Source: Heterodontus francisci
Taxonomy: Eukaryota
Assembly: GCF_036365525.1 (NCBI RefSeq)
Contig: NW_027140453.1
Span: 186,001 to 250,000, forward strand
DNA length: 64,000 nucleotides
Direction: 5' to 3'
The notes beneath the pieces are model-generated. The model ran no database searches and was not told the origin of the DNA. It worked only from the letters and a program-made list of their open reading frames with translations. Positions 1-64,000 of the stretch are shown piece by piece. The position numbers and the translations under genes were made by a program. Position 1 is the first letter of the stretch. Each line of letters opens with the position of its first letter.

Positions 1-1985
1 CAGTGACTGAGGGGTGTGTGATACAGTGACTGAGGGGGATGTGATACAGTGACTGAGGGGAGTGTGATACAATGACAGAGGAAGTGTGATACAGTGACAG
101 AGGGGAGTGTGATGCAGTGTGTGAGGGGAGTGTGATACAGTGACTGAGGGGAGCATGATACAGTGACTGAGGGGTGTGTGATACAGTGACTGAGGGGAGC
201 ATGATACAGTGACTGAGGGGTGTGTGATACAGTGACTGAGGGGAGTGTGATACAATGACAGAGGAAGTGTGATACAGTGACAGAGGGGAGTGTGATGCAG
301 TGTGTGAGGGGAGTGTGATACAGTGACTGAGGGGAGCATGATACAGTGACTGAGGGGTGTGTGATACAGTGACTGAGGGGAGCATGATACAGTGACTGAG
401 GGGTGTGTGATACAGTGACTGAGGGGAGTGTGATACAATGACAGAGGAAGTGTGATACAGTGACAGAGGGGAGTGTGATGCAGTGTGTGAGGGGAGTGTG
501 ATACAGTGACTGAGGGAAGCATGATACAGTGACTGAGGGGTGTGTGATACAGTGACTGAGGGGAGTGTGATACAATGACAGAGGAAGTGTGATACAGTGA
601 CAGAGGGGAGTGTGATGCAGTGTGTGAGGGGAGTGTGATACAGTGACTGAGGGGAGCATGATACAGTGACTGAGGGGTGTGTGATACAGTGACTGAGGGG
701 AGTGTGATACAATGACAGAGGAAGTGTGATACAGTGACAGAGGGGAGTGTGATGCAGTGTGTGAGGGGAGTGTGATACAGTGACTGAGGGGAGCATGATA
801 CAGTGACTGAGGGGTGTGTGATACAGTCACTCAGGGAGTGTGATACAGTGACTGAGGGGAGTGTGATACAGTTACGGAGGGGAGTGTGATACAATGACAG
901 AGGAAGTGTGATACAGTGACAGAGGGGAGTGTGATGCAGTGTGTGAGGGGAGTGTGATACAGTGACTGAGGGGAGTGTGATACAATGACGGAGGAAGTGT
1001 GATACAGTGACAGAGGGGAGTGTGATGCAGTGTGTGAGGGGAGTGTGATACAGTGACTGAGGGGAGCATGATACAGTGACTGAGGGGTGTGTGATACAGT
1101 GACTGAGGGGAGTGTGATACAATGACAGAGGAAGTGTGATGCAGTGACAGAGGGGAGTGTGATGCAGTGTGTGAGGGGAGTGTGATACAGTGACTGAGGG
1201 GAGCATGATACAGTGACTGAGGGGTGTGTGATACAGTCACTCAGGGAGTGTGATACAGTGACTGAGGGGAGTGTGATACAGTTACGGAGGGGAGTGTGAT
1301 ACACTGACTGAGGTGAGTGGGACACAGTGACTGAGGGGAGTGTGATACAGTGTCTGAGGTTAGTATGATACAGTCACTGAGGGGATGTGATACAGTGTCT
1401 GAGGGGGATGTGATGCAGTGACTGAGGGTAGTGTGATATAGTGAGTGAGGGGAGTGCGATACAGTGTCTGAGGGGAGTGTGATACACTGACTGAGGGGAG
1501 TGGGATACAGTGACTGAAGGGAGTGTGATACAGTGACTGAGGGGACTGCGATACAGTGTCTGAGGGGAGTGTGAGACACTGTCTGAGGGGAGTGGGATAC
1601 AGTGACTGAGGGGAGTGTGATACACTGTCTGAGGGGAGTGTGAGACACTGTCTGAGGGGAGTGGGATACGGTGAACTGAAGGGTGTGTGATACAGTGACT
1701 GGGGGAGTGTGATACAGTGACTGAGTAGAGTGTGATACACTGTCTGAGGGGAGTGGAATGCAGTGACTGAAGGGAATATAATGCAGTGACTGAGGGGATT
1801 GTGATACAGTGAGCTGAAGGGAGTGCGATGCAGCGACTGAGGAGAGTGTGATACAGCGACAGACGGGAGTGGGATACAGCGACTGAGGGGAGTGTGATAC
1901 AGTGACTGAGGGGAATGTGATAAAGTGACTGAGGTGAGTGTAATGCAGTGACTGAGGGGACTGTGATAGAGACTGAGGGCAGCAT
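1..1985. repeat. 23-bp minisatellite (GTGTGATACAGTGACTGAGGGGA) with higher-order variant structure
   Basis: Continuous tandem copies; ORF translations cycle with a 23-aa (3x23 nt) period; runs off the window start. Confidence 0.95.
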
Positions 1986-2098
1986 GATGCTCAAACTCAG
2001 GAATCCGAGGAACAATCGACTAGAGAATCTACTGAGGTTTCATCCACTACCCACCGGGCTCTCGAAGCTGAGGTATCTGCTTTGTGGGGTTATCATCG

Positions 2099-2960
2099 CA
2101 GAATCATGGAATCAAAGACTGGTTACGGCACAGAAAGTTTCTGTTCAGCCCATCTTCACCGTGCCAGCTCTCTGGCAGTGCAACTCACCTACTCCCACTC
2201 CTGCCATTTTCCTGTCGCCCTGCAGATTGTTTCTGCCAGGACAATTATCCAATTCCCTTTTGAAAGCCTCAATTAAACCTGCCTCCAGCACACTCTCATG
2301 CAGTGCATTTCAGATCCTAACCACTCACTGTGTGAAAAGGTTTCCCTGTCTCTGTTGTGACTTTTACCACTCACCTAAAACCGTTGCTCTCTAGTTCTGG
2401 ATCCTCCCACCAAGAGGAACAGTTTTTCCCTGACTACTCTGTCCAGTTCCCTCTTGATTATGAACATCTTGCTCAAATCTCGTCTTAATCTTCTCTTCTC
2501 CACGGAGAACAGCCCCAGCTTCTCCGATCTATTCATGTCACTGACGTCCCTCATCCCGGGAACCATTCTGGTAAATCTTCTCTGCACCCTCTCGAATACC
2601 TTAACATCCTTCCTAAGTATTAACCGCTCTCTCGACCTGTCTTGCCACCTTCAATGATTTGTGCACATGTCCCCCCAGGTCCCTCTGCCCCTGCACCTCC
2701 TTTAGAATTGTAGCCTTTATTTTATATTGCCTCTCGTTCATCCGACCAAAATGAATCACTTCACAATTCTCTGTGATAAATTTCATTTGCCAGTGTCTGC
2801 CCATCCCACCAGCCTGTCTATAACCTCCTGACGTCTATTACTATCCTCCTCACAGTTCACAATACTTCCAGGTTTTTTGTCATCTGCAGATTTTGAAAGT
2901 GTGCCCTGTACGCCCCAGTCTATGTCATTAATATACATCAGGAAAAACAGTGGTCTGAGC
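2099..2960 (-). mobile_element. CR1-clade LINE, 3' RT fragment
   Basis: Minus-strand peptides YINDID..SKSADD, QRRFTRMVPGM, RRLRRDL typical of the CR1 ORF2 C-terminus. Confidence 0.9.
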
Positions 2961-3059
2961 AATATTAGAGAGCAAAGCACAGATGCACAGAGAATTGGGA
3001 GGGACAGATAACACTGGAGTCGATAAGAGTATCGTATTAGACGGGGGCAGTGGAAGAGG

Positions 3060-3310
3060 AAAGGACATAAGCTGTCAATTCAGTTTAATGTGTGTGTATA
3101 TGGATGCACGGACAGTGGTAAATAAGGTTGTTGAGCTTCAGGCGCAGATAGCCACGTGGAAATATGATGTTGTGGCAATTACAGGGTCCTGGCTCGAAGA
3201 TGGGCAGGACTGGGTAGTGAATATTCCTGACTACAAGGTGTTCAGGAAAGAGAGGGGAGGAAGGAAAGGAGGAGGGGTATCAGTATTGATTAAGGGGAAC
3301 ATTACAGTGC
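3060..3310 (+). mobile_element. CR1 LINE APE endonuclease fragment
   Basis: VVNKVVELQAQIATWKYDVVAITGSWL...YKVFRKER..RKGGGVSVLIK. Confidence 0.85.
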
Positions 3311-3694
3311 TGTTTTCTTTTCTCTCTCTTGTTCTCACTCATTCCAGATCTCCCTTACTCTTTTCTGTCTCACTCCTGTCGCCTTCCCTCCTTTTCTCTC
3401 ATTCCTGCTCTCTGTTGTTCTCTGACTCCACTTTCCCCCTGTCGTTTCACTGATCACTTTGATAATCTCCTGAATTTTCTCTGTTAGTTTTTTTTCCTTG
3501 TCGGAGTAGTAACTGATTCTGCAGCCGATGATGTCTGGTGTCTCCCCTCGGTAAAGGCTGGTATACATTGATTCAGTGTGTAGAGTGAGTGAGATTACAT
3601 ACGAGAGGAGGTTCTGTGTTAAAACACTTCTGTCCACTCATCCAGCGTTCTGAATCCCAGTGAAATTCCTCTTGTCTTTATTTGATCCTCTCAG

Positions 3695-5545
3695 ACTCGG
3701 GGATTCCGTCTACTCCCGAGGAACCTCCCGACTCCCAGCCTGTTTCTGATGACGGTGGGAACGTTTCAGATCCTCCACATTTCAGGAATATTAAATCGCT
3801 CCTGCTGTCTCAGTCTGGCACAAATATATCAGGACCGAGGGCCTCCAAACAGCTGTGTGATCGTTCTGTGTAGGGAAACCCATCGTTCTCACTCTCTCTC
3901 TGTCTCTCTCTCTGTCTTGTCTGTGCTGTCAGACAAGAGTTGCAATCACTTGTGTTCAGCATGAGTGGATACATTGGGAAACACAGAAACGTAAACGTTC
4001 AGAAATTCCTTCAGAAATATCTTTGAGCTTCTATCTCACATCCCTCTCTCTGTAACTCTCAGTTTTATCTCTGTCTCTCTGTTTCTCCTTTATCTGCCTT
4101 TCACACGCATATATAAATATATTTCATTTCTGTAACCGCCTCTCTCCGATGTGGGTCTCAGTTTCTCCAGCTCCCTCTTTCGCCTCACTCTGTCTCCCAC
4201 TCTCTCTGATGTTCTGTCTCCCTGTCTGTCTCTCTGACTCTCACTTTCTCTTTCTCTGTCTCTCTCACAGATGCTCTTTGTCTGTCTCTCTGTCTTTGTC
4301 TTTGTCAGAGGGACAGAGAGCATCAGAGAGAGAGAGAGAGAGTGAGAGTGATCGACAGAGACAGAGAAAAGGGCAGTGAGACTGGAGTAAACACGGAATG
4401 CAAATGATCTTGGGAGATGGAACAAGAGGCAACAGAGAAGAGAGTGCAGGATAGAGGATGATAACACAGGGAGGGCAGATTAGAGACAAGACGAGTTGAG
4501 ATAGAGAGAATAACAGAGACAGATGAACAAACGAGTGGTTGACAAACTGGAGGAAAGAGAGTTTAAATTAGAGAGGAGAGATCATTCGAAATACGTCCCG
4601 TGCCCTGTGCTAAACTCTGGGTGTGTTCAACCTGTTGATGTTGCGACTGTTGTGTTTAGATACCAAATACAAGAGGATTAATGTGAAGATCACTTCAATG
4701 ACTGATCTGGATGATGAAACTGCAAAGAGAATCGTTGTGGAGAGGGTGAGAGACTGCACTGTATAGAGGAGAAACACGGGCGGCAACAGATCCTCTCTCT
4801 CACTGTCTGTATTCACTGAATGGGAACTCCAGGTCATTATTTAAACAGCTCTAATTCCCCCTCTGCTTATCTTCTGGTCCCCCAGATCAGGCTTGTGAGG
4901 GGTTGAATGGGCTTCCTCCTGAGCCTGTGTGAAAGGCTGGAGAGGGGGTGAGGGGGCTGAATGGCCTTCTCCTGTTCCTGTGTAATAACTCGAACGAGGG
5001 GCTGAATGGCCTCCTCCTGTTCCTGTGTAACAGACTAGAGGGGATGAATGGCCTCCTCGTTGTACGGTAACCTCTCTCTGATCTTCCCTCTCACTCTCCC
5101 CATTCTCTCTTTATGTCCTTTCTATCTCTGTCTCTTTCTCTGCCTCGCTCACCCACTCTGTATTTCTCTTTCTTTGTCTTTCTTTCTGTCTGTGTCTGTC
5201 TCTCCCTCACTGCATCTCTGACGACCTCTCGCTCTCACGCCCTCTGTTTCTCTACCTCTGTCACAATCCCTGTAGCTCTCCCACCCTCCCTCTGCATCTC
5301 TCCCTCTATCTGAGTATCTTTGCCTCACCCTGTCTCTCACTGTCTTGTCCCCACCCTCTCTCCCGATCTCTGTCTGTATGCTCTCTGTCTATTTCTATTC
5401 ACTCCTCCCCTTGCAGTAATACTCATCGTTTCTCCTCTCTGCGATGCAGATGAAGCACATGTTCCAGGATCAGTGTCCACACACGAAGCTCGAATTGGAT
5501 CCAGAAGACGTTCAGTGCTCGGCTAGTGAGCCTGTGGAAGTGTGA
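3695..5545 (+). CDS. Last three coding exons of an unidentified gene (3695-3754, 4660-4745, 5450-5545)
   Basis: AG/GT-bounded exons with matching phases (1-1, 1-0, 0-stop) splice to DSGIPSTPEEPPDSQPVSDDDTKYKRINVKITSMTDLDDETAKRIVVERMKHMFQDQCPHTKLELDPEDVQCSASEPVEV*. Confidence 0.55.
4880..5060 (+). repeat. Short tandem array of a CR1 3'-end motif (GGGCTGAATGGCCTCCTCCTGTTCCTGTGTAA)
   Basis: About four degenerate copies of the LINE 3' terminal motif. Confidence 0.6.
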
Positions 5546-6164
5546 AGGTGTTTGGACATGTCAACAAGCATCCAACACGTGTGATCCAGTCTCTGTGTGT
5601 TTTACATCCTCACTCAATCACTGTACCATCTTATCTTCACCTTGTTTAACTCAAGGAAATTGTCAGCAAAGGGTTAATCTCCGACTAGAAGTATGCTAAT
5701 GTTATACTGTAATTGGTGTGTCTTTATACTGCAGGGGTGTGGGAGCTTTAAGCTATTGCTTTGTTAAATAGAGAAGTACGATCCCATTTGTATACAGTGA
5801 CCACTGGTCAGCTGAACCCAGACTAACCTGACAGCTCTGGCCAGTTTCAGGATGAAGTGATCTCAGGTTTAATGAGGGAGTTTCTTTAAAGATCTACCAT
5901 TGAGTAGAGGTCCCTAAGCTTCATGGAGCTGTCAGCACTGAGAATTGGGGCAAGGAAAACAGTTCGTCCTTGTCCAAGGAGAACCTCAGGGGAGATAACA
6001 TCTTTTAAATTGAGGGTTCATGCAGAATGGGGGATCGGTTAATGCTGAACTTTGCAGAATCAAAATATATTGAAAAGGAAAGCTTTCATTGAGTACAAAG
6101 CATTTATGTGTGGCATATGTCAAATGTTTAATAACAAAGGAAGGGAGTTATACTGAGCTCAGGA

Positions 6165-6700
6165 ACCTAATGCTGACAACACTCCATCTCAATAACACCT
6201 CTGTGAATGCTTCCATTGTCTCTGCTCTGCCACACTGCTTGTCTAACATCCAATACTGGATGAGCAGTTATTTTCTCCTACTAAATATTGGGAAGACTGA
6301 AGCCAATGTCTGTGGTCCCCGACACAAATGTCATTCTTGGACCACCGACACCATCTCTGGTACCTGTCTGAAACTGATCAAGACAGTTTTCAGCCTTTGT
6401 TGTTGTGTTTGACCCCGAGATGAGTTTCCGACCACATATCCACACCATCACCAAGACTGTCCATTTCCACCTCCATACCATCTCTCGACTCCGCCCCTGC
6501 TTCAGCTCATCTGCTGCTGGAACCCTCATCAGTGCCTCTGTTACCTCCAGACTGGACTATTCCAATACTCTCCTGGCCAACCGCACATCCTTCACACTTC
6601 CTGATCAGATCCTCATACAAACATTTGCTGCCTGTGTCTTAACTCACTCCGAACCCTGTTCACCCATAACCCCTGGAACTATTGCCATTCACTGACTCCC
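6165..6700 (+). mobile_element. L2-like LINE RT fragment
   Basis: Peptides LLLNIGKTEA, FDPEMSFRPHI, SRLDYSN. Confidence 0.8.
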
Positions 6701-6879
6701 TGCTCCTCTCCAATTTCCCAATATTAACATCCTGATCAGTCTGTTGAACTGTTGTGAAATGACTCATTGGTCACAACTCTCTGGTGCAACAATGTAAAAC
6801 GTCTGCAATAAGTGAACATGGCTGTGTATCTTCCATTGATGGACATTCAAACAAGGAGAGCTGCAGCATGGAAAGGCCT

Positions 6880-7256
6880 TTTAACGTGTTTGACTTCCTG
6901 ACCACCCAGTGTGATTGTAAATCTGATTGTAAACTGTGTGTTTAAAGTTTTATTGCATTCTCTGTCTGCTCAATATATCTATGGACGCTAAACCTGACCG
7001 TCTCAAGAAGCTGATTGATTTTGCTGGAATGGCTTTCCCATCTGATCATGGAAATCCAGTGTTTTTTTGTTCTGGGAGGGAACACTCACTGTTAAATGAT
7101 TGCTGAGGGCTGAGATCAGAAGGGATGTGACTGTACGTGGTGGGACTGCCCAGCATTCCCCAAACCTTGTGCTACTCCATTCTATTCTGGTCTGTGCTTC
7201 CACCCTGGATAATCCAGCTCATTCAAGGCCTGACAGAGGAAAATGAGAAATCCTGA
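6880..7256 (+). repeat. ~375-bp segment, inverted copy at 15998-16372
   Basis: Reverse-complement match along its whole length. Confidence 0.85.
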
Positions 7257-8360
7257 CCTTTCAAAAGGCTTTTGATACAGTTCCACACATCAGACTTGTG
7301 AGCAAACATGTAGCTCTTGGAATACATAGGACGGTAGCAACATGGATTACGAAATTGGCTGAGTGACAGGAAACAGAGAATAGTGGTTAATGGATGTTTT
7401 TCGGACTGGAGAAAGGTTTGTAGTGGAGTTCCCCAGGGATCAGTGTTGGGACCCTTGCTTTTCCTGATATATATTAATGTCCTTGACCTCGGTGTACAGG
7501 GCACAATTTCAAAATTTGCAGATGATACGAAACTTGGAAGCATTGTGAACTGTGAGGAGGATAGTGTAGAACTTCAAAAGGACAGGCCTGGACAGAGTAG
7601 ACACTGTTCCCACTCGTGAAAGGATAGAGAACGAGAGGGCACAGATTTAAAGTATTTGGTAAGAGAAGCAAAAGTGAGATGAGGAAACAAGTTTTCACGC
7701 AGCGAGTGGTTAAGGTCTGGAATGCACTGCCTGAGAACATGGTGGAGGCAGATTCAACTGAAACATTTAAAATAAAATTAGACAGTTACATGAAATGGAA
7801 GAATTTGCAGGGTTACAGGAAGAGGCCGGGGGAGTGGAACTGAGTGAGTTGCCCTTTCAGGGAGCCGGTGCAGACACGATGGGCCGAATGGCCTCCTTCT
7901 GCGTGGTCACAGTTTTGTGATTCCATGATTATTATGAGGAACGTTTGAAGAGGTTGGGCAGATACTCATTGCAGTTTAGAAAAATGAACCATGTAAGATT
8001 CTGACAGGGCTTGACTGGGTAGATGCTGAGTGGATGTTCCTCCTCGTGGGGGAATCTAGAACTTGGGGGCACAATTTCAGAATAAGGGGGTCTCCCATTT
8101 AAGATGGAGATGAGGCGGATATTTTTCTCTCAGAGAATTGTGAGTCTGTGGAACTCCGTTCCATGGAGAGCAACGGAGGCTGGGTCATTGAATATATTCA
8201 AGCCTGACTTAGACAGATTTTGATTCGACAAGGGAGTCGGGGTTATAGAGGGCAGAAAGGAAAGTGGAGTTAAAGCGCCAATCAGATCAGCCATGATCTT
8301 ATAGAATGGCTGAGCAGGCTCGAGGGGCCGAATGGCCTACTCCTTGCACCCATTTCGTTT
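7257..8360 (+). mobile_element. Two adjacent CR1 LINE 3' fragments
   Basis: SGVPQGSVLGPLLFLIYIN...KFADDTKLG RT core; two 3' ends with GGGCCGAATGGCCT. Confidence 0.9.
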
Positions 8361-8869
8361 AATCTTACTGACTGCCCAATTCAATACCGGGGTAGTTAAA
8401 GTCTCAAATCATCACATAATTTTTTTCACCCCTCAGTTATTTCTTTACAGCTCTGCTCCTCTATGTCCTTCCTGCTCAATGGCAGCTAATAAAATACCTG
8501 CAAAGTAAAAATGTTTGTCAGAAGATGCTCACAGTCGGAGAACAGTGGACTGTTCATATCAGAGGCACAGATAAGATCTCCCACAGGCCACAGGTACACA
8601 TTCAGCAACATATGCAAACAACAATGAGCAAAGCCAGAGAGCTGGGAGAAGGCTTTTGTCGGCAGTACACACGACACTGTGAGGCCACTGAGCAGATATC
8701 AATGTTCCTGCTGTTGTGCCCCTGACATTGGGACTACAATGAATTTGCATTTACAGTCAAGCATTGCCCAGGTTACATTGCAGAAAGATGAATGAATTCT
8801 GCCCACTTGAGGGAGTTATTGAGAGAACCCTCGCCCACGACTGACACATTGCACCAATGGGAAAATACT

Positions 8870-9000
8870 GCTGATGCTGGAACTGTGAAACACAAACAGA
8901 ACAAGCTGGGAATATTCAGTAGGTCTGGCAGCATCTGTGGAGAGAGAAACAGAGTTAACGTTTCAGCTTGGTGAGCCTTCTTCAGAACGGCAATGGTGAA
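8870..9000. mobile_element. Penelope-type repeat terminal fragment (similar pieces near 42360-42900 and 61830-61900)
   Basis: AAATACTGC.GATGCTGG...GCATCTGTGGAGAGAGAAACAGAGTTAACGTTTCAG motif recurring in the window; class assignment from memory. Confidence 0.5.
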
Positions 9001-9054
9001 AGATGGAACAGGTCTTAATAAAGTACAGAGGCAGGGAAAGGGACAAAACAGCAA

Positions 9055-10640
9055 TTTATAATACTACAGCACCTTTAACGTAATAAAACTTGCCAAGGCT
9101 CTTCGCAGGAGCATCATAAAGACAGTATGAAACTGAGTGACAGAAGGAAAGATTCGGTCAGACGATCAAAAGCTCAGTCAAAGAGGTAGGTTTCAAGGAG
9201 AATTTTAAATTGGAAAGTGAGGTGGAGAGGCGGAGAGGTGGAGGGAAGCAATTCCAGAGCTTAGGCTGAAGGCAACTGAAGGTGCGGCCACCAGTGGTTG
9301 AACGATTAAGGTCGGGGTTGCTCAAAAGCCCAGTTTTTGAGGATCCAGAGATTGCGGGAGGTTGTAGGGGCTGGAGGACGTTACAGAGGGAGGGAGGGCT
9401 TTAGGTGCAGGTGGATGTTACAGAAATAGGGAGGGCTCGAGGTGCTGGAGGTGGTAAAAGATATGGAGGGCTCTAGGGACTGGAGGAGGTTTCAGAGATA
9501 GGGGGGCTGTTGGGGCTGGAGGTGGTTAGAGAGATAGGGAGGGTTTTCGGGCTGGAGGCTGTTACAGAGTTAGGGAGGGTTGCAATGGCTGGAGGAGGTT
9601 ACAGAGATAGGGATGGCTGCTGAGACTGTAGGAAGTTTCAGATATAAGGAGGGCTGTCAGGGCTGGAGGAAGTTAAAGAGATATCGAGAGTTGGAGGGAC
9701 TGAAGGGGGTTACATAGATAGGGAGTGTTGTAGGACTGGAGGCAGTTACAGAGATAGTGACGGTTGCAATAGCTGGAGTAGGTAAGAGAGACAAGGGAGG
9801 GTTGTAGGTGCTGGAGGACGTTACAGAGAAAGCGAGGGCATTAGGGGATGGAGGAGGTTACAGAGATAGGGAGGGTTGTAGGAGCTGGAGGTGGCAACAG
9901 AGAGAGAGAGGATGCTGAGACTGGTGGAGGTTACAGAGATAGGGAGGGTTGTAGAGACTGGAGAAGGTTACAGAGATAGGGATAGTTGTAGAGACTGGTG
10001 GAGGTTACAGAGATAGGGAGGGTTGTAGAGACTGGTGGAGGTTACAGAGATAGGGAGGGTTGTAGAGACTGGAGGAGGTTACAGAGATAGGGAGGGTTGG
10101 AGAGACTGGTGGAGGTTACAGAGATAGGGAGGGTTGTAGAGACTGGTGGAGATTACAGAGATAGGGAGGGGAAAGGCCATGGGGGGATTAGAGGACAAGG
10201 ACGAGAATTTTAAAATGTGGATGTTGCTTGACCGGGAGCCAATGTCGGGCAGCGAGCACAGGAGTGACAGGGGAACGGGACTTGGAGTAGCTGAAGACAC
10301 AGGCAGAAGAGTTTTAGATTACCTCAGGTTTGCAGAAAGTGGGAGAGCATCAGGAGTGTCTTGACATTGTGAAGTCTAGAGCTGACAAAGGCGTGAATGA
10401 AGGTTTCAGCCGCAGATCAGCTGAAACAGGGGCGAGTTTGGGTGATGTTACAGAGGTGGAAATGGGCAGCGTTAGTGATGGTGCCTACATGAGGTCAGAA
10501 GCCCATTTCGGCATCAAATGTGACACCAGCCTTTCGAACAGACTGGGTTAAACTCAGACTGCTGCCAGGGAGAGGGATAGAGTCAGTAGTAAAAGATTGG
10601 AGTTTGGAGCGGAAACTGGAAACAATAGCTTCAGTCATGA
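9055..10640 (-). mobile_element. L2-like LINE with an internal expanded 37-bp minisatellite (9370-10170)
   Basis: L2-like sequence on both sides of tandem GGAGGAGGTTACAGAGATAGGGAGGGTTGTAGAGACT units. Confidence 0.75.
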
Positions 10641-12170
10641 GGGCAGTACTGAGGGAGTGCTGCACTGTTAGAGGGTCAGTACTGAGGGCGTGTTGCACTG
10701 TCAGAGGGTCTGTACTGAGAGAGTGCTGCACTGTCAGAGCGGCAGTACTGAGTGAGTGCTGCACTGTTAGAGGGTCAGTACTGAGGGCGTTTGCACTGTC
10801 AGAGGGTCTGTACTGAGAGAGTGCTGCACTGTCAGAGGGTCAATACTGAGGGAGTGCTGCACTGTCAGAGGGTCAGTATTGAGGGCGTGTTGCACTGTCA
10901 GAGGGTCTGTACTGAGTGAGTGCTGCACTGTCAGAGGGTCTGTACTGAGTGAGTGCTGCACTGTCAGAGGGTCAGTACTGAGTGAGTGCTGCACTGTCAG
11001 AGGGTCTGTACTGAGGGAGTGCTGCACTGTCAGAGGGTCAGTACTGAGGGAGTGCTGCACTTTCAGAGGGGCAGTACTGAGTGAGTGCTGCACTGTCAGA
11101 GGGTCTGTACTGAGTGAGTGCTGCACTGTCAGAGGGTCTGTACTGAGTGAGTGCTGCACTGTCAGAGGGTCAGTACTGAGTGAGTGCTGCACTGTCAGAG
11201 GGTCAGTACTGAGTGAGTGCTGCACTGTCAGAGGGTCAGTATTGAGAGAGTGCTGCACTGCCTGAGGGGCAGCACTGAGGGAGAGCTGCACTGTCAGAGC
11301 GGCAATACTGATGGAGTGCTGCAGTGTCAGATGGGCAGTACTGAGGGAGTGCTGCACTGAAAGAGGGGCAGTATTGAGGGAGTCCTGCACTGTCAGATGG
11401 GCAGTACCAAGAGAGTGCCGCACTGTTGGAGGGTCAGTACTGAGGGAGTGTCGCACTGTCGGAGGGTCAGCACTGACGGCGTGCCACACTGACAGAGGGT
11501 CAGTACTGAGGGAGTGCTGCACTGTCAGATGGTCAGTACTGAGGGAGTGCTGCCCTGTTGGAAGGTCAGTACTGAGGGAATGTTACACTGTCGGAGCATC
11601 AGTACTGAGGGAGCGCTGCACTTTCAGAGGGGCAGTACTGAGGGAGTGCTGCACTTTCAGAGGGGCAGTACTGAGGGAGTGCTGCACTGTCAGAGGGTCA
11701 GTACTGAGGGAATGTTACACTGTCAGAGGGTCAGTACTGAGTGAGTGCTGCACTGTCAGAGGGTCAGTACTGAGGGCGTTTGCACTGTCAGAGGGTCTGT
11801 ACTGAGTGAGTGCTGCACTGTCAGAGCGGCAGTACTGAGTGAGTGCTGCACTGTCAGGATGCCCTCTTTCAGATGTCACATTAAACAGAGACTCCATCCT
11901 CTTACTCCCGTGGATATAAACAGTCCCATTGGACTATTTTGAAGAAACACAGGGGAGTTCTCCCTGGTGTCCTGGCCAATAATTATCCCTCCATCAACGT
12001 CATTAAAACAGATTACCTGGTCATTCTCACATTGCTGTTTGTGGGAGCTTGCTGTGCACAAATCAGCTGCCATGATTCTTACATTACAACAGTGACTACA
12101 CTGCAGCAAAACAAGCATTTCATTGGCTGTGACACACTTTGGCAGGTGGTCGTGAGGGACGATATAAAAT
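10640..12170 (+). repeat. 33-bp minisatellite (10640-11860) running into a DeuSINE-like SINE body (11860-12170)
   Basis: GTACTGAGGGAGTGCTGCACTGTCAGAGGGTCA units; the last unit continues into TGCC.TCTTTCAGATG..ACATTAAACAGAG...GTGTCCTGGCCAA, recognisable as a Deu domain. Confidence 0.8.
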
Positions 12171-13039
12171 AGCCTGTCAATAACTCCCTCTTTCTATTTG
12201 ATATTGAAAGTCCAAGTGAATCGCTGTTTCACCTGGAAGGAGAGTTTGGGGTCCTGGACGGTTGCTGACATATTGAAGCACTTTATCATGAGAATGATCT
12301 GTCTGGGACACTCAGTGTCCATTTATGTTCTAATATACACAGCCTATTGCTCAAAACTGACACATTACTGATATGGGAGGTATTTATCCTGTGAATATTT
12401 TCTGTCGGATACTCAGTGTCCATTAATCTGAGAGGATACAGAGCACATTGCCACAATATGACCCAGTACTGATGTCGTGCCAGTCAGATGAGTCTCACAG
12501 ACTGAGGACAATGGACTGTTTAGATCAGAGGCACAGATAGGATCTCCCGAAAAGGCACCGGTACATATTCAGGTACATAGGCAAACAAGAGTGAAGACAG
12601 CCAGAGAGGGAGAGAGAGAGAGAGGGAGAGAGCTGTGAGAGTCGCTGTGTAACCAGGAAATGTGACATTGTGAAGCCTCTGCCCAGCTATCAATGGACCA
12701 GAGACTGACTGCTGGTCACACCCTAACATTGGGACAATGATGGGACTGCGATGGGCTCTGTATTTAAATTTCAAGTCAAACATTGCCAAGGGTGTATTTC
12801 TCGAAGCATTAATCTGTATATCTGAGGGAGTTATTGATAGGCTATTGTCAAATACTGACCCATTACTGATATGGCTGGGATTAATATCAGAACCATAGCT
12901 AGGGGCTGATGGATTCAAACATGGAATTCTGGGAAAGCTGGGCACAGCTTGTTCCAGGATTTCGGAGAGGAAAGGGAGGTTGGAGATGGGTCAGTATTTT
13001 GTAAGGACAGAGGAGTCAAGGGTTGCTTCTTTTGAAGGA

Positions 13040-14490
13040 GTCATCGAGTCATTTACGGCACTGAAGAAGGCCATTCGGAACATCGGGTCCATGCTGGCTC
13101 TCCACGGTGCTGTGCAATCAGTGCACTCCCCTGGCTCGATCCCTGTAGCCCTGTAAGTCTATTTCTCTCAGGTGGCTATCCGACTATCTCTTGAAGTCAT
13201 TGATCATCTTCGCTTCCACCATCCTGTGGGCAGTGAGTTCCAGGTCATTAACACCCTTAGTGCAAATAAAATTCTTCCTTATATTCCCTGCATCTCTAAC
13301 CCAAACCTTCAACCTCCTTATTGTACCATTAGTTAATGGGAACCAGTTTTCCTTGTCTGAGTTATCTGTACCCAATGCCTTTATTTATGAAGCCCAAGAT
13401 CCCACATGCTTTCCTAACCAAGCTCTCACTATGTCCTGCCATTTTCAAAGATGTGTGCACATACACCCCCAGGTCCCTCTGTCCCTACACACTCTTTACA
13501 ACTGTGCCATTAAGTATATATTGTCTCTCCCTATTCCTTCTGCTAAAATGCATCACCTCACACTTGTCAGAATGAAATTCCATTGGTCACCTTTCTGCCC
13601 ATTCTGCTCGTCTATCTATGACCTGATCCAGGCAGTTCATATCATCTTCACTGTTTGCTGCACCTCCAGGTTTGGTGTGGAGAGCAAATTTTGAGATTCT
13701 GCTCTGTATTTCAAGATCCAAGTCATTTATATGTTGCAGAAAAAGCAGTGGTCCCAGCACTGACCCATGGGGGAACACCAGTGACTACCATCCCTCAGTC
13801 AAAAAAGCAACCATTTACTACGATTCGCTGTTTCCTGTCCTGACGGCACTTTTTCACCCAAATGAACACTGACCCTCTCATCCATGAGCCTCAGTTGTGT
13901 TAACCAGCATTTTATGGGGTACCTTGTCAAACGCTTTCTTAAAATCCACATAAACAACATCCACCACATTCACTCCATCGACCTTCTCTGTTGCTTCATC
14001 AAAGAATTCAATTAGATTAGTCAATAATGTTCAGCCTTTTGAAAATCCATGCTGGCTACCCTTAATTAAACTCGAACCTCTCCAACCGTCTATTGATTTT
14101 TCTCTGATTATTGTTTCTAGAACCAAACCCATCACTGATGTTAAACTAAGTGGCCTGTAGTTGCTCGGACTGTCCTTACACCCTTTCTTCAATAAGGGTT
14201 TGCCACTCTGTCGTCTCTGGCACCTCCCCCATAACCAGGGAAGATTTGAAGATGACGGCAAGCCCTTCTTCTATCTCTACCCTCCACTTCCTTTCACAAC
14301 CTGTGATGCAAGTTATCTGAACCAGGTGACTTATCCACCCAAAGCATAGCCAGCCCTTTTAGTACCAGCTCTCAATTGTTATCCTATCCATTGCCTCTAC
14401 TCTCTCTGCTTCTATAGATAATTTTCAGCCTCCAGTTCCTTCGGGAACACTGATACAAAGTTCTCATTAAGTATATTAGCTTTGCCCTGT
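13040..14490 (-). mobile_element. Degenerate CR1 LINE RT
   Basis: PSNYRPLSLTSV, SQHGF, PHGSVLGPLLFL..INDLD. Confidence 0.9.
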
Positions 14491-14734
14491 GCCTCAAAGC
14501 ACATATTACTCTCTCCGTCCTTACTTGACCCCTCTTTACCTCTTACTACTCACTTACTATTTACATGCTGGTAGAAGATCTTTGAGCCCCTTTTATGAAT
14601 CTCCCTCTCCCCTTTCCACATTGAGGCTGAAATGGGCTTTGTTTGCAACAATTACATCATCCAGGTCTGATCAGATACTCGGAGCTTTTGTGAACGAATT
14701 CCCATCAACCTCAACAAGTTGTGCAATTTCCCCA

Positions 14735-15185
14735 TTTGTCAGTGTTTTACCCCCTTCTGATGTTGTTCAATTTGTTAGTGTTTTTCCCCTGCTGAAGTTG
14801 TTGCTGTATTTGTTGTTTTTTTCACTGAAGTTGTTGTTGAACCTGTTGGTGTCTTTGCCCAGCTGAAGTTGCTGCTGCATTGCTTGATGTACTTCCCTAA
14901 AGTTGTTGGTGAAGTTGTAGGTGTTTCCCCTGCTGACGTTGTGAGAATAGTAGTTGTTTTTTTCCTCCCCGCTTCCCCTAATGTTGCTGGATTTGTTGGT
15001 GATTGCTTCCTGAAGTTGTTGTTGGATTTGTTGGTGTAATCTTCCTGTTGAAGTTGTTGTGATGTTTGTTTTTAATTCTCCTGAAGAAGTTGTTGAATTT
15101 GTTGGTGTCGTTCTGCTCCTGACGTTGTTGTATTTGTTGTTCTTTTCCCCCATCCTGAAGTAGTTGTTGAATTCCCCTGTTCCTC
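14735..15185 (-). repeat. AAC-rich ~33-36-bp minisatellite, minus orientation
   Basis: GAAGTTGTTGTTGAATTTGTTGGTGTTTTT-type units. Confidence 0.85.
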
Positions 15186-15399
15186 CTGAACATGTTACAC
15201 TCACCACCCCTCATGACTCAGCTTACACTGTAACTGTATCCCTGAGTGAAATCTCTCTAATGTGCAGGTAATATCTGCTTCCAGCGTCTCCCTGGGACCC
15301 TGTTCCACAGAGCGACCTCCTGCTCATTGAAATAACCTTTCTGCAGGTTCGTTTCCAGGTCAAATAATTAAAACATTAAGTAACTATTACAACAAAGAG

Positions 15400-15997
15400 T
15401 ATTGTCCCTTTTCCCTCAAGGGGGCTGGAATAGAAAGCGCTGGATGTTGTGTTACTGTTGTATGCAGCTCGGATTAGACCCCTTCTGGAGAAACCATGTT
15501 CAGTTCTGTGCATCAAAACTCAGGAAGGATGTCTCAGCCTTGGAGGTAATGACACCAGGTCTAAAAGGGTTAAATTAGCTTCACAGTTTGCATGGCCTAA
15601 TGTTATATTCTCTTAAGTGTAGGAGATTAAAGGGTGATCTCATTGAAATATTTAGGATGATTAAAGGATTCGATGGTGTTAATGGACAGAAACAATTTCC
15701 TCTGCTGGGGGAGTCCAGGGCAAGGTGGGGTGGGGCTGTTCAGGAGTGATGTCAGGAAACGCTGGTTCACACAGCTGGTAGTGGAAATCTGGAATTTTCT
15801 CCCTCAAAAGCTCGACAGATGGGGGTGTGAGGGGGGTTAATCAGACATTACAAAGCAGAGCTTGCTAGATTGATGTTAGGTGAGGGTATTAAATGATATG
15901 GAACCCAGATGGGCAAATGGAAATAAGTTGTAGATGATCCATGATCTCCCTGAATGGCGGAACAAGCTTGAATGGGCCGAATGGCCCATTCCTGCTG
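15400..15997 (+). mobile_element. Degenerate CR1 3' fragment
   Basis: Homology to other CR1 copies; ends GGGCCGAATGGCC. Confidence 0.75.
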
Positions 15998-16384
15998 CCA
16001 GGATTTCTCATTTTCCTCTGTCAGGATTTGAGTGAGCTGGATTATCCAGGGTGGAAGCACTGACCAGAAAAGAATGGAGCAGCACGAGGTTTGGGGAATG
16101 CTGGGCAGACCCACCATGCACAGTCACATCCCTTCTGATACCATCCCTCAGCAATCATTTAAGAGTGAGTGTTCCCTCCCAGAACAAAAACACTGGATTT
16201 CCATGATCAGATGGGAAAGTCATTCCAGCAAAATCAAAACCTTCTTGAGACGGTCATGTTCAGCGTTCATAGATGTGTTGAGCAGACAGAGACTGCAATA
16301 AAACTTTAAAGACACAGTTTACAATCAGATTTACAATCACACCGGGTGGTCAGGGAGTCAAACACGTTAAAAACACGTTAAACA

Positions 16385-17066
16385 CGGAAAAACACCAAAA
16401 CATTCAGCAACAACCTCAACAGGAAAAACACCAACAAATTCAACAATAACTTCAGGAGAAAAACAACAACATCGAGAAAAAACACCAATAGATTCAACAT
16501 CAAATTTAGCAGGAGACAAACAGGAAAAAATACAAAAACAACTGCACCAGAAAAATAACCCACGAACAAGCTCAGCAATAACTTTAACAGGAGAAAAATA
16601 AAGTACGAATAAAATCAACAACAACTTCAACAGGAGAAAAACACCAACAAAGTCAACAACAACTTTAGCAGGAGAAAAACACCAACAAATTCAACAACAA
16701 CCTCAAGAGGAAAAGCACCAACAAATTCAACAACAAGAAAAACACCAACAAATTCAACAATAACTTCAGCAGGAGAAAACAACAACAAATTCAAAACAAC
16801 AACCTCAACAGGGAAAACACCATCAAATTCAACAACAACTTCAACAGGAAAAACATCAACAAATTCAACAACAACTTCAGCAGGAGAAAAACACCAACAA
16901 TTTCAATAACAACCTCAACAGGAAAAACACCAAAAAATTCAACAACAACCTCAACAGGAAAAAAAGCAACAAATGCAACAACAACTTCAACAGGAAAAAC
17001 ACCAACAAAGTCAACAACAACTTCAGCTGGAGAAAAAAACAACAAATTCAACAACAACCTCAGCAG
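16385..17066 (+). repeat. AAC-rich minisatellite, plus orientation
   Basis: AACAAATTCAACAACAACCTCAACAGGAAAAACACC units. Confidence 0.9.
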
Positions 17067-17189
17067 GCTCTGCACGTTGTCTGTTCGTGGGATCTTGCCT
17101 TGTAGAAACTGGCTGCCACACTTCCTGCATTACAGCAGTGGCTGTACTTCGAAACAGTCGCAAAGAATATGGGAATAGCAAAACATATG

Positions 17190-18085
17190 AGATTAGCAAA
17201 ACTGTGAGATCTTGGGCTTCATAAATAGCGGCAGAGCCTACAAAATATGGGAAGTTATGCTGAATCTTTATAAAGCTCTAGTTAGGTCACAACTGGACAA
17301 TTGCATCCAGTTCTGGTCACCACACTTTAGGAAGGAGGTGAGTTTCCTTGAGAGGGTGCAGAGGAGATTTACCAGAATGGTTCCAGGGATGGGGGATTTT
17401 AGTTACAAGGTTAGGTTGGAAAACCTGGAGAAAATGAGATTGAGTGGAGACCTGATAGAGGTGTGCAAGATTGTGACAGGTTTAGATGAGGATCACAAAG
17501 AAAAGCTGCTCCTCACCCAGGAGTCAGTTCCCCAGCTCCACTGACTAGTCCCACAGTGTTGGTGTTCCTGCTCCTCGCTCCAGCTGCAGGGAATTTACAG
17601 CACAGAAACAGACCATTCGGCCAGACACGTCCATGTAGGCCTTTTTGGTCCACACGAACATCGTTCCACGCCCTCTTCATCTCGCCCCCAGCCGCATCTC
17701 CTTCTGTTCCTCTCTCCCTCATGTCCGATGCAGCTTCCCCATCCCCCCAAGCTTAAATACATCTTGCCTATTCCTCTCAGCCTGTGGTAATGAGTTCCAC
17801 ATTCTCCCCACTCTCTGGGTGAAGATGTTTCTCCCGAATTCCAAATTGGATTTATTGGTGACTGTCTTATATTGATGACCCCTCCCCCTTTTTCTGGTCT
17901 CACCTGCAAATGGAAAAAATCTTCTCCACAATAATGTGATCAAAACCCGTTTCATAATCTTAAAGAGCTCTATCAGGTCACTCCTCAGCCTTCTCTTTTC
18001 TGGAGAAAAGAGCCCCAGTCTATTCAGTCTTTTCCTGATCATTATAACCTCTCAGTTCTGATATCATCCTTGAACATCTTTCTGT
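17190..18085. mobile_element. Two CR1 fragments (+ 17190-17510; - 17595-18085)
   Basis: YKALVRSQLDNCIQFWSPH..QRRFTRMVPG on +; RRLRSDLIELFKIM..FTQRVGRMWNSLP on -. Confidence 0.85.
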
Positions 18086-18181
18086 GTCTTCTTCATGTCG
18101 AAGACATGTTCACACTGCAGTAGATAAACCCAACAGGATACAGAGCTGCAGGCTTTTATCTGAAACAGGTGTTTCTGTTGG

Positions 18182-18220
18182 TGTTTTTGTTGAACTGCTC
18201 CATCTCTCTGAGTCACTGTG
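18182..18220 (-). other. 23-bp-spacer recombination signal sequence
   Basis: CACAGTG-actcagagagatggagcagttca-ACAAAAACA. Confidence 0.95.
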
Positions 18221-18713
18221 CAGACTCCAGGCACAGAAATACAGCGCCGAGCGATTCTCCTGCAGGCTGGAGGACTCCAGGTTGAACTGGGAACCAGTCG
18301 GTCGTTTGGCAGTGAAACCCTCCACCGTCCCTTCTGAGTTCACACTTGGTGTAACTGCGGAGTAAAACATCAGCCGCAGCTCCTTCCCCAGGTCCTGTCT
18401 GTACCAGAACATGTAACCGCTACTCTGGCCCTCCACACGGCACTCCAGTCCCACTCCCTCCCCAGGAAATCTGGAGACGGCGGTGGGAGTCTGGCGGACC
18501 CTCGCTGAGATCGCGCCTGAAGGAAGAGACCGGGAGAGAAGAAGGTCAGTGAACAGGGACAATCTGGGATGTGAAGAATGAAGGAAGGAGAGAAAGATAG
18601 AGAGAAAGAAAATAAGAAAGAGAGCTGTTAACACAAACAATGGGGGTGTGGGGTGGAGGTGAGAAAGATCCCTTACTTTGAAATAAGACCATGAGACTCA
18701 GTAACAGATACAT
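18221..18713 (-). CDS. TRBV: TCR beta V segment, CAWS/TRBV30-like family, inverted (leader 18713-18677, V exon 18516-18221)
   Basis: Leader MYLLLSLMVLFQ with GTAAGG donor, phase-1 intron; V-set domain with Cys, WYRQ, YFCAWSL; abuts a 23-RSS. Confidence 0.93.
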
Positions 18714-18838
18714 CTTCCACTGGAAGCTTATCCTGCAATTGGGAAATCAGTGGAAAGAAGAGAGTTGAGTCTTGTGAGAAGCCACATGAAGACTCAAGCA
18801 AGTGATTCAGGTTTGTCCAACACCTTCCTACCTTCCTA

Positions 18839-18862
18839 CCACGCCCCGCTCTCTACCATTGG
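18839..18862 (-). promoter_or_regulatory. CCAAT and GC box upstream of the inverted V
   Basis: Minus strand GCCAAT...GGGGCGTGG about 130-150 bp above the ATG; GGCAGCCAAT also precedes the 40.6-kb paralogue. Confidence 0.4.
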
Positions 18863-18867
18863 CTGCC

Positions 18868-19215
18868 AGTAGTTGCTGTTGCATTTGTTGGTATAGATCT
18901 GCTGCTGAAGTTGTTGTTGTATTTGTTGTTGTATTTGCTGGTGCTTTTCTCCGACTGAGGTTGTTGAATTTGTTAGTGCTTGAATCTTCTGCTGATCTGT
19001 TGTTGAATTTGTTGGTGTTTGAATCTCCTGCTGATATGTTGTTGAATTTGTTGGCGTTGTTTTCCTTTTGAGGTCGTTGTTGTGTTTGTTGGTGTTTTCC
19101 CTGCTGAGGTTTTTGTTGTACTTGTTTCCTTCCCTGCTTCAGTTGTTGTTCAATTTGGTTTTTCATGTTGTTGTATTTTTTGGAGTTTTTTCCCCCCTGC
19201 TGAGGTTATTTTCTC
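18868..19215 (-). repeat. AAC-rich minisatellite, minus orientation
   Basis: Same unit family as 16385-17066, reversed. Confidence 0.85.
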
Positions 19216-20113
19216 TTTTTTAATTCATTCATGAGATTTTGGTTGTGGTCAGCATTTATTGTCCATCCCTAATCGTCTAATTGAGAAGGTGGTGCTGAGC
19301 TGCCTTCTTGAACCACTGCAGTCATGTAGGGTCGGTAAACCCACAGTGCTGTTAGGAAGGGAGTTTCAGGATTTTGACCCAGTGACAGTGAAGAATTTTC
19401 ACAATGACTGGAGTTCAGTGCGGTGAAGAACTTAACCCTATAACTCCCGTTTAGCAGAAGGGGGTGAAATAAAACTGTCTTGGCCCCGAAACAAGGCAGC
19501 AGGCTGACGGGTCTTATTGGGTCATCGTATCATGCAGGTCAAATCCAGGCCATTCAGCCCATCGATCCTGGCCTGGCAGCTCGAAAGAGCGACTTCCTCC
19601 CATCTTTCTTCATCTTACCCTATCAACAGATTCTTCTATTCCTTTCTCACTCATGTATTTATTCAGCTCCCCTTTAACTGCATCGTCTCTATTCGACCTC
19701 AACCCATTCCATTTGGTCTGTAATTCCACATTCTCTCCGCTCCATGGGTTAAAGAACCTCCTCCTGAATTCCCAATTGGATTTATTAAGGACTACCTTAC
19801 ATTTATGATCCCTGGTTTTCATCCTCCCTGTCCAATTGCTCCCACTCCCTGTTCTTTCTGAATAACCCTGCACTTGATCTTGCAGCTTGTCTGCCTCCTT
19901 CCTACCATTACAACAGTGACTGCACGTCAAAATGTATTTGACTGGTTGAGGCTTGAGTGAAGCAGAGAACTGTCGGGCCGAATGGCGCGGATCTTTGCAT
20001 TAACTTCCATCTAGTTCTGTGCCACAAGCGCCAACACGAGTCGAGTAGGAGAATATAACTAATGACTGAAACAGGTTCAGTATCTGACAATGAAACGCCT
20101 GCAGAATCAGTGC

Positions 20114-20160
20114 TTGCAGTTGCACCTGGAGCCACTAGGTGCCAGTGTTACTCCACTGTA
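20114..20160 (+). promoter_or_regulatory. CTCF-type element upstream of V
   Basis: TTGCAGTTGC-acctgga-GCCACTAGGTGCCAGT-gtta-CTCCAC. Confidence 0.6.
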
Positions 20161-20560
20161 GCCGCTGCCCAGAACATGCTCAGACAGAGTGAGCTTTACC
20201 CACAGCAGCTCCACAGGTCAACTTGGCTGCTTCTGAAATGTTTCACTTCTCAACTATTTCACAGACACACAAAAAAAAAACGCAGTTGGACTTCATCATG
20301 TTTGGTCTTTAATAGTGACCAGAGCACCCCGGATTCGCCTGAGGCCTCCTTAGCTCAGCCCATGAAATGACCTGTCAACATGTCAACATGTGGGAGCCAA
20401 TGAACCATCAGGAATTTGCACCCCCTCCCTCCCCCCAATGGGAACATGAAACAGTGGGGAGGAGGAGACAGTAAATGTCACTCAGAACATTGAGATTTTC
20501 TGCAATAAACCAGCTCAGTGATTTCACACAATGAACACATGGATCTGTCTCCCTCCAGAG

Positions 20561-21452
20561 ATGACTGTGTCTCACCTCTGCGTTGTGTTGCTGGTGTTAA
20601 GGGGTAAGGTGGACCTCGACTGGGAGATGTCAGTCATCTTCACTGCTCTTTCCCTGTGTGACCCCATTGGGGGTTTACCCCCTTACAAGGCACCGTCACT
20701 GTGATTGTTAATTTAGCTGCTCTCTTTCTCTTTTTGTATCCCTTTCTCTATCTCTCTTTCTCTCTGTCTAACAATAAATGTTCCTCTATGTCTGTCCCTC
20801 CCAGTCTCCCTGTCTCTCTGTCTCTCTTACTCTCTCTCCCTGTCCTCTTAGCTCCTTCATGTCTGTTGCCGATGTCTAGAATGTTGCTGTTTTTCTCCCT
20901 CTGTCTGTGCTTCCCTCTCTCTCTCTCTCTCTCTGCTTCTCTCCTTTTCTCTCACTCTTTTTCACTCTATGTCTCTCTCTCTCTCTTTGCAGCTCCCCGT
21001 CTCCCACCTCTCCCTTCTTACGAAGAAACACGGGACATTTAGGGCACACAGCAGGTCATTCAGCCCATCGTGCCTCTCCCCTCTTCGTGGCCGATGTCAA
21101 TTGAAACATTGTCCCTGGGTTTATCTCTCTCTCTCTCTCTCTCTGTTTTACAGATGTGGGGGCCGTGTTGATGCAACAGATTCCCGCTTCCATATCCTAT
21201 TCCCCAGGCTCTCCAGTCAGTATCCAGTGTATTTACACAAAGGCAGATGCTGGCTCCGATATCCACTGGTACCGGTGGCATCCGGACCGTGAGCACGAGA
21301 ACCTTTTCTATTCCACCTCTGCCGGAACGGTCACCCCCTCCGGTGAGGTGGACGGTTTCACCGCCAGGAGACCCGACAACACCCATTTTTACCTGGAGTC
21401 CTCCAGCCTATGGAAAAATCAATCAGCTGTGTATTACTGTGCCTGGAGTCTG
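20561..21452 (+). CDS. TRBV: TCR beta V segment, divergent CAWS family (leader 20561-20603, V exon 21154-21452)
   Basis: Leader MTVSHLCVVLLVLR/GTAAGG; V exon ...SIQC...IHWYRW...AVYYCAWSL; 23-RSS follows. Confidence 0.92.
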
Positions 21453-21491
21453 CACAGTGACTCAGAAAGGCGCCGGAGTTCAGCAAAAACT
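21453..21491 (+). other. 23-RSS
   Basis: CACAGTG-actcagaaaggcgccggagttca-GCAAAAACT. Confidence 0.93.
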
Positions 21492-22749
21492 CTAAAGGAG
21501 GAGGAAAGCACTTGTGGGAGATAAACCTGTCTGTCTATCTCAGTGTCTTTCTGTCTCTCTGACTATCTGCGAGTTTCTGTGTCTCTTTGTGCATCTNNNN
21601 NNNNNNNNNNNNNNNNNNNNNNNNNNNNNNNNNNNNNNNNNNNNNNNNNNNNNNNNNNNNNNNNNNNNNNNNNNNNNNNNNNNNNNNNNNNNNNNNNNNN
21701 NNNNNNNNNNNNNNNNNNNNNNNNNNNNNNNNNNNNNNNNNNNNNNNNNNNNNNNNNNNNNNNNNNNNNNNNNNNNNNNNNNNNNNNNNNNNNNNNNNNN
21801 NNATATTGCACCATTTATCTATCTATTTATCTCGATCATATATATATATTTGCCATCGATTTATCTACCTGTCTCTCACCTCTCTAAATATGCATCCATC
21901 ATATATCTGACGTTTATCATCTTTCTAACACAACTATTTGCACCATACCAGTTTAATTATTGATGGATCATGATTTGTATTTTACTGATAGTTTCATCTT
22001 CTTGCTCTCCTTCGACTCAGAGTACATCAATACATTATGAATTATTAAAAATGCTGCAGCAATGTGCTCAGATCCTTCTCGTTAAGGCAGCCTCTACCTG
22101 TAAAGAACAGATTCCGAGGTGGGGTAAATGGGCTCATGGTCCTGTTGAATGAGCTGTCGGTGGTATGTGACAAGAGTTACACATAGCTCCCTATTGTACA
22201 TGTCCCCGATGATTCATACAATGCAAAAGTGAGACACCTCCCCAGATAGGTCTCTCACTGGAACACCTGCCTCCTGACAGCGGTTTGAGCATCTGTTTAA
22301 AACAGTTAACCCACTTCTTCATGACACTGTCGCTTTTCAAAGTATCTAAGATTTCACCCCAATGTAAAACATAGCCCTTGAATTGTCGTTTAACACAGGG
22401 AAAATAAATCTTTATCTGCCTAATACAAACAAGCAACTTGATGCGTCTTATATATTTATAAAATCATACAGCAGAGGCAAAGGCCATTCAGTCCATCGAG
22501 CCTGGCCCAGCTGTTCGAAAGAGCTACCCTATACAACACCAATCAGACACAAGCAACGAGAGCCAGATACAGATGGGAAGCAGTTCCTTATTCAAGCTCC
22601 TTCCGACCAGGGGGTGTTATTATTCTGTCATACCCAGAAGTGAGGGGTCAGAAGGAAACCCTGTTTCCAGTGCTGTCATTTCCGCTCTCTGCTTTATCTT
22701 CAGCCGCCTGATATTCATTCATGAACAGATTCAGCCCTCAGTCTGCAGG

Positions 22750-23415
22750 ATGCAGTTAGTCAAACTCTTCCTAATCGTCTGTTCTCTTCTTCCATGTAGG
22801 TATTCATTGTTCATAAAGATACCTGTGCTAAAATACATGCTGTGTTTTCATTCACTACTAACTTCTATCAAACTAGATTGATAAAACATCATTGAAGTCG
22901 ATTTTCTGTCATTTCTTAAACTACATACTTTACTTTCACTGTAAATAATATTGGCTTAATGAAATTTTTGACTGAATGAAAGTTATTTATATATTCGTGA
23001 CGCTACTACAGCTATCTTTAACCGATAAGTTTGCCCCAATTCTGGGTTAATTTGTCTGTCTCATATCACTTGCTACATTATTTTTCAATCTCTATATCTA
23101 TCTGTTTATTATCTATATATCTACAAATATATCATTTAACTATATATTGTCTGCCTATATAGTTATCTAGTATTATCTAATTATCTATTTGGATCGTTTA
23201 GTTGGTTATCATATGTCACAATATGTTCTAAACTTTTTTAACTATTCTCCTTATTTCTCAAGGCAAAACTCTAGCAGAGGTGATACACCATTGGCCAACT
23301 CTGGTGGCAGTGAAGGGAGGCGAACCAGCAGAATTAAACTGTTACCAGAATGACAGTAGAAAGAGCATTATGCTGTGGTATCGGCAGTATGCCGGGCAGG
23401 GGCTCACCCTAATCC
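22750..23415 (+). pseudogene. TRBV: 3'-truncated TCR V pseudogene (leader 22750-22795, V from 23263)
   Basis: Leader MQLVKLFLIVCSLLP/GTAGGT; EVIHHWP...ELNC...LWYRQYAGQGLTLI, then V homology ends; no second Cys motif and no RSS. Confidence 0.88.
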
Positions 23416-23579
23416 CCTGCAAAATTTCAAAGTCCTCGTCTACACTGTTTAATTTCTGGCACTGAGTATGTTAAAACTGAGTCACAGTCGCTGTCCGATA
23501 CTTGATTAATTAAAAGGTTAATTAATGATGTAAATAAGGCAGATAGTTAACATCACCATTGTGAAGTGATGTACAGAGT

Positions 23580-24120
23580 ATCAATCATCTACAAGGCACA
23601 AGTCAGGAGTGTGATGGAATACTCTCCACCTGCCTGGATGGATACAGCTCCAACAACACTCAAGGAGCTCAACACCAGTCAGGAAAAAAACAGCTCGCTT
23701 GATCAGCACCCCATCTACCACCTTCAACCCTCACTTCCTACGCCACAGTGGAAGCAGTGTGTACCATCGACATGATACACTGCAGCAAAGCATCGAGTGT
23801 CCTTAGACAGCACCTTCCAAACCCACCAACTCCATCACCTAGAAGGGCAAGGGCAGTAGACTCATGGGAACACCACCACCTGCAAGTTCCCCTCCAAGTC
23901 ATACACCATCCTGACTTGGAACTATATCGCCGTTTCTTCACTGTCACTGGGTCAAAATCCTGGAACTCCCTTCCTAACAGCACTGTGGGTGTACCTATCC
24001 AACATGTACTGCAGCGGTTCAAGAAGGCAGCTCACCACCACCTTCTCAAGGACAATCAGTGTTGTGAAATAATTGCTGGCCTTGCAAAAGAAATTCACGT
24101 CCCATGAACGAATAAGAAAA
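23580..24120 (+). mobile_element. CR1-like LINE 3' end (second family; minus fragment at 19220-19395)
   Basis: YKAQVRSVMEYSP..W, FTVTGSKSWNSLP, RFKKAAHHHLLK. Confidence 0.85.
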
Positions 24121-24329
24121 GATACATATATTTAAGGTCTTCCACGACTTCAAGATGCCCCAAAACAGCCAATTAACAACTGGAAAATGATGGTCAGATC
24201 CTCTGCTATCACTTCTCTTGCTTTAATTTTTTTTTAATTCATTCTGGGTGCCTCATTTCAGAGAACAGTGTACTTAAAACACGGAAGCCAATTGGTGTGC
24301 TGCACCATGTCATTGGCAGCATAAAGAGG

Positions 24330-24367
24330 CAGATAGATAGCTAGGAAGGCAGACAGACAGACATTAC

Positions 24368-24440
<73 letters not shown>

Positions 24441-24502
24441 CCGACAGATAGATCGATAGACAGACAGATAGGTAGCTAGGAAGGCAGACAGACAGACATT
24501 AC

Positions 24503-24539
<37 letters not shown>

Positions 24540-25111
24540 CCGACAGATAGATCGATAGACAGACAGATAGGTAGCTAGGAAGGCAGACAGACAGACATTA
24601 GATAGACAGACAGACAGATAGATAGCTAGGAAGGCAGAGAGACTGCCATTAGATAGATAGATAGATAGACAGATAGATAGATAGACAGACATTTGATCGA
24701 TAGACAGGCAGATAGATCGACAGACAGACAGATTGGTAGATAGACAGATAGATAGGCAGATAGATAGATAGATAGATAGATAGATCGATAGATAGATAGA
24801 TAGGTAGGTAGGAAGGCAGACAGGCAGACATTAGATCGACAGATAGACAGGCAGATAGATAGCTAGGAAGGTAGAAAGGCAGATGGCAGATAGATAGACA
24901 GACAGATAGATCGATAGACANNNNNNNNNNNNNNNNNNNNNNNNNNNNNNNNNNNNNNNNNNNNNNNNNNNNNNNNNNNNNNNNNNNNNNNNNNNNNNNN
25001 NNNNNNNNNNNNNNNNNNNNNNNNNNNNNNNNNNNNNNNNNNNNNNNNNNNNNNNNNNNNNNNNNNNNNNNNNNNNNNNNNNNNNNNNNNNNNNNNNNTA
25101 GATAGTCAAAC

Positions 25112-25166
<55 letters not shown>

Positions 25167-26080
25167 CAGACAGATAGATCGATAGACANNNNNNNNNNNN
25201 NNNNNNNNNNNNNNNNNNNNNNNNNNNNNNNNNNNNNNNNNNNNNNNNNNNNNNNNNNNNNNNNNNNNNNNNNNNNNNNNNNNNNNNNNNNNNNNNNNNN
25301 NNNNNNNNNNNNNNNNNNNNNNNNNNNNNNNNNNNNNNNNNNNNNNNNNNNNNNNNNNNNNNNNNNNNNNNNNNNNNNNNNNNNNNNNNNNNNNNNNNNN
25401 NNNNNNNNNNNNNNNNNNNNNNNNNNNNNNNNNNNNNNNNNNNNNNNNNNNNNNNNNNNNNNNNNNNNNNNNNNNNNNNNNNNNNNNNNNNNNNNNNNNN
25501 NNNNNNNNNNNNNNNNNNNNNNNNNNNNNNTAGATCGATAGACANNNNNNNNNNNNNNNNNNNNNNNNNNNNNNNNNNNNNNNNNNNNNNNNNNNNNNNN
25601 NNNNNNNNNNNNNNNNNNNNNNNNNNNNNNNNNNNNNNNNNNNNNNNNNNNNNNNNNNNNNNNNNNNNNNNNNNNNNNNNNNNNNNNNNNNNNNNNNNNN
25701 NNCAGAGAGACAGACATTAGATAGATAGATATACAGACAGATAAATAGAAAGACAGATGGGTAGACAGATAGGCAGACAGATAGATCGATTGACAGACAG
25801 ATTGATTGATAGACAGACAGATGGGTAGACAGATAGATAGGCAAATGGTCAAATAGATAGATAGACAGACAGATATGCAAATAGGTAAATATGAAGACAG
25901 ACAGACAAAAAGATAGGTAGGTAGACAGACAGACGGATTCATACAGATAGAGAGACAAACTGACACAGATAGAGAGACAGACACACAGCCATGCAGATAG
26001 ATAGATAGAGAGAAAGATAGACAGATAGCTACAGTGATAGATAGATAGATAGATAGATAGCTATATAGATAGACAGACAG
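24330..26080. repeat. (GATA)n/(GACA)n microsatellite with assembly gaps
   Basis: Direct inspection. Confidence 0.95.
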
Positions 26081-26224
26081 GCATATCTTTTTCTCCCTCT
26101 CTCCATCTATCTCTATCACTGCCTCTCTTTTTCTCTAACTGTTTTTCTCCATATCATCCTCTGTGACTCTGTCTCTCTCTCATTCCTTGGCACTTTCACA
26201 TACACTCTATCACTCCAATAATCT

Positions 26225-27815
26225 CATAGAAGGTTTAAGGCACAGAAAGAGGCCACTTGGCCCATCACATCAGTGCCGGCCGAAAAACGATCCACCTATT
26301 CTAATCACACCTTCCAGCATTTGGTCCGTAGCCCTGCAGATTACAGCACTTGAGGTGCAAATCCAGACTCCTTTTGAATGAGTTGAGGGTCTCTGCCTCA
26401 ACTACCCTTTCAGGCAGTGAGTTCCAGACCATCACCACCCTCTGGGTGAAAAATGATTTTCCTTATCTCCCCTCTAATTCTTCTACCAATCACTTTAAAT
26501 CTATGGTCCCTCATCACTGACCTCTCTGCCAAGGTGAATAGACCCTTCACATCCACTCTATCCAGGCCCCTTCAATATTTTGTACATTTCAATCAGATCT
26601 CCCCGCAGCTTTCTCTGTTCCAAGGAGAACAACCCCGGCCTATCCAATCTTTCCTCATAGCTGCATTTTCAGTTCGGGAAACATGCTTGTTAATCTCCTT
26701 TGTAACCTCTCTAGTGCAATTACATTCTTTCTGTAATGAGGTGACCAGAACTTCACACATACTCAAGTTGTGGCCTAACCAATGAGTTATGCAGTTCCAG
26801 CATAACCTCACCGCTCTTGTATTCTATACCTCAGCTAATGAAGGAAAGGATTCCATATGCCTTCTTAACCACCTTATCGACCTGTCCTGTTACCTTCAGG
26901 GATCTGTAGACATTCACTGCAAGGTCCCTCACTTCCTCTGCACTTCTCAGTATTTTCCCATTAATCGTGTATTCCTTTGCCTTGTTTGACCTCCCCAAAT
27001 GTATCACCTCACACCTCTCCAAGTTGGATTCCATTTGCCACTGTTCTGCCCATCTGACAAGACCATCAATATCTTCCTGCAGCCTACACCAATCCTCCTC
27101 GCGATCTACCACAGGGCTAATCCTTGTGTTGTCTACATACATTTGGATTATGCCCCCCTACATTTACATCCAAATCGTTAATAAATACCACAAAAAGCAG
27201 GGAACCCAGTGCTGAGCCCTGTGCAACGCCACTGGGAACAGCCCTCCAGTCGCTAAAACACCCATCAACAATTACCCTTTGTTTCCTGGCACTGAGCCAA
27301 TTTTGTATCCACCTTGCTGCATTTCCCTGGATCCCATGGGATTTTGTTTTTTTTTGAACCAGTCTGCCATGTGCAGCCTTTTCAAAAGCCTTGCTAAAAT
27401 CCAGGTAGACCACGTCAACTGCACTACCCTCATCTATCTTCCTTGTTACTTCTTCAAAAAATTCGATCAAATTGATCAAACAAGAACGTCCCTTAACAAA
27501 TCTATGCTGACTATCCTGGATTAATCTGTGCCTTTCTAAGTGACAGTTTATCCTGTCTCCCAGAATAGATTGCAATACTTTGCTCATTACGGAGGTCAGA
27601 CTGACTGGCCTGTAATTAGTCAGTCTATCCTTCCCTCCCTTTTTAAACGGAGGCACAACGTTAACAATTCTCCAATCCTCCGGCGCCACACCTGTGAGGA
27701 CTGCAAAAAGATGGTCAGACCCTCTGCTATTTCTTCTCTTGCTTCTATTTGCAGCCTAGGATTCATTTCATCCTGCCCTGGTGATTTATCAACTTTCAAG
27801 GATGCTAATCCCATT
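26225..27815 (-). mobile_element. CR1 LINE RT region, ~1.6 kb
   Basis: EDWRIVNVVP.FKKG..NYRPVSLTSV...YLDFSKAF...GVAQGSALGSLLFVVFINDLD. Confidence 0.93.
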
Positions 27816-27889
27816 AATGTTTCCTCCCTCAGCTTCGCTCCCTTAAACCCAGAGCAACCAGCAGAAAGTGTCTTAGATCCGCCGCAAAC

Positions 27890-27936
27890 ATGCCATTCAA
27901 TTTCATCGACGTTTGCTATTTTCCTTCTGTCGCTGA
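27890..27936 (+). pseudogene. Orphan, frameshifted V leader exon with partial intron; no V exon
   Basis: Homologous to the leader at 28975 but with a 1-nt insertion; intron homology stops near 28230. Confidence 0.8.
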
Positions 27937-28345
27937 GTATGTTTAAATTCTGTCACAATCACTGTTTTACATTTGATCAACTGATTAATGATCTCAACAA
28001 GACTGTGCGGCGGTGACTTGTGAAATCAGCAATCAATTATTGAATATAAGACAGTGAACTCATTAATCTGTTCCCCCTTTTTTGGCAACAAAATTGTTAA
28101 GAATATACTGTTAACCATATAACATCTACACCCACTTTTACTCATGTAGATTTCACTATTCTGCTTTACATCTGTACAGATACTGGCAGGAAATTAGGAC
28201 AAAGACTGAATTTGTATCGTTAATTCTGCGGGTAATAATCCTCTGCAGGAGAGGATGAAACACTGAGAAGGAGGATGAATTTCGGGAAGTGACTTGAAGA
28301 AGCCCACAGCATGGGTTTCACTGGGAAAGTAACAAACACAGCTTG

Positions 28346-28393
28346 TTGCAGTTGCACCATGCTGCCACTGGTCGGCGCAGTGGCTCCACTATA
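28346..28393 (+). promoter_or_regulatory. CTCF-type element upstream of V
   Basis: TTGCAGTTGC-accatgct-GCCACTGGTCGGCGCA-gtgg-CTCCAC. Confidence 0.5.
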
Positions 28394-28974
28394 TTTCGCG
28401 CCACCACAGGCTTTGGCGCCGCTGATCAATGAGTCAATTCCTCTGCTTCTGCAATCTTTTCACTTTAAAGGCTAAATGCAGTTAGATTGCCACTTTACAG
28501 TGATGTTATATGAGCCGCTGCCATCGAACTATCCACCTTCTCTTCCTCCACTACTGATTTTCATTTGCAAAAGGATGTTAATAATCCCCTGTTGTGCACC
28601 ATAAGCTCTGGAGTCACTCAAAGCAGTTATCGTTGAACCGCCCCTTGTTTTTTTCACCTACCCTCTCCAACACCTCGCTACCTTCAGAATTTCCCTCGCC
28701 GCAGCATGAAAGCAAGCTCACAAAGGGACGGGAATGAAGATATTGGCAGCAGAGTAGAAAGTGGGGTGGAAGGAGGGAAATGGAGAGAAGAAACAAGTGG
28801 AAAGGGGTGGAAGGAAGCAAACAAAAGAATGGGGGACAACTTAAAGGTAGGGGCGGGGATCATTGCCTTGAGATAACTTCCTCCTATGACGGTCCGCTCT
28901 GCCTACACCTCATCTCTCTCCCTCCCTTAAAACCCAGAGTAACCAGCAGAAAGTCTCTCAGATCCACCGCAAAC

Positions 28975-29680
28975 ATGCCTTTCAGTTTCATCGTCTTTGC
29001 TATTTCCCTTCTGGCGCTGAGTAGGTTAAAATTCTGTTCCAATCACTCTTCTACATTTGTTTAACTGAAAGGGATGATTAATGATCTCAATAAAACTGTG
29101 AAATTCAGCAATCAATCATTTAATATAAGATAGTGAACTCTATCCCCTAGTCCCCTAGTTTGGGAAGATGATGTTAACTCTTTAATGTTTGCACCCACTT
29201 GCAAGCTTGTGGATTCCACAATTCTATTTTACAGTTGTAAAGATCCAGGTTCTTGTAGGAAATTAGGACACAGACCGAATTTCCGTCATTAATTTGGTGC
29301 AACACCGACGTCCATCGTCTCAATTGTAACTCCATCGATACTAGTTCATTCCCTCTAATTTCTCTTTCTAGGTGTTTGCCGGGGTGATGTGATACATCAA
29401 TGGCCTCAGTCACTGGCTGTTAAACAACCAGGACCCGTGGAAATGAACTGTCTGCAGATAGCAAAGATTCGCAACTCCATGGACTGGTATCGTCAGTCCC
29501 CCGGCAGAGGATTCCTGTTAATCGGGTTTAACTTTCTAAGCAATGAACCTCAGTATGAAGATGGTTTTAAGAGCGGGTTTGTTATTACCAGGACTCTGGA
29601 CAATAAGAAATCCACTCTGACGATCGAGAGTGTGAACGCCACGGACGAGGCGGTGTATTTCTGTGCAGCTGGTGATGGGA
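28975..29680 (+). CDS. TRBV: TCR beta V segment, CAAGDG family (leader 28975-29020, V exon 29372-29680)
   Basis: Leader MPFSFIVFAISLLAL; DVIHQWP...EMNC...WYRQSPGRG...DEAVYFCAAGDG; 23-RSS follows. Confidence 0.92.
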
Positions 29681-29719
29681 CACAGCGGTTCAGAGTCATT
29701 GGCCGCCTTGACAAAAACC
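29681..29719 (+). other. 23-RSS
   Basis: CACAGCG-23 bp-ACAAAAACC. Confidence 0.93.
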
Positions 29720-31773
29720 CTCACATGTCTCCCTTCAAACGGGTGCATTTAACCCAGCATTCGGTGTAGAGGAGCTCTGGGTGAGGGATGCGGATCTGCA
29801 TCTGTTCAGTGCCCGTTCGAGTCGCAGAACGCCCATGTTCTAACTCCCCACAACCTCCAGACAGGCAACACACACTGTCTGTGCCCACACCTGAATAATG
29901 GCCCTTTGAAATACAATTCAACCCGAACCTCAGATAGACCACACCTGGACAATTATGCACACTGGGCACAATTCTCAGCCCGATATGCCTTGTGTAGATG
30001 ACGCCTGAAGTGCTGAGGACAGTTCAGACTTACAAATACCTTACTTAGAGCGCTTCTGGAACCCTGTGTACAGTTCTGGTCTTCATCGACCTTGGTTGGT
30101 CCAAATCTGCAGTGCTGTGCGGAGTGCTGGTCTCCATATTACACTGAGAGGTACGAGCAGAAGTGCAAAATGATTTACAAGAATGATACCAGAGCACAAA
30201 GGTTATAACTATCAGGAAAGATAGAAAAGTCTGGGATTCTTGTCCCCAGTCAAGAGAAGGCTGAGGGGTGACCTGATAGAGGTGTTCAAGATTATGAAGG
30301 AATATGATAGGGTAGAGGTGAGAAGATGTCTGCACTTGTAGGGAAGGCCAGGAATACATCATACTCACTAATAACTCCCAGAAATGAATTTATACAGAGT
30401 GGTGAGAATGTGGAATTCGGTGGCACACAGAAAAAAATGATGTGTATAACCAGATATATGTAAATGGATGCTGGATAAAAACATTAGGGAGCAGGAAATA
30501 GCACGTCATACTGATAGGGATGGATGAAGACATTGTTTATGTTCTTTCATCAGATGTGGGAATAAAATGTGAGAATAAGCTAACCAGCAATATAAACACA
30601 GATGGTAGGAGCTTTTACATAGAAAGCAAGAGAGTAGCTAAAGTTGACGTTGGTCCCTTAGAGGTAAAGACAGGAGAAATCACCATGGGGAATGGGGAAA
30701 TGGCAGTGGAATTGAACTAATATTTTGTACCTGTCTTCACAGTAGAAGACACAAGTTCCAGACCAGAAATAGGCAGTAATCTGGGGCCTAAAAAGAGTGA
30801 GGAAATTAAGGATATTCATATCAATTGAGAAAATTTCTTGGAGAAACTCGAGGGATTAAAATCTGACAAGTCCCCTGGACCAGATGGATTACATCCTAGA
30901 GTTCTAAAAGAGATAGCTGCAGAGAGAGTGGAGGCGCTGGCTATGATTTTCCAGAATTCCTTAGATTCAGGAATGGTCCCATCGGATTGAAAGCTGACAA
31001 ATGTTACACGGCTTTTCATGAAATAAGGCAGCGAGAAATCTCAGGATAAGGGATCAATCATTCCGGACTGAGATGAGGAGAAATGACTTCACTCAAAGGG
31101 TTGTGAAACATTGGAATTCTCTATCCCAGAGTGTTGTGGATGGTCCTTCATTGAATACATTTAAGGATGGGAGTTTTGATCCCTCAGGAAATCAAGGGAT
31201 ATGGGGAGCAGGCAGGAAAGTGGAATTGAAGCCCAAGATCAGCCATGATTGTATTGAATGATGGAGCAGGCTCGATGGGATATATGATCTACACCTGCTC
31301 CTATTTCTTGTGTTCTGTGGGTCTCAAGTCACATGTAGGTCAGACCAGGTAAGGACGGTGGATTTCCTTCACTAAAAGACATGAGTGAGCCAGCTGGGTG
31401 ACAGGGCCCCTTAACTGAGACTAGCTTTCAATTGCAGATTTTCTGATGAAATAATTAAATTTATTCATTAATTGAATTTAAATTCCACCATCTGACCTGG
31501 TGGGATTCGAACGCATGTCGCCTGGAGATTAGCCCCATCCTCTGGATTACCAGCTCAGTGACATGACAAGTACACCGCCATCTGCCCCAGGCTAGTCTGG
31601 AACATGGTCCCATCGGGCCGAATAGCCTGAATCTGTGCTGCATCTTCTATCTAATTCGATGTCACTAGCGTCACCAGCCGAAGCAATGGATAAAAAATGG
31701 GAAGACGGAGCAATTTCAAAGCATGTCTTCATAATGCCTATTTTATCAATTGCACTGTGCAAACCACAGGTGC

Positions 31774-31821
31774 CTGTAGTTACACATGACAGCCACGAGG
31801 TGGAGATGGAGCTCCACCGCA
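31774..31821 (+). promoter_or_regulatory. CTCF-type element (duplicate at 37946-37993)
   Basis: CTGTAGTTAC-acatgaca-GCCACGAGGTGGAGAT-ggag-CTCCAC. Confidence 0.5.
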
Positions 31822-32224
31822 GCCTGAGTCCCACTTGCTTCTGTAAAGACTGAGCGAGCAATGCAGCAGTGACTTGACCAATCTACCCAATAGTCAATTC
31901 CACTAACACTGAAACAGATTAAAATCATAACCATTCCACACAAAATAGACAATTGGATTTCCCCAAGTCTGCTCGTTCATAGTAAATGGTTTGAGCAAAC
32001 ACTTGTGATATACTAAAACAGATGATCGGAAGGAAGTAAAGAGAAGCAAATTCAGAAAACAGTGAAAGAAAAATGGAGAAGGAGGAATTTTATATAAAAA
32101 CACATATTAAGGGATGTGCACATCACTGACAAGGTCAGTATTCATTACCTATGCCGAATTGCCCTGAACTGAATGACTTGCTAGCCCATTTCAGAGGCAG
32201 TTAACAGTGAATTGACATTGCTAT

Positions 32225-32985
32225 CAGGTGATACATTTTCGCAGAAGGGAGACAGAGAGGAAATACAGACTTCATGACACAGGCCTAAAGAGTGTTCAAG
32301 GGCAGAGGGACCTGGGGGTTAATGTGCATAGATCTTTGAAGGTGGCAGGACATATTGAGATAGAGGTTCACGAAGCTTATGGGATCTTGGGATTCATGAA
32401 TAGAGGTATAAAGTACAAAAGCAGGGCAGTTATGCTCAACATATATGAGGTTTTGGTTAGGCCCCAACTTGAGCATCGAGCCCGGTTCTGGTCACCACAC
32501 TTTGGGAAGGATGTAAGGTCCTTGAGAGGGTGCAGAGTCGATCTACCGGGATGGTTCCAGGGATGAGAGATTTTAGCTGCATGGTTAGTTTGGTGAAGCT
32601 GGGGTTGTTCTCCTTGGAGCATAGGAAATTGAGGGGAGATTTGACAGAAGTGTACAAAATGAAGAGAGGTTGCAGAAAATAGACAAAGAAAATCTGTTCC
32701 CATGAGCTGTTGGATACAAGGACTGGGGGACACAGATGTAAGGTTTTGGGAAGAGATACAGGGGCGATGTGAGGAATATCTTGTTTACGCAGCGTGGTGT
32801 AATGATGTGGAACTCACTGCCTACCTGGATGCTGGAAGCAGAGAGAATGAATGATTTCAAAATGTAATTGGATGTGAACTTGGAGAGAAATAAACTTGCT
32901 TGGGGAATGGGACTAATTGGATTGCTGTATAGAGAGCTCACACGGACTCGAAGGGCCGAACGTGCTCCTCCTCTGCTGTTCTGAC
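32225..32985 (+). mobile_element. CR1 LINE 3' end
   Basis: RDLGVNVHRSLKVA...AYGILGFMNRGI...LVRPQLE...FWSPH. Confidence 0.9.
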
Positions 32986-33495
32986 TCTGCCCTCCTCGCA
33001 TTCCTGTTCACATATGCTGTTGCTAATAGAATATTTTAGAATTCGCTGACAGATCTGCAATCGACTCCCAGAATAACTGTGGTTTATTGTAAATCGATGG
33101 CTCTGATCACACGTTTGTAGGCGTTATTTTATTCAGCAACTCCTGCTCTGGGCTCCCCTATACCAACTAATACCTGATCACACCGTGGACCCTACTCAAC
33201 CCATTGAATGAAATAGAAGTAATTCCACTCTTGCCCCACAATTCTTTTGTGGAACGAGGATCTGAGTGAGTTAACAACACTTCAATCTCAGATGACCGTG
33301 GACTGGAAGCTCAACAGTTGAAGCAATCCCCTGCCATGATAACTCACTTCCTCTCCCTTACTTTCAGGCTTGCAATATCCGTGACGCCATTTCCAGTCGT
33401 CTATGTTGCACTTTTTCCCCCATGTCTTCAACAAGAGGCGCCACATTCTTCCCACCTCTCCTGCTGCCAGACCACATCTTGGTTACCTCACCAAG

Positions 33496-34301
33496 ATGGA
33501 ATTAAAACTCCTGCTCTGGGCCTTTTCATTGCTGATGCCGCGTAAGTAACTTCAGAATGCTACTATTGTTTCATTTAACCTGAGTTTCTTTAAGAAATAC
33601 ACTTAATGATCCGTATGTAATATCGTTCATTGATGTTGTCATTGTCCCCTTCATATAGAAACAGACATTGAGTTACTTTGCACTGATATTTGCTTCTATA
33701 ACCGGTGCATGATCTGCCAGACAGGACCTCACTCTTATTCTTAGAAAACTGGAATAAATTACATTTAAAACTAAATTGAGATGAGAAAAGTTGGGGAATG
33801 AACTCATTGCATAGCTTTTTCAAAGAGCTAGCACAGGCCTGCTGGGATGAACGGCCTCCTTCACATGTTGGATGATTGTCTGAGCTCATATTCGATCAGA
33901 AAATGCACTGGGATGCACTGCAGACTTTTCCTGATGTGGCTGCGTTAACTGAATCTTGGACCCTTTCCTTTCTTCCTCCCTTCCCACTACCCTAGATTGT
34001 TGTCGATGTGCCTCAGTGTCCCAGACACCCAGTGAACTGACTGTGGGACATGGGGAGAGCGCAACACTGACCTGTCAGCAGAAGGACACGGAGCACATCA
34101 CCATGCTCTGGTACCGCCAGCACCACGGGCAAGGCCCCCAGCTTCTGGTGACGGACGTGTCTGGGAGCAAGCCTACTTTCCAGGAAGAGTTCGAGAGGCG
34201 ATTCGAGGTGGTGAGAGCTGACATTCAAAGGAGCACTCTGAAAATTCAGACTGCAGGCCCCGGAGATAGGGCGATGTATTACTGCGCCGCCACTGAAGGA
34301 G
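33496..34301 (+). CDS. TRBV: TCR beta V segment, third family (leader 33496-33541, V exon 33996-34301)
   Basis: Leader MELKLLLWAFSLLMP/GTAAGT; ASVSQTP...TLTC...MLWYRQHHGQGPQLL...DRAMYYCAATEG; 23-RSS follows. Confidence 0.92.
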
Positions 34302-34340
34302 CACAATGCTTCAAACCCCTTCCACACTATGACAATAACC
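34302..34340 (+). other. 23-RSS
   Basis: CACAATG-23 bp-ACAATAACC. Confidence 0.88.
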
Positions 34341-34752
34341 ACTCAGGTTCATTGCTACAGCTATCCTCTTCTGTTCATCTCCTCGCCGTCTCGGGGTCTG
34401 ACTTTGTCTGGTTGCCTTTGCGAGTCTACATCTGTATCTTTCAGCTGCCAACCAGCTCTTATAGAGATAAATAGATGGCTCGGTAGCCTGAAAGACAGAG
34501 ATATAAACAGACCAATGGATAGATACATCTTAGTACCTTAGAATATCATCCTGTAACATTTGAATCCATCAGAAATATTACACAATATTGATCATCTGGT
34601 TAACAATTGAAATCAAAATATTGCCAGTTGTCATCGACATTCATAATCGCTGAATTGTTACAGCGCAGGAGGAGGACATTCGGCCCATCGTGTCTGCACT
34701 GGCTCTCCGAAAGAGCAATGGGTTTCACTGGGAAAGTAACAAACACAGCTTG

Positions 34753-34800
34753 TTGCAGTTGCACAATGCTGCCACTGGTCGGCGCTATGGCTCCACGGTA
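34753..34800 (+). promoter_or_regulatory. CTCF-type element upstream of V
   Basis: TTGCAGTTGC-acaatgct-GCCACTGGTCGGCGCT-atgg-CTCCAC. Confidence 0.5.
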
Positions 34801-35372
34801 TTTCGCGCCACCACAGCCTTTGGCGCCGCTGATCAATGAGCCAATTCCTCTGCTTCTGCAATCTTTCCACTTTCAATGCTAAATGCAGTTAGATTTCCAC
34901 TTTACAGTGATGTTACATGAACCGCCTCCGCTGCCATCGAACTATTCACCTTCTCTTCCTCCACTACTGATTTTAATTTGCAAAAGGATGTTAATAATCC
35001 CCTGTTCTGCACCGCTACCTCTGGAGACACCCAAAGCAGCTCTCGTTGCACCGCCCCTTGTATTTTCACCCACCTTCTCCAACACAGTTCCCCTCGCCTC
35101 GGCATGAAAGCAATCTCACAAAGGGAAGAGAGTGAAGATATTTGCAGAGGAGTGGAAAGTGGGGTGGAAGGAGGAAAATGGAGAGAAGAAAAAAGTGGAA
35201 AGGGGCGGAAGGAAGCAAACGAAAGAATGGGGGACAACTTAAAGTTAGGGGCAGGGCTCATTGCCTTGAGATAACTTCCTCTTATGACGATCCGCTCTGC
35301 CGACACCTCATCTCTCTCCCTCCCTTAAAACCCAGAGTAACCAGCAGAAAGTCTCTCAGATCCACCGCAAAC

Positions 35373-36106
35373 ATGCCTTTCAGTTTCATCGTCTTTGTTA
35401 TTTCCCTTCTGGGGCTGAGTAGGTTAAAATTCTGTCCCAATCACTCTTCTACATTTGATCAACTGAAAGGGATGATTAATGATCTTAATAAAACTCAGCG
35501 GTGGTGACTTGTGAAATCAGTAATCGATTATTTCATATCAGACAGTGAACTCATTAATCTGTCCCCTAGTTTGGGAAGACAAGTGTTATTAATATGATGT
35601 TAACTCTTTAATGTTTGCACCCACTTGCAAACTTGTGGATTCCACAATTCTATTTTACATTTGTAAAGATCCAGGTGCTTGTCGGAAATTAGGACACAGA
35701 CCGAATTTCCGTCGTTAATTTGGTGCAACACCAACGTCCATCGTCGCAATTGTAACTCCATCGATACTAGTTCATTCCCTCTAATTTCTCTTTCTAGGTG
35801 TTTGCCGGGGTGATGTGATACATCAATGGCCTCAGTCACTGGCTGTTAAACAACCAGGATCAGTGGAAATGAACTGTCTGCAGAAAGGAAAGATTCGCGA
35901 CTACATGTACTGGTATCGTCAGTCCCCCGGCAGAGGATTCCTGTTAATCGGGTTTAACTATCTAAGCAATGAACCTCAGTATGAAGAGGGTTTTAAGAGC
36001 GGGTTTGTTATTAGCAGGACTCTGGACAATAAGAAATCCACTCTGACGATGGAGAGTGTGAACGCCACGGACGAGGCGGTGTATTTCTGTGCAGCTGGTG
36101 ATGGGA
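35373..36106 (+). CDS. TRBV: TCR beta V segment, CAAGDG family paralogue (leader 35373-35418, V exon 35798-36106)
   Basis: Intact leader, V exon and RSS; 11 nt differences from the 29.4-kb V exon. Confidence 0.92.
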
Positions 36107-36145
36107 CACAGCGGTTCAGAGTCATTGGCCGCCTTGACAAAAACC
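36107..36145 (+). other. 23-RSS
   Basis: CACAGCG-23 bp-ACAAAAACC, identical to 29681-29719. Confidence 0.93.
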
Positions 36146-39100
36146 CTCACACGTCTCCCTTCAAACGGGTGCATTTAACCCAGCATTCGGTGAAGAGCAG
36201 CCCTGGCTGATCGGATGCGGATCTGCATCTGTTCAGTGCCCGTTCGAGTGGCAGAACGCCCATGTTCTAACTCCCCACAACCTCCAGACAGACAACACAC
36301 ACTGTCTCTGCCCACACCTGTATAATGGTTCATCGAACAGCTCTTCAACCCGTACCACGGTTTGACCACACCTGGAGCACTGTGCACAATTCTCAGCTCT
36401 ATATACTTTGTTTAGACGACACCTGAAGTGCTGAGGACAATGCTGAGGGGTGACCTGATAGAGGTGCTCAAGATTATGAAGGAATATGATAGGGTAGAGG
36501 AATAGAAGATGTCTGCACTTGTAGGGAAGGTCATTAATACATCATACTCACTAATAACTCCAAGAAATGAATTTACACAGAGTGGTGAGAATGTGGAATT
36601 CACTAGCACACAGAAATAAATGATGTGTATAACCAGATATATGTAAATGGATGCTGGATAAACACATTAGGGAGCAGGAAATAGCACCTCATACTGATAG
36701 GGCTGGATGAAGACATTGTTTATGTTCTTTTATCGGATGTGGGAATAAAATGTGAGAATAAGCTAACCAGCAATATAAAAACAGATGGTAGGAGCTTTTA
36801 CATAAAAAGTAAGAGAGTAGCTAAAGTTGATGTTGGCCCCTTAGAGGTAAAGACAGGAGAAATTATCATGGGGAATGGGGGAATTGAACTAATATTTTGT
36901 GTCTGTCTTCACAGTTGAAGACACAAGTTCCATCCCAGAAATAGGAAGTTATCTGGGGGCTAAAAAGAGTGAGGAAATTAAGGATTTTCATATCAATTGA
37001 GAAAAAGTGTTCGAGAAATTTGAGGGATGAAAATCTGACAAGTCCCCTGGAGCAGATGGATTACATCCCAGGGTTCTAAAAGAGATAGCTGCAGAGATAG
37101 TGGAGGCACTGGCTATGATTTTCCAGAATTCCTTAGATTCAGGAATGGTGCCATCGGATTGAACGCTGACAAATGTTACACGGCTTTTCAAAAAAGGAGG
37201 TAATGAGAAATCTCAGGACAGGGGATCAATCATTCCGAACTGAGATGAGGAGAAATTGCTTCACTCAAAGCGTTGTGAATCTTTGGAATTCTCTACCCCA
37301 GAGTGTTGTGGATGCTCCTTCATTGAATACATTTAAGGCTGGGATTTCTGATCCCTCAGGAAATCAAGGGATATGGGGAGTAGGCAGGAAAGTGGAATTG
37401 AAGCCCAAGATCAGCCATGATTGTATTGAATGACGGAGCAAGCTCGATGGGATATATGGTCTACACCTGCTCCTATTTCTTGTGTTCTGTGGGTCTGGAG
37501 TCACATGTAGACCAGACCAGGTAAGGAAGGCGGATTCCCTTCCCTAAAAGACATGAGTGAGCCAGCTGGGTGACAGGGCCCCTTAACTGAGACTAGCTTT
37601 CAATTGCAGATTTTCTGATGAAATAATTATATTTATTCATTAATTGAATTTAAATTCCACCATCTGACCTGGTGGGATTCGAACGCATGTCCCCTGGAGA
37701 TTAGCCCCATTCTCTGGATTACCAGCTCAGTGACATGACAAGTACACCACCATCTGCCCCAGGCTAGTCTGGAACATGGTCCCATCGGGCCGAATAGCCT
37801 GAATCCATGCTGCATCTTCTATCTAATTCGATGTCACCAGCGTCACCAGCCGAAGCAATGGATAAAAAATGGGAAGACGGAGCAATTTCAAAGCATGTCT
37901 TCATAATGCCTATTTTATCAATTGCACTTTGCAAATCTCAGGTGCCTGTAGTTACACATGACAGCCACGAGGTGGGGATGGAGCTCCACCGCAGCCTGAG
38001 TCCAACTTGCTTCTGTCAAGACTGACTGAGCAATGCAGCAGTGACTTGACCCATCTACCTAATAGTCAATTCCACTAACTCTGAAACAGATTAAAATCAT
38101 AACCATTCCACACAAAATAGACAACTGGATTTCCCCAAGTCTGCTCGTTCATAGTCACTGGTTTGACCAACACTTGTGATATACAAAAACAGATGATCTG
38201 AAGGAAGTAAAGAGGGGAAGCAAAGTGAGAAAACAGTGAAAGAAAAATGAAGAAGGAGACATTTTATATAAAAACACATATTCAGGGATGCGCACATCAC
38301 TGACAAGGCAAGAATTCATTACCTATGCTGAATTTCCCTTAACTGAATGACTTGCTAGTCCATTTCAGAGGCAGTTAACAGTGAACTACATTGCTATCAG
38401 GTGATGCATTTTGGCAGAAGGGAGACAGAGAGGAAATACTGACTTAATGACACAGGCCTGAAGAGTGTTCAAGGACAGGGGGACCTGGGGCTTAATGTGC
38501 ATAGATCTTTGAAGTTGGCAGGACATATTGAGAGAGAGGTTCGCAAAGCTTATGGGATCTTGGGATTCATGAATAGAGGTATAAAGTACAAAAGCAGGGA
38601 GGGCATGCTCAACATATATGAGGTTCTGGTTGGGCCCCAACTTGTGTACTGAGCCCGGTTCTGGTCACCACACTTGAGGAAGGATGTAGGGTCCTTGAGA
38701 GGGTGCAGAGGAGATTTACTGGAATGGTTCCAGGGATGAGAGAGTTTAGCTGCATGGTTAGGTTGGTGAAGCTGGGGTTGTTCTCCTTGGAGCAAAGGAG
38801 ATTGAGGGGAGATTTGATAGAAGTGTACAAAATGAAGAGAGGTTTAGATAAAGTAGACAAAGAAAAACTGTTCCCATTAGCTGATTGTACAAAGACTAGG
38901 GGACGAAGTGGATAGGAATAAAACAGAGAATAAAAGCTGCGATAAACTGAAATCTGGTGGGGAATTCACGAGAATTCTTTACCCAAAATACAGAATTCAC
39001 TGTCAGCAGAAACTGCTGAGACAAAGACAGGGAAAGGAAGAGGCCATTCAGCCCCTCAAATCTGTACCACCATTCAATGAGATCATGGCTGATCTGTGAT

Positions 39101-39378
39101 CTAACTCCATATTCCCGCCTTTGCCCCATATCCCTGAATATATTTTGGATCACAAAAACCTATTCATCTCCGATTTCAAATTAACAATTGATTCAGCATC
39201 AATTTCCGTGAGCAGAAGAGAGTTCAAACCTCTCCACCCATTGTGTGTAAAAGTGTTTCCTAATTTCACTCCTGAAAGGTCTGGCTCTAATTTTTAGTCT
39301 TTGCCTCTTAGTCCTAGATTCCCAAACCAGCGGTTATAGTTTCTCTCTATCTACTCCCAAAGACTAAATAAATACAAC

Positions 39379-39483
39379 TTCAAACTGGAGACCTCCAGCC
39401 TGCGGGAGAATCACTCGGCCGTGTATTTCTGTGCCTGGAGAGATCACAGTGACTCAGAGAGATGGAGCAGTTCAACAAAAAAA
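39379..39483 (+). pseudogene. TRBV: 3' remnant of a CAW-family V with retained 23-RSS (39445-39483)
   Basis: FKLETSSLRENHSAVYFCAWRD then CACAGTG-23-ACAAAAAAA; the 5' part is replaced by CR1 sequence. Confidence 0.9.
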
Positions 39484-40573
39484 ACAAAGGCAGCAGGAAA
39501 CACCTGTTTCAGATAAAATTGCTCGGTACCTTGACCTACTGTTCCCTTATTCAGAGTGACAGTGTTTATTGCAATAAAAAGAGTTGAGTTATGATTGTAG
39601 TGACACACTAGATTTACAGGTACTGCCGAGGGTGCAATGAACGATTCATAAGGATGTCACGAGATTTCAGAATGTAACTATCAGGAATCAATGACAATAA
39701 TCTGGGTTTTTATGCACTGGCCCTGTGTTTACCTTCTCCACAGGGACAGCAGAGGGGGATCCAGCACCATGGACCGGACAATGGCTTTGAGAAGGATTTA
39801 GTGAGAAAACTGAAAGAGCAGGAGATCATGTAGATCCAGCTTGATACACATCAACAGGACAAGGACACCCACTTCGTTAGAGAGAGAAAGAGAGTGTATG
39901 TGTGTGTGAGAGAGAGATCTAGTGAGAGAGAGGAAAAACGACAGGTAGAGTTAAAGAGACTGAGACAGAGAGGGAGACGGAGATAGAGGCAAAGACAGTG
40001 AGACAGCAAGAGACACATAATGAGAGAGAGAAAGACACTGAGAGAGAAAGAGTGACTGAGATAAAGAACCTGCGACAGATAGGGAGATAGATCTAGAGAG
40101 AGACAGAGAGAGGGAAAAAAACTGAAGAGATAAGAAGAGTAAGAGAGAGGGAGAGAGAGAGAAGGAGGGAATGGGTGACATAACCTTAGATACATGAGGA
40201 GACAGAGAGTCAGAGAGAGAAAGTGAGTGAAGATAAACTGAGTTAGAGAGGGAGAGAGAGTCTGAGAAAGGAAGAGAGTGAGAGACATAAACCTAGACAC
40301 ATGAGGGGGAGAGAGAGAGAGACAGAGAGAGAGTGCAAGAGAGCGGAAGGTAAACTGAGATAGAGATAGATAGAGAGAGAGAGAAGCAGAATGGCAGCCA
40401 ATTCAATTCTGATTTGTTGAACTGGGTGAATGGGCGTCTCCAACATTGTATCACATCCTAATGCTCTTCATGTTCCTCCCAATGATTTGAAAAGAGTGGA
40501 TTTGGACCGTTACAAGACTCTAAGCTCCTGATCTCACTCCTGTGTCTATTAAGAGAACAAGTTGTAGTGAAAG

Positions 40574-41026
40574 ATGAATCTGTTACTGGGTCTGATAATC
40601 CTGTTTCATTGTAAGTGAGTGTGAAATACAAAAACTATCGTTAATAACTTTCCTCTCTTCTCCCTGTCTCCCTTTCATTCCCAGAAGTTTCCTGTTTACT
40701 GATCTGCTCTTCTCTCCATCTCTCTCCCAGATGTGAACTCACAGACTATCCACCAGACTCCCGCCGCTGTCTCCAGATTGCGTGGAGAGGCAGTGGAACT
40801 GAGGTGCACATTGGAGGGCACCAGTACTGCTAGAATGTACTGGTACAGACAATACCCGGGGAAGGAGCCGCTGTTGATGTTTTACTCCAGTACTGCTAAC
40901 TATGTAGATCCAGAGGGGACGGTGGGCGGTTTCACCGCCGAGAGACCAACTGACTCCCAGTTCAACCTTGAGTCCTCCAGCCTGCGGGAGAATCACTCGG
41001 CCGTGTATTTCTGTGCCTGGAGTCTT
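40574..41026 (+). CDS. TRBV: TCR beta V segment, TRBV30-like (leader 40574-40610, V exon 40731-41026)
   Basis: Leader MNLLLGLIILFH/GTAAGT; SQTIHQTPA...CTLEGTS..MYWYRQ...MFYS...RPTDSQFNLES...YFCAWSL. Confidence 0.94.
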
Positions 41027-41065
41027 CACAGTGACTCAGAGAGATGGAGCAGTTCAACAAAAACC
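41027..41065 (+). other. 23-RSS with consensus heptamer and nonamer
   Basis: CACAGTG-actcagagagatggagcagttca-ACAAAAACC. Confidence 0.96.
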
Positions 41066-42218
41066 CCAAAGGCAACAGGAAACACCTGTTTCAGATAAAC
41101 CCAGACGGTGCTGCATCCTGCTGGGTGTTTTTGTCATTGGGAACATGTTTTTCACAAGAAGACAGGGCGGATTTAGATAGAAAGAGATTAGATTTCGAGA
41201 CAGTGGAAAATTGCGAGATAGAATTTCGAGGAATGATACCGATACTGAGAAGTTATAGCGATCAAAGTAGTCTGAACCAGAAAAGAGAAGACTGAAGGAT
41301 AAACCTTTTGTGTTCTTCGAGAGATTCTGAAAGGGTTTAATGNNNNNNNNNNNNNNNNNNNNNNNNNNNNNNNNNNNNNNNNNNNNNNNNNNNNNNNNNN
41401 NNNNNNNNNNNNNNNNNNNNNNNNNNNNNNNNNNNNNNNNNNNNNNNNNNNNNNNNNNNNNNNNNNNNNNNNNNNNNNNNNNNNNNNNNNNNNNNNNNNN
41501 NNNNNNNNNNNNNNNNNNNNNNNNNNNNNNNNNNNNNNNNNNNNNNNNNNNNNNNNNNNNNNNNNNNNNNNNNNNNNNNNNNNNNNNNNNNNNNNNNNNN
41601 NNNNNNNNNNNNNNNNNAGATANNNNNNNNNNNNNNNNNNNNNNNNNNNNNNNNNNNNNNNNNNNNNNNNNNNNNNNNNNNNNNNNNNNNNNNNNNNNNN
41701 NNNNNNNNNNNNNNNNNNNNNNNNNNNNNNNNNNNNNNNNNNNNNNNNNNNNNNNNNNNNNNNNNNNNNNNNNNNNNNNNNNNNNNNNNNNNNNNNNNNN
41801 NNNNNNNNNNNNNNNNNNNNNNNNNNNNNNNNNNNNNNNNNNNNNNNNNNNNNNNNNNNNNNNNNNNNNNNNNNNNNNNNNNNNNNNNNNNNNNNNNNNN
41901 NNNNNNNNNNNNNNNNNNNNNNNNNNNNNNNNNNNNNNNNNNNNNNNNNNNNNNNNNNNNNNNNNNNNNNNNNNNNNNNNNNNNNNNNNNNNNNNNNNNN
42001 NNNNNNNNNNNNNNNNNNNNNNNNNNNNNNNNNNNNNNNNNNNNNNNNNNNNNNNNNNNNNNNNNNNNNNNNNNNNNNNNNNNNNNNNNNNNNNNNNNNN
42101 NNNNNNNNNNNNNNNNNNNNNNNNNNNNNNNNNNNNNNNNNNNNNNNNNNGATAGATAGGTAAATAGATATACAGACACTGTTGTGGTTTATTCACTGAC
42201 AGTGTTGTCTTTCTCCAC

Positions 42219-42238
42219 AGTGACAGCAGAGGGCGGTG
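42219..42238 (+). promoter_or_regulatory. CTCF-like site downstream of the last V (paralogue at 39743-39761)
   Basis: GACAGCAGAGGGCGG; shared flank TTCTCCACAG in both copies. Confidence 0.5.
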
Positions 42239-42914
42239 TTGGACCGTGATAAGGATCAGATTATTGATGATGTTTCAATAGGGACTTTGAAACTTGTCTA
42301 TGAACCGCTCCTGATAATTAAATAACTACATCCCTGTTACAGACTGGTGAACTGAACACAAGGTACCGCAGATGCTGGATGGTTTCGGTTCTGGGTGCTC
42401 TGTCACTATATTGGTGCTCGTTGCATTTCTGGGTTATAAATAAATAAGGATGGAAATGTTAATCAGATCAGACAGCCTCTGTGGAGGGAGAAAAAATATT
42501 AGCATATCAGGTCGTAGATCTTTCAGCAGAACTGGAAGGATTTACAGATCTATTAACTTTTAAGCAGCACAAAGTCAGAGAGACGGGGAATGGGAGAAAT
42601 GCAAAATAGATTGAATAACAAAACTGAGGCTGGTGCAAGACAAAGGGGAAGTTAATGGGTCAAGTAAAGAACAAAAGATGGGTCTAGAAGAGGCAGAACT
42701 GGCAGAAACACAATCATTACCAACAAGCCTCTGTCCAAATAAACCGGAGCAGTGGTTATGATCAGAAATTGTTAAACTAGCTGTTGAGTTCAGAAAGCTG
42801 TAAAGTGCCCAATTGAAAGATGAGGTGCTGTTCTTCGAGTTTCTGTTGAGCTTCATTGGAGCAGAGAAGGAGGTCGAGGACAGAGAGGTCAGGGTGGGAG
42901 TTTACAGAGTATCT

Positions 42915-45645
42915 GCACCCCGTGCAGATACTATAATAACAGACCCACTCAGTGACTCTCCCTGTGGAGATATTATAATAACAGACCCACTCAGTGAATC
43001 TCCCAGTGGAGTCGGTCTGTTATTAGTGTATCTCCAAAGGGAGAGTCACTGAGTGCGTCTGTTGTTATAGTATCTCCACAAGGAGAGTCACTGAGTGGGT
43101 ATGTTATTATAGTATTTCCACAGTGAGAGTCACTTTGTGGGTCTGTTATTATTGCATCTCCACAGGGAGAGTGAATGATTGTGTCTGTTATTATTGCATC
43201 TCCACAGGGAGAGTCACTGTGTCTCTCTGTAATTATAGTATCTCAACTGGGACATTCATTGAGTGGGTCTGTTCTTATACTATCACCACAGGCAGTGTCA
43301 GTGAGTGGATCTGAAATTACAGTGTCTCCACAGTGAGAGTCACTGAGTGGGTCTGTTATTATAATATCTCCACAAGGAGGGTCACTGAGTTGGTCTGTTA
43401 TTATAGTATCTCCTGAGGGAGAGTCTCTGAGTGCGGCTGTTATTATAGTATCTCCGCAGGGATGGTGAATGATTATGTCTGTTATTATAGTATCTCAAGT
43501 GGGAGAGTCAGTAAGTGTCTCTGTTGTTGTAGTATCTCCACAGGGAGAGTCACTGTGTGAATCTGTTTCTTTAGCATCTGCACAGGGGGAGCCACTGAGT
43601 GGGTCTGTTTTTGTATTATCTACACAGGGAGAGTCACTGAGTCTCTCTGGTATTATAGTATCTCCACAGGGAGACTGAATTATTGTGTCTGTTATTATAG
43701 AATCTCCGCAGGGAGAGTCACTGAGTTGGTCTGTTATTATAGTATCTCCACAGGGAGTGTTTCTGAGTGGATCTGTTATTATAGTATCTCCACAGGGAGA
43801 GTGTATGATTGTGTCTCTTATTATAGTACCTCCTCGCGGAGAGTCATTGAGTGGGTCTGTTATTATAGTATCTCCACAGGGAGAGAAACTGAGTGTGTCT
43901 GTTATTATAGTATCTCCAGTGGGAGAGTCACTGAGTGGGTCTGTTATTATAGAATCTCCACAGGGAGAGTCACTGAGTGGGTCTGTTATTATAGTATCTC
44001 CACAGGGAGAGTCACTGAGTGGGTCTGTTATTATAGAATCTCCACAGGGAGAGTCACTGAGTGGGTCTATTATTATAGTATCTCCACAGGGAGAGTCACT
44101 GAGTGGGTCTGTTATTATAGTATCTCCACAGGGAGAGTCACTGAGTAGGTCTGTTATTATAGTATCTCCACAGGGAGAGAAACTGAGTGGGTCTGTTATT
44201 ATAGTATCTCCACAGGGAGAGAAACTGAGTGGGTCTGTTATTATAGTATCTCCACAGGGAGAGTCACTGAGTGGGTCTGTTATTATAGAATCTCCACAGG
44301 GAGAGTCACTGAGTAGGTCTGTTATTATAGTATCTCCACAGGGAGAGAAACTGAGTGGGTCTGTTATTATAGTATCTCCACAGGGAGAGTCACTGAGTGG
44401 GTCTGTTATTATAGAATCTCCACAGGGAGAGTCACTGAGTGGGTCTATTATTACAGTATCTCAACAGGGAGAGTCACTGAGTGGGTCTGTTATTATAGTA
44501 TCTCCACAGGGAGAGAAACTGAGTGGGTCTGTTATTATAGTATCTCCACAGGGAGAGAAACTGAGTGGGTCTGTTATTATAGTATCTCCACAGGGAGAGA
44601 AACTGAGTGTGTCTGTTATTATAGTATCTCCACAGGGAGAGAAACTGAGTGTGTCTGTTATTATGGTATCTCCAGTGGGAGTGTCACTGAGTGTCTCTGG
44701 TATTACAGTATCTCCACAGGGAGAGTTAATGATTATGTCTGTTATTGCAGTCTCTGCACAGGGAGAGTCACTGAGTCGGTCAGTTATTATAGTATCTCCA
44801 CAGGGAGAGTCACTGATTGGGTCTGTTATTATAGTATCTCCACAGGGAGAGTCACTGAGTGGGTCTGTTATTATAGTATCTCCACAGGGAGAGTCACTGA
44901 GTCGGTCTGTTATTATAGTATCTCCACAGAGAGAGTCACTGAGTGGGTCTGTTATTATAGTATCTCCACAGGGAGAGTCACTGAGTGGGTCTGTTATTAT
45001 TGCATCTCCATGAGGGGAGTCACTGTGTCGGTCTGCAATTATAGTATCTCAACTGGGACAATCATTGAGTGGGTCTGTTGCTGTCGCATGTCCACAGGGA
45101 GAGTCACTGAGTGGGTCTGTTATTACACTATCTCCACAGGGAGAGTCAATGAGTGGGTCTGTTATTATAGTATATCCACAAGGAGAGTCACTGAGTTGCA
45201 CTGTTATTATAGTATCTGCACAAGGAGTGTCACTGAGTTGGTCTGTTATTATCGTATCTCCACAGGGAGAGTTACTGAGTGGGTCTGTAAATATCGTATC
45301 TCAACTGGGACAATCATTGAGTGGGTCTGTTCTTAAACTATCACCACAAGGAGAGTCAGTGAGTAGATCTGAAATTGCAGCATCTCCACAGGGAGATTCA
45401 CTGAGTGCGTCTGTAATCATAGTATCTCGACAGGGAGAGTCACCGAGTGAGTCTGTTATTATAGTATCGTTAGAGAGAGAGTCTGTGAGTGTGTCTGTTA
45501 TTATAGTATCTCCACTGGGAGAGCTACTGAGTGGGTCTGTTATCATAGCATCTCCACAAAGGAGAGTGACTGAGTGGGTCTGTTATTATAGTATCTCCGC
45601 AGGGAGTGTCTCTGTGTGGTTCTCTTATTATTGTATCTCCACCGT
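42915..45645. repeat. 42-bp minisatellite (GAGTCACTGAGTGGGTCTGTTATTATAGTATCTCCACAGGGA); first ~2 units inverted
   Basis: 14-aa periodic ORF; orientation switch near 43011. Confidence 0.95.
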
Positions 45646-46094
45646 GTGATATCTCTCTCTCTTTCTCGCTCTCCCTTTCTGTGCCTCTCCTTCTCTCTTT
45701 CTGTCTCTGTCTCTCTTTGACCCTCTCCTTGTCACTGTCTCTCCCTCTCTCTGTCACTCTTATTCTGTCTGAATACTTTACTCTGTTTTTCTCTCACATC
45801 ATCTCTCCCTCCCACGCTGTCTCCTNNNNNNNNNNNNNNNNNNNNNNNNNNNNNNNNNNNNNNNNNNNNNNNNNNNNNNNNNNNNNNNNNNNNNNNNNNN
45901 NNNNNNNNNNNNNNNNNNNNNNNNNNNNNNNNNNNNNNNNNNNNNNNNNNNNNNNNNNNNNNNNNNNNNNNNNACTTTGCCACTGCCTGCCCCTCTCTCT
46001 GTTTCACCTTCTCTGTCTCTGTCTCTCTCACATGCTCTCTCTCCCTCTGCCTCTCTCTCTGTCTCTCCCCTTCTCTCTTTCTCTGCCTCTGTAT

Positions 46095-47490
46095 CAGAGT
46101 TGTTGCAGTGCTTAAGGAGGCCATTCGGGCCATCTTGTCTGCACTGGATTTCCGAGAGTGCAATTCTCTCAGTTCCATTACCCTGCCTTCTCTTCATAAC
46201 CCTGCACATTCTTCCTTTTCATATCACTGTCTAATTCCCTTTTGAATGCTTCAATTGAACCTGCCTCCACCACGTTCTCAGGCAGCGCATTCCAGACATT
46301 AACCACACACTGCATGAAAAAGATTTTCCCCATGTCACTTTTGCTTCTCTGACCAAATATTTTCTGTCTGTGTCATCTCGTTCTCGATCCTTTCACAAGT
46401 GGGAACAGTTTCTCCCTATCTGCTCTGTCCAGATCCCTCATGATGTTGAATACTTCTATCAAATCACCTCTCAGCCTTCTCTTCTCCAAGGAAAACCGTC
46501 CTAACTTCTCCAATCTATCTTCATAACTGAAATTCCTCATCCCTGGAACCATTCTCGTGAATCTCTTCTGTACTCTGTCCAATGCCCTCACATCTTTCCT
46601 AAAGTGTGGCTCTCAGAAATGGACGCAATACTCGTGCTGAGGATGAACTAGTGTCTAATACAAGTTCTACATAACCTCCTTGCTCTTGTACTCTGTGCCC
46701 CTATTAATAAATCCCAGGATACTGTATGCTTTATTAACCACTCTCTCAACCTACACTGCCACTTTCAATGACTTCTGCACATTTACACCCAGGTCCCTCT
46801 GCTCCTGCTCCCACTTTGGAATTGTTCCCTTTCTTCTATATTGTCACTCCATGTTCTTCCTACCAAAATGAATCACTTCACATTTCTATGCATTGAACGT
46901 TATCTGCCACCTGCCTGCCCATTCCACCAACTTGTCTATGTCTTTTTGAAATTCGTCACTATCGTCCTCACAGTTCACAATGCTTCCAAGTTTCGTATCA
47001 TCTGCAAACTTTGAAATTGTACCCTGTACACCGAGGTCTCGGTCATTAATATACATATGAAGAAACTCAAGGGTCCCAACCCTGACCCCTGGGGAACTCC
47101 ACTACAAAACTTCATTCAGCCTGAAAAACATCCATTAATCACAACTCTTTGTTTCCTGCCACTCAGCCAATTCCGTATCCATGTTGCTACCGTAGTATTT
47201 ATTCTATGAGCTACAAGTTTGCTCACACGTCTGTTGTGTGGCACTGTATCAAACGCCTTTTGAAAATCCATGTACACCACATCAACAACATTGCCCTCAT
47301 CAACCCTCTCAGTTACCTCCTCAAAAAACTCCAGCCAGTTTGTTAAACATGATTTTCCCTTATGAAATCCATACTGCCTTTCCTTAATTAACTCACATTT
47401 ATCCATGTGACTATTGATGGTGATCCGAATTATTTTTTCTGGATATTTTCTACCACCAAAGTTAAAATAACTGACCTAAAGTTGCTCTGG
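46095..47490 (-). mobile_element. CR1 LINE RT
   Basis: KGKSCLTNWLEFFEEVT...YMDFQKAFDTVPH; RVQKRFTRMVPGM. Confidence 0.93.
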
Positions 47491-47499
47491 TAGTCTGCC

Positions 47500-48325
47500 C
47501 ACTCTCTATCTCTGTCTCTCTCTATTTTTCTATCTTTACTCTCTTACTCCCTCTCTCTCTTTGCCCTGTCTCTCTCTCTCTCGGTCTCCCCGTCTCTCTC
47601 TGTCTCTCTCTCTGTCTCTCTGTCTGTCTCTCCCTCTGTCCCTCCCTCTGTACCTCCCTCTGTCTCTCCCGCTCTGCCTCGCTCTCTCTTGGTCTCTCCT
47701 GCTTTCACTCTCCCTCTCTCTGCCAATCCCTATCTCTCCCATCTTTCTCTTTGTCTCGGTCTCTCCCTCTACCCTGTCTCCCCCAATCTCTGTCTCTCCC
47801 AATCGTTCTCTCTGTCTCTGTCTCACCGTCTGCATCTGTCCCTCTGTCTGTCTTTCCCTCTCCCTCTGTCCCTCCCTCTCTCCCTCTACCGCTCTATCCC
47901 TCTCTCTGCCACTCCCTCTCTGTCTGAATTTCCCTCCCCTCTGTCTCCCTTGTCTCTATCTCCCCTGTTTCTGTCTCTCCCACCTTCTCTGTCTCCCCTC
48001 TCTGTCTGTCCCTCCGTCTGTCTTTCCCTCTCCCTCTGCCCCTCCCCCTCTCCCTCCCTCTCTCTCTGTGCTGCTCCCTTTCGGTCTTTCTTTATCTCCC
48101 TCGCTGTCTCTGTCTTCCCTGTCTCGATTTCCGCTGCTTCTGTCTCTCCCTCCTTCTCTGTCTCTGTTTCTCTTTCTCGCTCTGTCTCTGTCTCCCCCCT
48201 GTCTCTCGGTCTGTTTCTTCCCTCTCTCTCTGTCTCTCCCTCTCTCTCTGTCTCTCCCTTCCCCCTATTTCTCTGCCTCTCTCTCGCTCTCTCTCTCTTT
48301 TCATCTCTCCCTTCCTCTCTCTGTC
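47500..48325. repeat. CT-rich low-complexity tract
   Basis: Direct inspection. Confidence 0.9.
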
Positions 48326-48387
48326 CCAGGACAGCAATGCTTTCAGACATGTCTTTGTTAATTTAGAACCAGTAACTCTTTCCTTTA

Positions 48388-48988
48388 GAATCACAGAAAT
48401 TTTAAGGCACAGAAAGAGGCCACTTGTCTCATCGTATCTGTGCCAGACAAATAACGATCTTCCTACTCTAATCCCACCTGCCACCCTTTGTTCCGTAGCC
48501 CTGTAGATTCAGGCACTTGAGGTGCATATCCAGACTCCTTTTGAATGACTTGAGGTTTTCCGCCTCAACTCCCCTTTCAGGCCATCTGTTCCAGACCCTC
48601 ACCACCCTCTGAGTGAAAAATATTTTCCTCATCTCCCTTCTAATCTTTCTACCAATCACTTTAAGTCTATGCCCCTTCATCGCTGAGCTCTCTACTAAGG
48701 TGAATCGACCCTTCACTTCCACTCTATCCAAGCCCTTCACATTTCAATCAGATCTCCCGTCAGCCTTCTCTGTGCCAAGGAGAACAGCCACAGCCGATCC
48801 AATCTTCCCTCATAGCTGCATTTTCCAGTTCTGGCAACATCCTCGTAAATCTCCTCTGTACCCTCTCCAGTGCAATTGCATCCTTTCTGTAACGATGTGA
48901 CCAGAACTGCACACAGTACTCGAGTTGTGGTCTAACCAATGGGTTATGCAGTTTCAGCATAACCTCCAAGCTCTTCTATTCTATACCT
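48388..48988 (-). mobile_element. CR1 LINE 3' end inserted in a local ~150-bp repeat
   Basis: LVRPQLEYCVQFWS..ERVQRRFTRMLP; FFTQRVVRVWN. Confidence 0.92.
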
Positions 48989-49357
48989 GCCTTGTTGGGA
49001 AGGTCACTGCAGTGTGAAAATATCAAACACTGATCCAACACTCACGCGTAAAACATTCACACTAAACTCCCAACACAGGACTGGGCAGATAATGAGGATT
49101 GTTACTGACTGTTACATCTTGTCTCATCCTCTATTTGTCTCTGCCTCTCATGTCTGTCTCTCTCCATCTCTTTCTCTCTCTCCCTCGATCTCCTTCTCCC
49201 TCTTTCCCCGCCGCAGTCCATGACTGTGCCTGTGCCTCTCTCACACCATCTCTCCCTCTCTCTCTCCTTGGACAGAAATGGTTTCGTCCATTTATTGGTT
49301 AATTTTGAACCTGCAATTCTTGCCCTTGCTGGGGACGTCCCTGCAGTTTGAAAATAT

Positions 49358-49700
49358 GTGGGTGGCACAGTGTTGCAGTGGTTAGCACCGCAGCCTCACA
49401 GCTCCAGCGACCCGGGTTCAATTCTGCCTGTGTGGAGTTTGCAAGTTTTCCCTGTGTCTGCGTGGGTTTCCTCTGGGTGCTCCGGTTTCCTCCTACATGC
49501 CAAAGACTTGCAGGTTGATAGGTAAATTGGCCATTATAAATTGTCCCTAGTATACGTAGGTGGTAGGGAAATATAAGGACAGGTGGGGATGTGGTAGGAA
49601 TATGGAATTCGTGTAGGATTAGTATATAAATGGTGGTTGATGGTCGGCACAGACTCGGTGGGCCGAACGGCCTGTTTCAGAGCTGTATCTCTAAACTAAA
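49358..49700 (+). mobile_element. Full-length tRNA-derived SINE with 69-bp flanking direct repeats
   Basis: Pol III A-box-like GCAGTGGTTAGC, B box GGTTCAATTC, CR1-like 3' end and (CTAAA)n tail. Confidence 0.88.
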
Positions 49701-50477
49701 CATTTATTGGTTAATTTTGAACCTGCAATTCTTGGCCTTGCTGGGAACGTCACTGCAGTTTGAAAATATCAAACACTGATCAACACACGCTCCCTAAACT
49801 TTCACACTAAACCCCCAATACAGGACTGGGCAGATAATGGGGATTTTTACTGAGGTTCTGTCAAGGTCCCCTCACACCCTGTCTCCCTTTTCCCCTACTT
49901 CTAAAGTTTGTCAATTTTTGATAATATATTGTCCACAATAATAACTGTCCCTGCAGTTTGAAAATATGAAACACTGATCCAACAGTTCCCTCCAAAACAC
50001 TCACACTAAACCCCAAATGTTTCCTTTCAAATTTAGTTTTTGCACACAGCCAGTTTTAGTTTTTAATTTTCTCTTTTTTCAAACATTATTAGATCTAAAG
50101 TTTCTCATTTAATCCCGCCCTGTCACACTCTCTCTGTCTCTCTCTCCCTCTGTCTCTGTCCCATTCTGTCTGTGTCTCTCTCCCTCCATCTCTGTTTCCC
50201 TCTCTCCATGGACAGCAATGCTTCGAGCCATTCCGTTGTTAATTTTGAATCTGTAACTCTTGCGCTTGTTGGGAATGTCACTGCAGTTTGAGCAAAAACT
50301 CAGCCCTAAAGCACTCACACTAAATCCCCAATACCAGACGGGTCAGACAATTGACATTGTTTCTGGGGTTCTGTCAAGGTCTAATTTCACTAACTCTACT
50401 GTCCCTCAGTCTTTCACTTCGTTTTTCTCTCCAATACTCCATTTGTTTACATTTCCCTCTCTCCTTTGTCCTGACTC

Positions 50478-50958
50478 GCCCTCCACTTTATACGTAGAGC
50501 GAGAGCTCCCTCCACTTTATACGTAGAGAGGGAGCTCACTGCACTGTATACATAGAGAGGGAGCTCGCTCTACTGCATACGTACAGAGGGTGCTCACTCC
50601 AGTTTATACGTAGAGAGGGAGCTGCCTCCACTTTATACATAGAGAGGGAGCTGCCTCCACTTTATACGTAGAGGGGGAGCTCCCACTATTTTATTCATAG
50701 AGGGGGAGCTCGCTCCAATTTATACATAGAGAGGGTGCTCCCTAAACTATATACATAGAGAGGGAGTTCCCTCCTCTTTATACATAGAGAGGAAGCTCCC
50801 TCCATTTAAGACATAGAGAATGAGCTCCCTCCACTTTATACATAGAGAGGGAGCTCCCTGCACTTGAAACAAAGAGAGGGAGCTTCCTCCACTGTATACA
50901 TACAGAGGGAGCTCTCTCCACTTTATGCAGAGAGAGGGAGCTCCCTCTATTTTATACA
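50478..50958. repeat. 29-bp minisatellite with internal palindrome GAGGGAGCTCCCTC
   Basis: About 16 units of CTCCCTCCACTTTATACATAGAGAGGGAG. Confidence 0.9.
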
Positions 50959-51524
50959 GCTGCCAAGGTGAGTTTTGAACCCTGTCCCCAGCACATCAGG
51001 TTGGGCCTCTGGATTACTTGAGCAGTGATATTATCAATATGCGACTGCCTCCCTAATGGCTGTGTACAGTGTCTGACCCCCAATATCACCCACAGTAGTT
51101 TCTGGGCTGTAACCCTGAACACTGTCCTGAATCAGATCCACAAAGTTCACATTTTAACTGGGGAAAAGACAGGAACAGAGTGAAACGTAATTGCTTTTGT
51201 CCCTGGATTCAGTGTCCACTGCAGACAGATCAGTTACATTTACAACAGAAATGCCAGGAGTGAATAAGGTCAATACAATAATATGGCAAATATAAATGAC
51301 GCCTCTCATAATTGTAGCATCCGTGCAGTATGAGGACGGTTTTCAGGTTCATTCCCGAGAGAGGCCTTACAAAGGAAATGTCATTGACATTGAAATGATT
51401 GTGTTTTATCCACCACATTATTTACATCAGCATCAAAGCTGCTGATGTAATGTGTTTGTTGAGGTGAGTATAACTAATAGCAATGATTAGGAGTATCACC
51501 GTGTCAGTGGAGACTTATCCCCTG

Positions 51525-51530
51525 TATAAA
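51525..51530 (+). promoter_or_regulatory. Putative TATA box of the GPCR gene
   Basis: TATAAA about 90 bp above the ATG at 51616. Confidence 0.5.
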
Positions 51531-51615
51531 TTAGGACCCAGTGGATTGGATCAGCTCAGAGTGCCTGGTGGAGCTGTGGATTCCAGGCTAATAGAAGCCT
51601 CTGCTTCTCACAGGA

Positions 51616-54600
51616 ATGGGATATCCAGTAATGTATCAGTTCATATTCATTTACTATCCAGTACTTGCAGCAATTGGAGTTCCTGGTAAGCAGAATCTCA
51701 GCTGTTAATGGTGTAAATCGATGTTAACTGTGCTGCTGTACTCGGTATTATTTCTCACTGTGTGTGTTACACAGCCACCTATTCTTTTCCAGCAATTTAC
51801 TGATGGAATCTCCTCATTGTCTATTCTTTCAGTGCTGCAGGAGATGTGTCATGTCTTTTATTGTATTGGTTTCAGTAACCGTGGCATTCTTACTGGATTA
51901 TTCTGTGTATTGACTGCATTCAAATCATGTTCTCCGTTACGATTAATAATCAGACCATTCGGAGTTTTTAACATTTTCATGATGTGGATCTAACCGGTCC
52001 TGGAATATTTTTATGATATCTTTTTAGTGATTGATAATGAGACATCTCACAGTCTCAGTGTTACAAGGGAACAGAACAATATCCTCCCTCCCCAATAACA
52101 TGGCTCAGTTTAACTGGGATTTCAATGTATTTATTGATTATCACTGTTATCAAACATTATTTCACTCTGTGTGTGTCTGACACTGCTTCAGAAGTCTGGC
52201 TACTGAACTGAGTTTGCTGCTGACACTTTCACTTCCCCTTCTCTGCTTCACTGTGGACCCTTCACTGTCACTGGACTACATTGTAAAATAGAAAGTATTG
52301 ATATGATGTTTTATTGGTTTTCACTCGATCAGTTGGAATCAAGAGTCTTTCTGTAGATTATCAGCTGCAGCGCTGATGTTGGTGTTTTATTAATTAAACA
52401 ATCCCACATTCTAACAGATTACTTTATAATTCCAGGAGAAGTAATTTCAATGACTGTGAGGTTTGTCTGGAAGTAGCTTTCGATCCTGTTTATTCCATAT
52501 GTTGTCGATGAAGTGAAGAGTGCAGGTGAACAGGTGGAGACTTGAATGTTCTGTAGATGCATTAAATTATTCACAGAGGTTTCACCGTTGAACAAACTTA
52601 CTCTGAGAATAGAATAATTGAACCTGGGGCTGGTGAACAGAACACAGACGCAGAATGTTAGAAATAAATCCTATGTGAAAAGCATCATTAAGTAACAATT
52701 TACAGGGTGTGAGAGATAGGGAAGGAGAAAAGGAGCAGGGGGAACGAAACCGATGGAAAGAGATAAGCAGAAGTAAGAGAAAGAAGCAGCAGTGTAAATA
52801 ATTCGCTATCATAAGGTGCTGGAATGTCCAGAACAATTAGTGAGAGAAACTGTGAGTTGAAGTTGTCTGCTGTCAGATTGTGTTCATTTTCCTGTTGGAC
52901 TTGATCATCTGTGATGATTTCTGTCAGGTCCTCATTTTGTTTTGTAGAAAGTTCCTATTCCTTACTTAGTGACTGAATAAACAGAATAGAATCAGTTCTA
53001 CACTGATAGAACATAGAACATAGAACATTACAGCGCAGTACAGGCCCTTCGGCCCTCGATGTTGCGCAGACCTGTGAAACCATCTGACCTACACTATTCC
53101 ATTTTCATCCATATGTCTATCCAATGACCACTTAAATGCCCTTAAAGTGGGCGAGTCTACTACTGTTGCAGGCAGGGCGCTCCACGCCCCTACTACTCTC
53201 TGAGTAAAGAAACTACCTCTGACATCTGTCCTATATCTATCACCCCTCAACTTGAAGCTATGTCCCCTCGTGTTTGCCATCACCATCCGAGGAAAAAGAC
53301 GCTCACTATCCACCCTATCCAACCCTCTGATTATCTTAAATGTCTCTATTAAGTCACCTCTCCTCCTCCTTCTCTCAAACGAAAACAACCTCAAGTCCCT
53401 CAGCCTTTCCTCGTAAGACCTTCCCTCCATACCAGGCAACATCCTAGTAAATCTCCTCTGCACCCTTTCCATAGCTTCCACATCCTTCCTATAATGCGGT
53501 GACCAGAACTGCACGCAATACTCCTGGTGCGGTCTCATCAGAGTTTTGTACAGCTGCAGCATGACCTCGTGCCTCCGAAACTCGATCCCCCTACTAATAA
53601 AAGCTAACACAGCATATGCCTTCTTAACAGCCCTATTAACCTGGGTAGCAACCTTCAGGGATTTATGCACCTGGACACCAAGATCTCTCTGTTCATCTAC
53701 ACTACCAAGAATCTTCCCATTAGCCCAGTACTCTGCATTCCTGTTACTCCTTTCAAAGTAAATCACCTCGCACTTTTCCGCATTAAACTCCATTTGCCAT
53801 CTCTCAGCCCAGCTCTGCAGCCTATCTATGTCCCTCTGTACCCTACAACATCCTTCGGCACTATCCACAACTCCACCGACCTTAGTGTCATCCGCAAATT
53901 TACTAACCCACCCTTCTACACACTCTTCCAGGTCATTTCCAGATTGTGTTCATTTTCCTGTTGGACTTGTTCCTCTGTGTTGATTTCTGTCAGGGCCTCA
54001 TTTTGTTTTGTGGAAAGTTCCTGTTCCTTACTTAGTGACTGCATGATCTGAATAGAATCAGTTTTACACTGATGGAAATTTTTTATTTAAATACTGCACT
54101 TTAAAATCTCTGTGACTACTGAATTCAATAAAGAGCGAGGCTGATATCAGAAATATATTTAAATTTATATTTAATTGCCTCTACAAACTAAATATATTGA
54201 CGATATTGTACAAACTGTGCTCCAACACCAATTACCACAGGGATTATTGTTTGAATGTATGAATTGAGTTGTATTGCTGGGATCTATATATTAGATTTCC
54301 TCTAACACTCTGCTGCAGTCTCTCTCTGTGAATCTCAGCCTCTCCTCTCACTGTATTGAATCTTCAGTCTCCTCATCATCCATTGCTTCAGTTTATCCAC
54401 ATTCCCAAACCATTTGCTCCAGTCTCCCCTCCAGCTCCAACATGTCCTTTTCCTTCTCTCCCTCCCAATTACCCTCACTGGCTCCACCTCCTGCTGCCTC
54501 GTCCAACCTGATAGGAATACAGTAACATATGAGTAGGAGGAGGCCATTCAGCCCTTCGGGCCTGCTCCACCATTCTAGATCATGGCTGATACTCAAACTC

Positions 54601-55929
54601 AGCGCTGCAGTTTTCAGCCTTTTCCCATTTGATAACAGTCCCTAAACCCAGAGCAACAAACCATCCCGCTCTCCACAAACCTTCCTAACCAACAGTCTGG
54701 AGACACATTCTCAATTAACACATTGGATTCCATCTCTGTAAAACCCCTTCTCATTTCCCCACTGACACTGCATCCTCACGCAGTACTTTCAGTATATCCA
54801 GTGCTGACTTTATTCACTTTCTATATCAATTTCCCAATTCATTATTAATAATTGTGTTTTCAAACATTTCACTTTGACAAAGCACTGCCCAGTTCAATGA
54901 ATCAGTTTTCACTGCTCGATGCAGCAACAAAGCTGGAAATTTCAGCCCAGATCCTGTCAAACTGCTGCTTTGTCTCCAGGTCTGATCAGTAATTTCTCTG
55001 CTTCCTTTTCTCTCTCTCTTCCAGTTAACTTGGTGGCGATTGTGATCCTGTCCCGAGGAAAGTGCGGTCTCTCCAAATGTATCACTGTCTACCTGGTGGG
55101 AATGGCAGTGTCTGATCTCCTGGTCGTTATCACTAATCCCATATTGAGATGGATTGGATCAATTTATTTTCCATATTCATTCCTGAACATTACTCCTGTC
55201 TGTTCTCTCCTTGCCGTTTTGATTTCTGCATCCACAGTTGTTTCTGTCTGGCTCACAGTCACTTTCACCTTTGATCGATTTGTGGCCATTTGTTGTGAGA
55301 AGCTGAAAACAAAATATTGCAGCGAGAAAACGGCGGCTGTGGTTGTTGGAACAGTGAGTGTGCTGGGCTGTTTAGAGTCTCTCCCCTGGTACTTTACACA
55401 GGAACAATATTACATTATTAATAATGTTCCCATGGGTTGTGTTTATAAACTGAGTTTCTTTACTTCCCCCATATGGGGGGCATTTGAATTGTTTAATTAC
55501 ATTTTAACCCCTTGTGTCCCGGTCTTTCTGATGTTGCTGCTCAATGTTCTGACTGTCAGACGGATTTTATTCTCCAGTAAAGTCCGCAGGGGATTCCGGC
55601 GCCACAGCAATGCAGAGAATCACAAGGACGCAGAGATGGAGAATCGCAGGAAATCAGTTATTTTACTCTTCAGTATATCCGGCAGTTTTATCCTGTTATG
55701 GGTGACCCGTGTTGTGTTTATCATTTATTGTCGAATTGCAGATATTCTATATTATTCCTCCCTCACTGACCCTCTCTTTATCACAGAACAAACATCAAAG
55801 ATGCTGCAGATTCTCAGTTCCTGCACCAACACATGTATTTACATTGTGACCCAGACTAAATTCAGACAGGAGCTGAAGAAGGGGGTGAAATACCCTCTCA
55901 ATCTCATTGTTAAATTAGTGAAATCATAG
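51616..55929 (+). CDS. GPR139/GPR142-like class A GPCR, 324 aa, two exons (51616-51685, 55025-55929)
   Basis: Exon 1 MGYPVMYQFIFIYYPVLAAIGVP/GTAAG splices in phase 1 to VNLVAIVILSRGKCGLSKC...; seven hydrophobic helices, TFDRFVAIC, NTCIY; AATAAA at 56449. Confidence 0.92.
53008..53937 (-). mobile_element. Young CR1 LINE 3' end in the GPCR intron
   Basis: Uninterrupted 259-aa ORF2 C-terminus, (ATGTTCT)n tail, 134-bp flanking direct repeats. Confidence 0.95.
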
Positions 55930-56039
55930 AAAGAGCTGAAGGGTTTCAAACACTGTAACTAAATCCCATTCCCCCCTCCCCCCCCAGACCCCCAGCTCCA
56001 CCTCCCACCCTCCACCCACCTTTGTGATTATTTGACCGG

Positions 56040-56141
56040 CGCCATCTTTAGTCCTGGCAGCTGCCTGCACGTGGCAGACCATGACGTTTAATTGGAACAG
56101 TGTACATTTGCGCATGTGCTAGTACAGCGCCACCTAGTGGT
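56040..56141 (-). promoter_or_regulatory. Motif-dense element ending in a consensus reverse CTCF site
   Basis: CGCCATCTT (YY1), CACGTG, TGACGT, ATTGG, TGCGCATG, CAGCGCCACCTAGTGG. Confidence 0.7.
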
Positions 56142-58179
56142 TGCCTTGTCAACAACCGCCGCCAGTGGACAAAGCTGCAAATGGCAGTGATTGTGAGGTG
56201 GGGAGAGGGGCAGTAACTGCAGTGAGGCAGGGACACCAGCAGATGGAGATGTTGAGAGGGGGCAGCAACTGCAGTGAGAGAGGGACACCAGCAGATGGAG
56301 ATGGTGAGAGGGAGACTGTAACTGCAGTGAGAGAGGGGCACCAGGAGATGGAGATGCTGAGCCGTTGCTGATCGAGATTCTGTGTTGCTGAATGTTTGAA
56401 AGTTTTTACAAGTTTGCGGAATTTTCTTTCTGTAAACTTGAGATGCTCAATAAAATAATTTCAATACAGTTTGTGTAAAGTGGCTATTTTACTACGATGT
56501 AAACACTTGTAACATTAAACTCGTTACTGTTTGGAAAATTATTTTAAATGATTAAAGGTAATGGATAAATAAATTAACAGCATCAAATTAAACTCAATCA
56601 TTTTCAAATAAAAACTCTCTATATAAGTGGTGTTCAATTCTTCATCACTATGGTTATGGCATCTCTGTCTCGCTCTCACTTCTCTCTGCTGGTATCTTCT
56701 CTACTATAATTCAGAGAAATTGAAGTTTTGATCCGATTGTATTTTGAAAGTTAATATTGAATCTGCTTTCAGAAACCTGTCAGACAGTGAATTCCAGACC
56801 AGAGCAACTCCCTGCCTATTTGTTTCTCCCCTCTGCTAGTGAAAACAGTCTCTCCTCATATCTCCAAACTGAGGGAAAGATTTTGAATACAATATAATTA
56901 ATTTCTCCAGGACAGCAGCTGCAGAGGAATGTGGACAAACAATGAACAAAAATCCCTCTGAATCCCCCAGGAGAACAGAGGAAAGAAACAGTCAGGAAGC
57001 AAATGGAAACAAGTGACACTTTATTGCAGCAGTAAAAACTCTTTGTCAGAATGTAGAGGTCTTTATCACTGAACTTTATATAAACTGGAGGTGAAAAGTG
57101 GAAGATCTTAAATATCATTTAAGATAAATGTCCATTTCCCAGCTTTGTAAACCCTTGTAACATTAAACTGGCGAATGTTCAGGAGGTTTTTTCGATTGAT
57201 TACAGGCTAATGCATAAATACAGCAGCAGCAAATAAACTACAAAGAATCATTGACAAATATAACAGTAAATTTGGGTACGAATTGTTGTGTGAAATGTCA
57301 CTGGTTATAAAAGTTCTCTTGGCTGCCGCATTAACCTGGCTCCAGTTTCACTCTTTGTCATACAGTGAAATTGAAAAACCGAATAAAAACTGCCTGTTTA
57401 TATTGCAGTCAAACCGGCCTCTCCAGCAATAACACTTTGTCACAATTTCAAGGTAATTGCAGTGAGTCATTTTCTGAACTTTCTGTTAACTGGATGTGAA
57501 TAGTGAAAGACATTTAATACAATCAGTGTTAAATGCCCATTATCCAAACCGGCCCCTCCAGGTTTTAAATGACAGCAGCTTTTCTGCTCTGTTCATGAGG
57601 TTTTTGGGGGAGGGAGAGAGAGACAGACAGACAGACAGGTTTCTGTCTGGAATGGTCCATTTGGGATATGGCTGGAATATCCCTCTCTCTACCATTCCCT
57701 GTTTGCACAGAAACTCACCTTGGACTGTCTCATACCTGGGAGGGAGTGTCCAGATGGAGGAAGCTTGTAGCTGGTTGGATAAGCTGTATTTTGGGTGGAC
57801 TGGCTGTTTTGAGTGACAGGTTCTGGGATATATTAGGACAACATCAGCCTCCATTCTTTCTTTCCATGCGGCTGGTTTCTGAAGGAGAGTTTCTGTGTTT
57901 CAGTCTCTGTGTCTCTGTGCCCAGGTGAATTGCAAGCTGATTACAGTGTATGTGTGTGTGTGAATGTCCAGTCTGATTCCCCTGCTCTCTCTGTCCCAGT
58001 CCTGACGCTTATCTCCAAATCCCACCCCAATGCCCCTCTCCAGGATCTTTTCCCCATGGATGAGTTGATGGAGAGATGGTGTTAGAGTCCAACGATGGAA
58101 CGCAGACGGTGTGGGATGGTGTGTATCACATCTTTATTGTCTCTCTCTCCCTTTCTCCCTCCTTCTGACTCAGTTTCTT

Positions 58180-59525
58180 TCACTCAGTCTCTCTCACTGA
58201 ATCTCCCTATCACTGAATCTCCCTCTCACTGAATTCTCTCTCTCACTCAGTCTCCCTCAGTCAATCTCCCTCTCACTGATTTCTCTCTCTCACTGATTTC
58301 TCTCTCTCACTGAATTCTCTCTCTCACTGAATTCTCTCTGTCACTCAATCTCTCTCTCACTGAATCTCTCTCTCACTGAATCTCCCTCTCACTGAATCTC
58401 TCTCTCACTCAATCTCTCTCACTCAATCTCTCTCTCACTCAATCTCTCGCTCTCTCAATCTCTCTCTCACTCAATCTCTCTCTCACTCAATCTCTCTCTC
58501 ACTCAATATCTCTCTCACTGAATCTCTCTCTCTGAATCTCACTGAATCTCTCTCTCACTGAATTCTGTCTCTCACTGAATTCTCTCTCTCACTGAAATCT
58601 CTCTCTCTCTCACTGAACTCTCTCTCTCTCGCACTGAAATCTCTGTCTCTCGCACTGAAATCTCTCTCTCGCACTGAAATCTCTCTCTCTCTCGCACTGG
58701 AATCTCTCTCTCTCTCACACTGAAGTCTCTCTCTCTCTCGCACTCAATCTCTCCCTCTCTCTCTCTCGCACTCAATGTCTCTCTCTCTCTCGCACTCAAT
58801 CACTCTCTCTCTCGCACTAAATCTCTCTCTCATTCTCTCTATTTCTCAATCTCTCCCTCACTTTGTATTTCTGACTCTGTTACTCTCTCTCTCTCTGTTC
58901 CTCAATCTCTGCTCTCTGTATTTCTCCCTCTCTGTGTTCCTCCATCTCTCTCTCTCTCCCTCACTTTGTGTTTCTCTCTCTCTCTGAGTGATTGTGCGTC
59001 TTTCTGTCTCAATGGCTTTCTCTGTCATCTCTTTCAATCTCTCTGTGATTCTCTGTGTCTTTCTCATTGGCTTTCTGTCTGTCTCTTTGGTGCCTGCAAT
59101 TTCTTTGAGTCTTTGTTCTTTCCCTCCACTTTTTCCCCTCCTCTTTTTCTCTCTCTTTCTGTCCTTTTTCTTATTCTGACTTTCCTTCAATTCTCTATTT
59201 CTGACTTTTTCTGTCTTTTCTCTATTTCTGTCTCTCTGTCTTTTCTCTATTTCTCTGAGTTTCTCTCTCTTTTCTGTTTCTGTGTCTTTCTTTCTTTTCT
59301 ATCTTCTCTCTTTCTATTTCTATCTTCTCTCTTTCTCTTTCTATCTTTTCTCTCTTTCTTTTACTCTCACCTTGTCTCTCTCTTTCTTGTCTACTTCTAT
59401 CTTTTCTCTGTCTCTTTCTATCTTTTCTCTCCTTCTTTTTCTCTCTCTTTCTTTGTATCTTTCTGTCTTCTCTATTTCTCTTTCTATCATTTCTCTCTCT
59501 CTTTCTGACTTTTTCTGTCTTTTTC
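58180..59525. repeat. (TCTCTCACTGAA)-type repeats and CT-rich low-complexity DNA
   Basis: Direct inspection. Confidence 0.9.
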
Positions 59526-59629
59526 TGACCCTATCCACCCCATCAATTTATCCACCCCTCAATTTATCCACCCCCTGCAATTTTTGTGCACCAAGCAAAT
59601 CTTTTTCCCTGCAATACTTCCCCCCCCAG

Positions 59630-60315
59630 AAAACATCTCCCCCTTGCACAGACCCCCCCCAATCTAAATAATCCTCGTCTGCAGACCCCGATCTGATATC
59701 TCCTGTTAACTGACCCCCATCTAATACCCTCATTATCAACAGAACCCATCTAATTATCCCCTTCCCTCTGTTACAAGACAACCCATCGAAATACCCCCAG
59801 ACAGACTCCCATCTAAATATCCCCCCGCGAACAGACCCCCATCAAAATACCACCCCCCCCCCCCCAGACAGACTCCCATCGAAATACCCCCCGGGAACAG
59901 ACTCCCATCTAAGTACCCCCCAGGAACAGACTCCCATCTAAATACACCCCGAGAACAAGCTCCCATTTAAATACCTCCCACCCGTGAACATACTCCCATC
60001 TAAATACCCCCCAGTAACTTGCTTCCATCTGAATAAACCCCCCCTCAGGACCAGACCCCCATCTAAATACCCCCCCAGGAACAAACTCCCATCTAAATAC
60101 CCCCACCAGGAACAAACCCCTATCTGAATACACCCCGGGAAAAATTTCCCATCTGAATAGCCCCCGGAACAAACACCCATCTAAATACCTCCCGGGAACA
60201 AACTCCCATCTCTATACCCGTCCGCAACAGACCCCCATCTAAATACTGCCCCCTTCTGTGAACAGACCCCCATCTAAATACCCCCAGGAGCAGACTCCCA
60301 TCCAAATACCCCCAT
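59630..60315. repeat. ~28-30-bp C-rich minisatellite (AACAGACTCCCATCTAAATACCCCCC)
   Basis: About 20 degenerate tandem units. Confidence 0.88.
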
Positions 60316-63169
60316 TAACTGACCGTAATCTAATTCTGCCCCCTACCCTCCACTGTAAACACTTCCCCTTTCTGAATACCCTCCCTGTCGTGTAAAAGCA
60401 ACCCCTTTATTTAATCCCACACTGTATCATCTCCCCCGTGAACAGCCCCCTCCCCGCACCCCTCCACCCCCCCCCCCCGTGTTATTCCCACCTCCATCAC
60501 TTACCTCGGTTTGGCTCCGTCTCCCGACAACCCTTCGTTCACTTTAATTCCTGATCTGGATAAGCCAGTGGAATTCCATCAACAGGCTCCCAGAGCACCG
60601 GCACCTTTAACTCATGTCAGGCCAAACACTGGGCCGGGCATAGAGCAAGGACCTTCAGAGGCTAACTGGCATTCTGAGCCTTTAATGCACAGGAAGATCC
60701 CAGCTCCAGACACATCCCTCTCTGCAGAAAGGTGTTTCACCTGTTCTCCCCATCGGCTTCAGGGAATCAAACAGAGGGAGACACACACAAACACTCACAC
60801 ACTGACTGGCACAGGGACGGGAGGAGGCCATTCAGCCTTTTGAGCCTGACCCACCCATGTTAGATCATGGCTGATCTGTCCCTTCCCCCATTGAGCCACA
60901 AGGAGACAGGCAGAGACAGTCAGGGAGCAGATACACAGAGAGTCAAAGAAACACTGGGCTGGACTCGGACTTGGTGCCAATGGTGCAAACCAGGATGGAG
61001 GGGAGGAGGGTGGTTGTGAATCGGCTGTCCGTTCAGCTCCTCCCCCCTGTTTTTACATCAATGGGAGCAAAACTGGGCAGAGATGGAAAGCAGGATCCCA
61101 CTTCACAATCACCCTGTACAACACCAAGGCAGCGAGTTCAAATCCACCCCCAGACAGAGGGAGAGTGACACAGAAAACAGATCCCAGGATTAGGACAGAA
61201 CAGAAAGAGAGAGAAATAAATGGAAATGGAGCTGGAGTCCGAAACCAGTGAGAGAAACTGAGAACAGAGGGACAGAAATACCGAGAAGGGCAGAGAGAGA
61301 GAGAAATGGAGACATACACAGAGATGTAGATATTGAGAAAGATCGCAGACAAAGAGAGATGCAGAGACAGAAAGAAGTGGAGGGGCAGAGATACAAAGTA
61401 AGACGCGTTTCCAGATAAGAGAGGGGTGTCCCGGGATGGGGGAAATGCAGAGATAATCTTGCAGGAAAGGAGGAGCAGAGATGGAAAGATTCAGGGATTT
61501 GGAAGTGAGTGGGAGAAGAGAGAGAGAGACAGATAAAGAAGCAGAGAATCGCAGAAAGAGAGTGACAATGGAAACCTGTGAGACTCTAGCGAGGGGCAGA
61601 GAAAGAAAGGATGTTGAGAGATAGAGATAGAGATTTAAAGATGTGAAGAAAAAGAACTAGGAACAAGGAGGAAGGTGCAGGGAACATGTTGCAGCAAGAG
61701 ATGGAGAAAGGGAAATCTACGGGATTACATTGACTGTTCTGGAGCAGCGCTTCCCAAACTATTCCCTTCGGGAGCGCCCTCCAGCCCCCTCCCTATTGGG
61801 AGAAAAGCCACAGACCCCCGAAAACACAAAATCAAAATACTGCAGATGCTGGCAATTTGAAATAAAAACCGTGCTGGAAATACTGAGCATTTCCAGCACT
61901 TTGTTTTTCTATCAGCCCCGAAATCACACACAGTCTTCTTTTTTGTATTTAGAAATGAACTTGACAATGACAAATATATATTTATTATTATTTTCCCTCC
62001 CTGGTTAAAGCTCTTGTCTGAGAATTCCACGTGGCCTAAAGATTCTACCTTTGCATCATCACAGCTGCTGCTTCCGAAAAGATTCTCCTTGGGAATAAGA
62101 AATAAATTAGATTCAAATAAAGCAAAGCATTTTTGAACAGAAATAAAACACAGCGAGAGCCCAGGGCTCTTTCTCTCACTCACTGACAGAAAACAATCTC
62201 CCAGTGACTCCCCATCTTACTAACACATCCCCGACACAGAGCCAGAGACTGGGAAGTGTGGATGTGTTTACCCTGTCATTTCCTGCTGTCTCTCCCTCCC
62301 TCTCTCTCTCTCTCTCTCTCTCTATTTCTCTGTGTGTCTCTCTACATCTGTTTCTGCCTCATTGTAAAAACACACAAACACTGGTGACCCCCATCCTCTC
62401 TCCCATAGAAGGATAGAGAGAGAAATCCACATTCCCATCCCTGAAACTCTGCCAGGTGATTCATTTCACTGTCAAATTCAGCCCACAGCCTAAGACACCA
62501 GCATTATTCGGGAATGAGAACAAGCCTTTCCAAACCTTCACATTTCAGCCATTTCATTGCTGATTCACAGAAGTATTTGACACTCAATGAATTAATTTTT
62601 AAAGTGCTCGTCACTGTTGCAATGTTGGAAATGCTGCAGGCCATTGGTACACAGCAAGATCCCACAAGCAGCAGTGTGATAACAGCCGGCAAGCTGTGCA
62701 CAGCAAGATCCCAGCAATGGTGCCACTTCAACCAAGGTTTTGCACCAAGGCTGCTCCTTTAACCCCAGGCTTTCAACCTATTTAAAACAGCAGGGCCCCA
62801 ATCCGACAGGAACTGGTTAGCCCAGGACCCCAGACATGAAATTAAACCACGGCCTAATAAACAGACACAACTCACGTGGGCCCTTTGGGTGCAGCCTGTG
62901 GACAAGGCCTCAGTCCGTCCCCTCAGGAGGAAGCTCCTGTCCAAGGATTCCTCGTCCCAAACTTTCCCTCTTTTCATCTTCACCATGCAGTTTTCAGAAT
63001 GAAAATTCCTAAGGCAAGACGGAGAGAGAGAAAATTGATTAAAATACATTGTTAAACAAAATAGCACAGCAAGAGCCCAGGAATTGCCCTCGGTTACACA
63101 GACACTCTCTCAGCAACACCCAAATACAAACAAATCACAGTTAATAAACCAAAGGATAAAAGGATTGTG

Positions 63170-63825
63170 ACAGCAACTTCCCTACCACTGACGTCAGGCT
63201 CACCGGTCTATAATTACCTGGATTATCCCTGCTACCCTTCTTAAACAAGGGGACAACATTAGCAATTCTCCAGTCCTCCGGGACCTCACCCGTGTTTAAG
63301 GATGCTGCAAAGATATCTGTTAAGGCCCCAACTATTTCCTCTCTGGCTTCCCACAGTAACCTGGGATAGATCCCATCCGGACCTGGGGACTTGTCCACCT
63401 TAATGCCTTTCAGAATACCCAACACTTCCTACCTCCTTATGCCGACTTGACCTAGAGTAATCAAACATTTGTCCCTAACCTCAACATCCCTCATGTCCCT
63501 CTCCTCGGTGAATACCGATGCAAAGTACTCGTTTCGAATCTCACCCATTTTCTCTGAGTCCAAGCATAACTTTCCTCCTTTGTCCTTGAGTGGGCCAATC
63601 CTTTCTCTAGTTACCCTCTTGCTCCTTATATATGAATAAAAGGCTTTGGGATTTTCCTTAACCCTGTTTGCTAAAGCTATTTCATGACCCCTTTCAGCCC
63701 TCTTAATTCCTCGTTTCAGATTGCGCCTACAATCCCGATATTCTTTCAAAGCTTCGGCTTTCTTCAGCCGCCTAGACCTTATGTGTGCTTCCTTTTTCCT
63801 CTTAGCTAGTCTCACAATTTCACCA
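63170..63825 (-). mobile_element. CR1 LINE ORF2 internal fragment
   Basis: KENPKAFYSYIRSKR...KSPGPDGIYPRLL...EDWRIANVVPLFKKG..NYRPVSLTSVVGKLL. Confidence 0.93.
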
Positions 63826-64000
63826 AGATCCCACAATTTCATTTCACCCTCAAATTCAGGGCACTGCCCAAAACACCATCATTACTCCGGAATTGTACTG
63901 GCTTCAAGCTCAGGACTTTAATTCCAGGCCTTCAGATAATGCAAATATGCAGATAATCTGTTTTTAGTGCACAGCAAGATCCCAGCAATGTTGACACTTC

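What the first reader, a model, noticed from the sequence alone, without database searches (positions are those of the whole stretch)
20114..37993. Recurrent ~48-bp tripartite CTCF-type element upstream of V genes from different families
Seen: five co-oriented copies (20114, 28346, 31774, 34753, 37946) of yTGyAGTTrCAC...GCCACnnGnnG....-4 bp-CTCCAC with near-fixed spacing. Three are independent copies in otherwise unrelated DNA; two arise from the segmental duplication. Three sit 450-630 bp above a V leader; the 31774 copy is 1.7 kb above one, with a LINE in between. Known: the CTCF core is CCASYAGRKGGC, with an optional upstream TGCAG module 5-6 bp away read by ZF9-11, and mouse Tcra/Tcrb V segments carry oriented CTCF sites. 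Inference: a per-V loop-anchor code in a cartilaginous fish antigen receptor locus. The cores are degenerate but the upstream module and a downstream CTCCAC are kept, and the CTCCAC may bind a second factor.
Basis: partly seen in the sequence, partly recalled or inferred. Interest (0 to 1): 0.8.

Follow-up and report, generated by a model that had tools for sequence, protein, structure and literature searches.

The report
Shark V-gene upstream CTCF-like element
A 44-base sequence that looks like a two-part binding site for the genome-looping protein CTCF sits about 1 kb ahead of several shark T-cell-receptor V genes, all pointing the same way as in mice. It belongs to a larger block inherited with the genes, and binding is untested.

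Summary
The five co-oriented copies are real, at 20114, 28346, 31774, 34753 and 37946. The modules, spacing and distances to V leaders (448, 630, 621 and 1723 bp) are as described.

The claim of "independent copies in otherwise unrelated DNA" does not hold:
- 34753 and 37946 come from a 6-kb segmental duplication.
- The 20114 and 31774 blocks are old paralogues over at least 450 bp and share a LINE tail.
- 28346 shares the element plus a second block about 40-100 bp downstream.
- That leaves two lineages, A and B, and only 3 of 6 intact V genes have a proximal copy.

The CTCF reading holds up in silico. I scanned with the published upstream motif (at most 2 mismatches), an 8/9-nt gap and the published core. 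At 2 or fewer core mismatches this finds only 20114, 31774 and 37946 (null 0.1 per window). At 3 or fewer it adds 28346 and 34753 (null 0.37). All lie on the V strand, so they point toward D-J-C, as V-region CTCF sites do in mouse Tcrb and Igh.

The block is not a young high-copy repeat and does not match the window's LINE family. An old low-copy repeat is not excluded.

Verdict: a plausible shark counterpart of mammalian V-associated CTCF sites. The scan has noted related CTCF motifs elsewhere in this genome.

The parts
20114..20156 (+). Element copy A1. Upstream module 20114-20125, core CCACTAGGTGCC 20132-20143, CTCCAC 20151-20156. Lies 448 bp before the leader ATG of V 21156-21452.
   Evidence: upstream module 2 mismatches, gap 8, core 1 mismatch
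28346..28389 (+). Element copy B. Core CCACTGGTCGGC is weak, 3 mismatches in the 12-mer. Lies 630 bp before the leader ATG 28976 of V 29374-29679.
31774..31817 (+). Element copy A2. Core CCACGAGGTGGA has 2 mismatches in the 12-mer. An old paralogue of the A1 block. Lies 1723 bp before the leader ATG 33497 of V 33998-34300, with a LINE in between.
34753..34796 (+). Element copy B', the recent duplicate of B (41/44 identical, all 3 changes in spacers). Lies 621 bp before leader ATG 35374 of V 35800-36105.
37946..37989 (+). Element copy A2', the recent duplicate of A2 (43/44 identical). Followed by a LINE, then the V fragment 39355-39517, then V 40733-41026 (leader ATG 40575, 2629 bp away).
20210..20249 (+). 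Second conserved block of A1 (..GTCAAC..CTGCTTCTGAAATGTTTCACTT).
   Evidence: A1 vs B, p about 0.01
28426..28466 (+). Second conserved block of B (CAATGAGTCAATTCCTCTGCTTCTGCAATCTTTTCACTT). Its first half matches A2 and its second half matches A1.
31886..31915 (+). Second conserved block of A2 (CAATAGTCAATTCCACT...).
   Evidence: A2 vs B, p about 0.025
19950..20040 (+). LINE 3' tail (GGGCCGAATGGC..) upstream of A1, homologous to the tail at 31590-31680 upstream of A2.
   Evidence: 67% identity, score 43 against null 17.6
31590..31680 (+). LINE 3' tail upstream of A2. Its duplicate is at about 37762-37852.
20562..20603 (+). Leader exon of V-A1. RNA contigs of close paralogues splice from 20603 to a V-exon start like that at 21154.
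   Evidence: loose end behind 20603 reads like the V-exon start
21154..21491 (+). V exon of V-A1 and its 23-spacer RSS (heptamer at 21453).
29374..29719 (+). V exon of V-B and its 23-spacer RSS (heptamer at 29681).

Best explanation
The element is the best-conserved part of a roughly 150-250-bp upstream block that has travelled with TCR V genes of at least two families as they duplicated. It is most likely a two-part CTCF site.

Inferred mechanism:
- The core is read by zinc fingers 3-7 and the TGYAGTT module 8-9 nt upstream by fingers 9-11.
- The fixed CTCCAC 7 nt downstream lies where fingers 1-2 would sit.
- All copies lie on the V coding strand. Bound CTCF would therefore face its N-terminus toward the V gene and the D-J-C end.
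- It would stall cohesin that extrudes from the recombination-centre side. That holds the V promoter and the RSS, about 1.34 kb downstream, at the loop base.
- It may also shield the promoter from the LINE-rich DNA upstream.

Shown here: sequence, spacing, orientation, position, homology and copy-number class. Inferred: CTCF occupancy, loop anchoring and any effect on V usage.
For: - Composite scan with literature consensi: upstream motif CTGCAGTTCC (PMC12885311), core CCASYAGRKGGC (PMC6746451), gap 8/9 nt. At 2 or fewer mismatches in each part it hits only 20114, 31774 and 37946 (null 0.1 per window). At 3 or fewer core mismatches it adds 28346 and 34753 (null 0.37). All hits are on the + strand.
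- The two spacings seen differ by one base. If the longer published core starts 3 nt before CCAS (an assumption from my recollection of the matrix, not checked here), they correspond to the known 5- and 6-bp variants (PMC9004084).
- TGYAGT-N12-CCAS occurs 8 times against 0.69 expected.
- The element is the top local alignment between the upstream kilobases of V-A1 and V-B: score 34 against null 23.2 +/- 2.4.
- 23 of 44 positions are invariant in three lineages. The V exons themselves are 22-35% identical in protein.
- Homology between the A and B lineages starts at the element; there is none upstream of it.
- No match to the window's abundant LINE family or to any other place in the 64 kb. No Rfam or tRNA hit.
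- The same RNA sample that covers the leader has zero depth on 19981-20439, which contains the element.
- Context from papers: the two-part motif is conserved from lamprey to human (PMC5504073). A CTCF orientation code exists in skate (PMC10115646). Mouse Tcrb has 18 V-region CTCF sites, several at promoters, all facing D-J (PMC5859386, PMC10772921). Mouse VH has an 'upstream' class about 800 bp from leaders (PMC6746451).
Against: - The core, which CTCF needs most, is the least conserved module. The B core has 3 mismatches in 12, including the A of the AG pair. The plain core is not enriched in the window: 5 matches against 3.0 expected at up to 1 mismatch.
- The strongest conservation is in TGYAGTTRCAC, which goes beyond the published upstream motif. 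A second GCAGTTrGA lies 130-166 bp downstream, hinting at another factor.
- Between A1 and A2 the element (69-70%) is no better kept than the shared, presumably neutral LINE tail (67%).
- Recent duplicates give no significant constraint: 1 change in 66 module positions against 4.1 expected, P = 0.08.
- There are only two deep lineages.
- Three intact V genes lack a copy.
- The 8/9-nt gap was fixed after seeing the data.
Confidence: 0.5

Rival explanations
1. The block is a distal part of the V promoter bound by lymphoid transcription factors rather than CTCF. Candidates are Myb-type CAGTTR sites in the upstream module and in block 3, E-box-like CACCTG/CACATG in the spacer, and CCAAT/GTCAAT in block 2. 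On this view the CTCF likeness is incidental.
For: - The best-kept bases are GCAGTTGCAC, not the core.
- A second GCAGTTGGAC / GCAGTTAGAT lies 130-166 bp downstream in A1 and B.
- Block 2 is conserved too.
- The A2 copies, which have lost their own V gene, carry TAGTTA and CAATTG instead of CAGTTR.
- The position, about 300-450 bp upstream of the transcript start zone, fits a promoter-distal element.
Against: - The short motifs named are frequent by chance and were recalled from general knowledge, not tested against matrices.
- The E-box is not kept in B.
- This view does not explain the fixed register of upstream module, GCCAC and CTCCAC over 44 bp.
- It does not explain the composite CTCF match with null 0.1 per window.
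Confidence: 0.2
2. The copies are relics without function of their own. They would be pieces of an old low-copy repeat or of duplicated flanks, possibly spread together with the adjacent LINE tail, that happen to retain a CTCF-like stretch.
For: - A1 and A2 share a LINE tail and about 450 bp of flank, and the element is no more similar than that tail.
- Summed contig depth on 20116-20277 is 310-820 against a baseline of 64 and against 170-290 on the leader. So more copies of the block than of the leader exist at 80% likeness or more.
- The depth boundary at about 20263-20277, and contigs with other flanks (loose ends at 20103 and 20263), look like a unit of about 160 bp.
- The LINE tail, a known high-copy family, shows a similar depth of 350-640. 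Depth therefore cannot exclude an old family.
- The constraint test between recent duplicates is not significant.
Against: - No other copy in 64 kb that holds 22 LINE tails.
- No terminal repeats, target-site duplications, tRNA or Rfam similarity.
- All copies are co-oriented with V genes.
- The two deep lineages sit 1335-1354 bp from an RSS.
- A and B V exons have diverged to 33% protein identity while 30 of 43 element bases are kept.
- Chance CTCF likeness of an arbitrary block is about 1e-4, my estimate from the per-position null rate.
Confidence: 0.25

Closest known systems
V-region CTCF binding elements of mouse Tcrb (18 sites, several at or near V-beta promoters; PMC5859386, PMC10772921, PMC4291525)
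   Same: The locus type is the same (TCR-beta-like V cluster). The sites lie near V promoters, all in one orientation facing D-J-C, and not every V has one.
   Different: The mouse sites are defined by ChIP-seq, and one of them (the Trbv1 site) by mutation as well. Here there is only sequence. The shark copies have weaker cores and a very well kept upstream module. The shark sites sit about 450-630 bp upstream of the leader.
'Upstream' class of VH-associated CTCF sites in mouse and human Igh (PMC6746451)
   Same: They lie upstream of V leader exons (one subset at about 800 bp). More than 98% are in one orientation relative to V transcription. Their locus-specific consensus differs from the genome-wide motif.
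   Different: That is a heavy-chain locus of mammals. The consensus there (GACCAGCAGGGGGC) has a strong G-rich core. No conserved upstream module or CTCCAC is described.
Two-part (upstream + core) CTCF motif, with optional downstream module (PMC12885311, PMC5504073, PMC9004084)
   Same: Order, strand and spacing of the upstream module and core agree. The third module sits at a fixed distance on the ZF1-2 side, and GCTCCA shares 4 of 6 bases with the reported GAGCCA.
   Different: The published upstream motif is CTGCAGTTCC, whereas here it is yTGyAGTTrCAC. In the literature the core is the obligatory part, but here it is the most variable. Whether CTCCAC corresponds to the published downstream motif is not established.
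45-bp CTCF-motif minisatellites behind V RSSs in this same genome (earlier scan notes s1-872038, s1-873882 and others)
   Same: Same genome and locus type. The CTCF-like motifs are co-oriented with V genes.
   Different: Those are tandem arrays just 3' of the RSS with strong cores. These are single copies about 1.3 kb 5' of the RSS. I could not see their sequences, so relatedness is untested.

Membership tests
CTCF binding site, two-part type | Core matching CCASYAGRKGGC | tested here: inconclusive
   Mismatches in the 12-mer are 1 for A1, 2 for A2/A2' and 3 for B/B'. The plain core at up to 1 mismatch is not enriched in the window: 5 against 3.0.
CTCF binding site, two-part type | Upstream motif (CTGCAGTTCC-like) on the same strand, 5' of the core, at the canonical spacing | tested here: met
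   The upstream module is 8/10 in all copies, with an 8- or 9-nt gap to CCAS. The composite match has null 0.1-0.37 per window. The spacing variants are reported in PMC9004084 and PMC12885311.
CTCF binding site, two-part type | Occupancy by CTCF in cells or in vitro | not testable with these tools
   No ChIP, CUT&Tag or EMSA data for this species are on hand.
V-associated CTCF elements of antigen receptor loci | Located at stereotyped positions next to V segments | tested here: met
   Distances are 448, 630 and 621 bp to the leader ATG, and 1339, 1335 and 1354 bp to the RSS heptamer, for A1, B and B'. A2 and A2' are displaced by a LINE.
V-associated CTCF elements of antigen receptor loci | Uniform orientation toward the D-J-C end | tested here: met
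   All 5 copies are on the + strand, the strand of 5 of the 6 intact V genes, whose 3' RSSs imply D-J downstream. A D-J pair 1.1 Mb downstream is reported only by an unchecked scan note (s1-871847).
V-associated CTCF elements of antigen receptor loci | One site per V ('per-V code') | tested here: not met
   3 of 6 intact V genes have a proximal copy. A PWM from the three lineages finds no further copy. In mouse Tcrb, too, several V genes have none (PMC5859386).
Interspersed repeat / transposable element | Many dispersed copies unrelated to V genes | tested here: inconclusive
   There is no other copy in the window. Summed contig depth is about 5-13 times baseline, against 120-230 times for the adjacent SINE-like piece. 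Where the extra copies lie in the genome could not be seen.
Interspersed repeat / transposable element | Structural hallmarks (terminal repeats, target duplications, pol III head, LINE-type tail at its 3' end) | tested here: not met
   No inverted or direct terminal repeats. No tRNA or Rfam match. The LINE tail lies 5' of the block in sense orientation, so the block is 3' flank, not part of that LINE.

The most novel reading that the evidence does not exclude
Cartilaginous fish carry a V-gene-specific, tripartite class of CTCF site (strong ZF9-11 module, tolerant core, fixed CTCCAC on the ZF1-2 side). It would have been kept at a fixed distance of about 1.34 kb from the RSS since V families diverged. 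V-anchored loop extrusion would then be an ancestral feature of jawed-vertebrate antigen receptor loci, with a locus-specific binding grammar.
Probability: 0.15. Interest if true: 0.7.

Novelty: new member of a known kind. Interest (0 to 1): 0.4.

Why it matters
V-associated CTCF sites steer V(D)J recombination in mouse Igh and Tcrb, but nothing is known for cartilaginous fish, the oldest lineage with RAG-based receptors. A conserved, oriented, two-part CTCF-like element upstream of shark V genes would suggest that loop-extrusion control of V choice is ancestral. It also gives concrete 44-bp targets for ChIP, EMSA and Hi-C in shark thymus. As it stands it is a sequence-based candidate resting on two deep lineages in one window.

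Tried and rejected
- Metagenome scans for the full pattern, with 6-nt and 5-nt spacers: 0 hits. This says nothing, as the collection is not expected to hold shark DNA.
- LINE origin: rejected. The blocks match no other part of the window on either strand, and other LINE tails have unrelated 3' flanks.
- tRNA- or SINE-head or other RNA family: no hit.
- Extra degenerate copies upstream of V 18221-18514(-), 33998-34300 and 40733-41026: none found. The TTGTAGTGACAC at 39595 is within the chance expectation.
- Constraint from the recent duplicates: not significant. An earlier run used wrong coordinates for the third module and is superseded.
- A published CTCF matrix: the held supplement contains none, so IUPAC consensi were used.
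- Copy number by read laying: only contigs were available. Old diverged copies escape the 80% threshold, so the test excludes a young high-copy repeat only.
- Scan-note searches by sequence and by relatives: blank. Per the operators, this means nothing.
- ZNF143/SBS and RFX X-box readings were considered from memory. The order or half-sites do not fit, and they were not tested formally.
- Spliced V models were not joined. Exons were searched separately.


Full report
**Setting.** The window is a TCR V cluster of a shark.
- Six intact V exons lie at 18221-18514(-), 21156-21452, 29374-29679, 33998-34300, 35800-36105 and 40733-41026. V fragments lie at 23274-23447 and 39355-39517.
- 23-spacer RSSs follow the V exons read in full.
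- The V exon at 21156 finds V-set proteins of Scyliorhinus torazame and Chiloscyllium punctatum.
- The best single-domain PDB matches of V 33998-34300 are TCR beta chains. The other two V types give generic V-set matches.
- The V genes fall into three families: A (21156, 40733, 18221), B (29374, 35800) and C (33998). Between families, identity is 22-35% in protein. Within A it is 40-63%.

**Observation.** The five copies exist at the stated places and only there.
- YTGYAGTTRCAC matches exactly at 20114, 28346, 31774, 34753 and 37946, all on the + strand.
- In each, GCCAC follows after 5 nt (20114) or 6 nt. CTCCAC starts exactly 7 nt after the 12-mer core. To the end of CTCCAC the element is 43-44 bp.
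- The arrangement TGYAGT-N12-CCAS occurs 8 times against 0.69 expected. Three of the eight are tandem units at 56203-56361 and one looks like chance.
- Leader ATGs are at 20562, 28976, 35374, 33497 and 40575. The element-to-leader distances are therefore 448, 630, 621, 1723 and 2629 bp.
- None of the assembly gaps lies inside an element or inside any measured interval. Continuity across the gaps was not tested and they were left alone.

**The copies are not independent islands.**
- A self-comparison shows a 6-kb segmental duplication: 28308-30021 matches 34714-36439 at 90%, and 30254-32731 matches 36436-38904 at 92.6%. This accounts for 34753 and 37946.
- The 20114 block (A1) and the 31774 block (A2) are homologous over at least 450 bp.
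- They share the 3' tail of the window's commonest LINE family. The GGGCCGAATGGCCT motif occurs 22 times against 0.15 expected. The tail ends 77-97 bp upstream of the element.
- Other copies of that tail have unrelated 3' flanks. The tail was therefore inserted once, upstream of the element, before A1 and A2 separated.
- Segment identities between A1 and A2 are: LINE tail 67%, element 69%, block 2 57%, and the next 80 bp 61%. Between these two, the element is no better kept than presumably neutral DNA.
- A2' is followed by a LINE and then by a family-A V fragment (39355-39517). A2 is therefore probably the upstream block of a decayed family-A V gene. Its position 1.7 kb ahead of the family-C V would then be a by-product of the recent duplication.
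- The B block (28346) shares with A the element: 30/43 with A1 and 27/44 with A2, with 23/44 invariant in all three.
- B also shares a collinear second block about 40-100 bp downstream. Its second half matches A1 (CTGCTTCTGmAATnTTTCACTT, p about 0.01). Its first half matches A2 (CAATnAGTCAATTCC, p about 0.025).
- Nothing upstream of the element is shared between A and B. The element marks the 5' edge of what V-A and V-B upstream regions have in common.
- The evidence thus rests on two deep lineages, not three.

**Is it a repeat?**
- Within the window, no. Local alignment of the blocks against all other DNA on both strands gives noise-level scores. A PWM from the three lineages finds nothing between score 58 and 6, and the null reaches 9.8.
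- There is no tRNA or Rfam similarity and there are no terminal repeats.
- Genome-wide, only Logan contigs of DNA runs of the same organism could be laid. The table gives summed contig depth at 80% likeness or more.

| Region | Summed contig depth |
|---|---|
| 20278-20358 (baseline, two contigs) | about 64 |
| 20116-20277 (element region) | 310-820 |
| LINE tail | 350-640 |
| Leader | 170-290 |
| 19900-19953 (SINE-like piece) | 7,900-14,800 |

- The block is therefore not a young high-copy repeat. It does exist in roughly 5-13 times baseline copies, more than its own leader exon.
- Some contigs carry 20103-20253 with other flanks. One of these, in a run labelled as another organism, is 149/151 identical.
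- This fits a module that is better conserved than the genes it accompanies. It equally fits a low-copy unit of about 160 bp.
- The LINE tail, known to be high-copy, shows no higher depth. The test therefore cannot exclude an old family.
- In the RNA run from the same sample as the genome, depth is zero on 19981-20439 and 176-254 on the leader. Contigs from close paralogues splice from 20603 to a V-exon start like that at 21154. The element therefore lies in untranscribed DNA about 300-450 bp upstream of the transcript start zone.

**Is it CTCF-like?**
- I used consensi taken from papers: upstream motif CTGCAGTTCC (PMC12885311) and core CCASYAGRKGGC(RS) (PMC6746451).
- All copies match the upstream motif at 8/10. 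The gap to CCAS is 8 or 9 nt, inside the 7-10 bp spacer of PMC12885311. If the longer published core starts 3 nt before CCAS (my recollection of the matrix, not checked here), this is also the 5/6-bp pair of PMC9004084.
- The composite, with at most 2 upstream-motif mismatches and at most 2 core mismatches, hits only A1, A2 and A2' (null 0.1 per window, 60 Markov sequences). With at most 3 core mismatches it adds B, B' and one hit in a LINE-tail tandem (null 0.37). No hit is on the minus strand.
- An arbitrary conserved 44-mer would look like this with a probability of roughly 1e-4. That is my estimate from the per-position null rate.
- The gap was chosen after seeing the data. Allowing 7-10 nt would about double the null.
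- The plain core is not enriched: 5 against 3.0 at up to 1 mismatch. The B core (CCACTGGTCGGC) is poor.
- CTCCAC sits where a downstream, ZF1-2-side module has been reported. GAGCCA lies 2 bp after a longer core (PMC9004084), and GCTCCA shares 4 of its 6 bases. This is a lead, not a match.

**Orientation and position.**
- The motif strand equals the V coding strand. V genes with 3' RSSs join by deletion to D-J segments downstream.
- A forward site presents the CTCF N-terminus to its 3' side (PMC12885311, PMC10772921). That is toward the V gene and D-J-C.
- This is the arrangement of all V-region sites in mouse Tcrb and Igh (PMC5859386, PMC6746451).
- The two-part motif is conserved from lamprey to human (PMC5504073), and skate has a CTCF orientation code (PMC10115646).
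- Only 3 of 6 intact V genes have a proximal copy. The inverted V 18221-18514 has none on its strand. A strict per-V code is therefore not met. In mouse Tcrb several V genes also lack a site.

**Constraint.**
- The recent duplicates differ at 3 (B/B') and 1 (A2/A2') of 44 positions. All three B changes are in spacers.
- Against local rates of 7.3% and 5.1%, this is 1 change in 66 module positions against 4.1 expected (P = 0.08). For the whole element it is 4 against 5.5. That is suggestive at most.
- The main argument for selection is the A-B comparison. The element is the top local alignment of the two upstream kilobases: score 34 against null 23.2 +/- 2.4, null maximum 30. The V exons have drifted to 33% protein identity.

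**Verdict.**
- Most likely (0.5): a V-upstream, forward-oriented two-part CTCF site inherited with V genes. It would be a shark counterpart of mammalian V-associated CTCF elements, with an unusually dominant upstream module.
- Rival (0.2): a promoter-distal module for other factors. The conserved GCAGTTR occurs twice per block.
- Rival (0.25): a functionless relic or low-copy unit.
- The scan has already noted CTCF-type motifs at V genes on other DNA of this genome: minisatellites behind RSSs, and one unchecked note of promoter-upstream motifs. I could not compare sequences.

Noticed in passing
window 56129-56361: A perfect CTCF core (CCACTAGGTGGC) lies on the minus strand at 56129-56140. It is followed at 56203-56361 by three 52-bp tandem units, each with a two-part motif on the plus strand (TGCAGT-N12-CCAGCAGATGGAGATG). 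Together they form a divergent pair. The unit is 24/40 identical to the A2 element by hand count, including TGGAGATG.
   Followed up: partly
window 20114-21453, 28346-29681, 34753-36107: The distance from the element to the RSS heptamer is nearly constant (1339, 1335, 1354 bp). Yet the leader position (448 against 630 bp) and the intron length differ, and the intervening DNA is not homologous. With two independent lineages this may be coincidence.
   Followed up: no
window 19950-20040, 31590-31680, 34673-34746: LINE tails lie on the 5' side of the element in A1, A2/A2' and B'. In A a sense tail ends 77-97 bp upstream. In B' an antisense LINE fragment ends within about 10-30 bp. Insertions seem tolerated up to, but not inside, the block of V genes that are intact.
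   Followed up: partly
window 20282-20291 and 28478-28487: A second copy of the upstream-module core (GCAGTTGGAC, GCAGTTAGAT) lies 130-166 bp downstream of the element in A1 and B. In A2 it is degenerate (CAATTGGAT).
   Followed up: no
window 28364-28389 and 31798-31825: There are short inverted repeats inside the element: GCCACTG..CAGTGGC in B and GGTGGAG..CTCCACC in A2. They are not shared in the same form by A1 (and reading of the sequence).
   Followed up: no
window 19906-19948: A very high-copy, SINE-like fragment with summed contig depth 7,900-14,800. Other copies run on with CTGTAAAGTGCTTTGGGA....
   Followed up: no
window 20103-20253: A 207-nt contig from a run labelled as another organism (X5, guessed RNA) matches at 149/151. 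It has a different left flank. Neighbouring contigs of that run are 90-94% identical.
   Followed up: no
window 23274-23447 and 39355-39517: Two V-exon fragments: a 5' half most like families B and C, and a 3' part with RSS that is 93% identical to V 40733-41026. Neither has an element at the expected distance.
   Followed up: partly
window 42918-45642: A 42-bp minisatellite of about 63 units lies after the gap that follows V 40733-41026. Its unit (..TCTCCACAGGGAGAGTCACT) is not a good CTCF match.
   Followed up: no
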